Below the pieces are notes generated by a model. That model did no database searches and had not been told where the DNA came from. It saw only the letters and a list, made by a program, of their open reading frames with translations. The position numbers were made by a program, and so were the translations under genes. 64,000 nt of DNA from Bacteroidota bacterium (GTDB taxonomy: Bacteria; Bacteroidota; Bacteroidia; Bacteroidales; JAGONC01): positions 11,631-75,630 of the forward strand of contig JAPLDP010000036.1 in NCBI GenBank assembly GCA_026391695.1. The letters are read 5' to 3'. This document shows, piece by piece, positions 1 through 64,000 of the stretch. Numbering within the stretch: position 1 is the first letter of the stretch; every line of letters starts with the position of its first letter.

Positions 1-1765
1 AGATACCATAAGGTATTGAGAAATCAGCACCAGCGTTAGCAATGGGAACAGGGAAAATGTCTACTTCTACAGTGCCTGACATAGTATCGGAACATATTTC
101 AGTATAGCCATAAATACCATACCAGCCGGGTATTTTCACACCGGTGAAGCTGATCGGACTGCCTGTTCCCTGGATGATTGTTCCGGCGGCAGTCCCGTTT
201 ATTAAAAGCTCATATGTAACGCCGACTTCTGATGCGCTCAGGTCAACTGACACGCCAGCCTGATCTTCACAATAATATCCGCCGCCTGTCACTGAGTAAA
301 CTTCGGGAACGATAGCAACAGAAACTTCGACAGAGCCGATCATATTTGAATTACCACAATTACCGCTGGCAGTAGCAGTATAAATGCCAGGCAGATCCTG
401 AGGTCCAAAATTAATACCTCCTATTCCCGTTCCAACGACAACCTGGCCTGTGGGCAAGCCATTCAGGATCAATTCATAATTAACATAAGCTTCGGATGTG
501 TTCGTATCGAGATATACTTCCGGCCCGGTAGTACCTTCACAGTACATTCCTCCCCCACCGACCGGATACTGGACAGGTGTTCCTCTGACGGTCACCAGCC
601 TGTTGATGCTGTTAGAACATCCACCCGCATCGGTATAGGTATAGGTTATCGGGAAAGGTCCTCCCACACCGGCTTCTGCGGGATTAAAAACAGCCGAATT
701 ATTACCCAGGTCAGTGATGCCTGGGCCGGAAAAGGTACTGTTCCCTGTTTCAGGGTAATAGTCACCAAATAATGTATCAGGCTCTTCATTGACACACCAG
801 AAAGGATATAATCCGCTAAAGTCAACAGGAGGCAGTCCCGGAATCAAGGTAAATTCATACTCTATGGATTGTGCATTATTATCACACAAGTCAGAAATCA
901 ATCCGATGATTTTAAGCTTATAATCACCGCCATCAATAATGGGAGGATTAAATACCAGGGTATATTTCTTCTCCTGTGTGCCACCAAGTTCACATGCTTC
1001 ACCAACCACGTCGGTTATGGTATATTGAATGCTGCCTGATGCATTTGTAAACTGAAAATCTGAAGGTTGGACAGTACTGCACTTCACATTTTCCGAAAAC
1101 TCAAAAAACAATATAGTTACACCTGCACAGCCTATCGTTTCCTGAAAAGCAGAAACATAAGGATTGATATTGTCAAAAATGGATGCTGTGGAAGGAGTGA
1201 AATCAAGGGTATAGCCATTCTGTGTCTGACTCCAGTTACTGACACATAAGACATAAGTCTCACCCGTGTTAACTGGAATATCAATATTCCAGGGATTAGT
1301 TACGCCGCCGTTCTGGCAATTGGTGGTACCACCCAAGGCGGTGCTGGCACCTGTAGGCCCATTATAGCCATAGTTGCCATAAGCATTGCAGCTAACCTGC
1401 ATCTGGACAGCGTTGTTGTATATCTCGCTGCATTCAAAGCCGTTTAAGGAAAAAACGGCCCAATCATAGTCGTCGTTCGGATCATTGGGCGTAATCTTGA
1501 AACGTACAAGGCCGGAGTTCTGAACGGTAATGATATACCATACATCATTTTTCTCTCCATCCATACAGCTATATGGACACTGCTGGTCAGGATTTATTTC
1601 GTTAGGGTAATTACCTGAACCGATATAGGATTGTTCATTGTAATAAATTTCAGTACAAACCGGTATGGCACCGAGGCAGTCCTGCACTGTCGGAACCTGT
1701 CCCGGCACAGAATAAAAAACTAACATAGAGAATAGTAAAAGGCAGAGTCTTCTTAAATTCCACAT
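1..1765 (-). CDS. Partial (N-terminal ~588 aa) secreted multi-Ig-domain surface protein, paralog of 3898..7629. The 3' end lies beyond the window start.
   Basis: Absent from the ORF track because it is open at the window edge. Manual translation from ATG at 1765-1763 gives MWNLRRLCLLLFS... with a signal peptide. The motifs then follow the same order as in the 1243-aa neighbour: QDCLGAIxVC, DVWYIITV, DDYDW, TDAGGCSNSI, two YCE...Ig-like modules, and ANAGxDxSIPYG at the edge. Confidence 0.8.
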   Translation of the reverse strand, partial: MWNLRRLCLLLFSMLVFYSVPGQVPTVQDCLGAIPVCTEIYYNEQSYIGSGNYPNEINPDQQCPYSCMDGEKNDVWYIITVQNSGLVRFKITPNDPNDDYDWAVFSLNGFECSEIYNNAVQMQVSCNAYGNYGYNGPTGASTALGGTTNCQNGGVTNPWNIDIPVNTGETYVLCVSNWSQTQNGYTLDFTPSTASIFDNINPYVSAFQETIGCAGVTILFFEFSENVKCSTVQPSDFQFTNASGSIQYTITDVVGEACELGGTQEKKYTLVFNPPIIDGGDYKLKIIGLISDLCDNNAQSIEYEFTLIPGLPPVDFSGLYPFWCVNEEPDTLFGDYYPETGNSTFSGPGITDLGNNSAVFNPAEAGVGGPFPITYTYTDAGGCSNSINRLVTVRGTPVQYPVGGGGMYCEGTTGPEVYLDTNTSEAYVNYELILNGLPTGQVVVGTGIGGINFGPQDLPGIYTATASGNCGNSNMIGSVEVSVAIVPEVYSVTGGGYYCEDQAGVSVDLSASEVGVTYELLINGTAAGTIIQGTGSPISFTGVKIPGWYGIYGYTEICSDTMSGTVEVDIFPVPIANAGADFSIPYGI

Positions 1766-1862
1766 AAATTACATTGGTAGTCCGTCATTTTTTTATCTTT
1801 CATAGTATTCGCCGGATTATCTCAAACCTTGCACTATACTCCTGGTTCATGAACTGTAAAGC

Positions 1863-3848
1863 TCATCGTAACAGGGTTAAAGGTCCCTTCAGCACCACAT
1901 TATCAAATACGCCAAAGTCAAGTTCAACCTTATAGGTGATCTTATAAATATAAACACCAGAGGGTAATAATGTGTTATTAAGAGTGCCATCCCATCCCTC
2001 ATCAATTTCATGACTTTCAAATAGAAGCTGTCCCCATCGATTATAAACCATCATATGAAAATCATTTATACCGCCCTCTTTTAGACAGATAGCCATAAAT
2101 TCTTCATTTAACCCATCTCCGTTAGGTGTGAAGGCATTGGGGACAAAAATCACCGAGGGGATGATGACAATAGTGTCAATATTATAACAGCATAGGGTAT
2201 CCACAACCATCAGGTAATATGTACCTGTATCGGCAGCGATAAACTGCTGATTAGTTCCGGCTGGGTTTTGCATACTTTGGTAATACCAGAAATATTTATC
2301 ATAACCGGCACCTCCCTGAAGGGTGAACTTTGCACCAGGATATAAAAAGACTGTATCCGGGTTCAAATAATCGATATCAGGCAAAGGATTAATGACAACC
2401 TTTTCGCTGCTTTGAAACGACTTACCTTTATAGAATTCGCTTAGCAAAACATTATATGGTCCGGGATTGCTGAAAACATGTCCGGGTGAGGAAAGAGAAG
2501 ATGTATTACTACTTCCGGAACCCAGATCATCAAAATTCCAGAGCTGAGACTCTATATTGGAGTCATTGGTAACTGTAAGTATGGTGGTATCACCAAAACA
2601 CTTGTTTTTATATGTAAAAGCCGGTATATCCAGGTAGCTCTGCATAAAATTGGGAAGGCATATATAACCGCTTCTTCCCCCTAATCCTTGACCATTCTCA
2701 ATAATATTGCACCAATTGCCAATTCTATCAGGATTTTGGATCACACTCAGATAAGACAAATTCGTTCTGGCAACATAAATTTTACCATCTTTTCCTAACT
2801 GTAAAGCTCCAAAAGCACTATCATAATGAGAAGCAATAATTTGATAAGGATTTTGAAAAATATCAGTGTTGTTTAAATCCAGTTGATACACCCGGCTTGA
2901 ATCAATAAGAGTCTGCGAAAAGTCGAGCGTACTGACATATAGTTTAGAATTATCAGGTGAGAATTCAATACCAAAAGCATTTTTAAAAGTTTCAGGTGAT
3001 GATTTACAGTTACTAAGTACGCCTGTTTCATTATTAAAATCAAAAATCTCGACTGAGTTAAGACCAGTAATTGCAACCGCAATCTTACTACCATCTGGTG
3101 ATGACTTCATATAGCCGGTGGAAATATTTGGTATAGGAAAACCAAGTGATCCTTCATAACTTTTTCCGATTGGATTTGTAATAAAATTCGTATCCACCCC
3201 ATCCCGTGTCACCAAAAAAACATAAAAACAATTAGCCCATTCTCCATTAAGAGAGACATCATAGCCATGTGTAATAACCCAAACATCCCGTTCATTCTTA
3301 TGCCTGACAGCCGTTAGTTTTTCAGCAACATCTTCATGCAAAAGAATATTATAATTTTTGACATCACCATAGGGTGGATTAAAATTTAAATCAATTTCAG
3401 AATATCTGAATCCGTAAGAAACAGTATGAAAATATGGGTCATAAGGGAAATCGACTGTAAATAGATAATAAATATTCTTAATTTCAGGATTTTGTATAAA
3501 TATTGAAGATTGTGTACAACTGGGATCTCCAAAAAGGTCATTACCATGAGGCAGAAGTTCAAAATTACTTCCCCATACCTGTTGACCATTAGATACAAAT
3601 TTAAAGTTGCCCAGTTCATCAGAAATAACTGAACTGCTTCTACCACCTATTTTTTCAATAGGATTATAATACAACACTGTGTTTGCATTATCATAACTCA
3701 CAGAATTGGTAAAAACCAATCCTGCAAAACTTGAAAAATACCAATAATTGGCTTCTTCAGGTGGGATATATTCACATTCATCAGAAAAGCTCTGAGCATA
3801 TGAAAAGATGACAAGCAAAAGGCCGGAAAAAATTAAAACTATCCGCAT
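1863..3848 (-). CDS. Secreted protein with T9SS type B (CHU_C / gliding-motility C-terminal domain-like) sorting domain
   Basis: 661-aa ORF with signal peptide MRIVLIFSGLLLVIFSYAQS. The C-terminal ~90 aa (FVPNAFTPNGDGLNEEF...VYNRWGQLLF...GWDG...YIYKI) fit the type B CTD signature. Confidence 0.8.
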   Translation of the reverse strand: MRIVLIFSGLLLVIFSYAQSFSDECEYIPPEEANYWYFSSFAGLVFTNSVSYDNANTVLYYNPIEKIGGRSSSVISDELGNFKFVSNGQQVWGSNFELLPHGNDLFGDPSCTQSSIFIQNPEIKNIYYLFTVDFPYDPYFHTVSYGFRYSEIDLNFNPPYGDVKNYNILLHEDVAEKLTAVRHKNERDVWVITHGYDVSLNGEWANCFYVFLVTRDGVDTNFITNPIGKSYEGSLGFPIPNISTGYMKSSPDGSKIAVAITGLNSVEIFDFNNETGVLSNCKSSPETFKNAFGIEFSPDNSKLYVSTLDFSQTLIDSSRVYQLDLNNTDIFQNPYQIIASHYDSAFGALQLGKDGKIYVARTNLSYLSVIQNPDRIGNWCNIIENGQGLGGRSGYICLPNFMQSYLDIPAFTYKNKCFGDTTILTVTNDSNIESQLWNFDDLGSGSSNTSSLSSPGHVFSNPGPYNVLLSEFYKGKSFQSSEKVVINPLPDIDYLNPDTVFLYPGAKFTLQGGAGYDKYFWYYQSMQNPAGTNQQFIAADTGTYYLMVVDTLCCYNIDTIVIIPSVIFVPNAFTPNGDGLNEEFMAICLKEGGINDFHMMVYNRWGQLLFESHEIDEGWDGTLNNTLLPSGVYIYKITYKVELDFGVFDNVVLKGPLTLLR

Positions 3849-3897
3849 TATCAGGTTCTTTTAATTGAAATGAACAACTTGTTAAAGATATGATATT

Positions 3898-6800
3898 TTA
3901 CTCGAGTATTATCTTTTTCAAATATACGACATTGTCGCTGATAAGTTTAAACATGTATATCCCTTTATGGAAAAATGAAAGATCAAGTTGCCCAGTATAG
4001 CCGTCAGCACCATTGGACCTGATGTTTTTCCTCAGGATGATCTGCCCGTGCATATCGAATATCTCCATTTCAGCGGTGGATGTCAGTCCCTTTATAATTA
4101 CATGTATTTGGTCATGTGTTGGATTTGGAAAAATCTTTATATCAATACTATGATCAGTTGTCGGAATTCCGGTACATTCGGAGAAACTAAATAACACCGT
4201 CAGGGAATCGGAAGCATGACACCCGGTTTCCGGATTTGACACTATTACCCAGTAGGTCTGAATGACAAGTCCAATACCGGTTGTTCTGACCTGCAATGTT
4301 TGTCCCCATGACAGATCAGACCATTCATACTGGAATCCGGGATTACCGGCATCCAGAATAAGCGTATCATATACACATACGGCAATAGTATCTTCGCCAA
4401 TTATTGTTGAACCTTGCGGTATAAGATTTATTGCAGGTAAAGGATTTACAGTGACAGTGACCGTATTGCTGCTCTCGTTATAGCCGTCAGAAACTTCAAT
4501 GGTGTAAACAGTAGTTGTATCAGGATTGACATACATGCTGACATTATTAGAGATAACTGAGCCGGTATTATCTTTCCAGGTATATTGATAAGTTTCGGCA
4601 CCGCCGAATGCCAGAGCCTGTAACATGGTTTCGACTCCCTGGCATATTTCCGGGGATTCAGCATAGGCATTCACTCCAAGAGGGCCTCCGACGACATTGA
4701 TAGTGATCTGGTCCTCATCCCAGCAACCGTATTGATCTGTCGCTTTCAGCGTAAATATAGTTGATTCCGTCATATTGATGGTCTGGGGATTTTGGATAAA
4801 GGAATTAACAAGCATATCAACAGGTTCCCAATTCCAGAAATAGAATCCCGATCCTCCTGTTGCATATCCGCTTAGTACGGTCCATGTACCATAAGGAATT
4901 GTTTTATCCTCACCGGCACTGGCAGAAGGCAAAGCATGCACAGTGACGTCGACGCTGCCATTGACCGTGACATTACCATCATTAACCGCCAGGGTATACG
5001 TCGTGGATTGTGTGGGGTAGGCCACAGTATTCAAGATGCTGGCATTAAATCCTGGCGGATTGGATGTCCACTGATACGTATAGTTTTCCGTACCTCCGGC
5101 TACAACGCCGCTTAACTGAACCGCTCCTCCGGTATTACACATGGCATCAGGATCAGCTGTGACACTGACAATCTGAAGAGGGCCGCCATATACTTCCACG
5201 GTCACAGATGCTTCATCATGGCAGCCGGTTGACTGATCAGTAACAAGTACCGTAAACACGACAGTATATTCGAGATGCACAGTCTCCGGATCAGCAGAAG
5301 AAGAGTTTACAACCTTATCTGCCGGCGACCACTGATAAGAAAATGGTCCTATCCCGCCTGTGGTAACTGCATGAAGTGTTGTCCATGATCCATAAGGAAT
5401 GCTTATGAGGTCAGCACTGGCCTGGGCCCCAGGTAAAGGCTTGACAGTTAAGGAAGTACTGCCTTGTGACGAATTATATCCATCATTGACAGTAACAGTA
5501 TACAGAGTGTTCATAGCAGGTGTTACAACAGGATTTGCATCGGTGGATGTGAATCCCGGCGGATTTGATACCCATGAATAGGTATAGACACCGGCACCTC
5601 CCGATGCCAGGGCATGGAGTTGTGTGCTCTCCCCAAGACATAGCTGGTCATTATCGGCAGATACATTTACTCCCAATGGTCCGCCGACTACCGTGACGAT
5701 AATGTCATCAGTATCTTCACAACCATTGATATCTGTGACTTTAAGGGTAAAAATGGTAGTTATATCCAGGTTAATAGTCTGAGGATCTTCAATATCCGGA
5801 TTGACAAGCAAATTGGCAGGCTCCCAGTGCCAAGTATAACCACTGGTACCTCCGGTGGCAGAACCATCAAGTGTGGTCCATGTTCCATAGGGTATCGATT
5901 TATCCGGGCCTGCGTTAGCAACAGGCACAGGATTAATTCCGATTTCCCCGGCACCTGCCATGGTATCGGAGCATATCGTATTAAAAGCAAGAACGGTGTA
6001 CCAGCCCGGCATAGTCACCCCATTAAAACTCACGGGATCACCTGTTCCCTCTAAATCTATACCTGTCGGTAACGAGTTCAACAGCAGTTCGTACGTCACA
6101 CCTGCTTCTGAATCGTTCAGGGTGATAGAAGTGCCGTTAACATTCTCACAATAATAACCTCCGCCGCTTACATTGAATACCTGTGGTACAATAGCAATGT
6201 CTATTTCTGCCGAACCCAGCATGTCGTTATTTCCGCAATTCCCTGACGCTTTCACAGTATATACTCCTGCTTCGGTCTGTAGTCCGAAATTTATTCCTCC
6301 GATGCCTGTACCCATAACAATCTGGCCCGTTGAGGAACCATTGTGGTACAATTCATAACCTACAAAAGCTTCAGATTGATCTTCAACAAGGTATATTTCA
6401 GGACCGGTACTACCTTCACAATAGGATCCGCCCCCTCCGACAGTATATTGAATGGGAAGACTCTGTACTGTGACAAGTCTGCTGATCGAATTACTGCAAC
6501 CGCCGGCATCGGTATATTCGTATGTGACCGAATAAGGCCCACCCGGACCGGTAGCACCCGGATTAAAAACTGCAGAATTATTGCCAAGGTCCGTTATCCC
6601 GGGACCAGTAAAAGAACTATTTCCCGTTTCAGGATAATGGTTGCCATAAATGGTATCGGGCTGCTCATTTTCACACCAGAATGGATGCAGGCCATCAAAA
6701 TCAACAACAGGAAGTCCCGACTGCAGTTCAAAAGTCACAGGGGAGGATAGAGCATTGTTCTCGCATAAATCGGTAATCACACCAATAACCGTAATAATAT

Positions 6801-7629
6801 ACTGACCGCTGTTAAAGATGGGGGGAGTGACTGTAAGGGTATAGGCTTTTTCCTGTTCCCCGCCAACTTCACACCCTTCGCCGGTGACATCGGTCACAGT
6901 GAAGACTTCACCGGAAGGTCCTGTCAGCGAAAAATCAGCAGGCTGAACAGTGGTACACACCACATTTTCGGAAAACTCAATATATAACTCCGTATCACCG
7001 GCACAACCTATGGTCTGTTGTTCATAATTAATATAAGGATGGACGTCATCATATATAGATGCTGTCGAAAGCCCGAAATCAAGGAAATAGCCACTTTGCG
7101 ATTGAGAAAAGTTGCTGATATTCAGCACATAGATTTCGCCTGGTGAAACGGGAATCAATGCATTAAAGGGAGTACCACCGGCACCCTGGGTTGTATAATT
7201 TGAGCCGCCATTAGCTCCTGTTGCACCTGGTGTTCCCGACCAGTTACAACTTACCTCAAGTGATGGATCATAATAAATGTCGGAACATTCTGCATTGGTC
7301 AGCTCGAAAACTGTCCAGTCATAGTCGTCGGATAATTGGTTGGGAGTGATCAGGAAACCCAGGTTGCCGCCAGTCTTTACCGTAATGATATACCATACAT
7401 CATTCAGTTCGCCCCAATCCATGCATGAAGGACCCGGATTAATCTCATTCAGATAGTTGCCTGTACCTGAATATGAAATTTCAGTATAATATGTCGCCTG
7501 ACAAACGGCGATTGCTCCAAGACAGTCCTGATCAGTGGGTATCTGTGAAAATGTGAAAGAGGATGACAGCACACTAGTTGCCAGAAGAATGATTTTTAAC
7601 AATAAAATCCTATGAATGATATGCCACAT
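3898..7629 (-). CDS. Giant secreted adhesin-like protein with multiple Ig/PKD-like modules and a T9SS type A (Por_Secre_tail-like) sorting domain
   Basis: 1243-aa ORF with a signal peptide and a Cys-containing N-terminal domain shared with the 1..1765 paralog. It has repeated ANAGxDKxIPYGTWT and GGPLGVN modules. The C-terminus IFPNPTHDQIHVII...GIYMFKLISDNVVYLKKIILE is typical of a type A CTD. Confidence 0.85.
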   Translation of the reverse strand: MWHIIHRILLLKIILLATSVLSSSFTFSQIPTDQDCLGAIAVCQATYYTEISYSGTGNYLNEINPGPSCMDWGELNDVWYIITVKTGGNLGFLITPNQLSDDYDWTVFELTNAECSDIYYDPSLEVSCNWSGTPGATGANGGSNYTTQGAGGTPFNALIPVSPGEIYVLNISNFSQSQSGYFLDFGLSTASIYDDVHPYINYEQQTIGCAGDTELYIEFSENVVCTTVQPADFSLTGPSGEVFTVTDVTGEGCEVGGEQEKAYTLTVTPPIFNSGQYIITVIGVITDLCENNALSSPVTFELQSGLPVVDFDGLHPFWCENEQPDTIYGNHYPETGNSSFTGPGITDLGNNSAVFNPGATGPGGPYSVTYEYTDAGGCSNSISRLVTVQSLPIQYTVGGGGSYCEGSTGPEIYLVEDQSEAFVGYELYHNGSSTGQIVMGTGIGGINFGLQTEAGVYTVKASGNCGNNDMLGSAEIDIAIVPQVFNVSGGGYYCENVNGTSITLNDSEAGVTYELLLNSLPTGIDLEGTGDPVSFNGVTMPGWYTVLAFNTICSDTMAGAGEIGINPVPVANAGPDKSIPYGTWTTLDGSATGGTSGYTWHWEPANLLVNPDIEDPQTINLDITTIFTLKVTDINGCEDTDDIIVTVVGGPLGVNVSADNDQLCLGESTQLHALASGGAGVYTYSWVSNPPGFTSTDANPVVTPAMNTLYTVTVNDGYNSSQGSTSLTVKPLPGAQASADLISIPYGSWTTLHAVTTGGIGPFSYQWSPADKVVNSSSADPETVHLEYTVVFTVLVTDQSTGCHDEASVTVEVYGGPLQIVSVTADPDAMCNTGGAVQLSGVVAGGTENYTYQWTSNPPGFNASILNTVAYPTQSTTYTLAVNDGNVTVNGSVDVTVHALPSASAGEDKTIPYGTWTVLSGYATGGSGFYFWNWEPVDMLVNSFIQNPQTINMTESTIFTLKATDQYGCWDEDQITINVVGGPLGVNAYAESPEICQGVETMLQALAFGGAETYQYTWKDNTGSVISNNVSMYVNPDTTTVYTIEVSDGYNESSNTVTVTVNPLPAINLIPQGSTIIGEDTIAVCVYDTLILDAGNPGFQYEWSDLSWGQTLQVRTTGIGLVIQTYWVIVSNPETGCHASDSLTVLFSFSECTGIPTTDHSIDIKIFPNPTHDQIHVIIKGLTSTAEMEIFDMHGQIILRKNIRSNGADGYTGQLDLSFFHKGIYMFKLISDNVVYLKKIILE
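4432..5928 (-). repeat. Three tandem ~166-aa (~500-bp) super-repeats inside 3898..7629, each made of two Ig-like modules
   Basis: Residues ~568-733, 734-901 and 902-1066 each run (A/S)xAGxDKxIPYG(T/S)WT ... GGPL(G/Q)(V/I) ... Y(T/Q)Y(S/Q/T)W ... VxxLP. Counted from the ORF translation. Confidence 0.75.
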
Positions 7630-7721
7630 AGATCGGATTTTTACAAAAATAGAAATTTGGGTATACCAAAGGGAGTACGAAGTTAAAAAAAAAATTATAT
7701 GAGAAATATACCTGCTGGTAA

Positions 7722-10625
7722 TTATCTGAGAAGTGTCACCATTCCCTTTCTGGTGACAGGAATATGGTCGGGATTATGCTTTTCCTCAAAGGTGATGACC
7801 CATATATAAACATCGGCAGGGCAAGGCTGCCCGTTAAACATACCATCCCAACCACGGGTGACATCGGTTGTTTGAAAAATAAGTGTTCCCCACCGGCTGA
7901 ATACCTGCATGTTGAATTTCACGACTTCATCAAGGGTGCCGACCACATTAAAAATGTCATTTATGCCATCATCATCCGGAGTAAAAGCGTTGGGAATAGG
8001 AATAAAAGCTAACGGTATGCGAATAAACACCGAGTCGGAAGTGCTGCAGCCATACATGGTCACATCCACCCAGTAGTCGCCAGGTTCGGTTATTGTCAGG
8101 ACAGAATCCGTATCGCCGGTATTCCACAGGTAACTGTCAAATCCCCATCCGGCGTGAAGCACTATCGGTGTACCTGGATACAGAAAACGGTCGTCACCCA
8201 GTTCAAAAACAGGGTAAGGTTTCACCATGAGTGTATATTTGATGGAATCGTAACATCCGGTTAAACGGTAAACACCGGTAATTGTATAGCTGATGGTATC
8301 ATTTGGTTTAACTATCCATGTCGAATCATTGATCTCCTGTAATCCGGTTTCAGGATGCCAGAAGTATTCATCTGCTCCCTTCATGGTGACGATCACCGAG
8401 TCACCATCACATATTTCCAATACAGGTGAAAGAGCCAGGATATCAGGATTCGGGTGAACCGTAATATTCATCACATTTGCGTCACTGCCACAACCTGTAG
8501 TGGTCACTTCTTCATCGACCAGAAGCTGCGCTGAGCCGGGATTGATCCAGTGTATAACTATCCGGTTCGAATCGGGTTGGGAAATTATTTCACCAACACC
8601 CTTAGGCGTCAGTTGCCATTCATAAACATTTCCGGGATAATAGGGTGTAATATATACTGCTGTATCGGTTTCACAGACAGCCAACTCCCCTGTTATCAAG
8701 GGATCAGGCAGCGGATTGATCAGGACATTGAACGATTGCATGGTCGTGCAGCCTATCGGTGTCGATTCAATGACAAATAGATGCGCATTCCCGTCTTTTA
8801 TCCACTGCACGGTGACCTGGTTAGAGTTGGTATCGGTTATGACTCCAAAATTATTCGGTATATTCCATTCGTAGGTACTACCGGGAGTGTAAGGAGTGGT
8901 AAAATAAAGTGCAGAGTCGCCCTCACACACTGCAGCAGTGCCTGAAATAACAGGAAGTGGATTCGAGAATACGGTGACAGCGAAGGTATCGGCAGCCGTG
9001 CAGGCATACTGGTCGTTGGTAGTTTCGATGACCGTGATGTTATATGTTCCGGTGTCACCCCAGTTCACTGTGATCGCATTATTATTTTGTATAAAAGATG
9101 GCGGGGTAAGACCTATGATGGACCAGTTAAAGAAATTACCAGACGAATCGGCGATATAGACTTCTCCGGTCTGGAACTGGCAAACCTGCGAGTCACCCGA
9201 AATATGCGGATCAACACCAGGAACATTCACAGTTATACTATCAACAAATATTTCACTTAAATTGGTGACTCTAACAAAAAATCTTGTAGTTACTATAGGA
9301 TGTGCATCGACAACAGAATCGTGCAATATAAAAGGGCTAAAAGGATCAGACCACCAATCATAAGTGTATGGCACAGTAATATCACCTCCATACGCAACAA
9401 CCTGGAGCTTTACACTATCTCCGGAGCATACTGTTGGTTTATCAACGGTAAGATTTGCAAAGAGAAGTGAATTTTGGACAGCAACCACAACTTCATCAGT
9501 ATCACTCAGGCAACCTAAATCATCTCTTACAGCTAGCTTATAAAGCTGGGTTTTTACTAAAGGAACAGTTGGTGTTATAGGTTGATCAGGAAAATTTACC
9601 ATCCCCGAAGGTTCCCAATGATAAAACAAAGTTCCTGTTCCTGAAGATCCTGTTCCATCCAAAGTTGTTGAAGAGCCTTGAGGTATTATGACATCATTTC
9701 CGGCATTTGCAATAGGAAGAAATTGAACATTTACTGTCACTGTATCCATAAAAGGAACGGTTCCATTTAGTATTGTAACTGCGATGTAATTGGTTGTAGA
9801 TCCTGGCCAGACGATGATTGTAGAAGTATCAGCAATATGGTAATTTGGATAGGCATACCACCAACTTATCCCACTTAATTTACCGATGATAATTGGATCC
9901 CATTCGATCTGCTCAACATTGTAATCAGTATAGGCTGGAAAAATTGGAGTGTACTTCCAACTGTTTCTTATTGCTGTCCATTGTGTTCCATTTCTGCCTG
10001 GTATTGCATAGGCCATAGTGCCAAATTTGTTATGAATACCCTGTGTAGCAATTCCAATATTCGAATAAGGTTTAGAAGTTATATGGTTTTCAATTGAATA
10101 ATCCGATTCATTTAATACAAATTGAAATATACCTAAACTATCATAGGATGTCCCGGAAAGTGGAACATTAAAAAAATCTACAACAAATTTTCTATCTGGT
10201 GATGTTCCAACAGTTTCATAACCAACATACGCGCCCTGTGAAGCAGCTGGGATCCAATCCTGCCATGGACCCATAATACAGTTTTTAGGTACATTCGGCT
10301 GAGTGCTTGGGATTGGTTGAATATAATAGGGATCAAATGTATCTGCATCTTCAGTATTAAAACCTACCCAACCATTTGCGCCAATCACGACCGAGTCATA
10401 ATTGAAACCAAAGAATTTAAATGTAAATCCAATTGAAATAGGAACTTTATAAACAGTATCAAAAGAATTGAAATAAATTCGTTGATAATTTGAAGAAGTA
10501 TCGATAGTCGCCGTTAATGTAACAGATTCACCAAAACAAATAGTCGTATCGTTCCCAACATGTATTTGAGCCAAAGAAATCAGGGAAGTGTACAGAAAAA
10601 AAACTAATATGCTAAGTTTTTTCAT
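7722..10625 (-). CDS. Large secreted Ig-like repeat protein with T9SS type B sorting domain
   Basis: 967-aa ORF with signal peptide MKKLSILVFFLYTSLISLAQ and repeated Cys-containing Ig-like modules. C-terminus: IPNAFTPDDDGINDIFNV...VFSRWGTLIF...GWDG...VYIWVI. Confidence 0.85.
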   Translation of the reverse strand: MKKLSILVFFLYTSLISLAQIHVGNDTTICFGESVTLTATIDTSSNYQRIYFNSFDTVYKVPISIGFTFKFFGFNYDSVVIGANGWVGFNTEDADTFDPYYIQPIPSTQPNVPKNCIMGPWQDWIPAASQGAYVGYETVGTSPDRKFVVDFFNVPLSGTSYDSLGIFQFVLNESDYSIENHITSKPYSNIGIATQGIHNKFGTMAYAIPGRNGTQWTAIRNSWKYTPIFPAYTDYNVEQIEWDPIIIGKLSGISWWYAYPNYHIADTSTIIVWPGSTTNYIAVTILNGTVPFMDTVTVNVQFLPIANAGNDVIIPQGSSTTLDGTGSSGTGTLFYHWEPSGMVNFPDQPITPTVPLVKTQLYKLAVRDDLGCLSDTDEVVVAVQNSLLFANLTVDKPTVCSGDSVKLQVVAYGGDITVPYTYDWWSDPFSPFILHDSVVDAHPIVTTRFFVRVTNLSEIFVDSITVNVPGVDPHISGDSQVCQFQTGEVYIADSSGNFFNWSIIGLTPPSFIQNNNAITVNWGDTGTYNITVIETTNDQYACTAADTFAVTVFSNPLPVISGTAAVCEGDSALYFTTPYTPGSTYEWNIPNNFGVITDTNSNQVTVQWIKDGNAHLFVIESTPIGCTTMQSFNVLINPLPDPLITGELAVCETDTAVYITPYYPGNVYEWQLTPKGVGEIISQPDSNRIVIHWINPGSAQLLVDEEVTTTGCGSDANVMNITVHPNPDILALSPVLEICDGDSVIVTMKGADEYFWHPETGLQEINDSTWIVKPNDTISYTITGVYRLTGCYDSIKYTLMVKPYPVFELGDDRFLYPGTPIVLHAGWGFDSYLWNTGDTDSVLTITEPGDYWVDVTMYGCSTSDSVFIRIPLAFIPIPNAFTPDDDGINDIFNVVGTLDEVVKFNMQVFSRWGTLIFQTTDVTRGWDGMFNGQPCPADVYIWVITFEEKHNPDHIPVTRKGMVTLLR

Positions 10626-10762
10626 TCAAAGAGATAAAAATCTGCTTTAACCTACAAAGTTACGTTCATGCTCCATTAAAATCAACTCCATTCTTTCTTT
10701 TAAATTAAACAAATTTATGTTCACAACATCATGCTGTATATTGATTATCCTGTAAAATGTAC

Positions 10763-10794
10763 AAAAAAAGGCTGCCACATTATTGCGACAGCCC
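10763..10794 (-). terminator. Rho-independent terminator downstream of 10817..12295
   Basis: The minus strand reads GGGCTGTC-gcaataatgt-GGCAGCC followed by TTTTTTT. This is a 7-bp stem with one G-U pair plus a T7 run, 23 nt after the stop codon. Confidence 0.6.
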
Positions 10795-10816
10795 TATTTA
10801 TTAACATTTTAACCGA

Positions 10817-12295
10817 TTATTTTTGAACGATCAGCTTCCTGGTTATCACAGCATTTCCACTTTCCATTCTGACCATGTAAATGCCATCGGGCAGTTGACT
10901 GACGTCGAGTGTTTTAACCAGCATACCCTGTGTGTACTGTATGGTTTCATCAATCATGTTTTGTCCTACAAGATTCATCACCGCAATTCTAATATTACCT
11001 GATCCTCCCTTAGCCAATCGCAGATAAACCCGCCCGGAGCAGGGATTTGGATACATGCTGACCAGGTGATCATTCAGCTCCAGCGGATCAATACCAACCC
11101 CCATGACGATAAATGACCATACCTCGCTCCATTCCGATGTATCTCTCTGGTGACAGGCTCTCACACGCCAGTAATAAACTGTAGCGCTGTCAAGTGCAGG
11201 TGATGGCAGCGTGAATGTTTGATTGGCCGTTGTACTGGTTGCGGGTAATATATGTGTAATGGGTTCGATAAAATCGGGCGAATGGTTGATCATGATTTCA
11301 TAGGACTTGATACCTGTCACTGCCTTCCATATGAAAGTAGGATAAATGGGAATGCCTATAGCAGAGTCACCGGGAGAGTTCAGTACAACCTGATTGATGA
11401 CGGTGAATTTCCAGGTCTCCATCCACTCTGTGGTGTCTTTAGCATGATAGGCCTTAACCCTCCAATAATATTTAACGCCAAAATTGAGGGTGTCGGCATA
11501 ATTCGTTGCCGTAGTCGTATTATATGTTACTGCATCAGAAAAGCTTGAATTTGTTGCCAGCTGATAGATATAACCAAGAGCACCATCAACGGCAATCCAT
11601 CTCATCTTTTCATCCGGCATAACGTCAACAGCATTGTTATCGGGTTCTTTCAGTGCAAATACAGAGATGACAGTAAAATTCCAGGCTACTGACCATACGG
11701 TGGTATCTTTGCTATGCCCGGCTTGTATCCGCCAGTAATATTTTGTCCCGAAAGAAAGGTCGCTAGTGGTCACCCTGTCAACACCGCTGGCCCATGGCAC
11801 AACAAACTCGGTCAAGGAAGCACTGTTAAAATCAAGAGTGATATCCATCTGAATTTTATAGAATGTCAGACCGGTAACTGGTTTCCAAATCAACTGAACA
11901 TTCGCATCCTGTTTAGTAGCATTATTGGAGGGTTTAGAAAGGTCAACGGTTTCGAGCACCGTGAATGACCTGACCTCACTCCATGCCGATGTTCCCGTGT
12001 TGTCAATGGCTCTGACTTTCCAGAAATACTGTGTGTTAAATAATAATCCGGATGTGTTGACGCTGGTCAGATCTGTAGAATAGTTCACAGGATTTGTAAA
12101 TGATGCGTCAAGAGCCACCTGCACCTCGTAATGCAAACCTATAGCACCTGTGACCGCCTCCCAGTCGAGTAACACATCAGGGGCCTGCTTTGTGGCAGCA
12201 TTAGCCGGTGTTTTCAACGCCGGAGTATAAATGGTCACTCCAGCAAATAGATTGAATGATACCAGCAATAAAATAACGGTAGAGATCCTTTTCAT
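10817..12295 (-). CDS. Secreted protein with about five FN3-like tandem modules and a T9SS type A sorting domain
   Basis: 492-aa ORF with a signal peptide. About five ~95-aa repeats each end in (Y/K)Y(F/Y)WR(V/I)xA...T(S/T)xWS..(W/R)xFTV. The C-terminal MYPNPCSGRVYLRL...GIYMVRMESGNAVITRKLIVQK is a type A CTD. Confidence 0.8.
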   Translation of the reverse strand: MKRISTVILLLVSFNLFAGVTIYTPALKTPANAATKQAPDVLLDWEAVTGAIGLHYEVQVALDASFTNPVNYSTDLTSVNTSGLLFNTQYFWKVRAIDNTGTSAWSEVRSFTVLETVDLSKPSNNATKQDANVQLIWKPVTGLTFYKIQMDITLDFNSASLTEFVVPWASGVDRVTTSDLSFGTKYYWRIQAGHSKDTTVWSVAWNFTVISVFALKEPDNNAVDVMPDEKMRWIAVDGALGYIYQLATNSSFSDAVTYNTTTATNYADTLNFGVKYYWRVKAYHAKDTTEWMETWKFTVINQVVLNSPGDSAIGIPIYPTFIWKAVTGIKSYEIMINHSPDFIEPITHILPATSTTANQTFTLPSPALDSATVYYWRVRACHQRDTSEWSEVWSFIVMGVGIDPLELNDHLVSMYPNPCSGRVYLRLAKGGSGNIRIAVMNLVGQNMIDETIQYTQGMLVKTLDVSQLPDGIYMVRMESGNAVITRKLIVQK

Positions 12296-12365
12296 GCCTG
12301 TTTATTTAAATAATGTTTAACCAAATATTTTAATTACTTATCATTAATGTATCCTGACGACCTGT

Positions 12366-15278
12366 TTATCTCACCACTACAAACTTACCCGTAGCTTTCT
12401 GGTTGGGGCATGTAATGGTGATGACATAGGTTCCCGGTTGGAGGTCTTCGGAAGACATCCGAATTTCCTGCACACCGGAATTCATCACCCTCATATCCAA
12501 CGATTTAACTATGCGGCTATTCAGGTCATAAATATCAAGTTTTACAGGGCCGGCGTGGTCAAGGTTGAATTTTACCAAGGCTGAAGAAGAAACCGGATTG
12601 GGAAAGACAGAAACCACAGATACGGGATCCCCTTTGCCGGCAGAATGATCATCTATTCCGACAAAAGAAGAGGATGTAAATATGCCTCTGCCAAAAGTTG
12701 CTGCATAAATGGCCCCATAATTAGTGATTGGCCATGCGCTTAGTCTTTGCTGCTTCAGCATAAAGACCGGAACGACATCCATGCCATCATTTTCGATAGT
12801 CCACTGTGCACTGCCTGGATTTGTACATGTCCATATTCCATATTCGGTGCCAATGATAATACGGTCAGGACCATTCATCTCAAAGATGGAAGTATAAACG
12901 GGCATCTCAGGCAGATTACCCTGCATGGAGGAAAAACCGGGAATGGAATCGAGGGCATTGGTCGACATGTAAACATAATCAGTATTGCCATAATTCCCGA
13001 GTGTGACAACTATATTATTATCATCATTAGGATCAACAGTAACCGATGTAACCACACGGTTTCCAAAGTCCCTGATAAGGGTTGTTGAAACGATGCATGA
13101 GGGGCTGTTTACATCCGCACGATCATAATTATAGGCCAATGCTACGTTGGCAATACGGTAAAGCTTCCCGTTCTGCGTTCCAACATAAACGTAATTGACG
13201 TCGCCTGAAGTAGCAATGCACTGCGGAATTCCGTCAAAATTAGATATCTCCCACCATTCCGGTTCTTTTGTAAAATCAAGCACTTCCTTGGTCATCCACA
13301 CCACATCTTCAACAGCAATAAATAACCTGGCAGAAACAGGGTCCGGTATGCGAACGGTTTGATTTTTCCAGATTGCCACATCAGTCGTATAAATGAATGG
13401 GTATTGGGCATTATAACTCCGGGCAATAAGTGTGTCACCGGCTAAATAATCCCGTATAGCAACGAAATCAACCGAATCGCGTGTGTTCTCGTTATTGAAA
13501 CTTTCCCAAAGAATATAAGGAGTGATAAAAGCATTTGGATTTGCGATGTCATTGATTAAAAAAACAGGTGAGAAATTATACCCTCTGTCATCTGATCTTC
13601 TGATGTCAACCTTTTCTCTTCCTAAAATAAAACAATTGGGGAAAATCATGGATATTTCATTATAACCCCCATTGCCTGTGAGTAACTGTTCTGCATTTTT
13701 AGGTGTGTTACCCGATCCCAGCATCAGAATGCCATTACCCTGGGTGCCACCTAAGCAATGCCCCGCGTTATCAAAAGATACTGAGTAGAACTGGTTGACA
13801 TTATAGTTTCTATTCAATGCCACAAATGAATCGAAGCCATCGTTAGTGACATAGATGCCGCCATCACAGGCAACATAACAAATATTGGGATTGGAAGGAT
13901 CGAAAAGGTATCTGTGGTGGCTGCTGTGAATATAAGTATACCAGCCTTGAAGATCGCTATTTGATTTCTGGTTCCATTGGTAATACCCTGTTGGATTCAC
14001 CTGAACACCTTCCCACATATCATAACCACCGACGAAAATCCTGTCAGGATCGGTTGGATAGACAATAATTGTATTATTGTAATTGCCAAGGTAAAAATAA
14101 TTATTGGTACCATCAGCGACAAAGAACGAACCCAGGACATTAAACTGGTTGCTTCCGCCGGGGCCGATCAATTCCCATGTCAGCCCTTTGTCCTCCGATT
14201 TATATATACCCTCAAGCTGTCCGAATTCATTCGTATTCGTTGTGCTACTAACATCAATCCTGGCAATCACAGCATAAATGACATCGTTATTGGAAGGGGC
14301 GATGGCGAATTCAACGCGGCAAATTTCTTCCATTGGCAATTTGTCAGGATTCACAACTGTATCGGGCGCAGGGCTATACCGTGTAGAGTGGGAGACAAAA
14401 CCATTCGGGTCGCCACTGGCAGAAATATAGCACCAATTCTGCACAGACGCAACGACCAAGCCATTTGCAGCGACGCTGACATCAGTAGCAAGGGTATCGA
14501 GATTTTCACCTGTGGCAGCTTTGGCAAGTGTCCAGCTCTGCCCGCCATCATTGGAATATTTCAAACCTGTGTTGGTAGCAGCATATATTCTGCTGTTTGT
14601 TGGATCAACGGCCAGCTCATTAACATAAGCCCAATCGGCAGTATTTCCCACGGAAACATCAGGGATAGTAGATGATATAACGGTAAAACTAACTCCATCT
14701 GTAGATTTGAGGATACCATGTCCGATGAAACCAGGCAACTGTGATAATTTATAGGTTCCGCCAGCCAGGAAGATCTCGCCGGTACCAACATATATATCCC
14801 CGTTTGGAGCTTGTGCCATGCATGATACGGCTACATCGAAATCTGTAGTCTGTAACTGATGCCATGTTAATCCACCTGTCGTCGACTTCCATATACCTCC
14901 GGCCACACCGGCAGCATAAAGTGTTTTATTGGTAGCATCACGATGATCGAGAAGCAATGCACGGGTTCTGCCGGCAAAATTGTCAGGTCCTGCCTCTTCC
15001 CATGTCAATCCCAGTCCTCTTTCTGAAGCGGCTATTGATTTCACAACTTCCTGCCTGGCCCTCAGTACATCGGAAGGGTTTACCAGTCCCGTAACTTGGT
15101 TAATCCTCAATAGGCTATAATAGCTCTCCGATGATCTGATTCCGTCATTACCATTCTTTTTGGCAGCTGCACCGGTAATACCGTCGTGATGCCTGCCCAC
15201 TGCAGAGGTTAAAAGTATCACAAACGCTACACCACCGACAATAGACAGAATGTTAAAGAGTAGTTTTTTTCTTTTCAT
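12366..15278 (-). CDS. BNR/sortilin-like beta-propeller repeat protein with T9SS type A sorting domain
   Basis: 970-aa ORF with an N-terminal TM/signal anchor. It has repeated (S/T)xDGGxxW-type BNR motifs (STTGGLTW, SNDGGQSW, SEDKGLTW). The C-terminus is VFPNPVSSSALVKFNL...GTYVITITCPNQKATGKFVVVR. Confidence 0.8.
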   Translation of the reverse strand: MKRKKLLFNILSIVGGVAFVILLTSAVGRHHDGITGAAAKKNGNDGIRSSESYYSLLRINQVTGLVNPSDVLRARQEVVKSIAASERGLGLTWEEAGPDNFAGRTRALLLDHRDATNKTLYAAGVAGGIWKSTTGGLTWHQLQTTDFDVAVSCMAQAPNGDIYVGTGEIFLAGGTYKLSQLPGFIGHGILKSTDGVSFTVISSTIPDVSVGNTADWAYVNELAVDPTNSRIYAATNTGLKYSNDGGQSWTLAKAATGENLDTLATDVSVAANGLVVASVQNWCYISASGDPNGFVSHSTRYSPAPDTVVNPDKLPMEEICRVEFAIAPSNNDVIYAVIARIDVSSTTNTNEFGQLEGIYKSEDKGLTWELIGPGGSNQFNVLGSFFVADGTNNYFYLGNYNNTIIVYPTDPDRIFVGGYDMWEGVQVNPTGYYQWNQKSNSDLQGWYTYIHSSHHRYLFDPSNPNICYVACDGGIYVTNDGFDSFVALNRNYNVNQFYSVSFDNAGHCLGGTQGNGILMLGSGNTPKNAEQLLTGNGGYNEISMIFPNCFILGREKVDIRRSDDRGYNFSPVFLINDIANPNAFITPYILWESFNNENTRDSVDFVAIRDYLAGDTLIARSYNAQYPFIYTTDVAIWKNQTVRIPDPVSARLFIAVEDVVWMTKEVLDFTKEPEWWEISNFDGIPQCIATSGDVNYVYVGTQNGKLYRIANVALAYNYDRADVNSPSCIVSTTLIRDFGNRVVTSVTVDPNDDNNIVVTLGNYGNTDYVYMSTNALDSIPGFSSMQGNLPEMPVYTSIFEMNGPDRIIIGTEYGIWTCTNPGSAQWTIENDGMDVVPVFMLKQQRLSAWPITNYGAIYAATFGRGIFTSSSFVGIDDHSAGKGDPVSVVSVFPNPVSSSALVKFNLDHAGPVKLDIYDLNSRIVKSLDMRVMNSGVQEIRMSSEDLQPGTYVITITCPNQKATGKFVVVR

Positions 15279-15546
15279 ACATGTTTGTATTTATAAATAA
15301 GCATCTTAGAAATTTGGCAGATTTACATGAAAAGGCTCACAAGTTACGGCTTTTTTATTTACGTCCAAAAAAGTTGCTTTTAAAAAATTTCAACAAATAT
15401 ATGTTTAAATATAATTCAAACAAAATTAAGCGGTTTTAAGGGCGTTGATCCCTAAAAATCAGTTAACGGTTGGATGAAATCAGATAAAGGCAAATCCTAA
15501 TGAAGGTAATATTTTGATGAATAACACTAATGCTGTTTTAAGATGA

Positions 15547-17787
15547 TCAGGTTGCAGATTCCACGAGATATTTAAGATAATCCAGTAAAAGAGAAATCTC
15601 GTTCGGTTCAATGCCATGATTGATAAGATATTCCCTGTCATCCATAAAGCCCATCAGAAACAGGTCCAATGAATTACCTTTCTGCCTGATACTGGTGATA
15701 TAATTCTCGACTGCACTTTTTTTATTCCCCAGAGACCATTCCACATGCCCCAGGTTCATGTAATCATATTTGTTAGGCTCCTGGCTGATGATCTCGAGAT
15801 AATATTTTCTGGCCATATCCAGCTTTCCGGTGATAAAATTAATCCAGGCTATAGGCCGCCTGGCTTTCACACTGGATGATGTAAGATACTCCACTTTGTA
15901 AAAGCAGGCCAGCGCTTGCTCGTAATTTTTAATATCAAGGTGGCACTGCCCGATGATGGTTTGAACATTCAGATTATCGGGTTCCATTTCAAGAACCTGC
16001 TCATAATATTTTATGGCATCTTCATACTTCTTCAGATGCCTGTAACACAAACCGATTTTTTTCAATAACCATGCCCTGGGCGTATCGAATAACTCAGCCC
16101 GGTGAAAATATTCCAATGCCAATTCATATTGCTCAAGTCGCTGGTAACAATACCCTATTTTTTCATAGATCTCATAACTGTTATCGCCCTTGAGATTCAA
16201 CGATTTATATATCCCGACAGCATGTTCAAAGTGATCCTTTTCAAAATAAAATTCAGCGATATTTCGCAGGATGACAGGATCATCAATAAGCCGGGTGAAG
16301 AACCACGTTGAATGGATATCGAGCGGCATCCCAAAGATGTCTGTAAATTCAGACCTGAGGGGATGGAGTTTAAAAAACCGGTACAAATCCTGGATATACT
16401 GTGTGAAAATGAATTTATCAACAGATAGTTGATTCAGTAAAGTTTCCTCCTCAGTTACATCGGTCATTTGCTTTAACTCGGCATTGAAAAAATCCATTAG
16501 CAGAGTCTTTTGATTGGGAGGCAGATAACGCATGTTCAGACAGAAGGAGTATTTATCAGAATTGCACAGGTACGGCATTTTGGATATGCCATCCATAAAC
16601 ATGAAAGGATCAATATTTTCCTTTTCACTATTAAAGATATCGAGGATGACCTGGTTTTCTTTATGAAATGGCAGGAACCAGTTATGTATGACGCGAAAGA
16701 AGTCAAAATGCTTGAGCATGGCGAAAGCGCCCCAGAACACATCGGAACCTTCCATCTGCATATGGGTGAACTCCTCCATTTTTTCGTACAGATCAGGGGT
16801 GTCTTTGAAAAAGTCTTCCCATTCAGGATTTTTATCTTCCTGGAAATCTTTTGACAACAAGCTATTCAAGTCAAGCTTATCCTCCAGCTTTGGAGCCATT
16901 TTCATTACCTCAGGAATGATCTCCTCCTGCAGTTTTTTTGTAATTTTTTCTGTCTCCTTCGACCGCAACAGTTGTATAGCGACCATCTCTACATCCTTTC
17001 GGACTCTCTCTTTATATTGCAGTTCATCTATCCTTGACCTCAGATCACTATAAAGATGTATTCGTGAATCATACAGGTACAGGGATAAGACTAATCCAAC
17101 CAGCGCACGTTGCCACACCTGCTCCTCATGGTCTGCATAATAGTCAATTAAAATGATGATTTTATGCTTATCAAAACACCTTATAAGACTCATTGTCAAT
17201 GCACTGACAATGATGCATTTTTCATACCAGGGAATATTCTCCGATTTACGAATAGTTTGCAAAAGATTAATATCCGACTCCAGAAACTTATCCGTTAGCC
17301 AGATCAGATTAAAAATATTAGAAAGGACTTTATCGCGCTGTGACCAGTCAGAAATATTTTCTTCCTTTGCGACATAGGTGCTGCGAAGGACATCTGCAAG
17401 CTCACGTTCGAAAGAAAGACCGGAGAGTGATTCAGCCGCCTGCTCCTTGACCGATTCGAGACGTTTCTCAAATTCATGTTTCATGCGGTAAATCTCTTTA
17501 CCCGATCTCTGGGTAAAGATCGTATGCTTCACGACATCGGTCAGCTCAAGGATGGATATCAGCATGTGGTCATAAATCTTTGGGCGCTCAGGATCAGGTG
17601 TCCCTTCAATAGTATATTTAAGGATATTCCTGTATGTGACATCGATCTCATCATAGCGCATCCTGAGATCTCCACTTTGTGACATAACAATCAGCTGCAA
17701 AAGGTTGCCGAGGGCATCCTTGACTTTCTGCTGATTGATGAGGCTGATAATAAGCTGATATTTTTTTTCTACTTCCTCTACATCCAT
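15547..17787 (-). CDS. Tetratricopeptide (TPR) repeat protein
   Basis: 746-aa ORF. The C-terminal third holds several 34-aa TPR-like units (e.g. YEIYEKIGYCYQRLEQYELALEYFHRA, LLKKIGLCYRHLKKYEDAIKYYEQVLEMEP). The N-terminal two thirds have no motif I recognise. Confidence 0.7.
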   Translation of the reverse strand: MDVEEVEKKYQLIISLINQQKVKDALGNLLQLIVMSQSGDLRMRYDEIDVTYRNILKYTIEGTPDPERPKIYDHMLISILELTDVVKHTIFTQRSGKEIYRMKHEFEKRLESVKEQAAESLSGLSFERELADVLRSTYVAKEENISDWSQRDKVLSNIFNLIWLTDKFLESDINLLQTIRKSENIPWYEKCIIVSALTMSLIRCFDKHKIIILIDYYADHEEQVWQRALVGLVLSLYLYDSRIHLYSDLRSRIDELQYKERVRKDVEMVAIQLLRSKETEKITKKLQEEIIPEVMKMAPKLEDKLDLNSLLSKDFQEDKNPEWEDFFKDTPDLYEKMEEFTHMQMEGSDVFWGAFAMLKHFDFFRVIHNWFLPFHKENQVILDIFNSEKENIDPFMFMDGISKMPYLCNSDKYSFCLNMRYLPPNQKTLLMDFFNAELKQMTDVTEEETLLNQLSVDKFIFTQYIQDLYRFFKLHPLRSEFTDIFGMPLDIHSTWFFTRLIDDPVILRNIAEFYFEKDHFEHAVGIYKSLNLKGDNSYEIYEKIGYCYQRLEQYELALEYFHRAELFDTPRAWLLKKIGLCYRHLKKYEDAIKYYEQVLEMEPDNLNVQTIIGQCHLDIKNYEQALACFYKVEYLTSSSVKARRPIAWINFITGKLDMARKYYLEIISQEPNKYDYMNLGHVEWSLGNKKSAVENYITSIRQKGNSLDLFLMGFMDDREYLINHGIEPNEISLLLDYLKYLVESAT

Positions 17788-17800
17788 GACATGTATATTT

Positions 17801-19072
17801 CTACGAATTTCTTTCCATAATTTTTTTCACTTCCGATCTCACGAAAAGATAGTCTTCCCGGCTGATCAAAAAATCTTTTATTTCTGCACCACTCCTCCTG
17901 ATAAAAACAATCAGAAGATAGGCCATGTTCATAATGTAAGATACGGAAGCTGTAAGGCCGGCTGCTATCAATCCATACCTTGGGATAAAGACCAGTCCCA
18001 GTACCAGTGTAAATACAAGCCCTATGGCTGAGCCAATCATATTGTGCTGTGGTTTTCCCGTGCCGGAAAAAAAATGGCTCACCAGCATTGACACTGCCGT
18101 AGCCAATATTCCCAATGCGAGGGTTAGCATAATCAACCTAATATTCTCAAAATCCTGTCCGAAAATGGCTCCATACAGTCTTTCGGGTAAGGCCAGCAAA
18201 CCGGCCAGCACAATTGCTGTAAGCAGGAATGTGAACTTGAGTAACCGTAGGGTGACATTCCTGGCATAGATCATATCATTCACATTTGATATGCGGGCAT
18301 ATTGCACTGTGGCCACACTTTTGCCGATAAGCCATACGCCTTCGGAAATCTGCACACCTGCACCGTATAGTCCCAATGCTGCCCGCCCGCTGAACGCCTC
18401 AATGATATAGTAACTTAACCTGTAATTAAAAAATTGAATGATATTGGCAATCTGAAGGAACTTCCCATATTTAAAAAGCTCACCGATAACGTACCTCACT
18501 CCCGAAAGGCTTGTAACTGTGACATACTTCCTGATTGCTGCAAGACTCAGCAGAAAGACAAGGACATATCCTGAAAATAGGGCATAAACATAAGCTATCA
18601 CCTCAACACGATGCCAGACATAGATGAGCAATATTAAAACCAGAGTTGTCACCACCTGCTGGATCACTGTAAGGGTATTATATAAGCTTATCTTCTCCTT
18701 TCCGATAAGGATAGTCAGGTTAATCATTGCGAATGACTGAAACAATGACATGACCAAAATGTACCATGTGTATTCTGCAGGGATAAGGTTAAAGATTTGC
18801 AGGATGATGGCGCCGAACACCGAGGTGATAAGAGCCCAGATATAAGAGGGGACAAAGAGCTTGTAGAGGTCATGTCTGGGAACGAGATAAACGAGGGCGC
18901 CACCACCTATGAAATTGCTGATCATGAGCAGCACGGTAATCCCCAGAACCACCAATGTGATAGTTCCGAGTCCGACCTGGCCAAGATTATTCGTGTTAAT
19001 CACCAAGATGACCAGCGATAGGACCGCGTTGAACATACGCGATGCAGCGGTGCCTAAAATATTGCGGAACAT
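17801..19072 (-). CDS. wzx: Polysaccharide flippase (Wzx-like, MOP superfamily)
   Basis: 423-aa polytopic membrane ORF of ~12 hydrophobic segments. Its size and position in a glycosyltransferase locus are typical of O-unit/EPS flippases. Confidence 0.75.
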   Translation of the reverse strand: MFRNILGTAASRMFNAVLSLVILVINTNNLGQVGLGTITLVVLGITVLLMISNFIGGGALVYLVPRHDLYKLFVPSYIWALITSVFGAIILQIFNLIPAEYTWYILVMSLFQSFAMINLTILIGKEKISLYNTLTVIQQVVTTLVLILLIYVWHRVEVIAYVYALFSGYVLVFLLSLAAIRKYVTVTSLSGVRYVIGELFKYGKFLQIANIIQFFNYRLSYYIIEAFSGRAALGLYGAGVQISEGVWLIGKSVATVQYARISNVNDMIYARNVTLRLLKFTFLLTAIVLAGLLALPERLYGAIFGQDFENIRLIMLTLALGILATAVSMLVSHFFSGTGKPQHNMIGSAIGLVFTLVLGLVFIPRYGLIAAGLTASVSYIMNMAYLLIVFIRRSGAEIKDFLISREDYLFVRSEVKKIMERNS

Positions 19073-19077
19073 ATAAT

Positions 19078-19133
19078 CAGGTTACAGGTTGCAGGTTACA
19101 AGTTAAAGCTTCAAGCTTCAAACTACAGGTTAA
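19078..19133. repeat. Array of eight heptanucleotide units filling the flippase / upstream-gene spacer
   Basis: CAGGTTA CAGGTTG CAGGTTA CAAGTTA AAGCTTC AAGCTTC AAACTAC AGGTTAA. The array overlaps the last codons and stop of 19123..20832 and ends 6 nt before the flippase start codon. Confidence 0.7.
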
Positions 19134-20832
19134 AGATTCTTCTTAGTTTCAATGTGATTTTATTCCATAAGTGATACCTATCAAATATAAATCTTTTGCC
19201 GTCAAAAATGATATATTCTCCTGAAAGAGAAATGGTGTGTAATCCTTTATGATATTTCATTCTTTTTTCCTTATCCTTTACAAATTCAATGTATTTCACA
19301 GTTTCCTCTTCAAAGTGCCAGGGATCAAGTTTAATGATTTTATTGACGGCCACGCGTTCGCCGTATGTCACAGAACAATCCTGAGCAGGCCTGTGCAATT
19401 CGCCGGCTATGATAAATGGTGCGCCGGCCGGACGCGCTGAACAAACGTCGGTTTTCAGCGGATTATTGTTATGTGGCTTGTATTCTCCGAAGAGATCATT
19501 TGCATAATAAGCAAATAAATGCGTATCCGACAGGTGTTTTCTTGTAAAAAAGAGCCACCATAATTCCTGGTATTGAAATAGTGTCGGATCCACAGCATCT
19601 ATGCCTTCAAGGATTGTCTTGAAATGCACGAAAAGATCAGTTTCAGAGTCTAACCTGTAAACATTAACCTGCCTGCTGCCGGCCGACTCGGGTATGCAAT
19701 AGACTTGGCCTCCGCTTTCCAGAATATATGGGTAAGACAGGTGCCATGGCTCTTTTATCGCCGGTCTCCTGGATGAAACAACCCGGGTGACAGGATCAAA
19801 GCTGAAACGTGTAATGATTCCTTTGGACAACTTATAGTCATACTCTTCGCACATGATTTCCAACTGACCATTTCTTTCAAAAACAAAAGGATCCGCAAGG
19901 TACGTATGTCGCACAGGAATCGGAAGAAAGCCGCCATTCACCAGACCGTCCTGCTCAAAAAGCTGCTGCCGATCCATTCTAACGATGCTGATATTCCATT
20001 CCTCCGCTTTAAAAAGATCATCACAATAAAATGTTATCTTGTTGCGGAATCGTTTATAAAAGAATTTAAGCATCGTCCAGTTATGGGGAGTGCGATATAT
20101 TCTGGCTGCAGAAGAGCTCTCTTCACGGAACAGGCTGTCATAGCCGCAGTAAATGATGTCATTGGCAACCTGCAATGGCCATGGTGCTGTTTCGAAAAAC
20201 AGACGGTCTATATGAGCAGCATAGGAATGAAAAAGGGTCTTAAAAAAACCTTTCTTCAAGATGATCCCGGCATCCAGCCTGTTGGTAAGACGCTGAAGAA
20301 CAGCTCCATTAACAGGGTCGTCGAAACAGATTTCCCAGAATCCCGGAGGACCGCCACGATATTTCTGCTCATCGTCATGATGAAAAGACCAAACACCATA
20401 TTCGGCCGCATCAAGTATATCTCCCCGTATGATATTAAAACCAAATCTCAGGATGAAATCCAGTTCATATTCACGTATGACACTAATATCGGATGGAAAG
20501 AAATACTGCGAAAAATTTTCATTAATGGTTTGGCAGCGAATGACGGGAATGTTGCGTAATTCGTCAGCCAAGGACACCATTTTTTTTGCTTCAGGCCGGA
20601 AGCAATGATGCATATATTGGCGGTATAACAAATGAGAATAGGGGTAAGTTTGTAGCCTATCGAAAAGAGCGGATTTATCAGGGCTATGATCATCCATGAT
20701 AAGCAACATTGGCTGATGCCCTCCAGATATCAGATCCCTGATAGCCTGTGCTTGCCAGGCCTGGAATGTATAATCCCGGCACATGATGCCAAACTTCAAA
20801 TATTTTTTGCCTGAAGATGAAATATTATTCAT
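19123..20832 (-). CDS. Two-domain polysaccharide-locus protein: formyltransferase-like N-terminal fold fused to a propeller-like C-terminal domain of unknown function
   Basis: The ORF track starts at a GTG (20862); I prefer the ATG at 20832 (MNNISSSGKKYL...). The N-terminal half has a formyltransferase-like signature (...VWSFHHDDEQKYRGGPPGFWEI..DDPVNGAVLQRLTNRLDAGIIL). The C-terminal half is rich in beta-strand repeats. The product name is tentative. Confidence 0.55.
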   Translation of the reverse strand: MNNISSSGKKYLKFGIMCRDYTFQAWQAQAIRDLISGGHQPMLLIMDDHSPDKSALFDRLQTYPYSHLLYRQYMHHCFRPEAKKMVSLADELRNIPVIRCQTINENFSQYFFPSDISVIREYELDFILRFGFNIIRGDILDAAEYGVWSFHHDDEQKYRGGPPGFWEICFDDPVNGAVLQRLTNRLDAGIILKKGFFKTLFHSYAAHIDRLFFETAPWPLQVANDIIYCGYDSLFREESSSAARIYRTPHNWTMLKFFYKRFRNKITFYCDDLFKAEEWNISIVRMDRQQLFEQDGLVNGGFLPIPVRHTYLADPFVFERNGQLEIMCEEYDYKLSKGIITRFSFDPVTRVVSSRRPAIKEPWHLSYPYILESGGQVYCIPESAGSRQVNVYRLDSETDLFVHFKTILEGIDAVDPTLFQYQELWWLFFTRKHLSDTHLFAYYANDLFGEYKPHNNNPLKTDVCSARPAGAPFIIAGELHRPAQDCSVTYGERVAVNKIIKLDPWHFEEETVKYIEFVKDKEKRMKYHKGLHTISLSGEYIIFDGKRFIFDRYHLWNKITLKLRRIFNL

Positions 20833-20858
20833 TTTAACACCACTGGCGGTTAAAAAAA

Positions 20859-22205
20859 TCACCTGCTATATATCGCAGCATCATAGAGCTCATTGAGTAG
20901 CTTGCTTACTGCTTTTGTACCATAATTAAGTACTGTGTATTCCCTGATCTTTTCCTTGTCAAATTCGTTATGATGCACAAGCATCCATTCTATTTTTCTG
21001 AGGAGGTCATCCTCATCACCGGCCCTGACCAGCAAACCTCTGGTAGTATTAACAACCTCGGGAATCCCTCCCACTGCAGTGGCTACAACCGGTACGCCAC
21101 AGGCAAATGCCTCGTTGATCACGACTGGCAGGTTCTCATAGTTACTGAACAGAACCATAAAATCCGATGTGCTGATAGCTTCTACGAGATCCTTCCCTTC
21201 CAGTAGTCCCGTAAAATGCACCCACTCGGTCAATCCCAAATCCTCTGATCTTTTGATCATCCATTCCCGATCTATCCCTTCCCCGACCAGGTAGCATTCC
21301 CAGTCATCCCGTAGCACTGACAACCGTTTTAATACATTTAAAATGCCGGAAATATTCTTCGACCTATCCTCAAAACAAGACACATGAACCATTCTCTTTT
21401 TATGCAAGGCCCCAGGTTGCATTCCGCTATTCACCTTAAAAGGCAGGAACTTATCCGTATCCACCACATTGGGCAATATCCTGAAATTTTTATTGTACAA
21501 ATGGTATCGGAGCATAGCATTTTCAAGGTCCACAGTGGGTGTGGTCACAGCGGAAGCGTACCTGACCACAATTTTCGTCATCAGTTTTCTGAAACATCCC
21601 TTGTATGTATTGACTGATGGCAAGTATCGCGACCAGTGCTCGGTAATGATGTAAGGTGTTGATTTACAAATTTTGAGATACAGGGCAAATATACCTAACC
21701 GGGTGAGCACATGAACATGAATGACATCCGGTTTCCCGCGCTGTTTCAGGATATGCCGGTAGCCGATCAGATTTGCCTTTATGAACCGGCATGTATTAAT
21801 GAACTTGCTATAGGTATTACAGTTGGCAGTTGACAGTTGGCAGTTGACATTGCCATTGACCGTTAGCCGACTGCCGATCCCGACATGCGTCGGGACGTCA
21901 CTTCGTTCCGCTGCCGACTGCCGACCGTTGACTGCCGACTGCCAATCGTCGACTGCCAACTGCCGACTGCCGACTAAATAATACACCCTCACTGTAAAAA
22001 TACCCTGATCCTCAATCTCTTCAATCTCAAATTTTTTATCCATGCTCTCTGAAGCCTGAACATATAACACCGAAACCTTGCTAAACTGCGCCGCTACCAA
22101 AGCATGATTCCGCACAAATAATCCCCATAAAGGATCATACCTATGAGGGTACCAGCGGGGAAGAAAGAGGATGTGGTGCGGAGATTGCGGGGTCACCATG
22201 ATCAA
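20859..22205 (-). CDS. Glycosyltransferase family 4 (GT-B fold) carrying an in-frame ~50-aa insertion encoded by a palindromic heptamer element
   Basis: 448-aa ORF. The C-terminal half has the classic GT4 motif (FSNYENLPVVINEAFACGVPVVATAVGGIPEVV). The N-terminal domain is interrupted at nt 21820-21974. Confidence 0.8.
   Translation of the reverse strand: MIMVTPQSPHHILFLPRWYPHRYDPLWGLFVRNHALVAAQFSKVSVLYVQASESMDKKFEIEEIEDQGIFTVRVYYLVGSRQLAVDDWQSAVNGRQSAAERSDVPTHVGIGSRLTVNGNVNCQLSTANCNTYSKFINTCRFIKANLIGYRHILKQRGKPDVIHVHVLTRLGIFALYLKICKSTPYIITEHWSRYLPSVNTYKGCFRKLMTKIVVRYASAVTTPTVDLENAMLRYHLYNKNFRILPNVVDTDKFLPFKVNSGMQPGALHKKRMVHVSCFEDRSKNISGILNVLKRLSVLRDDWECYLVGEGIDREWMIKRSEDLGLTEWVHFTGLLEGKDLVEAISTSDFMVLFSNYENLPVVINEAFACGVPVVATAVGGIPEVVNTTRGLLVRAGDEDDLLRKIEWMLVHHNEFDKEKIREYTVLNYGTKAVSKLLNELYDAAIYSR
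21820..21974. repeat. Intragenic palindromic element: inverted arms of heptamer units around a central perfect hairpin
   Basis: The left arm is CAGTTGG CAGTTGA CAGTTGG CAGTTGA followed by degenerate units. The centre is CCCGAC-ATGC-GTCGGG (21879-21894). The right arm (21911-21973) is CTGCCGA x2, CCGTTGA, CTGCCGA, CTGCCAA, TCGTCGA, CTGCCAA, CTGCCGA x2. The reverse complement of the right-arm unit (TCGGCAG) matches the left-arm register (TTGGCAG). Confidence 0.8.
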
Positions 22206-22369
22206 TTAGTCAATTTGAGAATTTGAAAATGAAATAATAAATATTTGGCAAATTTAAAGAAAGTTGTCATTTGCCGGAACAGGTATATGAATGAATCTGA
22301 AACTGAATGCACGGACATAAGTTGGTCGTTCATGAAAACTGCGTAATTTTATCCCTTTAATACTATACC

Positions 22370-22422
22370 ACCTCACCTCCTTCACCCCCTCTCCTGGAGA
22401 AGAGGGGGACGGGGGATGAGGT
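22370..22422. repeat. GC-rich imperfect palindrome (REP-like hairpin) in the divergent intergenic region
   Basis: ACCTCACCTCCTTCACCCCCTCTCC-TGGA-GAAGAGGGGGACGGGGGATGAGGT. The core is a perfect 8-bp stem, CCCCCTCT (22385-22392) paired with AGAGGGGG (22401-22408). Confidence 0.6.
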
Positions 22423-22439
22423 AACTAAAAAACCATTCA

Positions 22440-23531
22440 ATGAACACCTGTAAACTCTGCCTGCTGAACGAAAACATCGATGGAGTGATCATTAATGCTG
22501 ACGGCATTTGCAATTACTGTTCGGGATATAGTCTCTACAAGCCGTATGGGGAGGAACAACTACTGAAGATATTTAAAAAAGCCGGCAGGAAACGCCGTCC
22601 GTACGATGCGCTGGTGCCGCTCAGCGGCGGAAAGGACAGCACCTATGTTCTTTACCTGGCGGTGAAAAAATACAAACTCAGGGTGCTGGCCTATACCCTT
22701 GACAATGGATTCATGAGTGAACTCGCCCTGAGGAATATTGAAAGTGCCTTAAAATCCTGCGGTGTCGATCATATCTGGTTCAGATATGATAATAACCTGA
22801 TTTATAAACTCTATCGCACAGCGCTGCTTCATTCGGGTGAAATATGCGGAATTTGCGGGACAGCCATTGAACGCACCATGCTGAAAGTATCGGAAGCCTT
22901 TCATACACCTCTTATCCTTCTCGGGCATTCACCTGTGGAGGATAATTCTTTCACCACAGAAGACCTGTATGATCAGACCAGAATTAAGGCCATTATGAAA
23001 CAAAATCCCGGCATATCGGCATCAGATATGCATCGTTTTCTGATCTATCCAAACCTCAACTTCATTTCAACTTTTATCCTGACAAAGCTGGGACGCTTTG
23101 GTAAGAAGATCAATCCACTCTATTTCATTGACATTCCCAGCGACAGGGAGATTTCGGAGATCCTGGTCAGGGAAATGGGATGGAACGATAGCAGTGCCTC
23201 GGAATATACACGGCACTTTGACTGCATTGCTGAGCCTTTTACAAATCATATCCGTGAAAAGCGATTCGGCTATTCACGTCGAATATGCCAGCTCAGCAAC
23301 ATGATCCGCCTCGGCGAACTGACACGCGAAAAAGCCGCGGAGATATTAAGCACTGATCAAAAAAATCCTGATCCGCCGTTTCTGGATGTCATCATGCAAA
23401 GGATGAACCTGTCGCAGGCAGATATTCAACAAGCCGTGGCAGTTGAAAGGAATGTATTCCAAGATGACGTGTCAGCAGCCAACCGGATTTTTGCCCTTGC
23501 GCGAAAAATCCTGAAAAGGCATAAACACTGA
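22440..23531 (+). CDS. N-acetyl sugar amidotransferase (WbpG-like PP-loop ATPase)
   Basis: 363-aa ORF with an N-terminal Cys cluster (CKLC...CNYC) followed by the PP-loop SGGKDS. This architecture is typical of the LPS/capsule amidotransferase family. Confidence 0.75.
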   Translation: MNTCKLCLLNENIDGVIINADGICNYCSGYSLYKPYGEEQLLKIFKKAGRKRRPYDALVPLSGGKDSTYVLYLAVKKYKLRVLAYTLDNGFMSELALRNIESALKSCGVDHIWFRYDNNLIYKLYRTALLHSGEICGICGTAIERTMLKVSEAFHTPLILLGHSPVEDNSFTTEDLYDQTRIKAIMKQNPGISASDMHRFLIYPNLNFISTFILTKLGRFGKKINPLYFIDIPSDREISEILVREMGWNDSSASEYTRHFDCIAEPFTNHIREKRFGYSRRICQLSNMIRLGELTREKAAEILSTDQKNPDPPFLDVIMQRMNLSQADIQQAVAVERNVFQDDVSAANRIFALARKILKRHKH

Positions 23532-23577
23532 GATTGAAATTACAATAAGTGTTGGTTTGTACTTACGGATGATTTGA

Positions 23578-25602
23578 TCACATTACCACAATCTTACCGA
23601 TGGCCGATGGCTGATGGCCGATGGCCGATATGCGATAGAAATAGATGCCGGATGGAAGGTCTTTTGCATTCCAGGTGACCTGATGGTCGCCTACAGACAG
23701 CAATTCATCCAGAATGGTTGCTATAACTTGTCCCAAGTTATTTATTACTTGGAGATTTACTTTTAAAGGCTCTTGTAACTGGATACTGAATGTGGTGTGT
23801 CCTGTAAAGGGATTGGGATAAACAGAACAGTAGCTTATGTCCATATTATCTGTTAATCCGACGCCACATGCTTCTTCAACCTCCTCCCGGCTGTTGCAAC
23901 CGGTTGCATTACCAGTGATAGCAATGGTTCCATTGGGATTAGCCAGGTAATCACATATACTTTGAACTTCACAGGTAGATAAAGAACTGTCAAAACAGAT
24001 ACATAGATTGTCTATCGATCCGGCAAAAATGTTGTCCAGCCCCCCCAGGCTCGTAAGAACCATATTTAAGCGAATATTCAGATCTCCACCGATGGTGGTC
24101 AAACCTTCCATCCCCATCAGGCTATTAAGGGCAGTGTTGTATCGAATAGTAAGATGCCCCCCAATGGAACTCAGATTTTCCAGCCCCATCAGGTTGGTCA
24201 ATGTATAGTTCCCTTCAATATTAAGGTATCCCCCGATGGAATTTAATCCTTCTATACCTGACAGGTCAGACAGTGCGTCGTTGTCGTTGATTTCAAAATC
24301 TTCCATGACGGAAGTCAACCCTCCAAGTCCTGACAGGCTTGTCAGGGCTTCATTGCTTCTAATATAAAGGTGTCCTTTTATGGAAGTCAAATGCTCTATA
24401 TTCGTCAAGCTGGTCAGTGCCTTGTTATATTCAATAGAAAGGTTTCCCCCGAGGGAAGTCAAGGCTTCCAGTCCCGTAAGACAAGTCAGAACATCGTTGT
24501 ATCCGATATAAAGGTTTCCTCCGATGGAAGTCAAAACCTCCAGTCCTGTCAGGCTGGTCAGTGTATTGTTCTCTTTAATACGAAGGTATCCCCCTATGGA
24601 ATGTAAACCTTCTAAACCAGTCAGGCTGATAAGGGCATCGTTGCCGATGATATCAAAACCTCCCATGATGGAAGTCAACCCTCCAAGTCCTGACAAGTAT
24701 CTCAGGGATTCATTGTATTCAATATAAAGGTCTCCTCCAAGGGAAGTCAAACTCTCCAGTCCGGTCAGGCTGGTCAGGTCATCGTTATAAACAATATAAA
24801 GATATCCTCCGATGAAAATTAAACCCTCCAGTCCAGTCAGGCTGGTTAGTATATTGTTCCCGTCAATATGGAGGTATCCCCCGACGGAAGTCAAATTCTC
24901 CAGTCCTGTCAGGTTAGTAAGTGCGTCGTTGCAAACGATTTCAAAATCATCCGTGATGGAAGTCAACCCGTCAAGTCCTGACAGACTTGTCAGGGCGTTG
25001 TTGCGTTCTATAGAAAGCCAGCCACCCATAGAAGTTAAATTCTCCAGTCCTGTCAGGCTGGTGAGAGCGTCATTGAATAAAACAGAGAGGCCTCCCCCAA
25101 TAGTTGTCAATCCCTTCAGTCCCGTCAGGCTGGTCAGGTTATTGTTTCCTTCAATATAAAAAACTCCTCCGATAGACGTCAAACCTTCTAATCCAATCAT
25201 ACTGGTCAGACTATAGTTTTGAGAAATAAAAATACTTCCCCCGATGGAAGTCACATTGTCCAGTCCCGTCAGACTAATCAGGCCGTTATTAAATTCAATA
25301 TAAAGGTCTCCCCCGATGGAAGTTACATTATCCAGTCCTGTCAGATTTATCAGGATGTTATTGTAATCAATATAAAGAATTCCCCCAATAGAAGTCAAAA
25401 CACTTAATCCGCTTAAATTGGTAATATCGTCTCCCGATATACTCACATCCCCCTCAATTTCCGTACAGCCGGGATAATTGGTCTGGAAATTATCAATTTC
25501 GGATTGGGTTGTAAATGTGATGCCTTCCGGCAGGCAGGATTGCGGTGACGCCGTTATCTGAATGAATATCAAAATAATAAATACAAGAGATGATCTTTTC
25601 AT
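23578..25602 (-). CDS. Leucine-rich-repeat surface protein with T9SS type A sorting domain
   Basis: 674-aa ORF with a signal peptide and ~20 tandem 24-aa units (LTSLTGLExLTSIGGxLxIxxNxx). The CTD is VYPNPFTGHTTFSIQL...GIYFYRISAIGHQPSAIGKIVVM. Confidence 0.85.
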   Translation of the reverse strand: MKRSSLVFIILIFIQITASPQSCLPEGITFTTQSEIDNFQTNYPGCTEIEGDVSISGDDITNLSGLSVLTSIGGILYIDYNNILINLTGLDNVTSIGGDLYIEFNNGLISLTGLDNVTSIGGSIFISQNYSLTSMIGLEGLTSIGGVFYIEGNNNLTSLTGLKGLTTIGGGLSVLFNDALTSLTGLENLTSMGGWLSIERNNALTSLSGLDGLTSITDDFEIVCNDALTNLTGLENLTSVGGYLHIDGNNILTSLTGLEGLIFIGGYLYIVYNDDLTSLTGLESLTSLGGDLYIEYNESLRYLSGLGGLTSIMGGFDIIGNDALISLTGLEGLHSIGGYLRIKENNTLTSLTGLEVLTSIGGNLYIGYNDVLTCLTGLEALTSLGGNLSIEYNKALTSLTNIEHLTSIKGHLYIRSNEALTSLSGLGGLTSVMEDFEINDNDALSDLSGIEGLNSIGGYLNIEGNYTLTNLMGLENLSSIGGHLTIRYNTALNSLMGMEGLTTIGGDLNIRLNMVLTSLGGLDNIFAGSIDNLCICFDSSLSTCEVQSICDYLANPNGTIAITGNATGCNSREEVEEACGVGLTDNMDISYCSVYPNPFTGHTTFSIQLQEPLKVNLQVINNLGQVIATILDELLSVGDHQVTWNAKDLPSGIYFYRISAIGHQPSAIGKIVVM
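23597..23638. repeat. Six heptanucleotide units inside the last 14 codons of the LRR/T9SS gene
   Basis: CCGATGG CCGATGG CTGATGG CCGATGG CCGATAT GCGATAG on the plus strand. This encodes ...RISAIGHQPSAIGK... of the CTD. Confidence 0.7.
23986..25425 (-). repeat. About 20 tandem 72-bp (24-aa) LRR units
   Basis: Counted from residue I60 to about residue 539 of the 674-aa product. Units 7, 11 and 16 are a distinct F(D/E)I variant. Confidence 0.8.
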
Positions 25603-25780
25603 GGCTGGATGACTTGCTTAATAAATCCCCTGATAGCAGTCTATAAAAAAATATTAAATGAATGCTATAAGTGACTTTTCACTTTCATATCCGAAAGGTA
25701 CGAATATAAACAACGCCAAAGAAAATATTTTTACTAAATATGATGATTGCAGAAAGTTTTACCTTTTGCACAAGGAAAGT

Positions 25781-26935
25781 TTACACGATCAGCTCACTGT
25801 TGGCTTGTAAAAATGCGATGATCTTATCAGGTTTTTTCGTTGATGTAGGTAAATTCAGGATGTGTTTCGATATATCGCAGGCAACAGGAATTTGTGCCTC
25901 ATCTACCTCCCACTTTTCGAGGCCTGATTCAACCGGATGAAGCGGCGAACAAAACCAGTCGCCGATTTCGATGTTGGCCTCTGCCGATTTCGATAAAAAT
26001 AAATCCTTGTCCTTGACCAGGAACGGATACCTGAGAAAGCAATGATCCGGATGCAGGCTCTCATCGACATAATATTTCCCATTCTTTCTTAGAAAGTCAG
26101 TATAAATCAAAGCATTGGATTTCCGAAGGCTAATCATTTCCTTATTCCGGGAAATGTTTTTTATACCTCTTTTAATCTGAATCGAACTGATGGATTTGAA
26201 ATAGTTTACCGGCATGTCGATGCCGGTAATCTCCCCTCCTGACGATGAGCCTATTATCAAATTGTTCCTACTCAGCCACCGGTATAGTTTCAACAACTGC
26301 CAGTATGTGTAAGGATTTATCAGTGTATCTTTAAAGAACAGCAGGGAACGAAGAATACACTTTTCAACAAAACCCGGTGCGACTAATGTATTATTGATGC
26401 AAACCATTTTTGACAGGAGCTCCGGATTATTAATTACAGTAAAGCCACCGATTCCGGTTGAAAACGGCTTGTTCCATTGTGTGGAGTAAAAAGCTGCATC
26501 GCAATATATGCCATTAGGCTTATCGTTATATGTTCCACCAAATCCATGTGCACAATCCTCAATAGCGTAAATGCTATTCTCTTTGGCCCATTTTGCGATC
26601 TCATCAACCTGCGACGACAGACCAAAAGTATTTTGTACGATGATGACCTTTGTTTTCGGTGTAACAGCATTTTTATACTGTGCCAATCCGGGATTTAAAG
26701 TCTTCCTGTCAATGTCAACATAAACAGGCTTTGCACCCAGATATTTTATTGCATTGGCCACCACCACACAGGTAAAGCCGGGTAAAATTATTTCATCCTC
26801 TCCGGCAACTTCCATTGCTTTCAGAATTGCATAGAGTGCCACCCTTCCTTTCCAGTAAAGAAAGATATTATCAGAACTTGACTGTAACACCTCCGCGATG
26901 GACTGTTTATATAATGCCTCTTTATGCATCGCCAT
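25781..26935 (-). CDS. DegT/DnrJ/EryC1/StrS-family sugar aminotransferase (PLP-dependent)
   Basis: 384-aa ORF with family-typical segments (ILPGFTCVVVANAI, VIIVQNTFG, AIEDCAHGFGG, FYSTQWNKPFSTGIGG containing the Lys). Confidence 0.8.
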   Translation of the reverse strand: MAMHKEALYKQSIAEVLQSSSDNIFLYWKGRVALYAILKAMEVAGEDEIILPGFTCVVVANAIKYLGAKPVYVDIDRKTLNPGLAQYKNAVTPKTKVIIVQNTFGLSSQVDEIAKWAKENSIYAIEDCAHGFGGTYNDKPNGIYCDAAFYSTQWNKPFSTGIGGFTVINNPELLSKMVCINNTLVAPGFVEKCILRSLLFFKDTLINPYTYWQLLKLYRWLSRNNLIIGSSSGGEITGIDMPVNYFKSISSIQIKRGIKNISRNKEMISLRKSNALIYTDFLRKNGKYYVDESLHPDHCFLRYPFLVKDKDLFLSKSAEANIEIGDWFCSPLHPVESGLEKWEVDEAQIPVACDISKHILNLPTSTKKPDKIIAFLQANSELIV

Positions 26936-27943
26936 TCATGAATGATGTAAAGTTCTATGCACGCTGAACAAACCGCAAAATGAACCTATGCCGTAAGAAA
27001 AATGCAGGATGTAAAAACCCCAGTAAAGATAAATGAATCTTGTACTCTTATCATGCATCTTTAAACAAGCAGAAATTACCACAATGTTGTAGAGTAAGAA
27101 AAACACGGCCGAAAACAGCAGGAACCACGTATTTAACAGAAAACCCAAAATAACAGGGATGACCAGTGAAAGGATAAACAGCAAGGGTACAAAATGCCGT
27201 AAACTTAATGAACTCACATGCTTTGTTATATATACGGTCACAATATTCCAGCGACCATTATTAAAATTATTTATCGCAAGCCCTTTGAAGTCTTCTCTTG
27301 CATAATAAGTAAAGCTTATCTCAGGTATCAAATATATTTTCCCTCCTGATCTTTTTAATCTTTTATTAAATTCAATGTCCTGATTTCTTATCAGATGGTC
27401 ATTAAATCCACCCATTTTTATCAGGGTTTCTTTTTTATAACAGCCAAATGCCACTGTGTCAACTTCCATAGGTTCTTTAGTCCCAATGCGGAAAAAACTG
27501 TCACCAACCCCTAAGGGTGCGGATAATAATTTTTTTATTGCATTCGCTTTGGGAGTTTTATTTATTGTATCTGTTATACAACTAACACCGACATTATCAG
27601 CTTGAAGGCTGATCAGGTTACTCACGAGAACCGAGATGTAATTTGACGGGTAGGATGCATGCGACCCTATAAGGATGATTATTTCTCCTTTGGCTTCTTT
27701 TGTTCCTATATTCACTGCATAGGAAACGTGCCTATAAGGATTATGTATCAGTTTAAAATTGGATAGATCTTTACATTTTTCTTTTATAATCCATTTGGTA
27801 TTATCTATACTTCCTCCATCAACAAATAAAACCTCAAGTAAATCACTGGGATAGTCCTGATTAATTATATCGGTTATTACCTGTTCGATGTACTTTTCCT
27901 CGTTATAAACAGGCATAATGACTGTTACCGTATATCTCATCAA
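26936..27943 (-). CDS. Glycosyltransferase family 2 with C-terminal transmembrane segments
   Basis: 335-aa ORF. The N-terminus VTVIMPVYNEEKYIEQ...FVDGGSIDNT is the GT2 DxD-type fold. The C-terminal ~90 aa are hydrophobic. It abuts the DegT gene with no spacer. Confidence 0.8.
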   Translation of the reverse strand: MMRYTVTVIMPVYNEEKYIEQVITDIINQDYPSDLLEVLFVDGGSIDNTKWIIKEKCKDLSNFKLIHNPYRHVSYAVNIGTKEAKGEIIILIGSHASYPSNYISVLVSNLISLQADNVGVSCITDTINKTPKANAIKKLLSAPLGVGDSFFRIGTKEPMEVDTVAFGCYKKETLIKMGGFNDHLIRNQDIEFNKRLKRSGGKIYLIPEISFTYYAREDFKGLAINNFNNGRWNIVTVYITKHVSSLSLRHFVPLLFILSLVIPVILGFLLNTWFLLFSAVFFLLYNIVVISACLKMHDKSTRFIYLYWGFYILHFSYGIGSFCGLFSVHRTLHHS

Positions 27944-28113
27944 TTAATATCCATTTATTGCCGAACCAATTCAGCCGTAAATTTAGGGAGGGAAATCCGG
28001 AAAAACTAACAGAGTCAAAAAAAATACCGGTCCATTATGCGGATATCGATTTTTATGAGCTGTGTACAGGAATCTGATTATTTATGTAAGTTTGCACGAA
28101 ATCATATACCTGA

Positions 28114-29094
28114 ATGAAAATCGAGTATTACCTGCCTGAGAAGGTTTTCACCAATGATGAACTTGTCACCATCTTTCCGAATCTGGAAGCCTCAAGAGTG
28201 GAAGAAAAATTGGGCATCAGGCAGAGGCATATCGCTTCAGCGGATGAAACGGCCCTGGATCTTGCCTTTGAGGCAGCTAAAAAGGTGCTGAATGATTTTG
28301 ACAAAGAAAAAATTGATTTTATTCTCCTTTGTACCCAAAGCCCTGATTATTTTCTTCCCACCAGTGCCTGCCTGTTACAAAGTAAACTTGGTATAAAGAA
28401 AAGCGCAGGAGCTCTTGATTTCAATCTGGGTAGTTCCGGATTCATTTATGGGCTGGCTTTGGCAAAAGGCCTTCTGCAAAGTCAGGTTGCTTCAAATGTA
28501 CTTCTCGTTAATGCTGAAACATATACTAAACATATACATCCGGATGACCGGGCTAACCGGAGCATTTTTGGAGATGGAGCGGCAGCCACAATCATCGGGA
28601 ATTCTGACAAGGATATCATAAAAGAATTTGTTTTGGGAACAGATGGTAAAGGATTCAGCAACCTGATTGTCACAAATGGCGCAATGCGTCACCCCTTTGG
28701 CGAATCGACCAATGGAACCATCGATGAAAATGGCAACTTTTTTTCACCGGATCATCTTTACATGAATGGCCCGGAAATTTTTAATTTCACCATTGAAAAT
28801 ATACCATTGCTGGTGGAGAATGTTCTGAAAAAAAATGACCTGACTTTAGATCAGATCGATTATTTTATTTTTCATCAGGCCAATAAATATATGCTTGAGT
28901 ACCTAAGGAAAAAGATTAAAATACCACAGGAAAAATACTACAACGATATTCTCATGACTGGTAACACTGTGGCTACCATTCCTATTGCTTTAAAGGAATC
29001 AATCGACAGGGGAATTGTCCATCCCGGGAATAAAATCCTTTTAGCCGGGTTTGGTGTCGGATATTCCTGGGGAGCTACTGTCATCGAGTTATAA
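28114..29094 (+). CDS. KASIII (FabH)-like enzyme with Ser in place of the catalytic Cys; probable acyl-CoA:ACP transacylase
   Basis: 326-aa ORF that aligns along its length with FabH. The FabH motif AFDVAAAC(112)AGF corresponds here to ALDFNLGS(107)SGF (AGT at 28432-28434). The His (FIFHQAN) and Asn (GNTVAT) of the triad are retained. Confidence 0.8.
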   Translation: MKIEYYLPEKVFTNDELVTIFPNLEASRVEEKLGIRQRHIASADETALDLAFEAAKKVLNDFDKEKIDFILLCTQSPDYFLPTSACLLQSKLGIKKSAGALDFNLGSSGFIYGLALAKGLLQSQVASNVLLVNAETYTKHIHPDDRANRSIFGDGAAATIIGNSDKDIIKEFVLGTDGKGFSNLIVTNGAMRHPFGESTNGTIDENGNFFSPDHLYMNGPEIFNFTIENIPLLVENVLKKNDLTLDQIDYFIFHQANKYMLEYLRKKIKIPQEKYYNDILMTGNTVATIPIALKESIDRGIVHPGNKILLAGFGVGYSWGATVIEL

Positions 29095-29123
29095 AGGACA
29101 TTATTTTTTAACATTAGCTTTAC

Positions 29124-29363
29124 ATGATGACCACAAAGGAGTTTATTAAAAAATTGACAGAAGCGCTGGAGTTTTCCGGTGAGACTATCATTGAGAATAC
29201 AAATTTACGTTCCATTAAAGGATATGATTCAATGTCGGTAATGACAATCATTGCCTTTGTGGATGAACATTTCTCAAAGAAGCTGACGGCCCGCCAGCTG
29301 GCAGCAATCACAACTGTCAGAAGCCTGAAAGAACTCATTGGATTGGAACATTTTACTGATTAA
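29124..29363 (+). CDS. Dedicated acyl/peptidyl carrier protein (DltC/ACP-like)
   Basis: 79-aa ORF with the phosphopantetheine attachment motif GYDSMSVMTIIAFV. It lies 30 nt after the KASIII gene. Confidence 0.8.
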   Translation: MMTTKEFIKKLTEALEFSGETIIENTNLRSIKGYDSMSVMTIIAFVDEHFSKKLTARQLAAITTVRSLKELIGLEHFTD

Positions 29364-29376
29364 GGACTGAATACCT

Positions 29377-29511
29377 ATGAATGATCCTTTCTCACTGGAA
29401 AGAAAAAGAATAGTCATCACCGGCGCATCATCCGGGATTGGAAGGTGGGTGGCTATTGAGTGGTTAAGGAAAGGAACTTCTTTACTGAATGGAGGCTATT
29501 CAGCCAAATAA
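29377..29511 (+). pseudogene. Short-chain dehydrogenase/reductase (FabG-like) remnant with an internal in-frame deletion, leaving a 44-codon mini-ORF
   Basis: Manual translation gives MNDPFSLERKRIVITGASSGIGRWVAIEWLRKGTSLLNGGYSAK*. It contains the N-terminal Rossmann motif TGASSGIG and an SDR C-terminus-like tail (..NGGYSAK). The ~200 aa normally between them are missing. Confidence 0.65.
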
Positions 29512-29547
29512 ATTATTGAACCGGTTAAGCTCCTGAATAATCAGCTT

Positions 29548-31059
29548 ATGTTTTTCACTTCATTTCATTTCTTCATCTTCTTTCCGGTAGTTGTTCTTAT
29601 TTATTATTTTATCCCGCACCGATTCCGCTGGATTTGGCTTTTACTCACCAGTTCTGTCTTTTATCTGGCCTTCAGCTGGAAATACCTGCTTCTGTTCTTT
29701 GGTGTTATACTTGTCAATTATTTCATCGGAATCAAAATATATACTTCTGACGGGCATTTCAGAAAAAAGCTCTATATCACCGGAATCATCGTCAATATCC
29801 TTATCCTTTGCTTCTTTAAGTACTTCAATTATTTAGCTATTGATTTTACCAAAATTGCAGAGTTCCTTCATCTTCATTATCCCGATCAATTCGTGAACAT
29901 CATCCTGCCTCTTGGATTATCCTATTTAATTTTTACGGCCATTTCATATTTGATCGATATTAAGCGACAGGAGATACATTCTGAAAGACACATAGGTATT
30001 CTGGCTTCGTATTTTCTGTTTTTCCCGAAAGTGGCACAGGGTCCTATTGAAAGAGCAGGACACGTATTGCCTCAGTTTCACAAGAAGCATCATTTTGATT
30101 ATGATGGGTTTACTGCAGGACTGAAACTGATGGCATGGGGATTTTTTAAGAAACTGGTCATGGCCGACAGTCTTGCAGTATTTGTGAATGCCGTGTATTC
30201 CAACCCTCAAAACAGCCATGGGCTGGTTTTAATAATCGGCACCGTATGTTTTGCTTTTCAACTCTATGCCGACTTTTCAGGTTATACCGACATAGCTCTC
30301 GGAGCGGCACAGGTATTAGGATTTGACCTCATGCAGAACTTTCGCAGACCATATCTTGCCCGATCGGTCAGGGACTTCTGGACCCGCTGGCATATTAGCC
30401 TCTCATCATGGTGCAGCGATTATGTTTTTCTGCCTATCGTTGAGCATACCTATGATCTTAAAAGAAAGCTAAAAAAAGTCAAATTTCTTCACAGACTCAG
30501 TGCAGAAAAGATAATGTATGTAGCAGCAACTCTTACAACTTTCATCATAATTGGCATTTGGCATGGAGTAGGATGGAATTACCTTATAGTAGGTCTATTA
30601 TTCGGCTTTTATGTCAGCTTTGACATGCTTACGAAAAACCTCAGCAGGAAGGTAAACATTAAAACTGGTATTACAAAACGTCCTCTTCTTTTTCAAAATA
30701 TCCAGATCGTAACGACTTTCTTTATGCTCTGTCTCCCATGGATTTTCTTCAGGGCAAATACGATGAATGATGCGGTTATCATGATCCAAAACCTGTTTCA
30801 GGGATGGTCATTACAGGAAATAAAAAAATCCTTTGTTTTATTATATCATAACGGGATAAATGAGCGGTTGATTATTATCATGTTTTTGTCAACCCTGTTG
30901 CTGATTATAACAGACATTTTATCAGAGAAAAGAGACATTTTACTGAGGATTGCTGAGAAGCCGTTATTTATCCGGTGGGCCATCTATTACCTGCTCATCA
31001 TAGCAATAATTGCTTTCAGCACGACTGAAAGTAAACAGTTTATATATATGCAGTTCTAA
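29548..31059 (+). CDS. MBOAT-family membrane O-acyltransferase (DltB/AlgI-like)
   Basis: 503-aa polytopic ORF with the signature FWTRWHISLSSW and a second conserved His in IGIWHGVGWNY. Confidence 0.85.
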   Translation: MFFTSFHFFIFFPVVVLIYYFIPHRFRWIWLLLTSSVFYLAFSWKYLLLFFGVILVNYFIGIKIYTSDGHFRKKLYITGIIVNILILCFFKYFNYLAIDFTKIAEFLHLHYPDQFVNIILPLGLSYLIFTAISYLIDIKRQEIHSERHIGILASYFLFFPKVAQGPIERAGHVLPQFHKKHHFDYDGFTAGLKLMAWGFFKKLVMADSLAVFVNAVYSNPQNSHGLVLIIGTVCFAFQLYADFSGYTDIALGAAQVLGFDLMQNFRRPYLARSVRDFWTRWHISLSSWCSDYVFLPIVEHTYDLKRKLKKVKFLHRLSAEKIMYVAATLTTFIIIGIWHGVGWNYLIVGLLFGFYVSFDMLTKNLSRKVNIKTGITKRPLLFQNIQIVTTFFMLCLPWIFFRANTMNDAVIMIQNLFQGWSLQEIKKSFVLLYHNGINERLIIIMFLSTLLLIITDILSEKRDILLRIAEKPLFIRWAIYYLLIIAIIAFSTTESKQFIYMQF

Positions 31060-32009
31060 TGCAAACACGGTTTAAAGAATTATGTATTAAACTTTTTCTA
31101 TTTCTGCTTCCTTTTATGATGCTATTCTCCTGGATTGAATATCAGGCAAGAAGGCTTCCAAATAGCTATGAGCAGAAAAAAAGAAGTTTTGAGAGCCAGC
31201 GTCAATCAATAAAAATACTGGTTCTTGGATCGTCACATGCCTCCAAGGGAATAAATCCCGCATTTTTCTCCTGTACCGGCTTCAATTTCAGCAACAGCTC
31301 ACAATCGTTGTATCATGACACACAACTCTGTTTAAAATATATCGATGAACTCCCTCAGCTTAAAGGAGTTATTATTGATATCTCGTACATTTCACTCTAT
31401 TATGATCTGAAGGATACACCGGAGAAATGGAGAGATTATTTTTACTATCATTATTTCGGCATTAAGCGGCCTTCACTGGATCTGTGCGATCCAAAAGGGG
31501 TGACATATACTGCTCTTTATACCAGGGGATTTATCACTGACCTTGTATTGTGCAGGATCGATCCCAAAAAGGAATTTGGTGATATACAGCCGACAGGTTG
31601 GGAAAGAGTACCGCACCCTGCTGACAGCAGTGTCATTTCAGATTCTGCAGGATTTCAGCGGGCGACATTTCATAACTCATTGATCATCAAACAGAATTTT
31701 ATTTTAAATTGCGGTTACCTGGAGGATATGATCCGTCTCCTGCAGAAGAGAAAGATTGCCGTCTGTCTGGTCAGTCTTCCTGTTTATAAAACCTATTCGA
31801 AATTTATGGATCCGGATATTGAACGGCAAAACCACCAGTACATTGCAGAGTTATGCCAAAAATATAGCACTGAATACTATGATTTTTCTACGGACGCAAG
31901 TTTCACAAAAGAAGATTTCAGCGATAATGACCATTTGAGTATTTCCGGAGCAGAAAAAATCAGCCGGATCCTTGACGGGTTAATTATATCGAAGCTATGT
32001 AATCAGTGA
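31059..32009 (+). CDS. DltD/AlgJ-like SGNH-type extracytoplasmic acyl-transfer protein
   Basis: 316-aa ORF whose start overlaps the MBOAT stop (TAATG). It has an N-terminal TM anchor, a block-I-like VLGSSHASKG and a C-terminal DxxH (DNDHLS). Confidence 0.6.
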   Translation: MQTRFKELCIKLFLFLLPFMMLFSWIEYQARRLPNSYEQKKRSFESQRQSIKILVLGSSHASKGINPAFFSCTGFNFSNSSQSLYHDTQLCLKYIDELPQLKGVIIDISYISLYYDLKDTPEKWRDYFYYHYFGIKRPSLDLCDPKGVTYTALYTRGFITDLVLCRIDPKKEFGDIQPTGWERVPHPADSSVISDSAGFQRATFHNSLIIKQNFILNCGYLEDMIRLLQKRKIAVCLVSLPVYKTYSKFMDPDIERQNHQYIAELCQKYSTEYYDFSTDASFTKEDFSDNDHLSISGAEKISRILDGLIISKLCNQ

Positions 32010-32072
32010 TTGACTTTTTCGAGTTGATTTGCAATACTGCTCACAATCTGACAATCCAAATCAAGACTATAT

Positions 32073-32756
32073 ATGAAAGATTATTACAGTGCGAAGCTTT
32101 CAGCCATGAGTCTGTGGCAATGTTATGAGCTGGCGCCACCGCGCATTCAGCAATATATGAAAGCGGAAGCCGACCATGTGGTAAACAACATACACAACAA
32201 TGATCTGGTGCTGGAACTGGGATGCGGTTATGGCCGGTTATTGCCATTTTTTGCCGCGAAAGCAAGGATGGTGATTGGCATCGATACCTCCCGTTCAAGT
32301 ATTTTACTGGGTCGTAAGCTGCTCTCAGATTTATCGAATTGTATGCTGCTGCAAATGAATGCCATACACCTCGCCTTCCCCGATAATATGTTCGATGTGG
32401 TTGTTTGCATTCAGAACGGGATATCGGCATTCCATGTGGACCAGGAATTACTCATTAGGGAGAGCATTCGTGTGACCAAAAACGGGGGAAAGGTACTCTT
32501 TTCAAGTTATTCCGAAAAGATCTGGCAACAACGTTTGGAATGGTTTCACAGGCAGTCGGCTGCCGGCCTCCTCGGTGAAATAGATACGAATAAAACAAGG
32601 GAAGGTACAATCGTATGTCATGACGGATTTACTGCCACCACTGTCGGACCGGAACAATTCAAAACTCTGACAAAGCCAATTAAAAATATCAAGGTGAATA
32701 TCGTCGAAGTGGATGAGTCGAGCCTGTTCTGTGAGATAATTCCGGTTAAAAAGTAA
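32073..32756 (+). CDS. Class I SAM-dependent methyltransferase
   Basis: 227-aa ORF with SAM-binding motif I VLELGCGYGRL and post-I IGIDTS. Confidence 0.8.
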   Translation: MKDYYSAKLSAMSLWQCYELAPPRIQQYMKAEADHVVNNIHNNDLVLELGCGYGRLLPFFAAKARMVIGIDTSRSSILLGRKLLSDLSNCMLLQMNAIHLAFPDNMFDVVVCIQNGISAFHVDQELLIRESIRVTKNGGKVLFSSYSEKIWQQRLEWFHRQSAAGLLGEIDTNKTREGTIVCHDGFTATTVGPEQFKTLTKPIKNIKVNIVEVDESSLFCEIIPVKK

Positions 32757-32930
32757 GGAAAGAACTTATGTTAATGATTCGGACTTCCTGATGATTTCCA
32801 TTACATTTGTAGTAGTGCCTTTTAAATATGATCAAGAATATTCCGCATAGGTATGAACCGGCTTCTGGCAGATGAATGATCATGAAACAGAAGAACAAGC
32901 AATAATAAAAAACAGGCTAACATAAAGGCT

Positions 32931-33872
32931 ATGAAAATATTTGTAATTGGAGGAACAGGATTAGTGGGAAGTTATTTATTACCGCGATTGGTCAAAAAGG
33001 GCCATGAAGTATTTGCTCTTACCCGTTCTGATAATAAAATTGAAAAAATTAAAGAAATAGGTGCAGTCAGTATTTCAGGTGATATAAGAAAACCACAGGA
33101 GTTCAAAAATAATTTACCGGAGCAACTTGATTTCATTGTTCTTCTTGCCATGCCAGGCGTGGTACCAGGACATAGAATGACCAGGAAGAGAAAGGAAGAA
33201 TTAAGAATTGAAACTAATGATTTCTTTCGCAATTCTATGGAGCTGGCTATTCAATACCATATACCTATAATATTGCCTTCCGGCACAAGTTTTAAGACTA
33301 AAAATGAAGAAATAGCAGATGAGACCTGGCCCATACTCAGAGTTGGTCTTACAGAAATAGGCAAGGATACTGACGAAATGGTGAATATTGCCATCAATAC
33401 TGGCCATCCTGAAGTCATTCAGCTGATATATGGAAAAATATATGGCAATGGTGGATTGTTCCGTTTCATGTATGAAATGATGGAAAAAGGGCGAAGTAAA
33501 ATTATCGGGAAAGGAGATAATTATATTCCCAACATTCATGCAGGCGATGTCGCCAATGCAATAATTAAAGCTATTGAGAAAAAGCCTGTTGGAGAAAAAT
33601 TTATTATCGCCGACGACATGCCTGTCACTCAAAAGGATTTTACTATTTATATGGCTGAATTGATGAACAGGAAACGACCTGGTCATATTCCGACATTTAT
33701 TATTAAATTGGTTCTAGGAAGCGATTTTTATGAAATTATCCGGATGAATTGTAAAGTATCAAATGAAAAGGCAAAGAGGATGCTGGACTGGAAGCCTGAG
33801 TATCCATCATATAAGGAAGGATTGACGGCAGTGATTGAAGACATGAAAGAGCATAAACCTTACTTCGCTTGA
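32931..33872 (+). CDS. NAD-dependent epimerase/dehydratase (extended SDR) family protein
   Basis: 313-aa ORF with an N-terminal MKIFVIGGTGLVGSYL Rossmann motif. Confidence 0.75.
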   Translation: MKIFVIGGTGLVGSYLLPRLVKKGHEVFALTRSDNKIEKIKEIGAVSISGDIRKPQEFKNNLPEQLDFIVLLAMPGVVPGHRMTRKRKEELRIETNDFFRNSMELAIQYHIPIILPSGTSFKTKNEEIADETWPILRVGLTEIGKDTDEMVNIAINTGHPEVIQLIYGKIYGNGGLFRFMYEMMEKGRSKIIGKGDNYIPNIHAGDVANAIIKAIEKKPVGEKFIIADDMPVTQKDFTIYMAELMNRKRPGHIPTFIIKLVLGSDFYEIIRMNCKVSNEKAKRMLDWKPEYPSYKEGLTAVIEDMKEHKPYFA

Positions 33873-34205
33873 GTGAGTAAGCAATTTCCCTTACATTCAG
33901 ACTGATTAAGCAGGACTAAGCTTCAAACGCTTTTTCTGAAAGCGGCATGGGTTGTTATAAATTACTCAAAGAACTGCTGGCCAAAATGTGTGAATGACAT
34001 TCTTCATTTGTTTTCTTCGTAAATTAGCCATGCCATTACGGCGAATCTGATGCCTCATGCTTAATCCAGCTGCGAGGCAGAAATGGAAACTACCCGTTTG
34101 GCAATCACTGGCAGCTATGGCCTGCACTCGATATTCTGTTTGGAAGCAAAGAGTAATTTATTGATAGTAAGATACAATTTTACAATCAAACTGGAGGATA
34201 AACTT

Positions 34206-35168
34206 ATGATTAAAGAGATCACAGTTGAAAATCTTGACACAAGGACCTTCATTGATGAGAAGGTCAGTGAGATTAAACAGACAGTCAGTACTGGACTGGC
34301 TATTAACGCGCTCTCAGGAGGCGTTGATTCATCCACTGTGACCATGCTTGGGCATCGAGCCCTGGGCAAACGTCTCAGGACTGTCTTCATCGAAAACGGG
34401 TTGATGCGTGAAGGCGAGCCTGAACAGGTGGTGCATTTCTTCGAAAAACTTGGTGTCAGGGTGGAAGTCATCGATGCCAGTCAGGAGTTTTTCGCAGCAC
34501 TAAAAGGACTCACCGACCCGGAAGCAAAACGTGAGGCAATCACGCAAACCTTTTACCGGTACGTCTTCGGCCGACTTGTGAAGGAAAGCGGGGCAAAACA
34601 TCTGCTCCAGGGAACTATACTTACTGATGTTGATGAGACTGTGGCGGGCATCAAACGGCAGCACAATGTCTTCGAGCAGCTTGGCATAAATCCGCAGGAA
34701 GCTTTCGGTTACCATATTATAGAACCGCTCATTCAGTTACGGAAGGATGGGGTCAGAAAAGTCGGCAAAGCACTCGGATTGCCTGAAGGACTGTTTGACC
34801 GCATACCATTCCCCGGACCGGCCCTGTCAGCGCGCGTTATAGGCGAAGTGACACCCGATCGCATAGCAACAGTCCGCAAAGCTACCGTCATAGTCGAACG
34901 ATTGCTGAAAAGCACCGGCGCATTTCAATATATGGCCATCCTGCATGAAGACCGCGTGACCGGTATGCGTGACGGCAAGCGCGATTTCGGGCAACAAATT
35001 GAAGTACGCTGCTGGGACAGCATCGATGCACGGACAGCTACACCAACAAAGCTTCCCTTCGAATTGCTTGAAAAACTTGCGAACGAAGTTATCCGGCAGG
35101 TGCCAGGTGTAGTAAGCATCACATATAATATCACAACCAAACCTCCTTCAACCATCGAGGCTGTCTAA
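34206..35168 (+). CDS. Stand-alone GMP synthase ATP-pyrophosphatase subunit-like protein (PP-loop plus GMP-synthase C-terminal dimerisation domain, no GATase domain)
   Basis: The start was moved to ATG 34206 (MIKEITVENL...). The PP-loop is SGGVDSS. The C-terminal PFPGPALSARVIGEV... and the final TKPPSTIEAV resemble the GuaA C-terminus. The upstream 41 codons of the track ORF look non-coding. Confidence 0.7.
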   Translation: MIKEITVENLDTRTFIDEKVSEIKQTVSTGLAINALSGGVDSSTVTMLGHRALGKRLRTVFIENGLMREGEPEQVVHFFEKLGVRVEVIDASQEFFAALKGLTDPEAKREAITQTFYRYVFGRLVKESGAKHLLQGTILTDVDETVAGIKRQHNVFEQLGINPQEAFGYHIIEPLIQLRKDGVRKVGKALGLPEGLFDRIPFPGPALSARVIGEVTPDRIATVRKATVIVERLLKSTGAFQYMAILHEDRVTGMRDGKRDFGQQIEVRCWDSIDARTATPTKLPFELLEKLANEVIRQVPGVVSITYNITTKPPSTIEAV

Positions 35169-35180
35169 TATCGAAAGGAT

Positions 35181-37499
35181 ATGACCAGGAAGCTATTCAT
35201 GATACTTTTTTCCTTGCCGGGATTTCTTTTTGCCCAGTTCTCCACTGAGGACAATTTCGTCCAGTATGTAAAACCGCTTGTAGGGACCAAGAAGATGGGA
35301 CACACATATCCTGGCGCGACGGTGCCTTTTGGGATGGTACAGTTAAGTCCTGAAACAGATACCATACCCTATGAATTAAATGGCAAATATAATCCTGAAG
35401 TGTATGAATATTGTTCCGGCTACCAGTATGATGATCTGACAATTGTCGGCTTCAGCCATACCCACTTTAGTGGTACCGGCCATTCTGACCTGGGAGATTT
35501 CATGATCATGCCAACAGTGGGACCGTTACAATTAAATCCAGGAACATCAGACAAACCAGAAAGTGGATACCGTTCAGCGTTCACGCACGAAAATGAAATT
35601 GCTGAACCGGCCTATTATAAGGTATTTCTTGAAGATCACCACATCACAGCCGAACTGACAGCAACTGCACGGGTAGGGTTTCATCAGTATACATTTCCTG
35701 AGTCTGATGAAGCCCACATCATCCTTGATCTGATATCAGGAATTTACAATTATGAAGATAAGGATGTATGGACTTTTGTCAGGGTGGAAAATGATACCCT
35801 TGTGACGGGCTACAGGCAAACCAGTGGGTGGGCGCGTACACGGACGGTTTATTTTGCGATGGTTTTTTCCAAAGCCTTTTACCAGTATGGCTGGCAGAAA
35901 CTGGATAACACCGTGTATAAAGGTTTCTGGCGAAAATTTGATGAAACAAAAAACTTCCCGGAGATGGCAGGCAGAAAAATCAAAGCCTATTTTGATTTCA
36001 AAACAAGTGAAGGCGAAAAAATTTTGATCAAATTCGCCCTATCCCCCGTCAGCACGGCCGGAGCAGTGAAAAATCTGCAGGCCGAAATCCCCCATTGGGA
36101 TTTTAACAGGATAAAACGTGAAAGCCAGGATTTATGGAACAAGGTGCTGGGTAAGATCGTCGTCGAATCGAATACGGAGAGGGAAAAAGAGACCTTTTAT
36201 ACCGCACTGTATCATATTTTTCTCAGTCCGATCATTTACATGGATGTTGACAGCACCTACCGCGGACTGGATATGAATGTTCACCATGCTGACAATTTCA
36301 CGAACTATACGATCTTTTCATTATGGGATACTTACCGGGCATTGCATCCTCTTTTTAATATCATTCAACCCAAACGCAATGCTGACATGATCAGGTCAAT
36401 GCTCGCACATTATGATCAAAGCGTTCATCATATGCTGCCAGTTTGGTCACACTATGCCAATGAAAACTGGTGCATGATTGGTTATCATAGTGTGTCGGTG
36501 ATAGCAGATGCCTTTATTAATGGGACATTAAATGAGCCTCAGGATAAAGCCCTCGAAGCCTGCATACAAACTGCCAAAACCAGCTATTATGATGGATTGG
36601 AATATTACATGAATCTTGGATATGTGCCGGATGACAAAAACACCTCATCTGTTTCAAAAACGCTGGAGTATGCCTATGATGACTGGTGTATCGCCCAGCT
36701 TGCCAGGAAAGCTGGTCATTATGATATTTATGATGATTTTATAAAACGGTCACAGAATTTCATCAATGTATATGATTCGTCAATAGGTTTCATGCGGCCC
36801 AAGCTGGCTGATGGAAGCTGGAGGCCTGATTTTAATACCTTAAGTACTCAAGGGCAGGGCTTTATTGAAGGAAATGCCTGGAATTATAGTCTGTACGTAC
36901 CTCATGAGGTCACCAGGCTAATTGAAATGATGGGCGGCGGAAAAAAATTTATATCGCATCTTGATTCCCTGTTTTCCATGCAGATCGAAGATAAATATTT
37001 TGCAGAAACAGAAGACATCACGCGTGATGGCATCATTGGGAATTATGTTCATGGCAATGAACCCGGACATCATATTGCATTTATGTATAACTGGGCCGGA
37101 GAATCCTGGAAGACACAGGAACGTGTCAGAATGATCATGGATACCATGTATTCCAACACACCGGATGGGCTGTGTGGAAATGATGATGCCGGCCAGATGT
37201 CGGCATGGTATGTTTTTAATGCACTCGGATTTTATCCTGTCTGCCCAGGTTCCGGTCAATATGCAATTGGCAGCCCTGTTGTGAAAAACGCTATCATTTA
37301 TCTGGAAAACGGGAAAAAGCTGACCATTGAAGCTCAAAATCAGGGTCATGAGAACATTTATGTCCAAAAACTTTTGATCAATGATAAACCTGTTGACCGC
37401 AATTATATTCTGCATTCTGAACTGATGAATGGCGGTAAGATCGTCTATATCATGGGGAATAGTCCGAATAAAAATTGGGGTATTAATCCACCCGAATAA
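35181..37499 (+). CDS. Glycoside hydrolase family 92 (alpha-mannosidase)
   Basis: 772-aa ORF with a signal peptide and GH92-typical segments (GHTYPGATVPFGMVQLSP, GFSHTHFSGTG, YHIFLSP, GNEPGHHIAFMYNWAG, LCGNDDAGQMSAWYVF). Confidence 0.85.
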   Translation: MTRKLFMILFSLPGFLFAQFSTEDNFVQYVKPLVGTKKMGHTYPGATVPFGMVQLSPETDTIPYELNGKYNPEVYEYCSGYQYDDLTIVGFSHTHFSGTGHSDLGDFMIMPTVGPLQLNPGTSDKPESGYRSAFTHENEIAEPAYYKVFLEDHHITAELTATARVGFHQYTFPESDEAHIILDLISGIYNYEDKDVWTFVRVENDTLVTGYRQTSGWARTRTVYFAMVFSKAFYQYGWQKLDNTVYKGFWRKFDETKNFPEMAGRKIKAYFDFKTSEGEKILIKFALSPVSTAGAVKNLQAEIPHWDFNRIKRESQDLWNKVLGKIVVESNTEREKETFYTALYHIFLSPIIYMDVDSTYRGLDMNVHHADNFTNYTIFSLWDTYRALHPLFNIIQPKRNADMIRSMLAHYDQSVHHMLPVWSHYANENWCMIGYHSVSVIADAFINGTLNEPQDKALEACIQTAKTSYYDGLEYYMNLGYVPDDKNTSSVSKTLEYAYDDWCIAQLARKAGHYDIYDDFIKRSQNFINVYDSSIGFMRPKLADGSWRPDFNTLSTQGQGFIEGNAWNYSLYVPHEVTRLIEMMGGGKKFISHLDSLFSMQIEDKYFAETEDITRDGIIGNYVHGNEPGHHIAFMYNWAGESWKTQERVRMIMDTMYSNTPDGLCGNDDAGQMSAWYVFNALGFYPVCPGSGQYAIGSPVVKNAIIYLENGKKLTIEAQNQGHENIYVQKLLINDKPVDRNYILHSELMNGGKIVYIMGNSPNKNWGINPPE

Positions 37500-37553
37500 A
37501 AATTTTGTACTTTGCAATATCCGGAATTCCGGAAACATTATTCAAAGTTGCTT

Positions 37554-38258
37554 ATGAATATAGAAGCTTACTTTAAGATTACATATGGGCTTTATGTTGT
37601 AAGCTCTGTAAGCGATAATAAAACAAATGGTTATATAGCCAACGCTGTCTTTCAGGTGACTGCCGAACCAGCCCAGTTTGCCATCGCCTGTAACAAGGAC
37701 AATTTCACTGCAGGCCTGATAAAACAAAGCAGGGTCTTTGCCATTTCTGTTCTTCAGAGAGACGCAAAAGCCGAAATAACCAAAGCATTCGGGTATACAT
37801 CTGGCAAGGAGAGTAACAAATTCGGCAATTTGAAGTTTAAAACCGACAAAACCGGTGCACCAATACTGATTGAAGATTCGATCGCCTGGTTTGAATGTGA
37901 AGTCGTCCAGGAACTGGATGTCGGCTCACATATATTATTCATTGGAAAGGTGGATGATGGTGATTTGCTCGATGCTGATAAAGAACCCCTCACCTATGCT
38001 CACTATCGTGAAGTCAGGAAAGGTATGGCACCGAAAAATGCTCCGACCTATATCAGTGAGGAGAAGCTGAAGGCTTCACTCGCAAAGATGGATGAGGGCC
38101 TGTTTCAATGTCCTGTATGCAGTTATGTTTATGATCCCGAAAAAGGTGATATTCTGAACGATATCCCGCCAGGCACCCGTTTTGAAGATTTACCGGATGA
38201 CTGGGTATGCCCAATCTGCGGAACTGAAAAAGCAGAATTTTACAAAAAACTTAAATAA
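37554..38258 (+). CDS. Flavin reductase-like domain fused to a C-terminal rubredoxin (high-molecular-weight rubredoxin type)
   Basis: The track ORF begins at a TTG that lies inside a TAcTTTG -7 box, so I use ATG 37554 ([12 protein letters not shown]). The C-terminal [14 protein letters not shown]...DDWVCPICG is a canonical rubredoxin 2xCxxC motif. Confidence 0.75.
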
Positions 38259-38273
38259 TAATACATCAGTTTT

Positions 38274-38852
38274 ATGGAAAAGAATATCAAAGGAACCCGC
38301 ACAGAGCAGAACCTGCTGAAAGCATTTGCAGGTGAGTCACAGGCACGAAACAGGTATGAATTTTTTGCCAAGATTGCCAAAAACGAAGGCTATGAGCAAA
38401 TCAGCGCCATCTTTCAGAAAACAGCCGACCAGGAGAAAGAGCATGCAAAACGGTTTTTTAAATTTCTTATGGGTGGTGAAGCCGAAATTACAGCCTCCTA
38501 CCCTGCCGGAAAATTAGGATTGACAGCCGAAAACCTGAAAGCTGCAGCCATGGGAGAAAACGAAGAATGGACAATGCTTTACCCCGGATTTGCAGAAATA
38601 GCCATGGAAGAAGGATTCTCTGAGGTTTCGGTAGCCTTTAAAATGATTGCTAAAGTTGAGGCCGAGCATGAAAAAAGATACCTGAAATTACTGAAAAACT
38701 TGGATGATGGAACCGTTTTCCAAAAGAAGGAAAAAGTACGTTGGGTTTGCAGGAATTGCGGCTATATTCATGAAGGAGAAAAAGCCCTGGAGAAATGCTC
38801 GGCATGCCTGCATCCAAAGGCCTACTTTGAATTAGCTGAAGAGAATTATTAA
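38274..38852 (+). CDS. rbr: Rubrerythrin
   Basis: 192-aa ORF with a ferritin-like diiron domain (ExxH motifs EKEHAKRF, EAEHEKRY) and a C-terminal CRNCGY...CSAC rubredoxin-like site. Confidence 0.85.
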   Translation: MEKNIKGTRTEQNLLKAFAGESQARNRYEFFAKIAKNEGYEQISAIFQKTADQEKEHAKRFFKFLMGGEAEITASYPAGKLGLTAENLKAAAMGENEEWTMLYPGFAEIAMEEGFSEVSVAFKMIAKVEAEHEKRYLKLLKNLDDGTVFQKKEKVRWVCRNCGYIHEGEKALEKCSACLHPKAYFELAEENY

Positions 38853-38914
38853 TGGGAGATGAAATAGAATTCGTCTGTTTGTTCGATTCAAGTTAATAAA
38901 ACCCGCCGGGATAT

Positions 38915-38940
38915 AAAGACTGTGAAAGTCTTTTTTATTT
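38915..38940 (+). terminator. Rho-independent terminator after rubrerythrin
   Basis: AAAGAC-tgtgaaa-GTCTTT followed by TTTATTTT. Confidence 0.6.
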
Positions 38941-38975
38941 TCTTTGTGACCTGATATTGGATCAAGGTTTTCCCT

Positions 38976-40799
38976 ATGAATGCGATGCCCTTGCTGATAG
39001 GTGCGATTGCTGTATTTGTGCTTGCCTATCGTTTTTACTTCAGTTTCATCGCCGCTAAGGTAGCAGTGGCGGATGAAACAAGGCTTACACCTGCAGTGCG
39101 ACTTTATGACAGGCAAAATTATCATCCCATGAGCAAATGGGTTCTGTTCGGGCATCATTTTGCTGCCATAGCAGGTGCAGGTCCGCTGGTGGGGCCGGTA
39201 CTGGCAGTGCAATTCGGTTTCTTTCCGGGATTTCTCTGGATGCTGATAGGCGCTGTAATGGCAGGGGCTGTTCATGATTATATCATCTTGCTGGCATCCG
39301 TGCGCCACGATGGTAAATCCCTTGCTGAGATCGCCAGAACAGAGATCAGTAAGATAAGTGGTTTTACCTCCTCCGTGGCTGTCATTCTTATCATTATCGT
39401 CGCTCTGGCCGGCCTTGGTCTCGTTGTTGTCAATGCTTTGGCAGAGAGCTCATGGGGAACATTTACAATTGCTGTTACAATACCAATAGCTCTGTTCATG
39501 GGAGTGTGGATGTTTGTTTTTCGTAAGGGGCGCATAACGGAGGCCACTATCATTGGCGTCATTTTCCTGACACTGGCTGTCATATTGGGCAAGTATATTC
39601 CAGGATCATCATTTGCCCACTGGTTCACTTTTGATAGAAAAACGCTCACTCTCCTCCTTGCGGGATATGGATTCCTGGCATCTGTCTTACCTGTCTGGCT
39701 TCTGCTTGCTCCACGGGATTATCTGAGTTCAATCATGAAATTGTCAGTTGTGTTTATGCTGGCTGTCGGTATCATCATCGTGGCACCTGATCTTAAAATG
39801 CCTGCTTTTACTTCATTCACTCACGGCGGTGGGCCGATCATACCCGGCACGTTATTTCCTTATCTGTTTATAACCATTGCCTGCGGGGCTGTATCCGGCT
39901 TCCACTCCCTGGTCAGCTCAGGAACCACTCCCAAAATGATTTCAAGTGAATCACACATTAAGCCAATAGCTGTTGGTGCCATGCTATCCGAAGGGATTGT
40001 CAGCATACTGGCTCTTATTGCAGCCTCAAGCCTTTTTCCGCTGGATTATTTCCAAATCAATGTATCGCCGGAAAAATTCGAACAGATACTTCCGGCATTA
40101 AAGGCAATGGGATTTAATACATCAGCTCTTCCTGAATTATCGGCTGAGGTAGGGGAACAAATAGCAGGCCGTACTGGTGGGGCTGTTTCCCTTGCTGTAG
40201 GCATGGCACAAATATTTTCGTCTATCCCGGGGCTGAAAGGCCTGATGTCGTATTGGTACCATTTTGCTATCATGTTCGAGGCACTTTTTATTCTCACTAC
40301 GATAGATGCAGGCACGCGTATAGCACGTTTTCTTTTACAGGAGTTTACAGGCCGGTTTTATAAGCCCTTCGGCAATGCAAAATGGATACCCGGGAACCTG
40401 ATCACCAGCGCAGTCATTGTTTTTTCATGGGGCTATTTCATATATACAGGCAGTGTGACTACTATATGGCCGATGTTTGGCACTGCGAACCAGTTACTTG
40501 CCACAGCAGCTCTTGCAGTTGGCACTTCTTTCATCATCAACAGGGGCAAGGCCAAATATGCCTGGGTTACTATCATACCCATGTGCTTTGTTGGTGTTAC
40601 TACACTTACGGCCGGATGGAAAAACATTACAGGTATTTACTTACCGCAAATTGCTGACATACAATCAAGAGTGCAGGGAATCATAAATTTTTCGCTCACT
40701 GTGCTGATTATGTCATGCGTTTTGATTATATTTATCGATGCTTTGCCAAAATGGTTCAGGCAGTCAGGGATTAAGCATGTCAACCTGAAGTCACAATAA
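38976..40799 (+). CDS. cstA: Carbon starvation protein A (peptide/pyruvate transporter family)
   Basis: 607-aa polytopic ORF with the N-terminal CstA signature (...[21 protein letters not shown]...). Confidence 0.85.
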
Positions 40800-40835
40800 T
40801 GATAAAACCGTAAGTTTACGATAGAAAATAATCCT

Positions 40836-41381
40836 ATGAGCATTCATGTATGCCCGATATGGTTGTCCTTCTCATTGGATAACTTTATCAGAAGGTGTTT
40901 CCATAATCCGAAGAATATCTTAAAAGAATATATCAGGCCCGGATTCATAGTAGCCGATATCGGCTGTGGACCAGGCTATTTTTCCATACCTCTGGCACAG
41001 ATGGTCAGCGAAAAGGGAGTAGTCCTGGCTGTCGATATACAGGAGAAAATGCTCCTGAAAACCAAGAAAAACGCTGAAAAAAATCATGTAGATCATATAA
41101 TTAAACTGGTTAAATGCCAACCCGATAATTTACAGGTCGGCGAAAAAACAGATTTCTTGCTGACATTCTGGATGGTTCATGAAGTGCAGGATATTCCCCA
41201 TCTATTTGACCAGATATCTAAAATAATGAAACCAGGCTCACTGTACCTGTTATGTGAACCCAAAATACATGTTAATGGTGAAAGTTATCAAAAGATGATC
41301 GCCATGGCTGAAAAGGCTGGCTTGAAACCCTTAAGGGAAATAAAAATCCGGTTAAGCCGCAGCATGCTGTTTACGCTGTAA
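40836..41381 (+). CDS. Class I SAM-dependent methyltransferase
   Basis: 181-aa ORF with motif I VADIGCGPGYFS. Confidence 0.7.
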   Translation: MSIHVCPIWLSFSLDNFIRRCFHNPKNILKEYIRPGFIVADIGCGPGYFSIPLAQMVSEKGVVLAVDIQEKMLLKTKKNAEKNHVDHIIKLVKCQPDNLQVGEKTDFLLTFWMVHEVQDIPHLFDQISKIMKPGSLYLLCEPKIHVNGESYQKMIAMAEKAGLKPLREIKIRLSRSMLFTL

Positions 41382-41430
41382 AACGATATCTCCGCTTCTT
41401 GTCACATGGAAACCTGTCCAGGAAATACCC

Positions 41431-41482
41431 CACTCAACATTTAATAGCTACAAGCTTCAAGCTACAAGATACAAGTTGAGTG
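41431..41482. repeat. Heptamer array (5 units) enclosed by a perfect 8-bp inverted repeat
   Basis: CACTCAAC ... GCTACAA GCTTCAA GCTACAA GATACAA ... GTTGAGTG. It shares the core CAAGCTTCAAGCT with the array at 19078-19133. Confidence 0.65.
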
Positions 41483-41816
41483 AAGCGCAGCTGAGCGAAA
41501 TCTGTTTAAAAACTCTATAAAGCGTGCACATGTGCAGGGTGGATTTATCTTTAAATCTTTATGCTGCTTTCGGGATAGGGAAAGCATTTGAATGTGGATT
41601 ACAATGGGCATAGTAATACACAACAGAAATCATAGCCTGAATGCGATGTATCTGGAATCCCCCAAACATACAGATTAATGGCCCGTAAGTTTTGTCAGAT
41701 GCCTGGTATTAGAATCTTAACCGGGGAAGTGGGCTGATATTAATGACAGGAGGAAATTAGTATTCAGCAGGCAGCAGGCATATAATACCTATTGTCGATT
41801 GCCCACTGATGACTGA

Positions 41817-42110
41817 TCAATATCGGCTGAAATTACGTCTTTCGCCGCCTGGACTATCTCTCCGTTCTGTTCTAGGTTTAGCTATCGATACGGAAATGAC
41901 TTTGCCATCAAATTCTGCTTGGTTCAATTCTTCAATGGCTTTCTTACCTTCTTCATCGTTTTTCATCTCAACGAATCCGAAACCTCTTGATCTGCCCGAA
42001 AATTTATCGGTAATCACTTTGGCTGATGTTACTTCGCCATACTCGTCAAATAACTGCTTTAAGTCTTCACTGCTAACTCTGAAACTTAAATTTGAAACAA
42101 AAATGTTCAT
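41817..42110 (-). CDS. RRM-type RNA-binding protein
   Basis: 97-aa ORF with RNP-2 (IFVSNL) and RNP-1 (RGFGFVEM) motifs. Confidence 0.85.
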   Translation of the reverse strand: MNIFVSNLSFRVSSEDLKQLFDEYGEVTSAKVITDKFSGRSRGFGFVEMKNDEEGKKAIEELNQAEFDGKVISVSIAKPRTERRDSPGGERRNFSRY

Positions 42111-42284
42111 GAAAATTAAAAATTAAAAATTAATAAAAAAAATTATAAAACTCTTGAGCGCAATTGGTATAATCCAACCACTTCTCAACTTGACCGGCAA
42201 AGATAGTGTATAATATATCACATGTAACACATTTTATCATTTTATTTTTCAAGCACTGAATTATGAGAGTGACAAAAACATTAA

Positions 42285-42821
42285 ATGATTCAAAACTTAT
42301 ATATTTGCCAAAAAAACTTGAAGAGACTTTTTGCACTTGCTGTAATAATTGTTCTTGCCTTTAATACAGGTGGTTTCTGGCTTCTGTTTGAATTGCAGAA
42401 ATTATCAAATTATATCCTTGTGCAAAAGGAACTTAAATCATCAGATGAGTACGAAATAATCAAACTTTCCAGGGGGGAATTTAACCGCTGCACAACCAAG
42501 GCAAAAGAGATCAAACTTGGTGATCAAATGTATGATTTTAACAAGAAGGTCATTCAGGGCGATACGGTTATTATATATTGTATCAGAGACACGAGGGAAG
42601 AAAATCTGATCTCTGCATTTTACAAATACCTGAAAAATCATCATTCAAAGGAAAATGATAAACTTCTTTCACACTTTATTCAGCTTCTTCATATAGTATT
42701 TGTGGTGCCTGATAATTTCCCTAATAATATAACTTCAGTTTTAGATAATCCTTTTCGAGAATGGAGGCATTTCTACCAATCGGTTTTTTTGCCGATTGAC
42801 TCTCCTCCGCCAAAATGCTGA
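42285..42821 (+). CDS. Hypothetical membrane-anchored protein
   Basis: 178-aa ORF with one N-terminal TM segment, immediately upstream of a TonB-dependent receptor. I recognise no motif. Confidence 0.5.
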   Translation: MIQNLYICQKNLKRLFALAVIIVLAFNTGGFWLLFELQKLSNYILVQKELKSSDEYEIIKLSRGEFNRCTTKAKEIKLGDQMYDFNKKVIQGDTVIIYCIRDTREENLISAFYKYLKNHHSKENDKLLSHFIQLLHIVFVVPDNFPNNITSVLDNPFREWRHFYQSVFLPIDSPPPKC

Positions 42822-42930
42822 TTGCCTTTTATTACCTTACTTTCCCATACAGACACGCTAAACGTGTAAAACAATAATTCTTACCGGATTGTCCGGTATT
42901 GCTAATTTTTATTTTATTAAATCGCAAAAA

Positions 42931-45141
42931 ATGAAAAAAATCATCTTTATTACCATTATTCTATCGATAGCTTTTATGCCATTAAAAGCCCAGGTCCTTA
43001 AGCAGGACACTATAAGCAAGACTGTTCAGCTGGATGAAGTGGTTATTTCCGCAAACAAAGTGGAAGAGAATAAACGATATGTTGCACAGCAGGTTCAAAC
43101 TATCCCAATACGTCAGATCAAATACCTCAATCTGCAAAGTACTGCAGAGCTCATCCAGAACAGTGGTACAGTAACTATGCAGAAAAGCCAGCAGGGTGGC
43201 GGAAGTCCTGTTATCCGTGGCTTTGAGGCCAGCCGGGTTTTACTCATGATCGATGGAGTCAGAATGAACAACCTCATATACCGTATCGGACATCTGCAAA
43301 ATGTCATAACCGCCGACCAGAACACATTTGAGAGAGTCGAAATATTATTTGGGCCTTCGTCAACAGTTTATGGAAGCGATGCACTGGGCGGAGTTATCCA
43401 TTTCTTTACAAAAGATCCATTGCTGGCCGGTGAGTCACAAAAACTCAATTTCACTGGCAATGCTTTTGCCCGGTATGGCACAGCCAATAATGAAATGACC
43501 GGCCATCTTGACCTGAATTTCGGCACCAGGAAATTCGGATCATTAACATCATTTACATATAGCGATTTTGGAGATTTGCTAATGGGTGGAAATCCTAATC
43601 CATTTTATAACACTTTTGGACAACGTATCCACTATGCTGAACGTATCGATGGAAAGGATTCGCTTGTAGCCAATAATAATATTCTGCTGCAGAGGCAGAG
43701 TGCATATTCCCAGTATGATCTGCTGCAAAAATTCCTCTATCAGCCAAATCAGGATATTTCGCACCTTATCAATATTCAATTGTCAAACTCGTCGGATATT
43801 CCCCGGTATGACCGTCTGACCGATCCGAAAGGAGAAGGATTAAAATATGCTGAATGGTTTTACGGACCGCAATTCAGATTGCTGACAGCGTACGATATGA
43901 ATGTTAGTAACCGGCTTGAATTCAACAACATCCATCTCAATATAAGCTACCAGAATATTGAAGAAAGCCGGCACACACGTAATTTCGGAAAAGACAACCT
44001 GACCCACCGTCATGAAAAAGTGCAGGTGGCAGGGTTTAATCTTGATTTAACTAAAAATATCCGGACAAACAGTATCCGTTTCGGGATTGACGGTCAGTAC
44101 AACACCCTAAAGTCGACGGCATTTGAGGAAGACATTGTCAGTGGAGAGACCTCACCTCTTGATACACGTTACCCCGATGGCGACAACCGGATGACGCTGG
44201 TCGGGGCCTATGGCACCCATACCTGGCAGATCAACGATAAATTTGTCCTGAATGATGGCATACGTGTGGGTTATGCAACACTATTTTCAACATTTGTCGA
44301 TAAAACATTCTTCACCTTTCCATTCAATGAAGTAAATCAAAATAATCTGACCTATAGCGGCAGTCTGGGGCTCATCTTTCTACCTACCCAGTCCTGGAAG
44401 TTTTCTGTCAATGGCAGTACAGGTTTCAGAGTACCTAATGTGGATGACCTGAGCAAGGTCTTTGAATCAACCCCTGGTAACGTCACTGTTCCCAATCCTG
44501 ATCTTAAACCTGAGAAAACCGTCAACGGGGACCTGAATATTACCAGATGGTGCGACGAAATGTTCAGCTGGGAAAATGTTTTCTATGGCACGTACTTTTT
44601 TGATGTTATTGTAAAGGATACATTCCTTTTCGATGGCCAGGATTCCATCATGTACGATGGCACCATGAGCCGTGTGATGGCCAACCAAAATAAAGAAAAT
44701 GCATTTATCTTAGGCTATTCTACGACACTAAAAGCTGATCTGACTGATAATTTCGGTCTGACAGCATCCTTAAATTATACTTACGGCCGCATAATCGGTG
44801 ACAGCACTAACACCCCACTCGACCACATACCGCCTATTTTCGGAAGAATCGGGATGACATATAAATGTTGTGGATTCACATCGGAGTTGTTTACCAACTT
44901 CAATGGTTGGAAACGTCTGAAAGATTATTATCTGAATGGTGAGGACAATGAGGCATATGCCACGCCGGATGGAATGCCCGCATGGTATACCCTCAATGCA
45001 AGAGTATCGTACCAGGCCAGCAAATACATTTTGCTGCAGGCTGGTGTCGACAATATTTTTGATATACAATACCGGACATTCGCTTCAGGCATAAATGCGC
45101 CTGGAAGAAATCTGTTCGTTACAGTAAGAGTTAGTTTCTGA
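42931..45141 (+). CDS. TonB-dependent outer-membrane receptor
   Basis: The start was set at MKKIIFITIILS (signal peptide). It has a plug-domain segment (VTMQKSQQGGGSPVIRGFEASRVLLMIDGVRMNN), a beta-barrel and a C-terminal aromatic residue (...VRVSF). Confidence 0.85.
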   Translation: MKKIIFITIILSIAFMPLKAQVLKQDTISKTVQLDEVVISANKVEENKRYVAQQVQTIPIRQIKYLNLQSTAELIQNSGTVTMQKSQQGGGSPVIRGFEASRVLLMIDGVRMNNLIYRIGHLQNVITADQNTFERVEILFGPSSTVYGSDALGGVIHFFTKDPLLAGESQKLNFTGNAFARYGTANNEMTGHLDLNFGTRKFGSLTSFTYSDFGDLLMGGNPNPFYNTFGQRIHYAERIDGKDSLVANNNILLQRQSAYSQYDLLQKFLYQPNQDISHLINIQLSNSSDIPRYDRLTDPKGEGLKYAEWFYGPQFRLLTAYDMNVSNRLEFNNIHLNISYQNIEESRHTRNFGKDNLTHRHEKVQVAGFNLDLTKNIRTNSIRFGIDGQYNTLKSTAFEEDIVSGETSPLDTRYPDGDNRMTLVGAYGTHTWQINDKFVLNDGIRVGYATLFSTFVDKTFFTFPFNEVNQNNLTYSGSLGLIFLPTQSWKFSVNGSTGFRVPNVDDLSKVFESTPGNVTVPNPDLKPEKTVNGDLNITRWCDEMFSWENVFYGTYFFDVIVKDTFLFDGQDSIMYDGTMSRVMANQNKENAFILGYSTTLKADLTDNFGLTASLNYTYGRIIGDSTNTPLDHIPPIFGRIGMTYKCCGFTSELFTNFNGWKRLKDYYLNGEDNEAYATPDGMPAWYTLNARVSYQASKYILLQAGVDNIFDIQYRTFASGINAPGRNLFVTVRVSF

Positions 45142-45149
45142 GAAATCAG

Positions 45150-45185
45150 GGACTCCATCCATACTTTGGATGGAATCCCTTTTTA
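45150..45185 (+). terminator. Rho-independent terminator after the TonB receptor
   Basis: GGGACTCCATCC-atacttt-GGATGGAATCCC (12-bp stem, one mismatch) followed by TTTTT. Confidence 0.75.
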
Positions 45186-45239
45186 GCTTGTCATCTATCT
45201 GGAGTCTCATCATGATATTCCGAATATATCCGATGAGGA

Positions 45240-45395
45240 TTACAATTCAAATGAGCCGGAAGTTTTAGAAATCCAATTTTTCACTCCGTTGGTTGTTTTA
45301 ACGACAGTTTCATCGGTATCAACGGCAAAACCATTAGTTTGGGTTACAAAAAATAATGAGTATAGGGTATTTGTCGTACTGTTGGCTTGCAGCCC
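45240..45395 (-). pseudogene. Possible remnant of a BNR/Ycf48-like propeller blade
   Basis: The C-terminal ~50 aa of the 115-aa track ORF (LYSLFFVTQTNGFAVDTDETVVKTTNGVKNWISKTSG) resemble a single BNR-type blade. The 5' part of the track ORF overlaps the promoter module of the opposite-strand gene. Confidence 0.3.
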
Positions 45396-45498
45396 CCAAT
45401 TATTGAACAGCTGAATCAAACCTTGGTAGATCAACCCAATGAAGGAAAAGATATTTCCTGGTCGATTCAATCCCCGCTCCTGTTTACCAGATAGCCCG

Positions 45499-45567
45499 AA
45501 TGTGTGAATGATGTAATTCTTTTCTGGAATTGTGTAACGCTTTCCGGAATTAAATGACCCACCTTTG
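45499..45567 (+). promoter_or_regulatory. 69-bp promoter module, copy S1
   Basis: AATGTGTGAATGATGTAAT-12 nt-TTGTGTAAC-25 nt-TTTG, 38 nt upstream of ATG 45606. Confidence 0.7.
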
Positions 45568-45605
45568 TTCTGTGAAAATTTATTCACAACTTAAAACTAA
45601 AAATC

Positions 45606-46142
45606 ATGAAAAAAGCAATCATTGCTTTGCTGTTCTTCCTATCGATACTAAGTTTAAATATCTCTGCTCAAAATGCAACTTCTACTGAAAAATATGGAAA
45701 GACCTTTAACTTAGGTTTGGGCATTGGGGGGTATTCAGGATATTACGGATATACAGGGCATTCATTGCCTGTTTTTCATATAAACTATGAATTTGATGTG
45801 GCAAGGAATTTTACATTAGCTCCTTTTGTCACGTTTTATACATACAGAAACGACCACTATCGTGAAACAGTTATTCCGATAGGTGTTAAAGGCACTTACT
45901 ATTTTGATCAATTACTCAGAGCTAATTCCAATTGGGATTTTTATCTGGCAGGTTCATTAGGATTTGCAATAGTAAATTCAAATTGGGATAATGACTATAA
46001 TGGTAATAAAAATTACTACCATAAAGCAAATCCATTATTTCTCGATATACATATAGGAACAGAATACCACATAAATAAGCGGTTTGGAGTATTCCTTGAC
46101 CTCTCAAGCGGTGTTTCAACTATTGGTCTAGCAATTCATTAA
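45606..46142 (+). CDS. Small outer-membrane beta-barrel protein
   Basis: 178-aa ORF with a signal peptide, alternating aromatic/Gly-rich beta-strand pattern and a terminal ...GLAIH. Confidence 0.6.
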   Translation: MKKAIIALLFFLSILSLNISAQNATSTEKYGKTFNLGLGIGGYSGYYGYTGHSLPVFHINYEFDVARNFTLAPFVTFYTYRNDHYRETVIPIGVKGTYYFDQLLRANSNWDFYLAGSLGFAIVNSNWDNDYNGNKNYYHKANPLFLDIHIGTEYHINKRFGVFLDLSSGVSTIGLAIH

Positions 46143-46175
46143 TTTCAATAAAATGAGAATCAATAATCAAGCAAA

Positions 46176-46514
46176 ATGGATAAGACAGAACTTGAAAAAT
46201 CAAAAGCGCACATCATAGTAGAAATAATTGAGTATGTTCCTAATTCGGTCGTCTGCAAAACGATTCTAAAAAAATCAACAGGAAATATCAGCGTAATGTC
46301 ATTTGACAGTGGCGAAGGGTTAACAGAAAAAACCACTCCCTTTGACACCTTCGCCCAAATCATTGAAGGTAAAGCTGAGCTCGTAATTGACGGAACTTCC
46401 ATGTTACTTGAAACAGGTCAGTCCATTATTATACCTGCTCATAAATCCAATCTCATAAAAGCAAACGGACGCTTTAAAATGATTCAGACCGTAATCAAAA
46501 GCGGTTACGAATAA
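46176..46514 (+). CDS. Cupin-domain protein
   Basis: 112-aa ORF with a cupin-like core (...FAQIIEGKAELVIDGTSMLLETGQSIIIPAHK...). Confidence 0.6.
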   Translation: MDKTELEKSKAHIIVEIIEYVPNSVVCKTILKKSTGNISVMSFDSGEGLTEKTTPFDTFAQIIEGKAELVIDGTSMLLETGQSIIIPAHKSNLIKANGRFKMIQTVIKSGYE

Positions 46515-46522
46515 CCTGTCTG

Positions 46523-46591
46523 CCGATAGGCAAATGTGTGAATGATATAATTTATTTCCGAAATTATGTAACGGTTCCCGGAATAGAGGGA
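46523..46591 (+). promoter_or_regulatory. 69-bp promoter module, copy S2
   Basis: AATGTGTGAATGATATAAT-12 nt-ATTATGTAAC-25 nt-(TAcc)TTTG, 53 nt upstream of ATG 46645. Confidence 0.7.
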
Positions 46592-46644
46592 GATACCTTT
46601 GTTAATGTAATAATTTACTCACAAACTTAAATAAACTTACAGTC

Positions 46645-46800
46645 ATGCGAAATTTACTTTATGTCATAGCCGTAATCTTGGTTGTCGCATGGGCAATTGG
46701 TTATATTAGGTACGATGCCGGCGGCATCATACACATTCTTCTTGTTATTGCAATTATTGCAGTAATACTTAGGATTATTCAAGGTAGGAGATCAAATTAA
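46645..46800 (+). CDS. lmo0937-family small membrane protein (51 aa)
   Basis: Below the ORF-track size cut-off. Manual translation: MRNLLYVIAVILVVAWAIGYIRYDAGGIIHILLVIAIIAVILRIIQGRRSN. Two TM helices and the GG(L/I)IH(I/L)LLVIA motif are typical of this family. Confidence 0.75.
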   Translation: MRNLLYVIAVILVVAWAIGYIRYDAGGIIHILLVIAIIAVILRIIQGRRSN

Positions 46801-46827
46801 ATCAAATAATTTTAAAAATCAAACAAC

Positions 46828-47148
46828 ATGAAAAAGATTGCTCTTTGTTTAATGGTAACATTTTTGTCATTAACATTTTGCCCGATTTTATCAATTGCTG
46901 CAACTACTGCTGCATCTTCTTCTCCAGTTACTTCAAAACCAGCAGAATCAGCAGAAGCTAAAACCTTACTGCTAAGGTTAGACGAAATTAAGGCGATGGA
47001 TAAGTCAAACTTAAAGCCGTCAGAGAAGAAAAATTTACGAAAAGAAGTACGTTCAATCAAACACCAGCTTAAAAGAATAGGTGGTGGCGTGTATCTTTCA
47101 GCGGGTGCAATAATTATTATCATATTGCTGCTGATTATTTTGCTGTAA
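46828..47148 (+). CDS. Hypothetical secreted/C-terminally anchored protein
   Basis: 106-aa ORF with a signal peptide, a Lys-rich helical middle and a C-terminal hydrophobic tail (GAIIIIILLLIILL). Confidence 0.6.
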   Translation: MKKIALCLMVTFLSLTFCPILSIAATTAASSSPVTSKPAESAEAKTLLLRLDEIKAMDKSNLKPSEKKNLRKEVRSIKHQLKRIGGGVYLSAGAIIIIILLLIILL

Positions 47149-47167
47149 ACAATTTAAAACAAAAATC

Positions 47168-47446
47168 ATGAGCTCAGGAAAAGTATTATTAGGCGTCTTG
47201 GCTGGCGTTGCTGTCGGTGCATTGTTAGGGATATTATTTGCCCCAGATAAAGGTTCGGAAACCCGAAAAAAAATATCAAAAAAGGGAGAGGACTATGCGG
47301 AGGCATTAAAAGAAAAATTCAATGAATTTCTTGACAGTATCTCCGAAAAATTTGAACAGGTAAAAGAAGAAGTTTACGATTTCGCTGAACAAGAACAGGC
47401 CAAATCAGATGAAGTAAAAAAGGACGTGAAAACTGCCAAGGGTTGA
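47168..47446 (+). CDS. YtxH-domain general-stress protein
   Basis: 92-aa ORF. The N-terminal LLGVLAGVAVGALLGILFAPDKGSETRKK is the YtxH signature, followed by a charged helical tail. Confidence 0.8.
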   Translation: MSSGKVLLGVLAGVAVGALLGILFAPDKGSETRKKISKKGEDYAEALKEKFNEFLDSISEKFEQVKEEVYDFAEQEQAKSDEVKKDVKTAKG

Positions 47447-47467
47447 ACTGTTATCAAAACCGAACCC

Positions 47468-47809
47468 ATGGAAGATAATTCGAAATTGATTGAATCATTG
47501 CTGGAAAAAGCTGCCGACTACGGCAAAGCAAGCTATGAGTTAGTAAAACTTAAAGCCCTGGACAAAACATCGGATGTTGTTTCTTCATTCATACCTCATA
47601 CTGTTGTCCTTGTCTTAATTGCGTCATTCATTCTTTTCCTCAATTTGGGATTAGCTTTTTGGCTTGGCGAAATCCTTGGCAAAACCTGTTTCGGATTCTT
47701 TGTGGTAGGTGCTTTTTATGGTATTATAGCGATTGTTTTACATTTTTTTATGCATAAATGGCTTAAAAAGCTTCTCTGCAATTATATCATTAAACAGGTG
47801 CTTAAATAA
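47468..47809 (+). CDS. Holin-X-like (phage holin family 3_6) small membrane protein
   Basis: 113-aa ORF with an N-terminal amphipathic helix (LIESLLEKAADYGKASYELVKLKALDK) and two TM segments, immediately after the YtxH gene. Confidence 0.6.
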   Translation: MEDNSKLIESLLEKAADYGKASYELVKLKALDKTSDVVSSFIPHTVVLVLIASFILFLNLGLAFWLGEILGKTCFGFFVVGAFYGIIAIVLHFFMHKWLKKLLCNYIIKQVLK

Positions 47810-47815
47810 AATCAC

Positions 47816-48214
47816 ATGCAAAACATATCTACCACTGCCGGGCTTAAAAATGCAATTCAATTATTAGAAGTTGATCAAGCTATTAAAGGGCAGCTATTGA
47901 AAGAACAATTCTACCTTACTTACGAGCGTTTTAAGCCTATTAACCTACTCAAGGGCACTTTGAAAGATATAGCTTCATCGCCATATTTGATCGATAACAT
48001 TTTAGGCGCTGCCACGGGTTTAGCTGCCGGGTATCTCTCAAAAAAAATATTTATAGGTGCATCAGACAACATGTTTAGAAAGCTTATCGGCTTTCTTCTA
48101 CAGTTTGGTGTTACAAAGGTTGTTGCTAAACACCCTGATGCTATTAAATCATTCGGTACGTTTATCATTCAAAATATTCACCACAAAAAAGAAATGAATT
48201 CTAAAAAGCCGTGA
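47816..48214 (+). CDS. Hypothetical protein (third member of the YtxH/holin-X cluster)
   Basis: 132-aa ORF with 6-nt spacing from the upstream gene and a 4-nt overlap (GTGA) with the downstream gene. Confidence 0.55.
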   Translation: MQNISTTAGLKNAIQLLEVDQAIKGQLLKEQFYLTYERFKPINLLKGTLKDIASSPYLIDNILGAATGLAAGYLSKKIFIGASDNMFRKLIGFLLQFGVTKVVAKHPDAIKSFGTFIIQNIHHKKEMNSKKP

Positions 48215-49338
48215 TAATTAAAGAAATAAAATTACCATTTTACGCAAAGGCAATTTTTCTTTTCATCGGCTTATTTGCCTTGTTAACGGTGTTGTATATC
48301 GCCCGGGGCATTATTGTTCCTCTCATTTTCGCACTCATTATTGCCATCCTACTCCATCCGGTCGTAAATTTTTTTGTACGGCTAAGAATAAACAGGGTAG
48401 TAGCTATTGTGATTACTTTAATCCTTACCTTTTTAGTCATTGCCGCGTTTGGTGGTTTTTTATTTGCGCAGGCACGCCGGTTTAGCGAATCATGGCCAAT
48501 GCTGGTCGATAAATTTACCGGGATGCTCAACCAAGCCATCGCCTGGGCTTCCGGTTATTTCGATATTGACCCACAAGAAATCAATGAATGGATTACAAAA
48601 ACCAAAGGTGAAATCATCAATACCAGCAGCGCTGCAATCGGGAAAACACTCATCAATGTCGGTAATGGGTTAGTGATATTGTTTTTAGTTCCCGTTTACG
48701 TCTTTATGATATTGTTTTACCAACCCCTCTTACTTGAGTTTATTCGCAGGGTTTTTGGCAAAAGTAATCAAAGTCATGTGAGCGAAATAGTTACCCAGAC
48801 CAAAACGGTTATTCAACGCTATCTGGTAGGACTGGTTATCGAAGCTGTCATGGTGGGAACACTCAATTCCGTTGCTCTTTTGATACTTGGAATCGATTAC
48901 GCTATCCTGCTCGGGATTATTGGTGCAATGCTCAACGTCATTCCATACATCGGAGGACTGGTGGCAGTAGCATTGCCCATGATGATTGCCTTGGCCACCA
49001 AATCGACAGCCTGGTACGCCCTTTACGTTCTGATAAGCTATTATTTCATCCAACTAATAGACAATAACTACATCGTTCCCAAAATAGTTGCCTCAAAAGT
49101 AAAAATCAATGCGCTTTTCTCTATAATAGTGGTACTTGCCGGGAATGCGTTATGGGGCATACCCGGTATGTTTCTTTCCTTGCCGCTCCTTGCCATTATA
49201 AAACTCATTTTCGACCATATCGAACCCTTAAAACCCTGGGGATTTTTATTAGGCGACACCATGCCCCATTTATTAAAAATTAAACCGATCCGCCTGAGAC
49301 GGTTTAAAAATAAAGCTACATGTAAGGGATTAAAATAG
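48211..49338 (+). CDS. AI-2E family transporter (PerM/UPF0118)
   Basis: 375-aa polytopic ORF whose GTG start overlaps the upstream stop. The C-terminal half has family-typical segments (NVIPYIGGLVAVALP, PKIVASKVKINALFSIIVVLAGNALWGIPGMFLSLPL). Confidence 0.8.
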   Translation: MIIKEIKLPFYAKAIFLFIGLFALLTVLYIARGIIVPLIFALIIAILLHPVVNFFVRLRINRVVAIVITLILTFLVIAAFGGFLFAQARRFSESWPMLVDKFTGMLNQAIAWASGYFDIDPQEINEWITKTKGEIINTSSAAIGKTLINVGNGLVILFLVPVYVFMILFYQPLLLEFIRRVFGKSNQSHVSEIVTQTKTVIQRYLVGLVIEAVMVGTLNSVALLILGIDYAILLGIIGAMLNVIPYIGGLVAVALPMMIALATKSTAWYALYVLISYYFIQLIDNNYIVPKIVASKVKINALFSIIVVLAGNALWGIPGMFLSLPLLAIIKLIFDHIEPLKPWGFLLGDTMPHLLKIKPIRLRRFKNKATCKGLK

Positions 49339-49341
49339 AAG

Positions 49342-49449
49342 CATAGAAGTAAATGTTCGGAAAAAATAGTCATGGGAAGTGTTACGGAAAAAGTTTTAGG
49401 TCACACTTCTATACCGCTTTTTATCATTCCAACTAGAAAACACAATTAA
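49342..49449 (+). pseudogene. 3'-terminal remnant (36 codons) of a universal stress protein gene
   Basis: HRSKCSEKIVMGSVTEKVLGHTSIPLFIIPTRKHN* closely matches the last 35 aa of the USP at 50954..51439 (HSRKWLEKIVMGSVTEKVLSHTSIPLFIIPTKRHN*), with few nucleotide mismatches by eye. It begins 4 nt after the AI-2E stop and has no N-terminal part. Confidence 0.75.
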
Positions 49450-49520
49450 TTTAAAAAGTCTTAAATACTAACATCTTCCCTATCCGGCAAATTATGCATA
49501 AGAGGCACAAACCATTCGAA

Positions 49521-49589
49521 AATGTGTGAATGATGTAACTTATTTCTAAAGTTGTGTAACATTTTTTTTTGAGGTTGATCATACCTTTG
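49521..49589 (+). promoter_or_regulatory. 69-bp promoter module, copy S3
   Basis: AATGTGTGAATGATGTAAC-12 nt-TTGTGTAAC-25 nt-(TAcc)TTTG, 59 nt upstream of ATG 49649. Confidence 0.7.
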
Positions 49590-49648
49590 ATCCTTAATAT
49601 TTCATTAGTAGTAAATAAAAAGAGTATTCACATTGTAAATTTAAAGCC

Positions 49649-49810
49649 ATGGCAAGATTGTTATTGATCATTGGGCTAATACTTATTGTCCTTTGGTTGC
49701 TTGGATTTTTAGCGTTTCATATATCCACACCAGTTCTTCATGCGCTAATTGTTATTGGTATTATTCTGATCATCCTCGATCTTCTTAACAGTCGCCGAAA
49801 TTGGTGGTAA
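49649..49810 (+). CDS. lmo0937-like small membrane protein (53 aa), second paralog
   Basis: Manual translation: MARLLLIIGLILIVLWLLGFLAFHISTPVLHALIVIGIILIILDLLNSRRNWW. It has the same two-TM layout as 46645..46800. Confidence 0.65.
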   Translation: MARLLLIIGLILIVLWLLGFLAFHISTPVLHALIVIGIILIILDLLNSRRNWW

Positions 49811-49820
49811 TTGTCTTTAA

Positions 49821-50174
49821 ATGAAAATTGTCATTAATAACAACAGGAAAATTTTCGCAATTCAGGAAGAATTTAGCAACATGTTTCCTGGTCTGAAAAT
49901 TGTCTTCTTTGCTAAACCCAGTAAACCCTGAGCTGCTCCATCAACAAAACTGGTCAGGCATAGCAGTAAAACATTGCAGGAATGCAGAGCCATCCACAAG
50001 GAAGGGACAATTGAAATTCAACCATCCATGACCATATCGGATTTGAAAGAAAATTTTAGAGATATATATGGATTATCGGTTGAAATATATCAAAAAGCAG
50101 GAAACGGCTCTAATGAAAACCCTGTCAGCGATGACCTTACCATCGAAGAAATAAACAGACAGCATTCCATGTAA
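49821..50174 (+). pseudogene. Conserved-hypothetical gene (~117 codons) interrupted by an in-frame TGA at codon 37
   Basis: MKIVINNNRKIFAIQEEFSNMFPGLKIVFFAKPSKP*AAPSTKLV...TIEIQPSMTISDLKENFRDIYGLSVEIYQKAGNG... The TGA is at 49929-49931, and the track ORF 49974..50174 is in the same frame as ATG 49821. Confidence 0.6.
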
Positions 50175-50307
50175 ATGATCTCTCGGATCCTTTTTAAAAA
50201 ATAAAGCAGACAATAATTATCTTTTAAATTAAAAATCGTTACACACTGAACGATGCAGTGGTTTTTATCATGATTTGCATGAACCAGCTCGTCCGGCGTT
50301 CCTTTTA

Positions 50308-50376
50308 AATGTGTGAATAATGTAACTCTTTTCAAAAGTTGTGTAACACTTATCCGGTTAAAGATTCGCAACTTTG
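50308..50376 (+). promoter_or_regulatory. 69-bp promoter module, copy S4
   Basis: AATGTGTGAATAATGTAAC-12 nt-TTGTGTAAC-25 nt-TTTG, 18 nt upstream of ATG 50395. Confidence 0.7.
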
Positions 50377-50394
50377 TTCTCTCAAAATTTATTA

Positions 50395-50760
50395 ATGCAT
50401 ATGAAAGAAAAGGGCGACAATACTTACCTGCCCAACCGGCGGGCAGGCGACGAAGAGGAAAATAACCTTCAGGGATACCCTTTATATCCTGCCAGTGAAG
50501 ATATTTACAATAAATACCAAAAAGAGCAAAATATAAATCCTGAGGATATATCCAAAAAAAAAGAATCAAATGAAAATAATAAAGTTGGAACATGCAACGA
50601 AAAAGATTTTAATGACGATGTATCGGGCAGCGACTTAGATATTCCCGGCTCAGAATTAGATGATAAACAAGAAATTGTTGGAAGTGAAGATGAAGAGAAT
50701 AACTATTACAGTTTAGGGGGAGATGATCATAACGATCTGGAAGAGTGTAAAGGAGAATGA
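50395..50760 (+). CDS. Acidic, probably disordered protein (copy A)
   Basis: The track ORF starts at a TTG inside the -7 box, so I use ATG 50395 (MHMKEKGDNTYLPNRRAG...). It is about one third Asp/Glu and near-identical to 57977..58342. Confidence 0.65.
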   Translation: MHMKEKGDNTYLPNRRAGDEEENNLQGYPLYPASEDIYNKYQKEQNINPEDISKKKESNENNKVGTCNEKDFNDDVSGSDLDIPGSELDDKQEIVGSEDEENNYYSLGGDDHNDLEECKGE

Positions 50761-50953
50761 AAAGCACATAAGTACCATTGGTATATTATGACACTAAAGG
50801 GTTATACAAAAAGAGGCTGTCTAAAAAAATTATTACTAATACGAATTAAGGATCAAAATAAGTTCTCTGAATTTAGTCTTCTGGGACTTGGTTCTTGACT
50901 CTTTGTTCTCATACAAATAGTAACCTCATTCTCAGATAAAACATACAACGAAC

Positions 50954-51439
50954 ATGAAAACAAATAAAATGACAAAAGTATTGATTGCGCTGGATTATGA
51001 TCCAACCGCACAAAAAGTAGCAGAACTAGGGTTTTCATTAGCTAAAACTATGGGGGCTGAAGTTATATTGCTACATGTAATATCAGATCCGGTGTATTAT
51101 TCCTCAGCAGAATATTCTCCGATAATGGGATTTAATGGTTTCATGGAAACAGGTCCATTGCAATTGAATAGTGTTGATGCTTTGAAAAGGGCATCCTTAC
51201 ATTTTCTTGACAAATCGAGACACCACCTTGGTGATAAATCCATTCAAACTTTAGTAGAAGAAGGTGATTTGGCTGAATCCATATTAAAGACTGCAAAAGA
51301 CTTGCATGTAGATGTTATTGTCATGGGCTCTCACAGCAGGAAATGGTTAGAAAAAATAGTCATGGGAAGTGTAACGGAAAAAGTTTTAAGTCACACTTCT
51401 ATACCGCTTTTCATCATTCCAACTAAAAGACACAACTAA
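50954..51439 (+). CDS. Universal stress protein (UspA family)
   Basis: 161-aa ORF with the typical VLIALDYD... start and C-terminal VIVMGSHSRKWLEKIVMGSVTEKVLSHTSIPLFIIP. Confidence 0.85.
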   Translation: MKTNKMTKVLIALDYDPTAQKVAELGFSLAKTMGAEVILLHVISDPVYYSSAEYSPIMGFNGFMETGPLQLNSVDALKRASLHFLDKSRHHLGDKSIQTLVEEGDLAESILKTAKDLHVDVIVMGSHSRKWLEKIVMGSVTEKVLSHTSIPLFIIPTKRHN

Positions 51440-51461
51440 TTTAGGATTAATAAATAAAAAT

Positions 51462-51623
51462 ATGAAAGAATTCAAATTATTCACTCCTGAAAAGGTTGGA
51501 ATCGTAGAAGTGAAAAATCGTGTTGTTATGTCACCTATGACAAGGTGCAGGGCAATTGGAAATGTGCCCAATGAACTGATGGCAGATTATAAACAACGGT
51601 CAGGGGCCGGGTTCATGCAATAA
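51462..51623 (+). pseudogene. 5' fragment (53 codons) of an Old-Yellow-Enzyme-type NADH:flavin oxidoreductase
   Basis: Manual translation: MKEFKLFTPEKVGIVEVKNRVVMSPMTRCRAIGNVPNELMADYKQRSGAGFMQ*. This is the OYE N-terminal signature (LKNRxVMxPMTRxRA...P..LM..YY.QR) followed by a premature stop, and no continuation lies downstream. Confidence 0.65.
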
Positions 51624-52001
51624 TTCACCGTTTGTCTATGAAGCAGGCTTAAAAGCAGGGATTTGGAAACTTTTTGAAATATATGTATCTTTGCTGGTTT
51701 CTGACAATATTGTATCAATCACCAGATCATTCATTGCCAGGATACGTTTTGTTTTCAAATTGGATGCATTTGATTTGGTCAGACTGAAAAATGTGCCATA
51801 AAAAAAACCATGTATCACTAGTGTCCGATTAATACCAATGCTAAAACATTTAGCTCCTTTGAAGATTTCAAAAAACAATTTTCAAATGCGGGTAAAACAA
51901 GTTGTTTAGAATTATGATATTTTTTCATTTATTTTGTATTGACATGTAATCGGATATTACGTAATTCCGATATTTACAGACAATAAAAAACACCGCTCAT
52001 G

Positions 52002-52048
52002 AAACATCCATGATACCTCAATCACAAAAAGATATATCATGGATGTTT
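52002..52048. promoter_or_regulatory. Perfect 14-bp inverted repeat with a 19-nt spacer upstream of the CheB/CheR gene
   Basis: AAACATCCATGATA (52002-52015) and TATCATGGATGTTT (52035-52048). It lies 34 nt before the GTG start at 52082. Confidence 0.5.
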
Positions 52049-52081
52049 TACGGGTCAGTAAATTATTTAAAATAATTACGA

Positions 52082-55012
52082 GTGAAACCCAAGAAACTGA
52101 AATCGACAGTATCTTCAAAAGAAAAAACTTCTGATTTAGATAACAGCCAGTTCCCAATAGTCGGTATCGGCGCATCGGCTGGCGGACTGGAAGCGTTGGA
52201 GCAATTTCTGGGTAATGTGCCTGAAAACAGTGGAATGGCATATGTTGTTATCCAACATCTGGATCCTACACAGAAAGGCATGTTGCCGGAGTTGCTTCAG
52301 CGAAATTCCAAAATGAAGGTTTTTCAGGTAAAAGACCGTATGCCTGTAAAGCCAAACTGTGTGTATGTAATTCCGCCAAACACGAGCATGTCCATATTAA
52401 AGGGGATACTTCACCTGTTTGAACCAATAGAAGCAAGAGGACTGCGCCTTCCGATTGATTCTTTCTTTCGCTCGCTTGCCGACGACCGGCAGGAAAGAAG
52501 TATCGGTCTCATTCTTTCGGGTATGGGCTCCGACGGCAGTATAGGACTCCGTGCCATAAAAGAAAAAAACGGGATAGTGATGGTACAGGACCCTGCTACG
52601 GCAAAATTCGACAGCATGCCCCGCAATGCCATCGATTCCGTGGTGGTCGATATTATGGCTCCCGCCAACGAGTTGCCTGCAAGGCTCATTGATTTTCTTA
52701 AACTTTTTCCTGCCATCAAAGCAAATCTGGAGCTAGAGATTAAAGACAAAAGCTCTCTCGAAAAAATAATTATTCTACTGCGGGCCTATACCGGCAACGA
52801 CTTTTCGCTTTATAAAAAAAATACGGTGTATCGCCGCATCGAAAGGCGCATGGCCGTCCACAAAATTGATAAGATATCTTCATACGTCCGTTTTTTGCAG
52901 GAAAATCCAAATGAATTGGATATTCTTTTTAAAGAATTGATGATTGGCGTAACTAATTTTTTTCGCGATCCTATCGTATGGGAAAAGTTGAAAGAGACGG
53001 TTATTCCAACTATTATTGCTAACCTGAAAGCCGGTTCAATATTGCGGGCATGGATACCAGGGTGTTCTACCGGAGAAGAGGCATATTCGTTAGCCATAGT
53101 GTTCAAAGAAGCGCTTGAAAAAGTCAATCCGCGCGGAGGCTTTTCGTTACAGATATTTGCTACCGATCTCGACAATGACGCTATTGTGATAGCCAGAAAA
53201 GGCATATTTCCTGCAAATATTGCTGCCGATGTATCACCAAATCGCCTGAACCGCTTTTTTAATAAAACAGATGACGGCTATCGCGTCAATGATGAAATAA
53301 GGGAAAAGGTTGTGTTTGCACAACACAACATTACCATGCATCCGCCTTTTACCAAGATCGATATCCTTTCGTGCCGCAATCTGCTTATTTACATGGATAC
53401 TGAGTTGCAAAAAAAATTGCTCGGGATGTTTTACTATAGTATTAACCCCGAAGGAATTATGCTGCTGGGCAGCTCCGAAACACTTAGAACGCAGAGTCAT
53501 CTTTTTACACCTGTGGATGCCAAATTGAAAATTTTCAAACGCTCCGTTACTACCCTGATACCTGAATTATTCGATTTCCCCGCTTCATTTTCCCGGACCA
53601 AACCGACCAATATTGAAGAACAAATACCTGCCAAATCAACCCTGAATATTCAAACGCTTGCCGATCAACTGCTGTTGCAGCATTTTTCATCTGCCGGTGT
53701 TTTGGTGAACGAAAATGGCGACATCATTTACATCAGCGGACGTACAGGAAAATATCTGGAGCCGGCGGTTGGTAAAGCAAACATGAATATTTTTGCAATG
53801 TTACGCGAAGGTTTGCGCGACGAATTTTCAATTGCGTTCCGCAAAGCTGTATTGAAAAAAGAATCTGTGATTTTGAGCAATATCAAAGTAGGTACAAACG
53901 GGGATACACAAACCTTAAATATTAACATTAAATGGATTGATAAACCGGAGCCTTTAAACGGCTCGGTAATGATAATTTTTACTGATGTGCCGGAGATTAC
54001 TGACATCAAACTGAAGGTAGAAAAAAGAAAAAAGACTTTAAGCAGTATCAGGCAATCGGAGTTGGAGAAAGAGCTGCAGCATACACGTGAAGAAATGCAG
54101 AACACTCTCGAAGAAATGCAGACTTCGCAGGAAGAACAGAAATCTACAAACGAGGAATTACAATCTACCAATGAAGAACTGCAATCTACCAATGAAGAAC
54201 TCACGAGTTCCAAAGAAGAAATGCAAAGCCTGAATGAAGAACTTCAAACGGTGAACGTTGAATTGCAGTCGAAGATAGATGATTTTACGCGGGTGAACAA
54301 TGATATGAAAAACCTGCTCAACAGCACCGATATTGCTACTTTATTTCTCGACAAAGAATTGAATATCCGTCGCTATACCATTCAGGCGACCAAAATTTTT
54401 AAACTCATAAAAAGCGACATAGGAAGGCCTTTTACCGACCAGGTTTCCGACCTTATATACCCCGAATTGGCTGCCGATGCCCTTGAAGTATTAAGGACAC
54501 TAGTATTTATACAAAAACAAATTCCTGCCAAAGACGAGCGATGGTTTTCCATTCGCATTATGCCCTACCGCACCTTCGACGACAAAATAGACGGCCTGGT
54601 CATCACTTTTATCGACATCTCCGATCTCAGGCAGGTGGAAGTAAAATTACATGAAACAGGGCAGATGCATCGTTTGCTCTTAAATTCATCCTCAGATGTA
54701 ATAATTAAATTATCAACCGACTGGAAAATACTGGAGTTTAATCCCGAAGCCGAAAAATTTTTCGGCAAAAAACATGAGGATGCAGTAAACCAAAATTATA
54801 TTCAGATGTTTATTCCTGAACCGGTGCGAAAAAAGACTGAAAAAGATATGAATAGGCTGCTGAACAAAATGCTTGATGGCAAATTCAAAATGCAGGTAAT
54901 TGAAGCCGGAGGTTATATGCCAGTTGTTGAATGGTCCGTAAATGTACTGCTCAACAACCTGAAAATGCCAGCAGGAATGATTATTATCACTAAAAAAATA
55001 ACAAAGCCATGA
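52082..55012 (+). CDS. CheB-methylesterase / CheR-methyltransferase fusion with coiled coil and PAS domains, lacking an output kinase
   Basis: 976-aa ORF with a GTG start. The CheB-type domain is VGIGASAGGLEALEQF...VVIQHLDP. The CheR-type SAM domain is RAWIPGCSTGEEAYSLAI...IFATDLD. The heptad-like EELQSTNEELQSTNEEL coiled coil is followed by two PAS-like regions. Confidence 0.8.
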   Translation: MKPKKLKSTVSSKEKTSDLDNSQFPIVGIGASAGGLEALEQFLGNVPENSGMAYVVIQHLDPTQKGMLPELLQRNSKMKVFQVKDRMPVKPNCVYVIPPNTSMSILKGILHLFEPIEARGLRLPIDSFFRSLADDRQERSIGLILSGMGSDGSIGLRAIKEKNGIVMVQDPATAKFDSMPRNAIDSVVVDIMAPANELPARLIDFLKLFPAIKANLELEIKDKSSLEKIIILLRAYTGNDFSLYKKNTVYRRIERRMAVHKIDKISSYVRFLQENPNELDILFKELMIGVTNFFRDPIVWEKLKETVIPTIIANLKAGSILRAWIPGCSTGEEAYSLAIVFKEALEKVNPRGGFSLQIFATDLDNDAIVIARKGIFPANIAADVSPNRLNRFFNKTDDGYRVNDEIREKVVFAQHNITMHPPFTKIDILSCRNLLIYMDTELQKKLLGMFYYSINPEGIMLLGSSETLRTQSHLFTPVDAKLKIFKRSVTTLIPELFDFPASFSRTKPTNIEEQIPAKSTLNIQTLADQLLLQHFSSAGVLVNENGDIIYISGRTGKYLEPAVGKANMNIFAMLREGLRDEFSIAFRKAVLKKESVILSNIKVGTNGDTQTLNINIKWIDKPEPLNGSVMIIFTDVPEITDIKLKVEKRKKTLSSIRQSELEKELQHTREEMQNTLEEMQTSQEEQKSTNEELQSTNEELQSTNEELTSSKEEMQSLNEELQTVNVELQSKIDDFTRVNNDMKNLLNSTDIATLFLDKELNIRRYTIQATKIFKLIKSDIGRPFTDQVSDLIYPELAADALEVLRTLVFIQKQIPAKDERWFSIRIMPYRTFDDKIDGLVITFIDISDLRQVEVKLHETGQMHRLLLNSSSDVIIKLSTDWKILEFNPEAEKFFGKKHEDAVNQNYIQMFIPEPVRKKTEKDMNRLLNKMLDGKFKMQVIEAGGYMPVVEWSVNVLLNNLKMPAGMIIITKKITKP

Positions 55013-55572
55013 GTAACGAAGAAATGGATTTTACAGATGCACAAATGCTGCGCATGAAAGCTGAAGAACAACTGAAAGAGAAGCAAAAAAAAATAGACAA
55101 GTCGGTTATGGAAACTGACGTGAAAAAGCTCCTGCACGAACTGCAGGTGCACCAGATAGAATTAGAAATGCAGAACGAAGAGTTGCGCCAGGCATATGAA
55201 ACGGCAGAAACAGCCCTTAAAAAATACACCATGTTGTACGATTTAGCCCCAATGGGCTATTTTACACTCGATTCCGATGGCAGTATCTGCGATCTGAACT
55301 TCACTGGCGCCGAAATGCTTGGCGATAAACGCGTTAGTTTGATAAACAGCAACTTTAAGCTATTCGTTTCCGAAGATTCGAAGCCTGTATTTAACAATTT
55401 TTTCAGAAAAATTTATGCCAGTAATGCTAAAGAATCGTGCGAAGTGATGCTTGGTTATGACAATAATCCTTTGTGCTTTGTTTATATGGAAGGCATAGTT
55501 ACAGGCGATGACCGGAAATGCCTTTTGTCGGTAGTTGATATTTCAGGCTTCAAAAAGCAGAGCAATCCTTAA
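55009..55572 (+). CDS. Stand-alone coiled-coil plus PAS-domain protein
   Basis: 187-aa ORF overlapping the upstream stop by 4 nt (ATGA). It has an LQVHQIELEMQNEELRQAYE leader and a PAS fold, ends right after the PAS domain (..VVDISGFKKQSNP*) and has no kinase domain. Confidence 0.7.
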   Translation: MSNEEMDFTDAQMLRMKAEEQLKEKQKKIDKSVMETDVKKLLHELQVHQIELEMQNEELRQAYETAETALKKYTMLYDLAPMGYFTLDSDGSICDLNFTGAEMLGDKRVSLINSNFKLFVSEDSKPVFNNFFRKIYASNAKESCEVMLGYDNNPLCFVYMEGIVTGDDRKCLLSVVDISGFKKQSNP

Positions 55573-55640
55573 ATACTACCATTGAACATTCCAAGAAAGA
55601 GGAGTCCAAATAAATCAGCACATCAAATAGATAGTGTCTG

Positions 55641-57227
55641 TTACGAATTCCTACGCTTCTTCGGGCTTTTAGCAAGGCTGGATTTAATTCCTGACAGAAT
55701 AGATTTGAAGCAATAATTAAAAAAGGATCTTTCGGGATCTCTTTCATAATCTATAATTCCCTCTCTTACATCTTCATCCGGAAGCGGATTTGAATCCAAC
55801 ACTTTTATATTGGCAATAAATGACATAAATCTCTCTCTAAAGGCGGTTGTATCATCCGTCCGCTTATTCTTAACTGCGATATTCAATCCATGATAAAGCA
55901 TGGTCATTTTGCCGGTTGCTTTAGCGTTATTTGCCGTAAGGCTGAAATGCATCGCATCTATTTTACCGGATGTAGCATAAATAAAAGCATTTTTCTCCAG
56001 CATAGGATTCAATTCACTTGCCTCCATGTCCGAAATAGTTCCATTCAATGAAAAGGTATTATCACTGTCGAATATTCTTCCTTTTAATAAAACAGTCATC
56101 TTGCCTTTTCCCATTAACAAGGCATCAGCATTAAGTTCTATAGCAGCGTTTTCTGTTTTGTAAATAGTGTCGTTAGTGATTTTGTAGATTTTAGCATGGA
56201 GCGCATTAAAGCTGATCCTTCCTGGCTCGTTTGCCTCCTTAACATGTTCGGTGTACGTGATATTCCCGCTTATAAGACCGATTGAATCAATGCGGATAAT
56301 GCCGGGATAGTTGTAAATCATATCCTGGAATACGGTCTTGTTCACATGCAAGAATTTTTTTCGATTATCACGAAAAACTTTCATATCCATTTTTTCGATT
56401 TCGATATAAGAGCTTATCAGGCTCCTGGATCTGAAATAACCTGCAGCAGAAAAATCGTGAACGTAAATGTTGCTGAACCAGGCTTCAATACGTTCCTTTT
56501 GAAATTTATACCGTGATGTGAAATCATAATCTGTGTAATTCGGCTGAATAGAAAAGCTGTTTACCGCTAAGGTATTTGAAGTTGCGGAATAGATTATACC
56601 GCTGGCTGTAAACGAATACATGCTGTCGGACGAAACCGAAAGGAGTTCTTCGGCCTCGAAATCAAATTGCCTAACAATGCCAGGGGATAAGGTATCCTGT
56701 TTCTCAACCTGTAAATTGTAAATTTTCAAAACGCCTTCTTTCATCGAATAAGACAGTGCGGATGAAGTGTTTTCCATCGCCAGGTCTATTTTATCAAAAA
56801 GTATTTTACCTATCCGGATGTTCAAAGGCGAAACTATTGGCGGTATTGCTTCCCCCGAAAATGGAATCTTACCCATAATACTACTATTGGAAATGATTAC
56901 TTCACTGATGTAAATATCTTTTTTGAATATGGCTTTCGCGAGTTTGATTCCATTGAATCTTATAGACGCTATTTGCCCGTTTACATCCCGGTCGGCTCCC
57001 TGCTCCTGCTTTAAGCATACTGTAATACCTTCCAGTTCTATCCCTGATGACATTATCAAAACATGAACCTTGTCTACTTCAACCTTGTAATCTCTGCTGT
57101 TTTCATTTAATGCTGCCCGAACTTTTTTCCCAACCCAGGGCTCAACAATGACTAACATTAAGAATACCAGCAATACCGCCAGAGCAACTATCCCGAGTAA
57201 AATTTTCAAAAATAATTTCCTTTTCAT
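55641..57227 (-). CDS. N-terminally anchored envelope protein of unknown function (possibly AsmA/DUF748-like)
   Basis: 528-aa ORF with a single N-terminal TM segment and a long beta-rich body. The family assignment is tentative. Confidence 0.5.
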   Translation of the reverse strand: MKRKLFLKILLGIVALAVLLVFLMLVIVEPWVGKKVRAALNENSRDYKVEVDKVHVLIMSSGIELEGITVCLKQEQGADRDVNGQIASIRFNGIKLAKAIFKKDIYISEVIISNSSIMGKIPFSGEAIPPIVSPLNIRIGKILFDKIDLAMENTSSALSYSMKEGVLKIYNLQVEKQDTLSPGIVRQFDFEAEELLSVSSDSMYSFTASGIIYSATSNTLAVNSFSIQPNYTDYDFTSRYKFQKERIEAWFSNIYVHDFSAAGYFRSRSLISSYIEIEKMDMKVFRDNRKKFLHVNKTVFQDMIYNYPGIIRIDSIGLISGNITYTEHVKEANEPGRISFNALHAKIYKITNDTIYKTENAAIELNADALLMGKGKMTVLLKGRIFDSDNTFSLNGTISDMEASELNPMLEKNAFIYATSGKIDAMHFSLTANNAKATGKMTMLYHGLNIAVKNKRTDDTTAFRERFMSFIANIKVLDSNPLPDEDVREGIIDYERDPERSFFNYCFKSILSGIKSSLAKSPKKRRNS

Positions 57228-57268
57228 GATGTGAAATCATTAAACACTTCTTTACCTGACAGGTAAAA

Positions 57269-57481
57269 TCACTTCTTTTTTGCACTGTAGAATAATACAG
57301 CCCCACCAATCACCATGACTGCAACTCCGATTAACGGTGACCATGCTAATACATGTATTTTATCCCGGGTGATTTCCACTTTACCTATGTCCACTACTTT
57401 CTTTTTTGTTACAAAGTTGAATCCCGTGAAAACGGTAATCAGCAAACCTACTACCAAAATGATGATGCCTACTTTTTTCAT
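57269..57481 (-). CDS. Small two-TM membrane protein (70 aa)
   Basis: The start was set at the ATG (MKKVGIIILVVGLLITVF...) rather than the TTG of the track ORF. A second TM is AWSPLIGVAVMVIGGAVLFY. Confidence 0.55.
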   Translation of the reverse strand: MKKVGIIILVVGLLITVFTGFNFVTKKKVVDIGKVEITRDKIHVLAWSPLIGVAVMVIGGAVLFYSAKKK

Positions 57482-57524
57482 AAATTTAATTTTAAGTGAC
57501 AATTAAATACTGAAGCAGTTATTG

Positions 57525-57680
57525 TCACACCCGGCTTTTCCCACGGATAATCCGCAGTATTACAGCAATCAATGCAATAACCAGCAATACGTGAATGAGT
57601 CCCCCGGCATGAAAACCTATGAATCCAATTGCTCAACCTATTATCAGAATTACGACAACGATGTAAAGCAGATTTCCCAT
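57525..57680 (-). pseudogene. lmo0937-family gene (third paralog) with an in-frame TGA replacing the conserved Trp codon 16
   Basis: Manual translation: MGNLLYIVVVILIIG*AIGFIGFHAGGLIHVLLVIALIAVILRIIRGKSRV*. It has the same length (52 codons) as 46645..46800, where codon 16 is TGG (W). The TGA is at 57635-57633. Confidence 0.7.
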
Positions 57681-57718
57681 GATTTCGTGTTTTAAGTTGT
57701 TTGGAAATTTTAACAATG

Positions 57719-57787
57719 CAAAGATGCCACCACTTGTTTTCAAAACCGTTACACAATTCCATAAATGAGTTACATCATTCACACATT
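57719..57787 (-). promoter_or_regulatory. 69-bp promoter module, copy S5 (minus strand)
   Basis: The reverse complement reads AATGTGTGAATGATGTAAC-12 nt-TTGTGTAAC-25 nt-TTTG, 38 nt upstream of ATG 57680. Confidence 0.7.
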
Positions 57788-57889
57788 AGACTATATCAGC
57801 ACTTTGCGCAACTTTACCTACATTGTAGCTCGCAGATTGTTCCTTCTCACTATAGGCATCTTAAACATAAAAGACGCAAACTACCTGAA

Positions 57890-57958
57890 AATGTGTGAAT
57901 GATGTAGCTCTTTTCAAAAGTTGTGTAACACTTATCCGGTTAAAAATGCTCAACTTTG
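57890..57958 (+). promoter_or_regulatory. 69-bp promoter module, copy S6
   Basis: AATGTGTGAATGATGTAGC-12 nt-TTGTGTAAC-25 nt-TTTG, 18 nt upstream of ATG 57977. It is divergent from S5. Confidence 0.7.
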
Positions 57959-57976
57959 TTCTCTCAAAATTCATTA

Positions 57977-58342
57977 ATGCATATGAAAGAAAAGGGCGAC
58001 AATACGAACCTGCCTAACCGGCGGGCAGGCAACGAAGAGAAAAATAACCTTCAGGGATACCCATTATATCCTGCCAGCGAAGATATTTACAATAAATGCC
58101 AAAAAGAGAAGAACATAAATCCTGAGGATATATCCAAAATTAAAGAATCAAATGAAAATGATAAAGTTGGAACACGTAACGAAAAAGATTTTAATGACGA
58201 TGTATCCGGCAGCGACTTAGATATTCCCGGCTCAGAATTGGATGATAAACAAGAAATTGTTGGAAGTGAAGATGAGGAGAATAACTATTACAGTTTAGGG
58301 GGAGATGATCATAACGATCTGGAAGAGTATAAAGGAGAATGA
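57977..58342 (+). CDS. Acidic, probably disordered protein (copy B)
   Basis: MHMKEKGDNTNLPNRRAGNEEKNNLQGYPLYPASEDIYNK..., a paralog of 50395..50760. Confidence 0.65.
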   Translation: MHMKEKGDNTNLPNRRAGNEEKNNLQGYPLYPASEDIYNKCQKEKNINPEDISKIKESNENDKVGTRNEKDFNDDVSGSDLDIPGSELDDKQEIVGSEDEENNYYSLGGDDHNDLEEYKGE

Positions 58343-58472
58343 AAATTCATGAGTACCACTTGTCGATAATTCTGCAATGTGGGCCCCCGAGGTGCCAATG
58401 GAACTTAAGAAACTCAAAGGATATACCGATTATCCGCTCTATAAAGCCTGATCAACACAATTCAATAAATAC

Positions 58473-59360
58473 ATGATTTTCGTAGACTATTATAAAATAT
58501 TGGGGATAGATAAAACGGCAACGCCAAAGGACATCAAAAATGCCTATCGGAAATTGGCCAGAAAGTATCACCCCGATTTAAATCCGAATGATAAAGAAGC
58601 TAAAAAGAGTTTTCAGCAGATCAATGAAGCAAATGAAGTATTGAGCGATCCCGAAAAACGCAAGAAATATGATCAATATGGAGAGGATTGGCAACATGCG
58701 GAAGAATTTGAAAAAGCAAAACACTATCAGGAACAATCATCAAACTCGCGTGGGGCAAGCTATTCAGAAACATCTTTTGGAGGAGATTTTTCCGATTTTT
58801 TTAAATCCATGTTTGCTGGATCCGCAGGTGCCGGCAGCAGCAGACAAGTGAAATACAGAGGAGAAGATTACAACGCGGAATTACATCTCGACCTTATCGA
58901 TGCATATAAAACCCACAAACAAACGTTAACGGTAAACGGGAAAAACATAAGAATTACTATCCCTGCCGGAATTGAAAATGGACAAACAATTAAAATTTCA
59001 GGGCATGGAGGCCCGGGAATAAATGGTGGCCCGAACGGTGATTTATATATTACATTTTCAATAGCCAATCACCCAAAAATTAAACGTTTGGGAAATAATT
59101 TATATACTACGGTAGATTTAGATTTGTACACAGCTGTGTTGGGAGGTGAAATCACAATGGATACCTTAAACGGAAAAGTAAAACTTAAAGTAAAGCCTGA
59201 AACACAAAATGGAAGTAAAATAAAATTAAAAGGTAAGGGATTTCCTGTTTATAAAAATGTAGGGGATTTTGGAGATTTATATGTGACCTATGCCATTAAA
59301 ATTCCAACAAATTTAACGGATAAGCAAAAAATATTATTTACCGAATTATCTAAATCGTAA
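58473..59360 (+). CDS. cbpA: DnaJ-class co-chaperone without zinc finger (CbpA-like curved-DNA-binding protein)
   Basis: 295-aa ORF with a J domain ([34 protein letters not shown]), a G/F-like linker, no CxxCxGxG repeats and DnaJ C-terminal domains. Confidence 0.8.
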
Positions 59361-59377
59361 TTTTTTAAACGTAAACA

Positions 59378-59677
59378 ATGCAAACAGGATATTTAATAGC
59401 TGTAAATGAGTTCTGTGCCAACCACAACATTGAGATTTCATTTATCAGTTCATTACAACAAACCGGATTGATAGAAATTACTACCATCAAAGAAACAGGG
59501 TTTATTGATGCAAGCCAGCTACAACATTTAGAGAAAATTGTTCGCTTATATTATGAGTTGGATATTAACTTGGAAGGTATTGAGACCATCACTCATTTAT
59601 TACAGCGAATAAAATCTTTGCAGGATGAAATTATTGCGCTCAGAAACAGGCTTCGTCTTTATGAAATAGAAGTGTAA
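59378..59677 (+). CDS. cbpM: CbpM-like chaperone modulator (MerR-fold small protein)
   Basis: 99-aa ORF 17 nt after the cbpA-like gene. Its size, position and C-terminal coiled coil (LQDEIIALRNRLRLYE) fit CbpM. Confidence 0.55.
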   Translation: MQTGYLIAVNEFCANHNIEISFISSLQQTGLIEITTIKETGFIDASQLQHLEKIVRLYYELDINLEGIETITHLLQRIKSLQDEIIALRNRLRLYEIEV

Positions 59678-60198
59678 ACTCACCTGAGTCAGCTAGTGTG
59701 CATAATTATTCAGCGTATTCTCTGATTGCCCCGATAAGACGATCTTGTCCTGAAGTTCTTGGAATAAATTTCCAAAACCACGTATTTTATGGCGTTCCTG
59801 TTCACCAATAGTGAACGATTTTTTTCTTAATTTAGACGAAGTATTTTTTGCAGTATAAAGATTTTGATGTTATATTTGTACTACATTTATTGAAAAGCTT
59901 TTCTCGTGGCAAGGCTCTGTCCGGGACAAAATTTATTGCTGTGCACTGCAAATGCCAGCACGTGTTGAAAAAAAATATGCCCGTCCGTGTGGGCATCTTA
60001 AATATAAGATTCTTAATTTTATGAAATAAAACAGATGCCCACCTGCATGGCTAACAACACGGTCGGGCCTCTGCAATTGAACGTAAGAGGCAATTGTTTT
60101 GACAACAGTACGAACATCTGACTTATAGAATAAAAACATTACGACAAAAAAACATTACCCTATAAGCAACGAATAAATTGAAGCTCTTCATCAAATAT

Positions 60199-60738
60199 AT
60201 GGTAAGCATTCGCTGCAAAATGGTGGTGAAGTCAGAGTTGGATAAACTTGCGCTGCATTACCGAAAGGTGGATTTAGGTGAAGTGGATGTCAGAGAGAAT
60301 ATTACTCCTGAACAGCGTGATCAATTGAAAACCTCATTATTGAAATCAGGGCTTGAGTTGATGGATGACAAAAAAGCCATTCTGATTGAAAAAATAAAAA
60401 CTATCATCATTGAGATGATACATTATGCAGACGAACCTCCCAAAACAAATTTTTCCGATTATCTCTGTGAGAAACTCAACTATGACTACACCTACCTCGC
60501 CAACCTTTTTTCAGAAGTAACAGGCATCACTATTGAACATTATATTATCGCTCACAAAATTGAACGGGTAAAAGAATTGCTTATATATGATGAACTCAAT
60601 CTTACCGAAATCTCTTACAAGCTGAACTACAGCAGCGTGGCGCATTTATCCAACCAGTTCAAGAAAGTGACGGGGCTAACGCCTACCTTCTTCAAGCAAC
60701 TCAAGCGCAAGAAACGCCTCACACTTAATAATGTGTGA
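60199..60738 (+). CDS. AraC/XylS-family transcriptional regulator
   Basis: The start was set at ATG 60199 (MVSIRCKMVVKSELDKL...). The C-terminal two-HTH region is LCEKLNYDYTYLANLFSEVTGITIEHYIIAHKIERVKELLIYDELNLTEISYKLNYSSVAHLSNQFKKVTGLTP. Confidence 0.8.
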   Translation: MVSIRCKMVVKSELDKLALHYRKVDLGEVDVRENITPEQRDQLKTSLLKSGLELMDDKKAILIEKIKTIIIEMIHYADEPPKTNFSDYLCEKLNYDYTYLANLFSEVTGITIEHYIIAHKIERVKELLIYDELNLTEISYKLNYSSVAHLSNQFKKVTGLTPTFFKQLKRKKRLTLNNV

Positions 60739-60857
60739 ACAATGTAACTTAACCGTTACCCACCAGTCCGTTAATCCGCCGGAAAATTTCACCCCGCAAA
60801 GCTTCTGCACCAAAAAAGAGTCCGCATAAGCTTATGATGATGATGTATTATTTTACT

Positions 60858-62690
60858 TTATTGAAATACCATTATATCCGGTTTTCCTATTTCAAAATCT
60901 CTGAAGCCGAAATCAGTTGTTTTAAATGAGTTTATTTTAAAAACATTTTGTCCAATACCTGGAATTAAGGGATAAAATGCAATGGATATTTGAAATGTAT
61001 TAAGAACCAGACTTTCATTTTTAATTAAAACTCCCAACCCTATTTGTGAATACACACTGCTGTTTTTAAATCCTTTTGCATCGCCAAGCATGCCAAGTGA
61101 ATAAACAAGATAGGGGCCAAAACGGAATCCGATAAAATTCCATGGGGTGTATGATTGTGTTTGCAACGTAAATAATAGGCGGCTGGTACCGGACAATGCA
61201 GAACTGTTAAATCCATCCAGACCATAACCTTCATTGAGAGTTAAACTATCGTTAGGGAACCGGTTTATGCCAATAGTAACCTGCGATGTGGCAAATTGCC
61301 TGAATTTCCATTTCCCTAATTCTATCAATCCTGTAAAATAAATTACGCTAACCGATAACATTCCCTGCTGTACATGTGATGCACGAAAAAAAGTTCCGTA
61401 TTCGAAGTCAGAGCTAAGGTATCCCCATGGATAATAATTGCCAAAAGAAATACGCGCGCCTAAATATAAACGGCCGGTATTATTTTTTTCCTGATAGCCA
61501 CCTGTCAGACTGTAAACTTTTCCAATAGGTACATCTTCTGTTATGCCGTAATTAAAAATAAATTTGTCCTGCACATATTTTCGTGTCGATATTCCAATGC
61601 CTGCCAGGTAAAAATCTTCATTTGAAAACATGTGCTGCGTGTCAAACATCTCAATTGGCTTTTCGAGATAGCGGATTCGTAAAAAACGTACGGTAGAAAT
61701 AAAATTAGTTGTACGATTATTTTCTGTATTGCCTTTGAATATTTGCAAGGCATTACCCGCCCAATAATCTTGTGCGTTAAATTTAAATCTCTGCAGCAAG
61801 AAAAGCGAATCGCTTGTCCGGATGGAATCCTTGCGAAATTGCTGCGTAAAATTTACACCTGCCGCCCACTTTGCAAAGGGCGAAAAAAACGGACGGTCAA
61901 CTGCAAAACTCTTGGTAAAATTTCCGAATTCGTCCGTGCCATAATGAAGTGTTGTGTTAATATAAGTATTGCGGATGTTGGGAATGAAGTAATTTATATT
62001 GCAACCATAGTCACCGGTTGTATGATACCAGGTAAAACCATTTTGTGATTCGTGACCGAACCCTAAAAAATTTTTATCAGTTAAATTAATAGTGAAGTGT
62101 GAAGTGGTAACTGCTACTTTAGGAATAATGCTCCAATTATCCAATTCGCGAATAAAAATATCAACCGAGTCGGAGTTTTTTGAAGTAGCTATAACGAAAA
62201 ATGAAACATCGCGTACATATCCCTGGCTGCGCACCAATCGTTCAGATTCTTTTACAAGCAATGAATCGAATGGTTGGTTTTGCCGGATAAGCAAGAGGTT
62301 GCGAATGGCCACACGCTGAGATTTTACATGCAACTTATTTCCGGCTTTAATTAAAAAGTTTTGCGATACTGCAATGGTGTCAGCTATTGAATAACCAAAT
62401 GGGTCCAGTGTTACGATGTTAATATGCCTGATAATTTTTCCTTCAAAGGCGCTGTATGGTTTTTGTATCAGTTTCTTATATACTTTCTTTTTGGGTGAGG
62501 TGGTTGCAACCGGTTTAAAAATTAACCTGTACATAAATTCAGTAAACTTGCTTCGTTTGGAATAGGATTCAATATTCTTATAAAGATTGGTTGAATCTGT
62601 TTTGGGAAGAGTTTCTTGTGCAAATGCAAATTCACTTATGAAAATTGAAACAAAAAAAAATAAGAAAATATTTTTGAACCACATTTGCAC
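60858..62690 (-). CDS. Omp85/BamA-TamA-like outer-membrane protein
   Basis: 610-aa ORF with a signal peptide, a POTRA-like segment (IIRHINIVTLDPFGY...VKESERLVRSQGYVRDVSFFV) and a long beta-barrel-like C-terminal region. Confidence 0.5.
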   Translation of the reverse strand: MQMWFKNIFLFFFVSIFISEFAFAQETLPKTDSTNLYKNIESYSKRSKFTEFMYRLIFKPVATTSPKKKVYKKLIQKPYSAFEGKIIRHINIVTLDPFGYSIADTIAVSQNFLIKAGNKLHVKSQRVAIRNLLLIRQNQPFDSLLVKESERLVRSQGYVRDVSFFVIATSKNSDSVDIFIRELDNWSIIPKVAVTTSHFTINLTDKNFLGFGHESQNGFTWYHTTGDYGCNINYFIPNIRNTYINTTLHYGTDEFGNFTKSFAVDRPFFSPFAKWAAGVNFTQQFRKDSIRTSDSLFLLQRFKFNAQDYWAGNALQIFKGNTENNRTTNFISTVRFLRIRYLEKPIEMFDTQHMFSNEDFYLAGIGISTRKYVQDKFIFNYGITEDVPIGKVYSLTGGYQEKNNTGRLYLGARISFGNYYPWGYLSSDFEYGTFFRASHVQQGMLSVSVIYFTGLIELGKWKFRQFATSQVTIGINRFPNDSLTLNEGYGLDGFNSSALSGTSRLLFTLQTQSYTPWNFIGFRFGPYLVYSLGMLGDAKGFKNSSVYSQIGLGVLIKNESLVLNTFQISIAFYPLIPGIGQNVFKINSFKTTDFGFRDFEIGKPDIMVFQ

Positions 62691-62778
62691 TTGCCGTTTT
62701 TAAATATTGAGAAGTCACCATTCCTATGGCCTGCATCGTTTCCATATTGGTTATGAGTATTTTATATCCAAGTAAGAA

Positions 62779-63522
62779 TTATTTCTTTTCATCTTGTACT
62801 TCTTGTTCCGCTGCTTTTTTTTCTTCAGCGTCCTTCTTCTTTTTTTCTTCCACTTTTGCCTTCTTCTTAAAATAACCTTTTAAAAGGAAATTATTTTTGG
62901 CTGCTTCCATATTTTCATTTAATCCTTTGGTACTTTGTTTAAGATTCACCATGGTCTGATTAAAATTTTCTGCAATGGTTGAATCATGAATTAATCTGCC
63001 AAGTGTTCCGTTTCCGCTGTTTATTTTAATCATAATCTCTGCAAGTTGTTGCGAAATAATTTCGGCATTACCTGCTGTTACCCGCAAACTTGCCATGATG
63101 GCATCTGTTTCAACAGGCTCGGTTGATGCAAGGTGTTGTCCTTCTTTTGCTAAAGGAGCATCAGAACTTCCACGCGTAATAATTAAAAGCCGGTCGCCAA
63201 TAAGTCCTTCTGAACCTATTGCCACTTCACAGTCCGATTTAATAAACTGCTTAACATCTTTTTTAATCAACAAATCTACCTTTACAGTTGAATCGTTAAT
63301 GATGCTGATGTTGTCAACAGTGCCTACATTAATTCCGGAGAAGCGGACATTATTTCCGACCTGTAATCCGCTTACATTGTAAAAGGTAGTTGTAAGTTTA
63401 AAAACAGGATTAAATAAATTCTTTTGCTTTCCGATTATAAATATGGCCAGTACAAAAAGTGCCAATCCTCCTGCGACAAACAGCCCTAAACGTACTTTAA
63501 ATTTTTGTGTGTGCGTATCCAT
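62779..63522 (-). CDS. mlaD: MlaD/MCE-domain protein with Lys/Glu-rich tail
   Basis: 247-aa ORF with an N-terminal TM and an MCE domain (FYNVSGLQVGNNVRFSGINVGTVDNISI). It lies downstream of an ABC ATPase. Confidence 0.75.
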   Translation of the reverse strand: MDTHTQKFKVRLGLFVAGGLALFVLAIFIIGKQKNLFNPVFKLTTTFYNVSGLQVGNNVRFSGINVGTVDNISIINDSTVKVDLLIKKDVKQFIKSDCEVAIGSEGLIGDRLLIITRGSSDAPLAKEGQHLASTEPVETDAIMASLRVTAGNAEIISQQLAEIMIKINSGNGTLGRLIHDSTIAENFNQTMVNLKQSTKGLNENMEAAKNNFLLKGYFKKKAKVEEKKKKDAEEKKAAEQEVQDEKK

Positions 63523-63565
63523 TTTATTTTTTGATTAAATGTGCTGAATTATTTATTTGACTCAA

Positions 63566-64000
63566 TTATCCATTCAACATAAAGAAAGATTTAATTATCG
63601 TGTCGGTTGAGTTTTCAAAGTCCTTTACTTTTCCTTCCATATAAACTTCGCCATCCAATAACATGATAATTCGGTTTGCTGTGTTACGGGCACATTTGAT
63701 ATCATGTGTGATGATCAGTGAAGATGTCTTATATTTTTTCCGGACATCATTGATGAGTGAACTTATTTCATCGGAAGTAACAGGGTCAAGTCCTGTTGTG
63801 GGTTCGTCATATAGCATTATCATTGGATCCACAACAATAGTGCGTGCTAGGCTTATTCTTTTTCGCATGCCGCCCGAGAGTTGTGAGGGCATTTTATTCA
63901 GTGCATCAGCTAAACCGACATTTTCTAAAACCTCATTTACTTTTTCTTTAATTTCTTTTTCGGTAAGTTTCTTTTTCATTCTTCGCAATGGAAATTCCAG
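63566..64000 (-). CDS. mlaF: ABC transporter ATP-binding protein (MlaF-like), C-terminal part only; 5' end beyond the window
   Basis: The frame is open to the window edge. It has the ABC signature LSGGMRKRISLAR and Walker B MLYDEPTTGLD. Confidence 0.8.
   Translation of the reverse strand: MEFPLRRMKKKLTEKEIKEKVNEVLENVGLADALNKMPSQLSGGMRKRISLARTIVVDPMIMLYDEPTTGLDPVTSDEISSLINDVRKKYKTSSLIITHDIKCARNTANRIIMLLDGEVYMEGKVKDFENSTDTIIKSFFMLNG

Follow-up and report, generated by a model that had tools for sequence, protein, structure and literature searches.

The classical STRR units CCCCAGT and CAACAGT contain the motif CAGT, with TTGGTCA as a further unit. Also relevant here are the SSR-mediated phase-variable glycosyltransferase genes, which are contingency loci of Haemophilus, Neisseria and Campylobacter, the REP/BIME sequences, which are imperfect palindromes of ~20–40 nt, extragenic, present in many copies and associated with a RAYT transposase, and the RPEs, whose families are restricted to Rickettsia and consist of dispersed, near-identical copies coding for a conserved peptide. 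STRR heptanucleotides are described from heterocystous cyanobacteria, next to 'long simple sequence repeats' whose unit is 7 nt long (Mrazek 2007, cited in PMC4679880 and PMC4692102), and direct repeats of TAACTGA and other heptamers are described from Beggiatoaceae, Cyanobacteria, Thiocystis and five Bacteroidetes (MacGregor 2015, PMC4679880). Some of the 7-nt arrays in these phyla form inverted pairs and some lie inside ORFs, and the mechanism behind them is unknown (PMC4679880, PMC4692102). Repeats inside genes are also documented for RPEs, palindromic elements inserted in frame in unrelated protein genes at fold-compatible positions (PMC10969869), and for H. influenzae, where intragenic heptanucleotide repeats with tracts of 8–38 units are consistent with phase variation (PMC2651432).

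Here we describe a repeat element of ~155 nt (21820–21975) inside a GT4 glycosyltransferase gene of a genome annotated as a Bacteroidota MAG (protein record MCX6234044.1). All positions refer to the window, i.e. the whole stretch of 64 kb of DNA that was analysed. We consider the element to be a dispersed composite repeat built from 7-nt arrays which is tolerated in frame in a loop of the GT4 enzyme, and we put the probability of this reading at roughly 0.6.

Results

Anatomy of the element

The features of the locus are as follows, with the strand given for the coding ones:

20859..22205, minus strand: GT4 (GT-B) glycosyltransferase gene, host of the repeat element (ORF list)
21813..21977, minus strand: 55 codons L77–T131 (LVGSRQLAVDDWQSAVNGRQSAAERSDVPTHVGIGSRLTVNGNVNCQLSTANCNT) through the element, the only open frame of three
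21819..21849: left arm, (ACAGTTGGCAGTTG) x 2.2, CAGTTGG and CAGTTGA heptamers alternating (TRF); complementary, in inverted orientation, to the right arm
21850..21870: linker of degenerate heptamers (TTGCCATTGACCGTTAGCCGA), by sequence homologous to the linker GCATTTCCACGGA of a second copy in locus L038
21871..21911: conserved core CTGCCGA-TCCCGAC-ATGC-GTCGGGA-CGTCACTTCGTTCCGC with the perfect hairpin inside, common to L038
21911..21975: right arm, 9.3 CTGCCGA-type heptamers (TRF period 7, 72% matches)
21976..21989: right flank TAAATAATACACCC, minus-strand codons R-V-Y-Y-L, 13/14 identical to the right flank in L038

The original prediction, made from the sequence of the window, had described a left arm of CAGTTGG and CAGTTGA units, a central perfect hairpin and nine CTGCCGA-type heptamers, and all three were recovered. 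TRF reports the left arm at 21819–21864 with period 7 (3.9 copies of CAGTTGG) and with period 14 (3.4 copies), the hairpin CCCGAC-ATGC-GTCGGG lies at 21879–21894 without a mismatch, and the right arm follows with its 9.3 units at 21911–21975. With head-to-tail 7-nt units in at least three copies (3.9 and 9.3) both arms belong to the tandem arrays. The longest perfect run of the left arm is the 14-nt unit in 2.2 copies, and perfect runs of 7-nt units in the element reach 2.0–2.4 copies. In the stem of the hairpin a variant of the unit, GTCGGGA, pairs with its inverse, and on the coding strand the right arm reads (GTCGGCA)n. The arm units had also been called equal as reverse complements; the arms are indeed inverted (pairs I1–I10), with 83–86% complementarity over 28–30 nt, but TTGGCAG and TCGGCAG differ at one base. 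A TA dinucleotide adjoins each end of the element.

The capacity to form a long hairpin is supported by predicted folding, with 200 shuffles for each comparison, all of which were less stable than the element. The values are −36.1 kcal/mol as DNA vs −22.0 kcal/mol for the shuffles (z −4.6), −80.2 kcal/mol as RNA of the plus strand (z −8.6) and −83.4 kcal/mol as RNA of the minus strand (z −7.3). The outermost stem of the fold is formed by the right flank (21976..21989) and GGTATT at 21813–21818. An Rfam scan of 18500–24500 at E ≤ 1 returned a single chance miRNA match outside the element, and between 21500 and 22500 one promoter-like and one terminator-like site were found vs 2.0 and 0.7 expected in shuffles.

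The host gene and the inserted peptide

The host ORF counts 448 codons when a TTG is taken as start and 446 when the ATG at 22199 is, and it matches Glycos_transf_1 (7e-27) and Glyco_transf_4 (5e-12) in Pfam; a protein search found 3,647 homologues. Its AlphaFold model (pLDDT 80.5, pTM 0.79) is a confident GT-B fold, with BshA, MshA and glycogen synthase as structural matches (TM 0.76–0.80). Two Rossmann-like domains, the C-terminal Glycos_transf_1 domain and an intact E-x7-E motif, whose E357 and E365 columns are invariant in an alignment with 15 GT4 homologues, place the protein in the GT4/GT-B family. The gene sits in a polysaccharide cluster.

A stop-free reading of ~50 aa through the element had been predicted, and we found 55 codons (165 nt, a multiple of 3) without a stop in the used frame, while the other two minus-strand frames hold two stops each across the segment. 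About 50 of these residues are extra compared with the 15 homologues and follow directly after the conserved ..VRVYY strand, in agreement with the proposed insertion between N-terminal GT4 segments. A structure prediction had been suggested for locating the insert in the GT-B fold, and the model puts it in a predicted disordered loop between strand 69–77 and helix 131–156, with a pLDDT below 50 for residues 81–129 and of 25–36 for the insert. The codons flanking the insert show dN/dS values of 0.11 and 0.21 between the window gene and its close orthologue L002 (see below), which indicates purifying selection on both sides of the insert.

A search of proteins with the 55-aa insert peptide gave no candidates, and the N-terminal 135 aa retrieved just two uninformative N-terminal fragments. 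HMMER with the insert peptide against 1.84 billion representative proteins returned five matches and no related insertion; four of them are tandem-repeat ORFs and one is a repeat-containing surface-type protein. Two of the four ORFs (P0124 and P0125) look like translated CRISPR arrays, and the similarity of DVPTHVG to them is a likeness of GC-rich hairpins only.

Independent assemblies, a close orthologue and other GT4 genes

The Logan assembly of SRR20698646 is 100% identical to the window over 5,535 nt including the element, and the sequence is recorded in two samples; as this contig is independent, the element is not the artefact of one assembler. The only close orthologue, L002, is 88.6% identical and comes from a different metagenome. 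It keeps the first five units (30/35 nt identical, 86%), which match the five right-arm units of the window nearest the VYYL codons, and shows the same junction between GTGTATTATTTA and GTCGGCAGTCGGCAGT. The core and the inverted arm are absent from L002, which is frameshifted; at the element it lacks 122 nt compared with the window gene, and 122 is not divisible by 7. Its neighbour gene carries a 19-nt frameshifting deletion outside any repeat. A metagenome scan with the GT4 protein, which recovered neither L002 nor the source contig, gave 80 loci of at most 53% identity and no new close orthologue.

Other GT4 homologues have arrays of their own, of 7-, 8- and 14-nt units, in coding loops. 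One of them is L001/P0018, and in L134, L142, L147 and L148 this loop holds arrays of different kinds. Six of the seven array-bearing GT4 genes examined are in frame.

A second copy

With the 14-mer CTGCCGACTGCCGA and up to 3 mismatches we obtained 17 matches in the 64-kb window vs 1.8 expected, and the excess lies entirely in the element. Further copies of the arm and hairpin had been proposed as a check. In the window there is neither a second copy of the arm nor a second match to the 23-mer CCCGACATGCGTCGGGACGTCAC (21879–21901, ≤3 mismatches), but one copy was found in L038, an intergenic site of another Bacteroidales MAG, CAZXWD01. This copy has the same order of parts and the conserved core, and the element can thus be called dispersed, as it shares with L038 both this order and a conserved stretch of 20 nt. 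In the fetched loci, 1.3 Mb in total, the 20-mer GGGACGTCRCTTCGYTCCGC of the core and also the 16-mer CTGCCGATCCCGAYAT were seen nowhere but in the window and in L038, and a scan of IMG/VR for the core gave no match. The core is known from two copies, each in its own genome. The more general hairpin pattern TCCCGA-N(2-10)-TCGGGA has three other matches in the fetched loci, near the estimated chance number.

The right flanks of the two copies are identical at 13 of 14 positions (TAAATAAT(A)CACCC), which could be target-site similarity, a part of the element or chance. The two arms of the L038 copy are not complementary and the copy folds no better than its shuffles (z −0.89), so the strong hairpin of the window copy may be incidental or special to it.

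Period-7 arrays across genomes

The window itself contains six period-7 arrays, with units including CAGGTTA, CCGATGG, AGCTACA and CTGCCGA, vs none at periods 4–6 and 8–12. It thus has the hallmark of genomes with such arrays, namely more arrays at period 7 than at nearby periods and a variety of units. The pattern (CTGCCRA)3 occurs at more than 120 loci, vs an estimated ~2–6 by chance, in Cyanobacteria, Bacteroidota, Planctomycetota, Acidobacteriota, Chloroflexota and Chromatiaceae. In 120 loci pulled by this pattern we counted 332 period-7 arrays vs 2–15 at other periods, and in unselected GT4 loci 19 vs 0–9. The arrays fall into 138 unit classes, and CAGT-containing units make up 24% of those that the search pattern had not picked. 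Of 334 arrays, 98 (29%, for example in L076, L083, L020, L091 and L117) had an inverted partner at most 200 nt away vs 4–9/334 (~2%) for control segments, which were distant segments of the same loci. In-frame arrays elsewhere were seen in three genes identified by their translations, an arginyl-tRNA synthetase-like ORF (L075), a LuxE-like ORF (L066) and a 992-aa surface-type protein (L084); the apparently genic arrays in the high-GC loci L021, L063, L091 and L103 were discarded because they lie in spurious long ORFs.

Discussion

Relation to known repeats

With the STRRs and long simple sequence repeats the locus shares tandem 7-nt units, many unit sequences per genome, a specific over-representation of period 7, a mostly intergenic and sometimes genic location and a length that varies between relatives. 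Some STRR arrays form inverted pairs as well (PMC4692102). Our element differs in its units and in its host, a Bacteroidota MAG, and is therefore no STRR in the strict sense; it also differs in being a composite with a conserved non-repeat core at two loci and in being translated within an enzyme gene. The TAACTGA repeats resemble it in their phylogenetic scatter, which includes Thiocystis, Microcoleus and Bacteroidetes, in the peripheral position of some sets inside ORFs and in a mechanism that is unknown; they differ in the unit, and the element has inverted arms and lies in the middle of a gene, whereas just one indirect repeat was reported for the BOGUAY genome. Like an RPE the element is palindromic, has a length of ~150 bp and is found in frame in a protein-coding gene at a fold-compatible position, but its arms are simple 7-nt arrays and two copies of its core are known. 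As it comes from another phylum and no related peptide occurs in the 1.84 billion representatives, we do not assign it to the RPEs. An assignment to REP/BIME was rejected for a 155-nt, intragenic, array-based element that is single-copy in the 64-kb window, and one to CRISPR repeats for a single hairpin without a spacer array. Because the arms are simple 7-nt arrays found across many phyla, 'STRR-like composite repeat' is a better label than MITE or REP.

Origin and persistence of the element

In our preferred reading the element would be of the same general kind as the cyanobacterial STRRs and the long simple sequence repeats, and its order may be described as an array A (CAGTTGG type), a linker, an array B (CTGCCGA), the GC-rich hairpin core and array B again. 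Such arrays probably arise and change by slippage in 7-nt steps, inverted arrays could be made by strand-switch copying, and recombination between arrays at different loci may also play a part and would take the core with it. The first five units, at least, were presumably present at this site in the common ancestor of the source genome and L002, which would then have lost the rest in one frame-breaking deletion of 122 nt; an expansion in the window copy is the alternative. The element survives in the gene because its frame is free of stops, because 165 nt is a multiple of 3 and because it falls in a disordered loop, predicted to join a beta-strand to a helix in the N-terminal Rossmann-like domain, where homologues already vary. 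It probably has no useful role for the enzyme, and as a side effect the gene would undergo frameshifting changes in length more readily than an ordinary gene would. What the data show of this reading is the anatomy, the translation in frame, the position in a loop, the existence of a second copy and how old the array is, whereas the mode of origin and the lack of a role are inferred. Arrays recur in the loops of several polysaccharide GT4 genes, which could reflect selection favouring them there.

The original prediction had offered two readings, a MITE/REP-like insertion tolerated in a surface loop and a contingency switch, and each is supported in part while neither is established. The tolerated insertion agrees with the absence of the segment from the 15 homologues, its predicted disorder and the purifying selection on the flanks. 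A MITE mobilised by a transposase and comparable to RPEs, which would have entered the gene in the common ancestor and lost a part in L002 afterwards, nevertheless seems rather unlikely to us. It would account for the L038 copy, which agrees in internal order and in the conserved core and lies between genes at an unrelated site, for the inverted ends (83–86% complementary arms plus the outer GGTATT/AATAC pairing), for the TA dinucleotides at both ends and for the nearly identical right flanks, and in-frame insertions of RPEs are documented (PMC10969869). However, the 64-kb window holds no further copy of arm or core and IMG/VR none of the core, no transposase was linked to the element, and the arms of the L038 copy are not complementary. 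A clear target-site duplication was not found, and since L002 keeps five units it offers no empty site for this check. Moreover, the putative terminal inverted repeats are simple arrays, and 138 unit classes over many phyla are not expected from one spreading element.

The second reading is that of a contingency locus, in which gain or loss of 7 nt by slipped-strand mispairing would toggle the GT4 enzyme and thereby vary a surface polysaccharide. As in SSR contingency loci, the ORF of a polysaccharide-cluster glycosyltransferase contains a repeat whose unit length is not divisible by 3, L002 as the sole close orthologue is out of frame exactly at the element, other GT4 homologues have 7-, 8- and 14-nt arrays in coding loops, and H. 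influenzae provides an intragenic heptanucleotide precedent (PMC2651432). With dN/dS of 0.11–0.21 in both halves of the gene the frame break should be recent or reversible. Unlike in SSR contingency loci the tracts are degenerate, with perfect runs of 2.0–2.4 units vs 8–38 units in H. influenzae (PMC2651432), and six of seven array-bearing GT4 genes are in frame. Length does not vary between the available assemblies of the same strain (window and Logan contig, two samples), and the difference of 122 nt from L002 is not made of whole units. The 19-nt non-repeat deletion in the adjacent gene of L002 suggests a decaying locus, and together with the 122 nt, the short perfect runs and the equal assembly lengths it makes gene decay in L002 a better fit than reversible slippage. 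The frameshift in L002 was therefore downgraded as support for phase variation, and we regard a contingency locus as an improbable explanation.

A further scenario is a family of composite elements, made of arrays and a conserved core, which would spread between loci and genomes of Bacteroidales without a classical transposase. By settling repeatedly in loops of polysaccharide glycosyltransferase genes it would provide environmental Bacteroidota with a low-rate frameshift switch for surface glycans. Possible routes of spread would be gene conversion driven by array homology or an enzyme that makes CAGT-type 7-nt arrays across phyla; we give this scenario little chance at present.

It is very unlikely that the structure itself is functional, as an mRNA hairpin of about −80 kcal/mol or a DNA cruciform with a regulatory effect on translation, on the stability of the mRNA or on DNA transactions nearby. 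Both strands are predicted to fold very strongly, and for arrays of this kind generally the enrichment of inverted pairs is more than tenfold, but there was no Rfam match in the scanned region, promoter- and terminator-like sites do not exceed those in shuffled sequence, pairing is not kept in L038, L002 lacks core and inverted arm, and two copies are too few for covariation. An assembly artefact, i.e. a chimeric or collapsed repeat, can practically be dismissed: repeats of the palindromic and tandem type are easily mis-assembled and the sequence comes from a MAG, but the Logan contig, seen in two samples, matches the element and the surrounding 5.5 kb at 100% identity, and L002 from a different metagenome has the same array at the same junction.

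Arrays of 7 bases have long been noted, unexplained, in the genomes of cyanobacteria, Beggiatoaceae and some Bacteroidetes (PMC4679880, PMC4692102). This locus adds that they can combine into a composite that forms a hairpin and shares a conserved core between loci, that a copy of 55 codons persists in frame while the enzyme gene stays under purifying selection, and that related GT4 genes hold different short tandem arrays at the same loops. It offers a concrete test case for simple repeats that create loop insertions in proteins and for on/off variation of surface polysaccharides by repeats outside the classical pathogens. For annotation, translated peptides like QSAVGSR and ANCQLPT in otherwise normal proteins mark DNA repeats and not protein domains. 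One further array of the window, at 19077–19121, reads TAACCTG/CAACCTG on the mRNA strand and immediately precedes a start codon, a position shared with the TAACTGA sets.

Results and Discussion

The host gene and its insertion

The ORF at 20859–22205 (−) codes for a GT4 glycosyltransferase (Pfam Glycos_transf_1, 7e-27; 3,647 homologues) and is part of a polysaccharide cluster with a flippase-type and an amidotransferase-type gene as neighbours. The E-x7-E columns are intact in the alignment. About 50 residues of the window protein, located right after the conserved VRVYY strand, are missing in all of the 15 aligned homologues (49–54% identity, length ~391 aa), and the insertion point is unconserved in all 15. 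These residues are the translation of a composite element, the parts of which are all present as originally predicted:

21819–21864, left arm, array with a 14-nt period (ACAGTTGGCAGTTG x 3.4, i.e. CAGTTGG/CAGTTGA)
21879–21894, perfect hairpin CCCGAC-ATGC-GTCGGG between both arms
21911–21975, right arm, 9.3 copies of CTGCCGA

The coding span of the element comprises 55 codons (165 nt) without a stop and is open, on the coding strand, only in the frame used, confirming the claimed in-frame insertion into the N-terminal part of the enzyme. The AlphaFold model, calculated from the alignment of the 15 homologues, is confident (pLDDT 80.5, pTM 0.79) with the exception of residues 81–129 and short terminal or loop segments, and its structural matches are BshA, MshA and glycogen synthase (target TM-scores 0.76–0.80). 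Residues 81–129, for which the pLDDT drops to 25–36, are placed as a loop between strand 69–77 and helix 131–156. The NCBI entry for this protein, MCX6234044.1 (394 aa; 101.9-kb contig of a 'Bacteroidota bacterium' MAG), begins only at M55. In the homologues the aligned part extends back to about residue 10 and covers the conserved LFLPRWYPxRYDP segment, so this public annotation appears to be N-terminally truncated (22043–22205).

We regard it as probable (about 0.6) that a dispersed composite repeat of the STRR-like kind has one of its copies here, tolerated in frame as a disordered loop. Change in such an element would come from slippage and strand-switch copying, perhaps also from recombination among arrays. 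Read along the minus (coding) strand, nine GTCGGCA-type units are followed by a unique stretch of 15 nt, then by the hairpin, five degenerate direct units and four inverted units, and the hairpin stem is the unit variant GTCGGGA pairing with its own inverse. The two arms are indeed inverted copies with 83–86% complementarity over 28–30 nt, and strong folding is predicted for the window copy, in keeping with the proposed long hairpin: as DNA the 176-nt region folds with −36.1 kcal/mol vs −22.0 in shuffles (z −4.6), and as RNA with −80.2 on the plus strand (z −8.6) and −83.4 on the minus strand (z −7.3).

A second copy and the distribution of heptamer arrays

We used the non-array centre as a BLAST query; among all fetched DNA it has one real relative, in an uncultured Bacteroidales MAG (L038, CAZXWD010000105.1), with the same order of parts:

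L038 1465–1612, element copy, intergenic, immediately 3' of a 189-aa ORF's stop codon
left array, (CTGTTGG)n
linker, GCATTTCCACGGA (window CATTGCCATTGA)
after the linker, (CTGCCGA)3
core, TCCCGAT...ATGC-GGGACGTCGCTTCGCTCCG (window TCCCGAC-ATGC-GTCGGGACGTCACTTCGTTCCG)
after the core, CTGCCGACTG

Within 1.3 Mb of loci, only the window and L038 contain the 20-mer GGGACGTCRCTTCGYTCCGC and the 16-mer CTGCCGATCCCGAYAT. Given the shared order and core, the composite is a dispersed repeat, present in two copies or more; the search for further copies thus yielded one in another genome and none more within the 64-kb window. The right flanks (21976–21989 and L038 1646–1659) are identical in 13 of 14 positions, TAAATAAT(A)CACCC, and in the window these bases are codons of the conserved R-V-Y-Y-L of the enzyme; the match may be fortuitous, belong to the element or reflect a target preference. 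In L038 the copy folds no better than shuffles (z −0.89) and its left array has no complementarity to CTGCCGA, therefore the long hairpin is no conserved property of the element family.

Scanned for simple periodicity, the window shows six arrays with period 7 and none with periods 4–6 and 8–12; tandem arrays of seven bases are thus a trait of the source genome. One of them, (CCGATGG) x 4.7 at 23594–23637, lies within the C-terminal codons of the ORF at 23578–25602 (−), ..YRISAIGHQPSAIGKIVVM*. Its counterpart in L002, the locus with the only close orthologue of the host gene, is equally long (33 nt) with the diverged units CCGATGG CCGTTTG CCGATTG CCGATTG; the length thus stays constant while the sequence drifts. 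At 19077–19121 heptamer arrays take up the whole 50-nt gap from the stop of the ORF at 19123–20862 (−) to the start of the next, flippase-type gene, reading TAACCTG CAACCTG TAACCTG on the mRNA strand immediately 5' of the ATG, similar to the TAACTGA sets that precede start codons in Beggiatoaceae (PMC4679880). Two intergenic arrays are AGCTACA/AGCTTCA x 4.3 (41446–41475), having the motif AAGCTTCAAGCT in common with the array at 19106–19121, and CAGCAGG x 2.3 (41765–41780).

Using one genome per GTDB species, a scan for (CTGCCRA)3 matched at least 120 loci (L003–L122) vs 2–6 by chance according to our own estimate. Among the matches listed are Cyanobacteria (Microcoleus, Tychonema, Rivularia), Bacteroidota (Bacteroidales, Chitinophagaceae, Saprospiraceae, Rikenellaceae) and, elsewhere, Planctomycetota, Acidobacteriota, Chloroflexota, Poribacteria, Thiocystis and Lamprocystis (Chromatiaceae) and others. 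These loci (836 kb) contain 332 period-7 arrays vs 2–15 for periods 5, 6 and 8–11, and unselected GT4 neighbourhoods (436 kb) contain 19 vs 0–9 at other periods. We counted 138 unit classes among the arrays; CAGT/ACTG is present in 24% of the arrays outside the search-pattern selection (~5% expected). An inverted partner, defined as an inverted 14-mer with up to 2 mismatches at most 200 nt away, was found for 98 of 334 arrays, against 4–9 of 334 when control segments were taken from distant parts of these loci. The inverted arrangement is therefore typical of such arrays and not special to the window element; compact 'array-loop-inverted array' cases are L076 (CAGTTGG/CTGCCAA units as in the window), L083, L020, L091 and L117.

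The class as such is already known: heptanucleotide arrays are at times inverted and at times within ORFs. The over-representation of heptamers among long simple sequence repeats has been described, as have the classical cyanobacterial heptanucleotides and GGGAATC/GGGGAYT arrays, which at times form inverted pairs (PMC4692102). TAACTGA and other heptamer arrays have been described from Beggiatoaceae, Cyanobacteria, Thiocystis and five Bacteroidetes, with indels in 7-nt steps, occasional sets inside ORFs and a mechanism that is not known (PMC4679880). The window-type arrays agree with both descriptions, and they occur in the groups published for repeats of TAACTGA (Cyanobacteria, Bacteroidota, Chromatiaceae) and additionally in Planctomycetota, Acidobacteriota, Chloroflexota and Poribacteria. 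For palindromic elements in frame, Rickettsia provides a precedent (PMC10969869). Three features are new: a composite architecture whose conserved core is common to two Bacteroidales loci, its long in-frame persistence in a GT4 gene and the array turnover in GT4 loops.

Of the MITE/REP-like insertion in a surface loop, as originally proposed, a predicted disordered loop and a second copy were found. The second copy speaks for a transposase-driven MITE. This reading is nevertheless unlikely, since we found no clear target duplication, no linked transposase and no further copy in the window or in IMG/VR, and the 'inverted repeats' are generic arrays.

Comparison with the closest orthologue

The only close relative of the host protein in the database is P0002 (88%), whose gene call starts mid-gene on the contig L002 (JGI 3300047202; 88.6% DNA identity in the GT4 gene). 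Both share the junction GTGTATTATTTA|GTCGGCAGTCGGCAGT (28 identical nt), followed in L002 by five units which are 30/35 identical to the first five of the window, about the gene-wide identity, and then directly by downstream gene sequence. At least five array units are thus older than the split of both lineages (dS 0.31–0.55). The two halves of the GT4 gene show dN/dS values of 0.11 and 0.21, indicating purifying selection. The L002 site is shorter by 122 nt, so that the N-terminal frame ends at ..VYYLVGSRQSAVGGGQSFCKIH* and the remaining protein is in the +1 frame. If the ancestor was window-like, one deletion of 122 nt explains this as a single event; in the alternative direction, an expansion in the window lineage is possible.

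A contingency switch, in which gain or loss of 7-nt units toggles the GT4 frame, is mechanistically possible, and intragenic heptanucleotide tracts of H. influenzae are consistent with phase variation (PMC2651432). Those tracts have 8–38 units, whereas the perfect runs here comprise only 2.0–2.4, and the sole frame-breaking difference seen, that in L002, is no change in unit number, making this second part of the original prediction quite improbable. L002 would rather represent decay than a reversible 'off' state, as argued by three observations: 122 nt is no whole number of 7-nt units, the neighbouring amidotransferase-type gene (orthologue of 22440–23531, protein otherwise 91–92% identical) is split by a frameshifting 19-nt deletion outside repeats (L002 4180–4270), and the rest of the contig aligns gapless over 2.1 kb, so it is not simply full of indel errors. 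Two adjoining polysaccharide-locus genes are hence broken in the L002 lineage.

A functional RNA or DNA structure is very improbable, with no Rfam match, no signals above chance and a pairing that is not kept in L038. An assembly artefact is essentially excluded: a Logan contig of SRR20698646, on record for two samples, matches the element and its surroundings over 5,535 nt with 100% identity, and L002 has the same array junction.

Arrays inside other genes

For 58 of 360 arrays the surrounding frame is open over 60 or more codons on either side; those of high GC were ruled out as genic, being in spurious ORFs. (CAGTTGG/CTGCCAA)-type arrays are read in frame in a Flavisolibacter MAG ORF (L075 2930–2975, TEVGSWQSAVVSWKL), which by eye we take to be arginyl-tRNA synthetase-like, in a presumably LuxE-like enzyme (L066 4702–4742) and in a 992-aa protein (L084 4055–4090), presumably a surface protein, both again judged from the translation. 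In L051 (2385–2434) (CAGTTGG)6 fuses two ORFs, by eye presumably KdsC-like and YhcH-like, into a single open frame. All four cases look like real genes.

The GT4 homologue P0018 (L001 375–480) reads 15 purine-rich heptamers (RRACGGA-like) in frame as KAEDGTRKKEDGEWKTEDGRRKTENGKGRLEEGRERGNL, in a loop other than that of the window protein. Four GT4 orthologues with 84–91% identity (L134, L142, L147, L148; arrays at L134 888–925 and L142 3105–3140) carry different arrays in one loop after ITVIYC, with period 7 (CAACRGA)4, period 8 (GACTACAA)4 or period 14 (CCCACAGCTCAAAG)3, all four in frame. GT4 enzyme loops repeatedly take short tandem arrays with fast turnover.

The hairpin translation SDVPTHVGIG (21876–21902) resembles the recurring DVPTHVGVD of the database proteins P0124 and P0125, which from their three recurring motifs read as CRISPR arrays translated in three frames. 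A CRISPR array at the window element was ruled out, the likeness being limited to GC-rich 7–8-bp stems with 4-nt loops. A further repeat, inside the 674-aa ORF at 23578–25602, is a 72-nt (24-codon) tandem repeat at 24310–25399 with ~15 copies and a 288-nt higher-order period, and the adjacent gene in L002 has a Por_Secre_tail (T9SS) match.

Follow-up and report, generated by a model that had tools for sequence, protein, structure and literature searches.

Five consecutive open reading frames on the plus strand of the window, by which is meant the whole 64-kb stretch of DNA analysed here, encode a KASIII protein of the FabH family (326 amino acids, 28114..29094), an acyl carrier protein (ACP; 79 amino acids, 29124..29363), a relic of a 3-ketoacyl-ACP reductase of the SDR type (44 amino acids, 29377..29511), an MBOAT protein (503 amino acids, 29548..31059) and an SGNH-fold protein related to DltD, DUF1574 and LB_356 (316 amino acids, 31059..32009). 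All five were confirmed at the coordinates and in the order given by an initial annotation of this DNA, which called the last of them DltD-like and which is, taken as a whole, partly supported by the results presented here. Profile searches matched the KASIII, carrier, SDR and MBOAT ORFs, while the DltD-like ORF remained below threshold. A -7 promoter-like motif of the form TAnnTTTG, TAAGTTTG, read directly from the sequence at 28087..28094 on the plus strand, lies about 20 nt 5' of the KASIII start and is a candidate promoter element of the Bacteroidetes type. On the same strand, 63 bp 3' of the SGNH gene, is a class I SAM methyltransferase gene (32073..32756), which is kept in the sister strain L082 and absent from the other cassette loci, and which lies outside the conserved four-gene core. 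A GT2 gene (26936-27943) and a DegT-family aminotransferase gene (25781-26935), both on the minus strand, are transcribed divergently from the cassette, an arrangement that is conserved in L082. The description of the surroundings as a polysaccharide locus holds only in a loose sense: flippase, GT4, GT2 and DegT genes are present, but all of them are on the strand opposite the cassette and they are interrupted by a T9SS cargo gene. No AMP-binding protein was found in the operon or its flanks.

The KASIII protein scores 268.8 bits against NCBIfam NF006829 (cut-off 249), which places it in the FabH/KASIII family, and it is also matched by the Pfam models ACP_syn_III and ACP_syn_III_C. Its triad is Ser107-His254-Asn284 instead of the Cys-His-Asn of FabH, and the closest PDB entry, 3gwa (E 9e-91), has a Cys nucleophile. 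Ser107, a residue that was absent from the initial annotation, is encoded on the plus strand by the AGT codon at 28432-28434 and aligns with the catalytic Cys112 of EcFabH. The codon at this position is AGC in L082, a synonymous difference, and TGT or TGC in relatives; all 118 homologous proteins examined have Cys here, as do the 89 other sequences of a 92-sequence alignment, and the residue is invariant in about 200 relatives altogether. The protein is otherwise intact, since only L94I and C107S depart from the consensus at the 114 columns that are at least 93% conserved among the 118 homologues, the other 112 being unchanged. Comparison with L082 gives 33 synonymous and 8 non-synonymous changes in the KASIII gene (dN/dS 0.062), and a dN/dS of 0.067 for the ACP gene; these values of about 0.06, at dS of 0.08-0.17, are lower than those of the flanking genes, and neither ORF is truncated in any of three assemblies. 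Strong purifying selection has acted on both the KASIII and the ACP since the reductase was lost. With Ser where FabH enzymes have their catalytic Cys, a 3-oxoacyl or 3-hydroxyacyl product, two of the cargoes that had been proposed for the carrier, is doubtful, and a simple loaded acyl group is more likely.

The carrier protein (PF00550, 28.5 bits; plus strand) has the DSM motif that had been noted in it, with Ser36 (codon 29229-29231) as the predicted phosphopantetheine attachment site. It is weakly similar to FAS-type ACPs in the PDB, and is FAS/ACP-like rather than DltC-like. Phmmer matches at E 1e-14 to 1e-28 show it to be an orthologue of the ACP found in KASIII-ACP-reductase trios, and no shared signature separates the ACPs of cassette loci from those of the trios. 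The short ORF that follows it matches the N-terminus of adh_short, and consists of the first ~37 codons of an SDR gene, which run on without a frame change into its last 7 (…NGGYSAK*), so that it aligns with both termini of the intact 253-258-aa SDRs that occupy the same slot in relatives; the 139-bp stretch that contains it is wholly absent in L082. Judged from these alignments, the ORF is the relic of an in-frame internal deletion and the reductase is inactive, as the initial annotation had held. The relic indicates that an ancestor of the locus once had the order KASIII-ACP-SDR-MBOAT-SGNH.

The MBOAT gene, which starts 184 bp downstream of the ACP gene, encodes a protein that scores 62.3 bits against PF03062 (cut-off 27) and 151.8 bits against the DltB model TIGR04091 (cut-off 375); it is therefore not a DltB equivalog, although DltB entries are its sole sequence relatives in the PDB. 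The predicted catalytic His282 (30391-30393) lies in the segment RWHISLSSW, which aligns with the RWHMSLS motif of DltB. The C-terminus, FIYMQF (31039-31056), has the FxYxxF acyl-shuttle motif as defined in PMC12148441, with its Tyr at position 500 (31045-31047); the initial annotation does not mention this motif, which is also found at the C-terminus of the MBOATs of L082, L168, L171, L173, L131 and L141. On these motifs, and with the Tyr motif forming part of its own chain, the protein is classed as an MBOAT of the PatA/AlgI type and not as a DltB accompanied by DltX. Its stop codon overlaps the start of the SGNH gene in the TAATG at 31057-31061, as had been described. The SGNH partner has sub-threshold sequence matches only (PF07611, 27.9 against 29.1; PF04914, 21.9 against 22.7), and is recognized by the conserved motifs GSSH (31227-31238), Asn76 and DNDH (31923-31934) and by its fold. 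In the AlphaFold2 model (pLDDT 96.4), an N-terminal membrane helix spans residues 2-31, and a Foldseek search with the model gives DltD (6o93; TM-score ~0.44) as the best PDB match, along with other SGNH/GDSL enzymes including PatB. Residues G57, S58, S59, N76 and H292 are invariant in 36 SGNH homologues, and an SGNH gene stands directly downstream of the MBOAT gene in most of 80 related loci. In family, His residue, FxYxxF motif and adjacent SGNH partner (Ser-His-Asp), the two proteins correspond, as far as sequence and model predict, to a PatA/PatB-type pair.

The two halves of the cassette are normally separate. KASIII-ACP-ketoreductase trios usually stand beside aminotransferases and N-acyltransferases, with LbH acyltransferases (25 loci), DegT proteins (18) and 4,6-dehydratases (18) as companions, and the MBOAT-SGNH pair usually occurs without a carrier protein: no KASIII or ACP gene lay within 8 kb of any of 80 MBOAT relatives in GTDB genomes. 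P0122, which at 62-63% identity is the nearest relative of the MBOAT, and the 499-aa sister clades are found in a RuvB-QueG-MBOAT-SGNH context that has no KASIII or ACP. The reductase-less order KASIII-ACP-MBOAT-SGNH is nevertheless seen again in no fewer than three divergent lineages, L168, L173 and L171, at 64-70% KASIII and 52-60% MBOAT identity and with the ACP and MBOAT genes 10-93 bp apart; the KASIII of L168 and L171 retains Cys. In L131 and L132, a reductase-less KASIII-ACP pair is accompanied by a different MBOAT-SGNH pair, unrelated to that of the cassette (34% identity), whereas the nearest KASIII relatives of these two (79-82% identical) have the reductase and no MBOAT. Among the KASIII-ascertained lineages, those without the reductase number four with an MBOAT and one without, and those with the reductase number one with an MBOAT and 28 without, so that the absence of the reductase and the presence of an MBOAT are correlated (Fisher one-sided p = 5e-4; 2.9e-3 minus the window lineage). 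The three adjacent cassettes may derive from one ancestral juxtaposition, in which case the independent events are few (about 2-3). The proposal that the carrier feeds the MBOAT thus gains from the recurrence of the association, but most relatives of either half lack the other. A phmmer search of the whole window gave no match to any of 11 representative queries, which covered N-acyltransferases, an AT3 and a FabD-like protein; no LbH, GNAT, AAC(3)-like or Acetyltransf_9-like N-acyltransferase and no AT3 was detected there or in L168, L171 or L173, which leaves the MBOAT-SGNH pair as the sole visible client of the carrier protein.

This rare four-gene operon in a Bacteroidota surface-polysaccharide locus suggests, without proving, the carrier-protein-fed decoration of a surface sugar polymer. 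The reading that we tentatively prefer, at somewhat less than even confidence, is based on gene neighbourhood and sequence, and holds that the four intact genes would form one O-acylation pathway for the surface polysaccharide; what has been observed is which genes the cassette contains and which catalytic motifs they encode, how the SGNH partner folds, that the cassette recurs, and that purifying selection acts on it. The KASIII, having neither the condensing Cys nor a ketoreductase partner, would act as a loader that charges the phosphopantetheine arm of the ACP with a short acyl group that has not been extended, acetyl being the simplest case. It might transfer the group directly from acyl-CoA to the ACP, like the KASIII enzymes of the DpsC type with their Ser nucleophile, or decarboxylate malonyl-ACP. 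The acyl-ACP would dock with the MBOAT on the cytoplasmic side, in the way that DltC docks with DltB, His282 would move the acyl group to Tyr500 of the C-terminal shuttle at the outer face, and the membrane-anchored SGNH partner would accept it on Ser58/59 and esterify a polysaccharide hydroxyl.

This coupled pathway is favoured because the cassette recurs without the reductase, whose loss tracks the MBOAT, and because the Ser-containing KASIII and the ACP are under purifying selection in a locus where no N-acyltransferase of the types that go with the trio was found. It also has precedents: a carrier protein is the acyl donor of DltB (PMC12148441), and DpsC, which has a KASIII fold and a Ser nucleophile, self-acylates from short acyl-CoAs and loads its ACP directly (PMC12664062). 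Against it stand the closest MBOAT relatives and the 80 GTDB relatives without KASIII or ACP; the use of acetyl-CoA by PatA, which has the same fused Tyr-motif architecture, in a class of non-Dlt MBOAT-SGNH systems that are stated to lack carrier proteins (PMC12148441); and the lack of a cassette-specific ACP signature, the small number of independent events and a KASIII triad that is Ser-His-Asn, not Ser-His-Asp.

The main competing explanation, which is possible but on balance unlikely, is that two independent modules lie side by side by chance. The MBOAT-SGNH pair would O-acetylate the polysaccharide from acetyl-CoA, the donor for PatA (PMC12148441), as PatA/PatB do, and the KASIII-ACP pair would provide the acyl group with which the amino sugar made by the DegT enzyme is N-acylated, with an acyltransferase encoded elsewhere and the housekeeping FabG if reduction is needed. 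The N-acylation part of this explanation had been offered as an alternative by the initial annotation, and it agrees with the canonical role of the intact trio, which is to make the hydroxyacyl chain with which an amino sugar is N-acylated; the wfpC-G genes of Flavobacterium psychrophilum are read as an N-acylation cassette of this kind. The distribution of each half without the other, the MBOAT-SGNH pair across many phyla and the trio in 28 lineages, also fits separate modules, as does the DegT gene that adjoins the cassette in the window and is present in L171. However, L168 has no DegT gene within 7 kb, N-acyltransferases of the trio type were not found in the window, L168, L171 or L173, and the presence of the MBOAT is tracked by the loss of the reductase. 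The order of ACP followed by MBOAT, with its short spacers, is moreover kept across 52-70% identity, and the change from Cys to Ser speaks against normal chain building.

In a less probable explanation, which keeps the coupling proposed by the initial annotation and adds real chain building, the Ser-containing KASIII would still condense acetyl-CoA with malonyl-ACP and the MBOAT-SGNH pair would export the product, 3-oxobutanoyl, or 3-hydroxybutanoyl if the housekeeping FabG reduces it in trans, onto the polysaccharide. Condensation is also possible for DpsC-type Ser enzymes (PMC12664062), the His and Asn residues of decarboxylation and condensation are retained, Cys persists in the reductase-less cassettes of L168 and L171, and the in-frame relic makes an ancestral KASIII-ACP-SDR-MBOAT-SGNH order evident. 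That MBOAT-linked loci have repeatedly lost their dedicated reductase is, however, hard to square with a 3-hydroxyacyl product, and the Cys replaced here is otherwise invariant. We know of no O-linked 3-oxoacyl esters on polysaccharides, which also counts against this explanation. That the KASIII and ACP are functionless leftovers of a broken trio, as the 44-codon relic, its disappearance from the sister strain and the lost catalytic Cys might suggest, is highly improbable and largely refuted by the low dN/dS, the 112 intact columns, the synonymous difference in the Ser codon and the full-length ORFs.

Among known systems, the DpsC-type priming ketosynthases of type II polyketide synthases share with the window KASIII the fold, the Ser nucleophile and the activity proposed here. 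Their triad is Ser-His-Asp, however, while the window protein has Ser-His-Asn and belongs to a FabH-like clade whose other members all have Cys, outside any polyketide synthase context; the likeness, as read from sequence, is a functional analogy only. The O-antigen KASIII-ACP-ketoreductase N-acyl cassettes, such as wfpC-wfpG of F. psychrophilum, have orthologous KASIII and ACP proteins (60-72% identity), and the SDR relic shows that the window once had the reductase as well. The window differs from them in the deletion of the reductase, the replacement of Cys by Ser, the absence of a PglD-like or other N-acyltransferase and the presence of MBOAT-SGNH after the ACP.

The Dlt system (DltA-DltC-DltB-DltX-DltD), which D-alanylates teichoic acids in Gram-positives and to which the locus had been likened, also has a small carrier gene beside genes for an MBOAT and for an SGNH protein anchored in the membrane. 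The MBOAT-SGNH pair does resemble DltB and DltD: among solved structures, DltB alone is related in sequence to the MBOAT, and DltD, at a TM-score of only about 0.44, is the best structural match of its partner. The likeness does not extend further, because a KASIII-fold protein takes the place of the adenylating DltA, the carrier is not DltC-like, the MBOAT is of the PatA/AlgI type with the Tyr motif fused to its C-terminus instead of a separate DltX, and the host is a Gram-negative member of the Bacteroidota with a polysaccharide as the target. The PatA/PatB, AlgI/AlgJ(X) and WssH/WssI O-acetyltransferases share the invariant His and C-terminal FxYxxF of the MBOAT and a separate SGNH partner (Ser, His, Asp) encoded directly downstream. 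Those systems are carrier-free, with acetyl-CoA used or assumed as the donor (PMC12148441), whereas in the window a KASIII-ACP pair has been joined into the operon, an arrangement that recurs in several lineages.

The five open reading frames that the initial annotation read as a Dlt-like carrier-protein, MBOAT and DltD-like module primed by KASIII are all present on the plus strand. A KASIII of the FabH subfamily (28114-29094; 268.8 bits against NF006829, cut-off 249) is followed by a 79-amino acid PP-binding carrier protein (ACP; 29124-29363) whose DSM serine is Ser36, by an SDR fragment (29377-29511) that matches short-chain dehydrogenases over no more than their N-terminal ~30 residues, by an MBOAT (29548-31059) that scores highest in NCBIfam with DltB (151.8 bits, where the cut-off is 375), and by an SGNH partner (31059-32009) with DUF1574 and DltD matches that are all sub-threshold. 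The overlap read as translational coupling of the last two genes is also found, the MBOAT stop running into the next start as TAATG at 31057-31061. An MBOAT identical to that of the window is also present in a Logan assembly. Both T9SS sorting domains and the source annotation of the identical KASIII, which assigns it to a Bacteroidetes MAG, indicate Bacteroidota. A scan for sigma-70 promoters and terminators across 27.8-35.3 kb returned the same counts as shuffled sequence and was uninformative.

Profile searches place GT2, DegT, T9SS cargo, GT4, GINT1_N-like and flippase genes on the minus strand near the cassette, and a methyltransferase, an NAD-epimerase-like protein, a PP-loop ATPase and a GH92 downstream of it on the plus strand, gene content that marks the surroundings as a putative, loose polysaccharide locus. 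The 579-amino acid protein between the GT4 and flippase genes (19123-20862, minus strand) has a GINT1_N domain (PF24793, E 5.8e-31), named for glucosamine inositolphosphorylceramide transferase 1, and no family matches its N-terminal 320 residues. PP-loop ATPase-like proteins lie one on each side of the locus (22440-23531 and 34083-35168, both plus strand), one with a weak QueC-like match and the other with a GMP_synt_C domain and NAD-synthase-like matches; in Logan the second gene is called with a start 123 nt further downstream. A series of very large T9SS cargo proteins with Por_Secre_tail or CHU_C domains is encoded at 1863-15278 and 23578-25602 (minus strand), and one cargo protein with LRR/receptor-L domains separates the DegT gene from the remaining glycosyltransferase genes.

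The KASIII of the cassette has an altered nucleophile. In 3gwa, the solved structure nearest to it, the motif reads NLGCSG, and in the window protein NLGSSG, so that the residue equivalent to Cys112 of E. coli FabH is Ser107 (codon AGT, 28432-28434); His254 and Asn284 are retained. Among the 120 best database homologues, serine is found only in the window's own protein and in one that is 98% identical, and in an alignment of 92 sequences (locus-derived KASIII proteins and E. coli FabH) it occurs in the three sequences of the window lineage, with cysteine in 89/89 others. At 114 alignment columns, 93% or more of 118 homologues agree, and the window protein deviates from these at only two, L94I and C107S. 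By sequence the enzyme belongs to the FabH family, yet it lacks the Cys-His-Asn triad.

The reductase has been affected as well. Comparison with the 253-258-amino acid reductases found at the same position in relatives identifies the SDR fragment as an internal-deletion relic, in which ~37 N-terminal residues (…ITGASSGIGR…SLL) run on in frame into the seven C-terminal ones (NGGYSAK, then stop). In the sister assembly L082 (JGI metagenome, 98% KASIII identity) the entire 139-bp SDR stretch is missing; a reductase relic sought in the 93-bp ACP-MBOAT spacer of a more distant cassette, L168, gave an unconvincing alignment. The most economical reading of these sequences would be that the lineage no longer needs condensation or keto-reduction.

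The MBOAT has the invariant histidine (RWH282ISLS) and ends in FIYMQF, which is the FxYxxF acyl-tyrosine shuttle motif that is C-terminal in PatA, AlgI and WssH and is supplied in trans by DltX for DltB (PMC12148441). DltB is its sole sequence relative in the PDB. On the L082 contig (3741-5252) the JGI annotation has the MBOAT at 388 amino acids together with an antisense 76-amino acid ORF; the full 503-amino acid frame is intact there despite this annotation (compared with window 31039-31056; dN/dS 0.115). The ~20 nt directly 5' of the MBOAT start are conserved between the window (29527-29550) and L168 (9325-9348) as TCCTGAAnAATCAGCnTATG, with the proteins only 60% identical, and may have come with the cassette as a junction or translation-initiation sequence common to both. 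The SGNH partner has a DNDH motif and, as invariant residues, G57, S58, S59, N76 and H292. A sequence search against the PDB returned nothing meaningful for this protein, so an AlphaFold2 model (pLDDT 96.4, N-terminal helix at residues 2-31) and Foldseek were needed; DltD ranked first, followed by GDSL/SGNH esterases and PatB. Invariant residues, helix and structural matches together predict a membrane-anchored SGNH transferase.

A precedent for a serine-nucleophile KASIII is DpsC, an enzyme that acylates itself with short acyl-CoAs and passes the group straight to its ACP (PMC12664062); the Ser-His-Asn triad of the window enzyme makes it an analogue of DpsC and not a member of that family. 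The KASIII would load an acyl group onto the ACP, the loaded ACP would serve the MBOAT as DltC serves DltB, and Tyr500, the SGNH serine and finally the polysaccharide would receive the acyl group in turn. Gene content, motifs, fold, recurrence and selection are observed, and from them we infer every transfer and the identity of the acyl group. We favour this loader model tentatively, at a confidence that falls short of even; coupling with a KASIII that is still condensing is improbable.

The cassette recurs without a reductase, as the gene contexts of closer homologues revealed. L168 has the order PMT_2-KASIII-ACP-MBOAT (503 amino acids)-SGNH-Wzy, its near-identical relative L173 has the same four-gene cassette, and L171 has KASIII-ACP-MBOAT-SGNH-flippase-GT2-Wzy with an ACP-MBOAT spacer of 10 bp; identities to the window in these three are 64-70% for KASIII and 52-60% for MBOAT. 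In two further loci, L131 and L132, a KASIII-ACP pair lacking the reductase lies 5 kb from an unrelated MBOAT (34% identity) and its SGNH partner; the reductase is kept, and an MBOAT absent, in the KASIII relatives nearest to theirs (79-82% identical). In L141 an MBOAT (40% identity) lies directly upstream of an intact KASIII-ACP-reductase trio, within a single operon (3361-10888; DegT-GT2-methyltransferase-MBOAT-KASIII-ACP-reductase-320-amino acid protein) with no SGNH partner in view; the 320-amino acid protein, which has no Pfam match and is GNAT-like by eye, was rejected as a DltD-like candidate. The association was counted over lineages ascertained by KASIII, after dereplication at 90% identity and where the sequence extends 1.5 kb or more beyond the ACP: an MBOAT is present in four and absent from one of those lacking the reductase, and present in one and absent from 28 of those having it (Fisher one-sided p = 5e-4; 2.9e-3 without the window lineage), a link between KASIII and MBOAT carried by a handful of lineages. 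The ACPs of MBOAT-linked cassettes share no sequence signature and resemble the nearest trio ACPs.

The strongest rival holds that the two halves are independent modules, an ordinary O-acetylation pair beside a remodelled or degenerate N-acyl cassette. A scan with the MBOAT found no KASIII or ACP within 8 kb of any of its best 80 relatives in GTDB species genomes (27-47% identity; Bacteroidota, Firmicutes, Planctomycetota, Cyanobacteria and other groups), and an iterated profile places an SGNH partner immediately downstream in most of these loci, so the MBOAT-SGNH unit is an autonomous pair. KASIII relatives (52-72% identity), for their part, lie nearly always in the trio and mostly without an MBOAT. 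The commonest trio neighbours are LbH (hexapeptide) acyltransferases (25 loci), GT4 (19), NDP-sugar 4,6-dehydratases and DegT aminotransferases (18 each) and FabD-like transacylases (10), together with GNAT and AAC(3)-like acyltransferases. The corresponding wfpC-G genes of Flavobacterium psychrophilum are read as making hydroxyacyl-ACP for amino-sugar N-acylation (PMC6519341), so that what the initial annotation offered as an alternative, a hydroxyacyl chain for N-acylation, is the canonical role of the trio. A KASIII-ACP-second KASIII-reductase variant recurs in six loci (L100, L107, L120, L122, L135 and L163; e.g. L120 7977-11111), matching the layout of wfpC-F, whose predicted product is a 3,5-dihydroxyhexanoyl group. 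Against independence, the reductase-less cassette recurs, and in the whole window, as in L168, L171 and L173, no protein of the trio's N-acyltransferase types or of the AT3 type could be detected. Independent modules are judged somewhat less likely than the loader model.

A first view from the GTDB MBOAT scan, that the halves are unrelated, was revised by the contexts of KASIII and of closer MBOAT homologues. In the MBOAT tree the cassette proteins fall within a 503-amino acid clade, of which the census is partial, that includes P0122 (62-63% identity), which lies in the RuvB-QueG-MBOAT-SGNH context common to the 499-amino acid sister clades. By their neighbourhoods, close MBOAT relatives clearly work without a dedicated ACP. 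The closest non-cassette MBOAT-SGNH relatives, on Bacteroidota metagenome contigs (L170 7001-9447, L172 1002-3460 and P0129), conserve this context, which suggests a core envelope O-acylation system. Since the cassette MBOATs share a clade with P0122 and the sister clades share its housekeeping context, the adjacent cassettes may go back to a single capture; the count of 2-3 independent origins is approximate, coming from neighbour-joining trees without support values.

Between the window and L082, KASIII has 33 synonymous and 8 non-synonymous changes (dN/dS 0.062) and ACP 4 and 1 (0.067), against dN/dS values of 0.115 for MBOAT, 0.109 for SGNH and 0.187 for GT2; KASIII and ACP are under tighter constraint than their neighbours. 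The derived serine is encoded by AGT in the window but by AGC in L082 and the second sister assembly L083, where relatives have TGT or TGC, and this synonymous difference, together with the low dN/dS, excludes sequencing error and pseudogenisation. That KASIII and ACP are decaying is thus scarcely credible, the conserved columns having been kept as well.

MBOAT-SGNH pairs acylate peptidoglycan, alginate, cellulose and teichoic acids. A carrier protein is currently held to act only in Dlt, the other MBOAT-SGNH pathways using acyl-CoA without one (PMC12148441), and no description of a KASIII-ACP-MBOAT-SGNH system was found in the literature searched. Although rare, the cassette recurs; the exchange of its nucleophile under selection is remarkable, and the hypothesis can be tested directly. 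The window could, with some doubt, encode a polysaccharide O-acylation system that is the first of the MBOAT-SGNH kind besides Dlt to depend on a carrier protein. In it an AlgI/PatA-type MBOAT with a fused tyrosine shuttle would be fed by a dedicated ACP, loaded by a KASIII turned from condensing enzyme to loader (Cys to Ser, reductase lost), and the system would have arisen when an N-acyl-sugar cassette captured a housekeeping MBOAT-SGNH pair. If the coupling is true, enzymes of this class are less fixed in their choice of donor than has been assumed, non-acetyl acyl groups could be put on Bacteroidota surface glycans, and a FabH-type condensing enzyme has been naturally repurposed by a single nucleophile swap. 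The window pair has all the testable defining features of the PatA/PatB type; with no DltA, a DltB equivalog score below the cut-off and no separate DltX, it falls outside the definition of Dlt. The recurrent operon would then, given coupling, be an intermediate architecture that joins a Dlt-like donor to a Pat/Alg-like fused shuttle.

Follow-up and report, generated by a model that had tools for sequence, protein, structure and literature searches.

A serine at the nucleophile position of a KASIII-like protein, with loss of the adjacent ketoreductase gene, in a Dlt-like cassette of a Bacteroidota polysaccharide locus

The window, a stretch of 64,000 nucleotides from a Bacteroidota contig (JAPLDP010000036.1), contains at positions 28,114–29,094 of the plus strand a gene for a KASIII (FabH)-like protein of 326 residues, hereafter P0001. 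Two Pfam domains were detected in it (ACP_syn_III, PF08545, E-value 9e-21; ACP_syn_III_C, PF08541, E-value 5e-27), and its score against the NCBIfam model PRK09352 was 268.8 bits, above the cut-off of 249. The gene is followed on the same strand by a gene (29,124–29,363) for a dedicated carrier protein of 79 residues (P0002; PP-binding, PF00550, E-value 1.9e-6), the attachment Ser of which lies in the motif GYDSM, and by the remnant of a 3-oxoacyl-ACP reductase (SDR/KR) gene (29,377–29,511), which was detected by tblastn. Then come genes for a DltB-like membrane acyltransferase of the MBOAT type (29,548–31,059) and for a DltD/DUF1574/LB_356-like protein (31,059–32,009), the start of the latter overlapping the stop codon of the former. 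A class I SAM methyltransferase gene is located directly downstream (32,073–32,756, plus strand). Genes for a DegT-type aminotransferase and a GT2 glycosyltransferase are divergently oriented (25,781–27,943, minus strand) and provide a polysaccharide-locus context. The methyltransferase gene and the divergent genes were also found at a sister locus, L001, a JGI contig of 7 kb on which the genes follow one another as in the window.

The MBOAT protein matched DltB (PDB 6bug) with an E-value of 3e-24, its RWHIS motif being aligned to RWHMS. Two of its residues, His282 in RWHIS and His339 in WHG, were invariant in nine homologues, and its score against TIGR04091 (151.8 bits) was far below the cut-off of 375. 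At L001 (3,741–5,252), the public MBOAT gene call begins 115 codons late (388 vs 503 residues); the full-length frame is open there and 93% identical to the window MBOAT. For the DltD-like protein, the Pfam matches were weak and below the cut-offs (DltD, 21.9 bits vs 22.7; DUF1574, 27.9 bits vs 29.1), and no sequence match was found in the PDB; its residues Ser59, Asp289 and His292 were invariant in nine homologues. When an AMP-binding (DltA-type) gene was sought in the cassettes of the window, of L001 and of a further relative, L009, none was found, and the KASIII-like gene stands in that place. Elsewhere in the genome of the window, a separate Cys-type FabH, 31% identical to P0001, is encoded, as is FabD.

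P0001 was aligned by HMMER with solved KASIII structures. Residue 107, encoded by AGT at 28,432–28,434 of the plus strand, is a Ser that aligns with the active-site Cys of 3gwa, 4efi and 1ub7 (NLGSSGFIYGL in P0001, against NLGCSGYVYGL in 3gwa and AGCPGWIYAL in 1ub7). The other triad residues, His254 (in FHQAN) and Asn284 (in GNT), are present, and they were invariant both in the 19 other Ser sequences and in the 90 Cys sequences compared. The preliminary description of this DNA had claimed just such a replacement of the KASIII nucleophile by Ser with retention of the remaining triad, and in both respects it was right. In condensing enzymes, the nucleophile is located at the N-terminus of a helix. 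The same place is occupied by residue 107 in the AlphaFold model of P0001 (pLDDT 90.7), at the N-terminus of helix 106–122. The best 50 Foldseek matches of this model in the PDB were all of the FabH type, the top one being 3gwa (TM 0.96, 45% identity).

When P0001 was compared with the columns conserved to 93% or more among the 90 Cys relatives, it departed from them only at C107S and at a lineage-specific deletion of one residue. The deletion is situated three residues past Asn284 (GNTVATI, 28,963–28,983, plus strand), where the family motif GNTVS[AS]T, for example GNTVSAT, is shortened to GNTVAT. It is also present in P0011, the close homologue of P0001 considered below. Arg146, equivalent to the CoA-binding Arg151 of FabH, is retained. 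At residue 24 (28,183–28,185), a Trp is found in 82 of the 90 Cys relatives, a Leu in the window lineage and a Gly in an independent Ser sequence, L107; this residue may belong to the CoA-binding region.

P0011, which is 98% identical to P0001, occurs on two more assemblies, JGI 3300047202 (L001) and Logan SRR35914825 (the contig L002). Both also carry Ser at position 107, with the codon AGC where the window has AGT. The KAS genes of the window and of L001 differ by 33 synonymous and 8 non-synonymous changes (dS 0.17, dN/dS 0.062), against about 116 non-synonymous ones predicted for a neutral gene. This dN/dS value is the lowest of the cassette, the others being 0.067 for the ACP gene, 0.109 for the DltD-like gene, 0.115 for the MBOAT gene and 0.123 for the methyltransferase gene, and in both lineages the open reading frames of the cassette are intact, free of frameshifts and stop codons. 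Since the Ser is shared with differing codons and the gene evolves at a dN/dS of 0.062, residue 107 results neither from an error nor from decay. The three independent assemblies thus dispose of the sequencing error or very recent mutation against which the preliminary description had warned.

The substitution is therefore fixed and under constraint, and Ser107 predates the split of the window lineage from that of L001 and L002. As the most closely related Cys sequences, those of L008 and L009, use TGC, the codons point to TGC, AGC and AGT as the likely mutational path. No close orthologue of P0001 by which to date the change was found among 40 related genomes. In a genome of the same genus, only Cys paralogues were found, 53% and 48% identical to P0001. 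The two are KASIII genes that lie in tandem behind an MBOAT gene (L123; G401:C13:58000-65697), an arrangement that differs from that of the window and includes no orthologue.

In order to place the Ser among its relatives, homologues were collected and a maximum-likelihood tree was built. Position 107 is a Cys in 117 of the 119 best homologues of P0001 (60–72% identity once the two Ser sequences are set aside) and in each of the 150 representatives of clusters at 50% identity. In the tree, the window sequence and P0011 are nested in a Bacteroidota clade (support 95), the other eight members of which are Cys. L009 (69% identity) is the sole relative found with the same order of KAS, ACP, MBOAT and DltD-like genes and no KR gene, and it has a Cys. 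Contrary to what the preliminary description had expected, the Ser is thus not conserved in the cassette-associated clade, and the idea that it is typical of this clade was discarded. This comes close to the uniform Cys in equivalent cassettes that would refute the preliminary description, the exception being the sister lineage, which shares the Ser and keeps it under selection.

The first pattern used in the search for related loci contained NLGCSG and was hence biased towards Cys; to compensate, Ser-specific DNA patterns at the motif were added. These patterns gave 11 genome loci, all from Acidobacteriota, and 17 metagenome loci. At least three independent Cys/Ser changes are needed in the tree, in the window lineage, in L107 and in an Acidobacteriota clade, where 18 Ser sequences stand with three Cys sequences (L053, L060 and L073). 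Among the Ser enzymes, the codons AGT, AGC, TCT, TCA and TCG are all in use, with invariant His and Asn, and from these five codons it follows that the Ser is of long standing. The Ser variant of this KASIII family is rare, recurrent and selected. The Ser-type clade L090–L117, from Acidobacteriota and soil metagenomes, lies beside an ACP gene and an LbH acyltransferase or MBOAT gene in polysaccharide loci. A KAS-ACP-KR unit, with a KAS 57% identical to the window enzyme, was also seen on a contig binned as a Methanosarcinales archaeon (L019, CAZSRD010000056.1), which is due either to horizontal transfer or to mis-binning.

The remnant between the ACP and MBOAT genes of the window was then compared with complete KR genes. 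Its 44 codons comprise 37 N-terminal residues, including TGASSGIG, joined in frame to the C-terminal NGGYSAK, about 210 codons having been deleted. Residues 1–37 matched the KR of L008 by tblastn (E-value 2.7e-11, 68% identity), and the last seven residues resemble the KR C-terminus DGGYSVR. At the sister locus L001, even the remnant is gone and the region is 151 nucleotides shorter. In the nearest Cys relatives (P0016, P0019 at L008 and P0022 at L003), the gene order is KAS-ACP-KR; at L062, L029 and L027, it is KAS-ACP-KR-MBOAT, with a DltD-like gene after the MBOAT gene at L062. From the remnant and these gene orders, it was concluded that the ancestor had the order KAS-ACP-KR-MBOAT-DltD-like. 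The Ser lineage has lost the KR gene and kept the remaining genes of the cassette. This deletion, which the preliminary description had missed, is the decisive context for Ser107.

A similar context was observed at other loci. Where the flanking DNA was sufficient, a KR gene was found within 3 kb at 56 of 69 Cys loci, against none of 11 Ser loci. Cys loci are usually arranged as KAS-ACP-KR or KR-KAS within polysaccharide loci, and the simplest reading of the typical KAS-ACP-KR unit is that it would provide a 3-hydroxyacyl-ACP from which a sugar is acylated. The 11 Ser loci lie beside an ACP gene and an MBOAT or hexapeptide acyltransferase gene, with flippases and glycosyltransferases near, so that the Ser recurs in contexts devoid of KR. 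L053, a Cys member inside the Acidobacteriota Ser clade, has a KR gene directly upstream. With phylogenetic control, the association of Ser with the absence of KR comes down to two or three independent contrasts and for this reason cannot reach significance; it never runs in the opposite direction. L009, which has a Cys and lacks a KR gene, indicates that the loss of KR does not require a Ser.

For most MBOAT/DltD-like gene pairs in the phylum, neither a KAS nor an ACP gene lies closer than about 7 kb, so that the repeated adjacency is what points to a functional coupling of KAS and ACP with the MBOAT protein. Such pairs (L118–L122) turned up in 5 genomes when 400 of the phylum were sampled, and they indicate that the module formed by the two genes occurs more generally than the cassette fed by KAS. 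In the literature searched, nothing relevant was found on a characterised KASIII-ACP-MBOAT-DltD cassette or on 3-hydroxybutanoyl glycan loci with FabH.

The nearest known counterpart of the cassette is the Dlt pathway of teichoic acid D-alanylation (DltA-DltC-DltB-DltD-DltX). Both include a small carrier and an MBOAT protein, and the protein with Ser, Asp and His that the cassette encodes may be a counterpart of DltD; the same logic would apply, a carrier-bound acyl group being passed via a membrane enzyme to an extracytoplasmic polymer. However, a KASIII-like enzyme replaces the DltA ligase here, the host is Gram-negative and the genes lie in a polysaccharide locus; D-alanine is an unlikely acyl group for the cassette.

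As for the enzyme itself, FabH/KASIII proteins (E. coli FabH; Burkholderia pseudomallei 3gwa) have the fold, the Pfam domains and the His and Asn residues in common with P0001. Unlike them, P0001 has a Ser for the nucleophilic Cys (Cys112 in E. coli FabH) and is encoded by an accessory gene with its own ACP in a glycan locus, and the deletion of the KR gene argues indirectly against a Claisen condensation. In KASIII enzymes, the Cys carries the acyl primer, and the His and Asn drive the decarboxylation of malonyl-ACP. The loading modules of polyene PKSs contain KS^S domains, in which the Cys-to-Ser change leaves decarboxylation only (PMC12843615, PMC4540446). The KS^S domains (NysA, AmphA, PimS0, RimA) and the related KS^Q resemble P0001 in their thiolase fold, in the replacement of the nucleophilic Cys and in the conservation of the residues for decarboxylation; by analogy, KS^S and P0001 would both be placed where a carrier needs to be primed and not extended. 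KS^S are, however, KS I/II-type domains (Cys-His-His) in the modular type I PKSs of actinomycetes, whereas P0001 is a free-standing KASIII protein of the Cys-His-Asn type, has a discrete ACP, belongs to a Bacteroidota polysaccharide locus and is a putative decarboxylase.

DpsC, CerJ and ChlB3 also have the KASIII fold and load or transfer acyl groups instead of elongating them, and the nucleophile of DpsC is reportedly a Ser, as Jackson et al. are said to have found in 2018. These KSIII-like acyltransferases have an Asp in place of the Asn, and in CerJ and ChlB3 a His-Asp pair activates the nucleophile (PMC9573744); they act in actinomycete secondary metabolism on aromatic polyketides, whereas P0001 keeps Asn284, as in the FabH pair. 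None of the three was among the best 60 PDB sequence matches or the best 50 Foldseek matches of P0001, which were all FabH-type, PqsD or BioZ. Membership of P0001 in the DpsC type, as suggested in the preliminary description, was rejected on these grounds. The C116S mutant of CerJ wholly loses its malonyl-transfer activity (PMC9573744), which further weakens the comparison. With its FabH-like Ser-His-Asn arrangement, P0001 would find a better analogy in a KS^S loader than in DpsC.

Thus, by analogy with KS^S, we propose with a probability of roughly one half that an enzyme which once condensed now supplies short acyl-ACP without condensing, likeliest as a malonyl-ACP decarboxylase feeding a Dlt-like O-acylation module. 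A non-condensing enzyme is favoured by the retained His-Asn pair, the missing KR and the presence of FabD and of a separate Cys FabH in the genome; the Cys-to-Ser change, the KR deletion and the purifying selection on the other genes suggest that condensation was most likely lost. The role of non-condensing loader of the neighbouring carrier, which had been put forward together with the DpsC-type identity, accordingly keeps its place as the most plausible function suggested by the context. Against the proposed decarboxylase stands work of Witkowski (1999) on the animal FAS, in which the Cys-to-Ser change reportedly did not raise the decarboxylase activity. According to one report on NysA, the critical residue is not the serine of KS^S (PMC4540446), and a housekeeping FabG could take over from the lost KR; both points also count against this proposal.

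In the model of the preliminary description, Ser107 is a true nucleophile that passes the acyl group from acyl-CoA to the holo-carrier, malonyl-ACP taking no part. FabH enzymes possess an intrinsic acyl-CoA:ACP transacylase activity, and the Ser nucleophile attributed to DpsC would be a precedent. Moreover, something must load the ACP in a cassette that has no DltA-like ligase, the Ser enzymes always lie beside an ACP and an acyltransferase and never beside a KR, and the Arg146 noted above is kept. We nevertheless consider a transacylase of this kind unlikely. A simple transacylation does not call for His and Asn to be so strictly conserved throughout the Ser lineages, the residue at 284 is the Asn of FabH and not the Asp of the KSIII-like acyltransferases, the CerJ Ser mutant is inactive (PMC9573744), and the best 50 fold matches are FabH-type, with DpsC, CerJ and ChlB3 absent. 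The one-residue deletion is the sole candidate for a compensating change near the Ser, and PDB entry 9w96, judging by its title, is an engineered Cys-to-Ser KASIII crystallised with glutaryl-CoA bound.

It is quite improbable that Ser107 still supports a slower Claisen condensation, yielding acetoacetyl-ACP or, via a housekeeping FabG, 3-hydroxybutanoyl-ACP, and that the substitution is nearly neutral. Such tolerance would agree with the interchange of Cys and Ser in the one Acidobacteriota clade that includes L053, L060 and L073, with the conserved His and Asn, and with DpsC, which is said to condense with its Ser nucleophile; L009 suggests that a cassette devoid of KR can work with a Cys. 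But the Cys of all 90 relatives in the Cys clade and all 150 cluster representatives means that the position is not free to vary, no KR accompanies the Ser at the 11 loci with enough flanking DNA while one accompanies the Cys at most of the others, and the dedicated KR was deleted while all other genes of the cassette were kept. In ketosynthases, furthermore, the Cys-to-Ser change impairs condensation (PMC12843615). We would be equally surprised if the enzyme were inactivated, the KAS and ACP being relics or a mere scaffold and the MBOAT/DltD-like pair taking another donor, as the pairs free of KAS and ACP do. These pairs are the majority in the phylum, the loss of KR does show a partial decay of the pathway, and in CerJ the same change abolishes activity (PMC9573744). 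Relics are nonetheless hard to reconcile with the two lowest dN/dS values of the cassette falling on KAS and ACP, with reading frames intact in both lineages, with selection that kept these two genes when the KR was removed, or with an old Acidobacteriota Ser clade in which His and Asn are invariant.

Under the proposed decarboxylase, the sequence of events could be as follows. The ancestral enzyme would have condensed acyl-CoA with malonyl-ACP on the dedicated carrier protein, and the adjacent KR would then have given a 3-hydroxyacyl-ACP for the acylation of a surface polysaccharide. The nucleophilic Cys gave way to Ser through the change of one base, probably TGC to AGC, and the KR gene was deleted while the KAS, carrier, MBOAT and DltD-like genes remained under purifying selection. 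With its His-Asn pair, the enzyme would probably decarboxylate FabD-made malonyl-ACP to acetyl-ACP in the manner of KS^S loading domains; a less likely alternative for this step is that the carrier receives its acyl group from CoA. With the acyl-carrier as donor, the DltB-like MBOAT and the DltD-like protein would then O-acylate a glycan outside the cytoplasmic membrane. What the enzyme catalyses, which acyl group is involved and how the MBOAT module is functionally linked to it are all inferred from this context. As the change to Ser coincides with the deletion of KR, Ser107 probably marks a switch in the decoration of the polysaccharide, from the building of a four-carbon acyl group to the supply of a simpler one. 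A bolder and distinctly tentative claim is that a single-base Cys-to-Ser change makes a free-standing KASIII a malonyl-ACP decarboxylase, that the Dlt-like pathway was thereby re-programmed from 3-hydroxyacyl to acetyl groups, and that this was repeated in Bacteroidota and Acidobacteriota.

To our knowledge, no direct demonstration has been given of the acyl donor that most bacterial MBOAT glycan O-acyltransferases (AlgI/PatA type) use on the cytoplasmic side. If the decarboxylase reading is true, some of these enzymes use an acyl-carrier protein and not acyl-CoA as donor. The locus resembles a natural experiment in which the nucleophile was changed and the KR deleted while the other parts were kept under selection, and S107 against S107C, with and without KR, offers a testable pair for how one base change can alter the way in which a surface glycan is acylated. 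It also calls for caution in annotation, since proteins named ketoacyl-ACP synthase III in such loci may not condense. An MBOAT/DltD-like pair fed by a dedicated ACP and a KASIII-like enzyme would extend the logic of the Dlt pathway to Gram-negative polysaccharides.

Follow-up and report, generated by a model that had tools for sequence, protein, structure and literature searches.

The canonical promoter of the Bacteroidota primary sigma factor consists of TTTG at -33 and TAnnTTTG at -7 (Bayley 2000, Vingadassalom 2005 and Chen 2007, as cited in PMC9723704), with the -7 consensus lying at -12 to -5 (PMC9723704). AraC at araI1-I2 and XylS at Pm use two asymmetric direct-repeat sites of 17-19 bp with a 21-bp (two-turn) period, the weaker promoter-proximal site overlapping the -35-equivalent region of an imperfect, presumably activator-dependent core promoter. 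The 64-kb stretch of DNA analysed here (the window) contains a 69-bp module that resembles both. Its arrangement of two direct-repeat boxes is that of araI1-I2 and Pm, while, as in the canonical Bacteroidota promoter, it ends in a near-invariant TTTG with an A at the second -7 position and lies 18-59 nt before gene starts. It differs from the canonical promoter in that the -33 TTTG, expected 19-21 nt away, is replaced by GTAAC, and in that the -7 box shows no phylum-wide conservation of its first T.

Six full modules are present in the window, at 45499-45567 (module 1), 46533-46601 (module 2), 49521-49589 (module 3), 50308-50376 (module 4) and 57890-57958 (module 6) on the forward strand and at 57719-57787 (module 5) on the reverse strand. 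A pattern of 23 specified bases gave six matches in the window and none in 100 dinucleotide-preserving shuffles even with three mismatches allowed, so that the six modules described in the first-pass annotation are real, with a chance expectation of nil, although module 2 had been placed 10 nt away, at 46523-46591. Each module is made up of a 19-nt box 1, 11 nt, the 10-nt box 2 RTTRTGTAAC, 25 nt and TTTG; in module 1 the boxes are AATGTGTGAATGATGTAAT and ATTGTGTAAC. The gap of 12 nt originally given between the boxes would make the sum (19+12+10+25+4) 70 rather than 69. The statement that all copies read AATGTGTGAATGATGTAAC is only approximate, as box 1 differs in module 1 (..TAAT), module 2 (GATATAAT), module 4 (AATAATG) and module 6 (TAGC), and box 2 of module 2 is ATTATGTAAC. 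The 25-nt spacing, on the other hand, is true of all six copies, the GTAAC ends of the two boxes are 21 bp apart as claimed, and the terminal (T/C)AnnTTTG is found in modules 1 to 6 as CACCTTTG, TACCTTTG, TACCTTTG, CAACTTTG, CATCTTTG and CAACTTTG, respectively. Placing the -7 box at -12 to -5 (PMC9723704) puts the ends of the two GTAAC at about -34 and -55, which nearly agrees with the -35 and -56 first suggested. The distances from TTTG to the start ATG are 38, 43, 59, 18, 38 and 18 nt, within the range that had been reported; module 2 also has an earlier, out-of-context ATG 3 nt past its TTTG. Because modules 4 and 6 share one 482-bp duplication (50307-50789 and 57889-58370, 93% identical), which begins exactly at the module, the six copies represent only five independent examples.

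A palindrome, GTGAAAATTTATTCAC (45572-45587, forward strand), begins at the predicted +1 of module 1 and is predicted to fold as a hairpin with -4.2 kcal/mol (z -3.2). Such palindromes accompany only a subset of modules: GTGAA-N6-TTCAC or GTGAAA-N4-TTTCAC is seen 3-5 nt past the TTTG in about 13-16 of 128 sites among the matches listed.

Module 1 is followed by a signal-peptide protein (45606-46142) and a cupin (46176-46514). Behind module 2 a run of forward-strand genes extends to 49338, starting with a DUF5670/lmo0937 peptide (46645-46800) and continuing with a secreted 106-aa protein, YtxH, a holin-X-like protein, a 132-aa protein and an AI-2E transporter. Module 3 precedes a DUF5670-like peptide (49649-49810), and module 4 an acidic 121-aa protein with a GYPxYP..EDIY motif (50395-50760), after which a Usp is encoded on the same strand (50954-51439). 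On the reverse strand, module 5 is followed by an lmo0937 pseudogene (57525-57680), disrupted by a single in-frame TGA at a conserved Trp, a 70-aa membrane protein (57269-57481) and a 528-aa envelope protein (55641-57227). The second copy of the acidic protein (57977-58342) lies behind module 6 and is followed by DnaJ/CbpA-like (58473-59360) and MerR_2/CbpM-like (59378-59677) genes, all on the forward strand. Searches of Pfam and NCBIfam bore out the labels given to the two DUF5670/lmo0937 genes, YtxH and AI-2E; Phage_holin_3_6 and cupin were matched, but below the Pfam cut-off and the cut-off, respectively, and the supposed OM beta-barrel at 45606-46142 had no family match in either database.

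A pattern scan over 185,579 species genomes matched at least 120 stretches. Among the matches listed, all those with a label are from Bacteroidota bar one, a 3.7-kb contig of a 'Syntrophales' MAG. Within the same listed matches AnCTTTG is found 25 nt past the second GTAAC in 87% of sites, the spacing from GTAAC to TTTG being 25 nt in 217 sites, 24 nt in 29 and 26 nt in 3. For positions that the search pattern fixed, conservation is biased by ascertainment, and a relaxed scan showed that positions 3, 23-25, 36 and 40 in fact tolerate change. Columns outside the pattern are nevertheless conserved among the matches listed, both at the 5' end (A1 in 101 and A2 in 117 of 128 sites) and in the terminal box (A63 in 111/128, T66 in 125/128 and T67 in 128/128). 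Conservation is poor at the start of the -7 box, T62 being present in 37 of these 128 listed sites, so the box is better written nAnCTTTG than TAnnTTTG, which leaves room for a different sigma factor. Other genomes carry 1-5 modules per 8-kb block, often clustered (among the matches listed). The module is thus a promoter/operator family spread across the phylum, with a -7-like box at a fixed distance from box 2, rather than the compact 12.5-kb regulon of one genome for which it had been taken; it occurs across Bacteroidota orders.

The modules are mostly intergenic and point at gene starts. Among the matches listed, 6.5% lie inside an ORF of at least 100 aa compared with 67% of random positions, such an ORF starts 10-120 nt downstream of 44% of modules compared with 5% of random positions, and TTTG is a median 39 nt from the first ATG. 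Direct targets were tallied for 250 modules among the matches listed, giving CsbD (19), ice-binding-like (16), OmpA-like (15), cupin (10), Thivi_2564 (7), acidic protein (6), kinases (6), DUF5670 (5), MlaE (5), AraC (4) and YtxH (4). CbpA is also a direct target in other genomes, and the same gene families are found downstream of the module across orders. Judged by their predicted products, the targets form a coherent regulon of small stress and envelope proteins. It is apparently an undescribed regulon of the general-stress type; we found no published description of the module or the regulon in the literature.

A candidate for the dedicated factor is encoded in the window, outside the region first highlighted. 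The gene at 60178-60738 (forward strand, GenBank MCX6234084.1) encodes an AraC-family protein of 186 aa, or 179 aa if the start is the ATG at 60199. A ferredoxin/HMA-like N-domain (residues 2-62), in which Cys13 is invariant, is followed by a linker helix and an AraC-type DNA-binding domain with two HTH motifs (residues 92-175; Pfam HTH_18, E 1.4e-17). The AlphaFold2 model has a pLDDT of 86.9. In Foldseek MarA, SoxS, Rob and AraT were closest, with target TM-scores of 0.75-0.86, the DNA-binding domain matching the MarA/SoxS/Rob structures 1bl0, 1xs9, 7w5w and 1d5y; Atx1 was also matched weakly. Homologues 47-82% identical are encoded in 27 of 120 8-kb motif blocks, and in an unbiased clustering of all ORFs of these blocks AraC came joint top with 26 loci, level with a histidine-kinase cluster, and was the sole enriched DNA-binding family (both among the matches listed).

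The physical linkage between the AraC gene and the module extends to an overlap. The AAT GTG TGA of box 1 doubles as the end of the AraC gene, supplying its final two codons and stop, in 16 of 33 homologous genes among the matches listed, in 22 of 63 homologues sampled by protein rather than by motif, and in all three hand-picked homologue contigs. In the 16/33 and 22/63 genes the register is the same, at -5 from the last codon, and the full module is present. A module is also found 60-420 nt upstream of an AraC paralogue in 7 cases in the motif sample and 13 in the protein sample. Around AraC genes there are 2.4 modules per 10 kb, compared with none in the ~57 kb of the window outside the island. 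Stop-codon overlap and a high local density of sites are typical of a regulator gene beside its own operators, and a single AraC-type domain would be expected to leave a footprint like the 19-bp asymmetric box. In the window itself the AraC gene lacks a full upstream module. It does end in AAT GTG TGA, which belongs to a seventh, partial site at 60730-60748 (forward strand), a relic in which box 1 (AATGTGTGAACAATGTAAC) survives without box 2 or the -7 box; the next gene is convergent. This convergent unit (60858-64000, reverse strand) encodes a 610-aa protein (60858-62690), MlaD (62779-63522) and an Mla ABC ATPase (63566 to beyond 64000). On a contig whose MlaD is identical, mlaE has a module ~290 nt upstream, within which the contig starts, and MlaE is a direct target in five other loci among the matches listed, which suggests that an eighth, full module just past the window end, upstream of mlaE, probably drives the unit.

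We think it likely that the module is a primary-sigma promoter that depends on an activator and has two AraC sites in direct repeat, 21 bp apart, with the proximal site at the -33 position. Each module would then be a complete promoter for the Bacteroidota primary sigma factor, with nAnCTTTG (positions 62-69) as the -7 box and the start site predicted about 5 nt past the final G. The direct repeat A-R-T-n-R-TGTAAC recurs with a 21-bp period, in box 1 (positions 1-19, about -73 to -55) and in the stretch around box 2 (positions 22-40, about -52 to -34), and there is no -33 TTTG, GTAAC of box 2 occupying -38 to -34. Two protomers of the AraC protein would bind head-to-tail, the strong distal site nucleating binding and the weaker proximal site overlapping the -33 region. 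RNA polymerase would then be recruited or positioned by the bound protein, in the class II manner of AraC at I1-I2 or of XylS at Pm. Box 1 has an additional, highly conserved 5' arm, AATGTGTG; the proximal site has no counterpart of it, so the two protomers may not be equivalent. The predicted output comprises CsbD, YtxH, DUF5670/lmo0937 and Thivi_2564 peptides, cupin, Usp, OmpA-like and beta-barrel proteins as well as MlaEFD, CbpA/CbpM and ice-binding-like proteins, to which other genomes would add regulator paralogues, PAS kinases, receiver proteins and an ECF-like sigma factor, which would make up a programme of the general-stress type that includes feedback. Candidate routes for the signal are the N-domain, in which Cys13 is invariant, and the linked phosphorelay. 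Comparative evidence supports the core of the original proposal, a promoter cassette with rigid boxes and one predicted dedicated factor serving stress and envelope genes.

The lack of conservation at T62 would also fit a promoter for a dedicated ECF-like sigma factor, with one GTAAC as -35, AnCTTTG as -10 and the AraC gene a mere regulon member. GTAAC and GGAAC are typical ECF -35 cores, and a fixed -35/-10 spacing is what sigma factors impose. Five loci (L042, L098, L108, L121 and L125) encode an orthologous 172-aa sigma factor (Sigma70_r2 + r4_2) and L058 has a partial match to it; in L125 and L042 the sigma gene is directly behind a module, as for an autoregulated ECF gene. However, GTAAC is 21-25 nt from the -10-like box rather than the 16-17 nt of ECF promoters, and this box fits the primary-sigma -7 box (TTTG, with T67 in 128/128) and not the CGT-type ECF -10 (PMC9723704). 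The double GTAAC 21 bp apart, with the AATGTGTG arm reaching to about -73, exceeds a sigma footprint. The sigma gene is absent from the 64-kb window, and among the matches listed it is found in 3 of 120 motif blocks plus the one partial match, compared with 27 for AraC, with no sigma cluster among the enriched families. We consider this reading unlikely.

The AraC gene could instead be a conserved target or neighbour of the regulon, and since modules sit upstream of AraC paralogues it is at least a target. The boxes would then be bound by another, unlinked factor such as a LytTR-type response regulator, with AraC perhaps a second-tier regulator. The classical LytTR layout, as at AgrA and ComE sites, is of 9-bp direct repeats with a 12-bp spacer, which TGATGTAAC, 12 nt and TTGTGTAAC fit, and among the matches listed the neighbourhood of modules is enriched in histidine kinases (26 loci) and receiver proteins (11 loci). 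Yet neither LytTR nor any other DNA-binding output domain is enriched there, the linked receivers are receiver-only or receiver-Hpt, and the conserved site, up to the 19 bp of box 1, is far longer than 9 bp; together with the arrangement of modules at AraC genes, this makes an unlinked factor improbable. Very improbable, in our view, is that the module is not a promoter at all but a dispersed repeat, a miniature mobile element or part of a transcript begun further upstream, acting as a structured cis-regulatory RNA. In favour of this, copies within one genome are near-identical, one metagenome assembly breaks inside a module and the spacer has a weak dyad, TAACTT..AAGTTA. A dispersed repeat heedless of genes, which the first-pass annotation had named as a refutation of its proposal, is however rejected by the intergenic, start-directed placement, and the module is conserved across orders before the same gene families. 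Outside the duplication of modules 4 and 6 the upstream flanks are unrelated and no terminal inverted repeats were found. There is no covariation in the spacer (Fisher p = 0.12), folding stability does not exceed that of shuffles (z between -1.5 and +0.1), predicted folds differ from copy to copy and no Rfam family matches; the module is a DNA site and not a structured RNA.

Returning to the activator-dependent promoter, the candidate regulator shares with AraC and XylS the DNA-binding domain with two HTH motifs, though its N-domain is ferredoxin/HMA-like and of ~60 residues rather than a cupin sugar-binding or dimerisation domain. Unlike those systems, the operator sequence is unrelated, the host polymerase follows the -7/-33 grammar of Bacteroidota, and the predicted regulon is conserved in a phylum and has many promoters rather than one catabolic operon. 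It also resembles the regulons of MarA, SoxS and Rob of Enterobacteria, small AraC-type proteins that serve many dispersed promoters through an asymmetric ~20-bp box at a fixed distance from the core promoter, with stress and envelope protection as output. MarA and SoxS, however, act as monomers on a single degenerate marbox, whereas the module has two boxes and far higher conservation, and the candidate carries an extra N-terminal domain and has no sequence-level orthology to this group (NCBIfam SoxS 22.8 bits, cut-off 174). In content the putative stress regulon recalls those of sigma B in Firmicutes, sigma S in Proteobacteria and EcfG in Alphaproteobacteria, with which it shares CsbD, YtxH, lmo0937-type peptides, Usp, Dps/ferritin and CbpA-type chaperones, and the linked PAS kinases and single-domain receivers call to mind the phosphorelays that act upstream of EcfG. 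Where those systems replace the sigma factor, the one proposed for Bacteroidota would combine an activator with the housekeeping sigma.

The window carries six copies of a 69-bp module, at 45499-45567 (+), 46533-46601 (+), 49521-49589 (+), 50308-50376 (+), 57719-57787 (-) and 57890-57958 (+), numbered here as modules 1-6. Each consists of a 19-nt box 1 (consensus AATGTGTGAATGATGTAAC), a gap of 11 nt, a 10-nt box 2 (RTTRTGTAAC), a further 25 nt and a terminal TTTG. The six copies noticed in the first-pass annotation are real, as a pattern with 23 specified bases matched six times in the window and not once in 100 dinucleotide-preserving shuffles with three mismatches allowed. Module 2 had, however, been placed at 46523-46591, which is 10 nt too low, and a gap of 12 nt between the boxes would give a total of 70 nt. 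The boxes share the direct repeat ARTnRTGTAAC at positions 9-19 and 30-40 of the module, with a period of 21 bp, and all six copies finish with the -7-type end (T/C)AnnTTTG. Modules 4 and 6 are not independent because both sit in a 482-bp duplication (50307-50789 and 57889-58370, 93% identical), which has the module at its very start and also takes in the gene for the acidic protein.

Most of the gene labels assigned around the modules were borne out by Pfam and NCBIfam, namely DUF5670/lmo0937 (twice), YtxH, holin-X-like, AI-2E, cupin, Usp, DnaJ/CbpA-like and MerR_2/CbpM-like, the holin-X-like and cupin matches being under the Pfam cut-offs, whereas the 178-aa protein described as an OM beta-barrel has no family match. 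A third lmo0937/DUF5670 paralogue, in 57525-57680, has a single in-frame TGA at 57633-57635 (-), at a conserved Trp codon (MGNLLYIVVVILIIG, stop, AIGF...). The gene is otherwise intact, and the TGA reflects recent loss of the gene, an error in sequencing or a site of read-through. Antisense to the gene for the 70-aa membrane protein there is a weak fluoride-riboswitch-like match at 57425-57478 (+) (19.5 bits against a gathering threshold of 34, E 0.18), which is most likely due to chance. A few kb upstream from the island of modules, at 41817-42110 (-), lies a gene with no module ahead of it; it encodes a 97-aa RRM-type RNA-binding protein whose tail is rich in glycine and arginine.

To investigate how widely the module occurs, the pattern TGTGTGAANNATNTANNNNNTTTNNNNNNTTNTGTAAC was scanned against one genome per species for 185,579 bacterial and archaeal species. 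This gave at least 120 stretches with at least 126 exact matches. Among the matches listed, all labelled records are from Bacteroidota bar two, one without an organism label and one a 3.7-kb MAG contig labelled 'Syntrophales'. The taxa represented among these matches are Bacteroidales, Prolixibacteraceae, Paludibacter, Mariniphaga, Lentimicrobiaceae, Chitinophagales, Saprospiraceae, Cytophagales, Flavobacteriales, Sphingobacteriia and Kapaibacterium, with Sunxiuqinia indica and Niastella caeni as isolates among them. When up to four mismatches were tolerated in a relaxed scan, these blocks yielded 134 more sites, bringing the total to approximately 250 modules in the 120 8-kb blocks listed. 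Of these blocks 46 have one module, 36 have two, 21 have three, 12 have four and four have five, so clustering of the kind seen in the window is common; the modules of one MAG can also be spread over several contigs.

Conservation extends to columns that lay outside the search pattern. Over 128 sites the bases at the -7 end are A63 (111), C65 (84), T66 (125), T67 (128), T68 (98) and G69 (82), with T62, the first base of the putative -7 box, in only 37, and in box 1 they are A1 (101), A2 (117), T11 (119) and A18 (124). Box 2 is separated from the TTTG by 25 nt in 217 sites, by 24 nt in 29 and by 26 nt in three. AnCTTTG is therefore found at a fixed distance from box 2 throughout the phylum. The relaxed sites behave similarly, with TT at 66-67 in 131 of the 134; GTGAA (6-10) and TnTAA (35-39) are rigid in them, while positions 3, 23-25, 36 and 40 are tolerant.

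In the other genomes just 6.5% of modules fall within an ORF of at least 100 aa, as compared with 67% of random positions. A same-strand, ATG-initiated ORF of at least 100 aa begins 10-120 nt downstream of 44% of modules and of 5% of random positions, the former figure leaving out many targets of less than 100 aa. For ORFs of 30 aa or more, the first ATG lies a median of 39 nt past the TTTG. The primary sigma factor of Bacteroidota uses a -7 box, TAnnTTTG, located at -12 to -5 (PMC9723704), and on this basis the start site is predicted approximately 5 nt (4-6 nt) past G69, which in module 1 would be the G of GTGAAAAT. With this predicted start the two GTAACs would lie at -38 to -34 and -59 to -55, close to the ends near -35 and -56 that had been suggested from the sequence. 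The -33 TTTG, which would be 19-21 nt upstream of the -7 box, is absent, and positions 36-42 are instead GTAAC, A/G and C in nearly all sites. GTAAC in place of the -33 TTTG is as expected for an activator-dependent promoter. A sigma-70 promoter and terminator scan was uninformative for this phylum. Approximately 13-16 of the 128 modules are followed, 3-5 nt past the TTTG and hence at the predicted +1, by a palindrome, GTGAA-N6-TTCAC or GTGAAA-N4-TTTCAC; it is seen in the window at 45572-45587 (+) and in the loci from other genomes designated L021, L024, L051, L062, L078, L084, L085, L087, L100, L101, L113 and L117. There is mutual information at 74/89, 75/88 and 76/87, and a few sites have GTAAT..ATTAC instead. 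The palindrome could be a 5'-terminal stem-loop of the mRNA or a further operator built on the GTGAA element that box 1 also has.

By investigating the genes that accompany the module we arrived at a candidate regulator, an AraC-family protein of 186 aa encoded in the window at 60178-60738 (+). Homologues of this ORF are the first downstream ORFs in the loci L004 and L082, and with tblastn homologues of 47-82% identity were found in 27 of the 120 motif blocks listed. When the 2,447 ORFs of the blocks were clustered without bias, the AraC protein came joint first with histidine kinases (26 loci each), followed by cupin (23), CsbD (21), OmpA-like (21), ice-binding-like (18), DUF5670 (16), YtxH (16), beta-barrel proteins (14) and MlaD/E/F (12-13). 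No other enriched DNA-binding family was found among the block ORFs.

The module and the AraC gene also overlap. In 16 of 33 homologous genes position 1 of the module precedes the end of the last AraC codon by exactly 5 nt, and in this register AAT GTG TGA of box 1 therefore encodes Asn-Val-stop. The AraC gene of the window likewise ends in AAT GTG TGA, two codons and the stop, within a seventh, partial copy of the module at 60730-60748 (+) (AATGTGTGAACAATGTAAC). Nothing but box 1 remains in this relic, both box 2 and the -7 box being decayed, and the gene that follows is convergent. Seven genes of the motif-block sample have a module 60-400 nt upstream of the AraC homologue. For the reverse test, loci were sampled by protein rather than by motif. 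Three of three hand-picked homologue contigs have the stop-overlapping module. In a larger protein-found sample of 80 metagenomic loci (584 of 600 candidates were confirmed) it is present in 22 of 63 evaluable genes, with a degenerate box 1 in many others, and a module lies 60-420 nt upstream in 13 of 65. The density of modules at these protein-sampled loci is 2.4 per 10 kb, as against zero in the approximately 57 kb of the window outside the island. Linkage of a regulator gene to its operators, or autoregulation, is expected in the AraC/XylS family, and the gene of the candidate regulator is linked to the putative operators.

The window copy of the protein is MCX6234084.1, on a 101,914-bp Bacteroidota MAG contig. 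It matches HTH_18 (E 1.4e-17) and HTH_AraC (E 2.8e-11) in Pfam, and a profile search of the PDB matched domains of YesN, XylR and AraT. The AlphaFold2 model (pLDDT 86.9) has a beta-alpha-beta-beta-alpha-beta domain (2-62), a linker helix (65-83) and a seven-helix AraC domain (92-175). In Foldseek the C-terminal domain resembles AraT, YesN, MarA, SoxS and Rob (target TM-scores 0.75-0.86). The N-domain weakly matches the Atx1/HMA metallochaperones (target TM-score approximately 0.67-0.70, E 0.09-0.2), though the CxxC motif of HMA domains is absent from it, and Arg12-Cys13-Lys14-Met15 is invariant in 30 homologues. The family is very large, with at least 8,000 clusters in the homology search, and its members are named just 'AraC family transcriptional regulator'; NCBIfam has no subfamily model for it.

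The direct targets, counted over 250 modules, are CsbD (19 modules), ice-binding-like proteins (16), OmpA/glycine-zipper lipoproteins (15), cupin (10), Thivi_2564 peptides (7), the acidic GYPxYP protein (6), sensor kinases (6), DUF5670, the 70-aa membrane protein and MlaE (5 each), AraC, YtxH and a secreted 106-aa protein family (4 each) and CbpA (3). These are genes of the general-stress and cell-envelope kind. The convergent minus-strand unit of the window, which encodes a 610-aa protein, MlaD and an ABC ATPase, is probably driven by an eighth module just past base 64000, as the Logan contig L127, which encodes an identical MlaD, starts mid-module (1-57) approximately 290 nt upstream of mlaE. 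Short-read assemblies are probably interrupted at the repeated box 1.

Signalling proteins are also found among the modules. Between modules 4 and 5 the window encodes a 976-aa fusion of CheB methylesterase, CheR methyltransferase, coiled-coil and PAS domains (52082-55012 (+)), whose gene overlaps by 4 nt with that of a 187-aa PAS protein lacking a kinase domain (55009-55572 (+)). Relatives of the former occur in eight motif loci and of the latter in three, and in other genomes PAS kinases are among the direct targets of modules. In L123 one island at 10001-20435 comprises AraC1, a module, AraC2, a PAS kinase, a receiver-Hpt protein, a receiver, a hybrid kinase, a further module, OmpA and MlaE/F/D. 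This compact cassette of signalling and output might show how the regulator is controlled.

There are other ways in which the module might be understood. It is very improbable that it is a repeat or an RNA rather than a site on the DNA. The first-pass annotation had allowed for a dispersed repeat copied regardless of gene starts, which is rejected by the placement of the modules outside ORFs; a mobile element was likewise discarded, since the copies stand at gene starts and the flanks directly upstream are unrelated except in the duplication that includes modules 4 and 6. The spacer has a dyad, TAACTT..AAGTTA, that seemed by eye to covary as a hairpin would, but for positions 19/31 the association over 128 sites gives a Fisher p of 0.12, and the top mutual-information pairs reflect merely the shift of register between 24 and 25 nt. 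The six modules have no excess folding stability over shuffles (z -1.5 to +0.1), the predicted folds differ between copies and Rfam gave no match at E <= 1 over the modules. A structured RNA was rejected on these three counts of covariation, stability and Rfam.

If the module is indeed a DNA site, it could be read by a protein other than the AraC candidate. An ECF-dependent promoter would be expected to show a GGAAC/GTAAC-type -35 separated by 16-17 nt from a CGT-type -10, with an autoregulated sigma gene present wherever the motif is found. A -35-like GTAAC is present in the module, and some islands contain an ECF-like sigma gene (172 aa, with orthologues of 37-44% identity in L042, L098, L108, L121 and L125), with a module directly ahead of it in L125 (13995-14063) and L042 (approximately 7039-7107). 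The spacer here is 21-25 nt, however, the downstream box is of the TTTG type and the conserved DNA reaches approximately -73; the sigma gene, moreover, occurs in three of the 120 listed blocks, with one partial match besides, and the window lacks it. Given this spacing, a box of the TTTG type and such weak linkage, we consider an ECF-like sigma factor an unlikely reader and keep it as a minor rival; that its gene is preceded by a module points to a second tier of regulation in some lineages. A factor encoded elsewhere, such as a LytTR regulator, would seem equally doubtful. The operator of LytTR proteins is a pair of 9-bp direct repeats with 12-13 bp between them, which the 9+12+9 geometry of the module fits, but neither LytTR nor any other output-domain regulator is enriched near the modules, and the linked receivers are receiver-only or receiver-Hpt proteins.

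Binding by the AraC protein would account for the arrangement of the boxes in the following way. A single AraC domain, with its two HTHs, is expected to give an asymmetric footprint of approximately 19 bp. Box 1 together with its rigid AATGTGTG arm corresponds therefore to the footprint of one such domain; at the proximal site the upstream arm is weaker, and this site overlaps the -33 position. The module would probably be an AraC-dependent class II promoter used by the primary sigma factor, with binding, activation, start and signal all inferred. In other genomes it also precedes AraC paralogues, PAS kinases, receiver and receiver-Hpt proteins and the ECF-like sigma, which suggests feedback and a phosphorelay input to the regulon. 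In other bacteria general stress responses are defined by the sigma S, sigma B and EcfG systems, which to our knowledge Bacteroidota lack, and we know of no general-stress master regulator defined in the phylum. We tentatively propose, with rather less than even confidence, that the HMA-like/AraC protein may be the master activator of a general stress response shared by much of Bacteroidota. Its operator would be bipartite, 40 bp long and fused to the -7 box, its input would come from a PAS-kinase/receiver/Hpt phosphorelay and/or the invariant Cys13, and the operator of the next promoter would be written into the last two codons and stop of the regulator's own gene.

We found no description of the operator, the regulon or the AraC subfamily in the full-text literature, with its coverage of few subscription journals, or in Rfam, Pfam or NCBIfam, and the module is not among the six sigma motifs of the F. 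psychrophilum start-site study (PMC9723704). The operator/promoter of approximately 69 bp is so sharply defined that any Bacteroidota genome can be scanned with it for regulon prediction, and with a named candidate regulator general stress control in Bacteroidota becomes directly testable. The module also offers a portable, probably inducible promoter cassette for a phylum with scarce genetic tools, and provides a regulatory context for small proteins of unknown function, amongst them DUF5670/lmo0937, Thivi_2564 and the acidic GYPxYP protein. Were the assignment to the AraC protein wrong, the conserved module would still mark a regulon, with its factor yet to be found.

Class II operators of the AraC/XylS family have two asymmetric 17-20-bp sites in direct repeat, with centres approximately 21 bp apart and the proximal one over the equivalent of the -35, as at araI1-I2 and at Pm, where XylS acts. 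Relative to the predicted start the module is arranged in this way, and it is therefore read as an AraC-dependent promoter of class II. Activation of the AraC type at direct repeats in tandem is of a kind already known; the subfamily, the operator, its phylum-wide breadth, its embedding in a stop codon and the general-stress content appear to be new, and as master activator the protein would correspond in function to sigma S, sigma B and EcfG.
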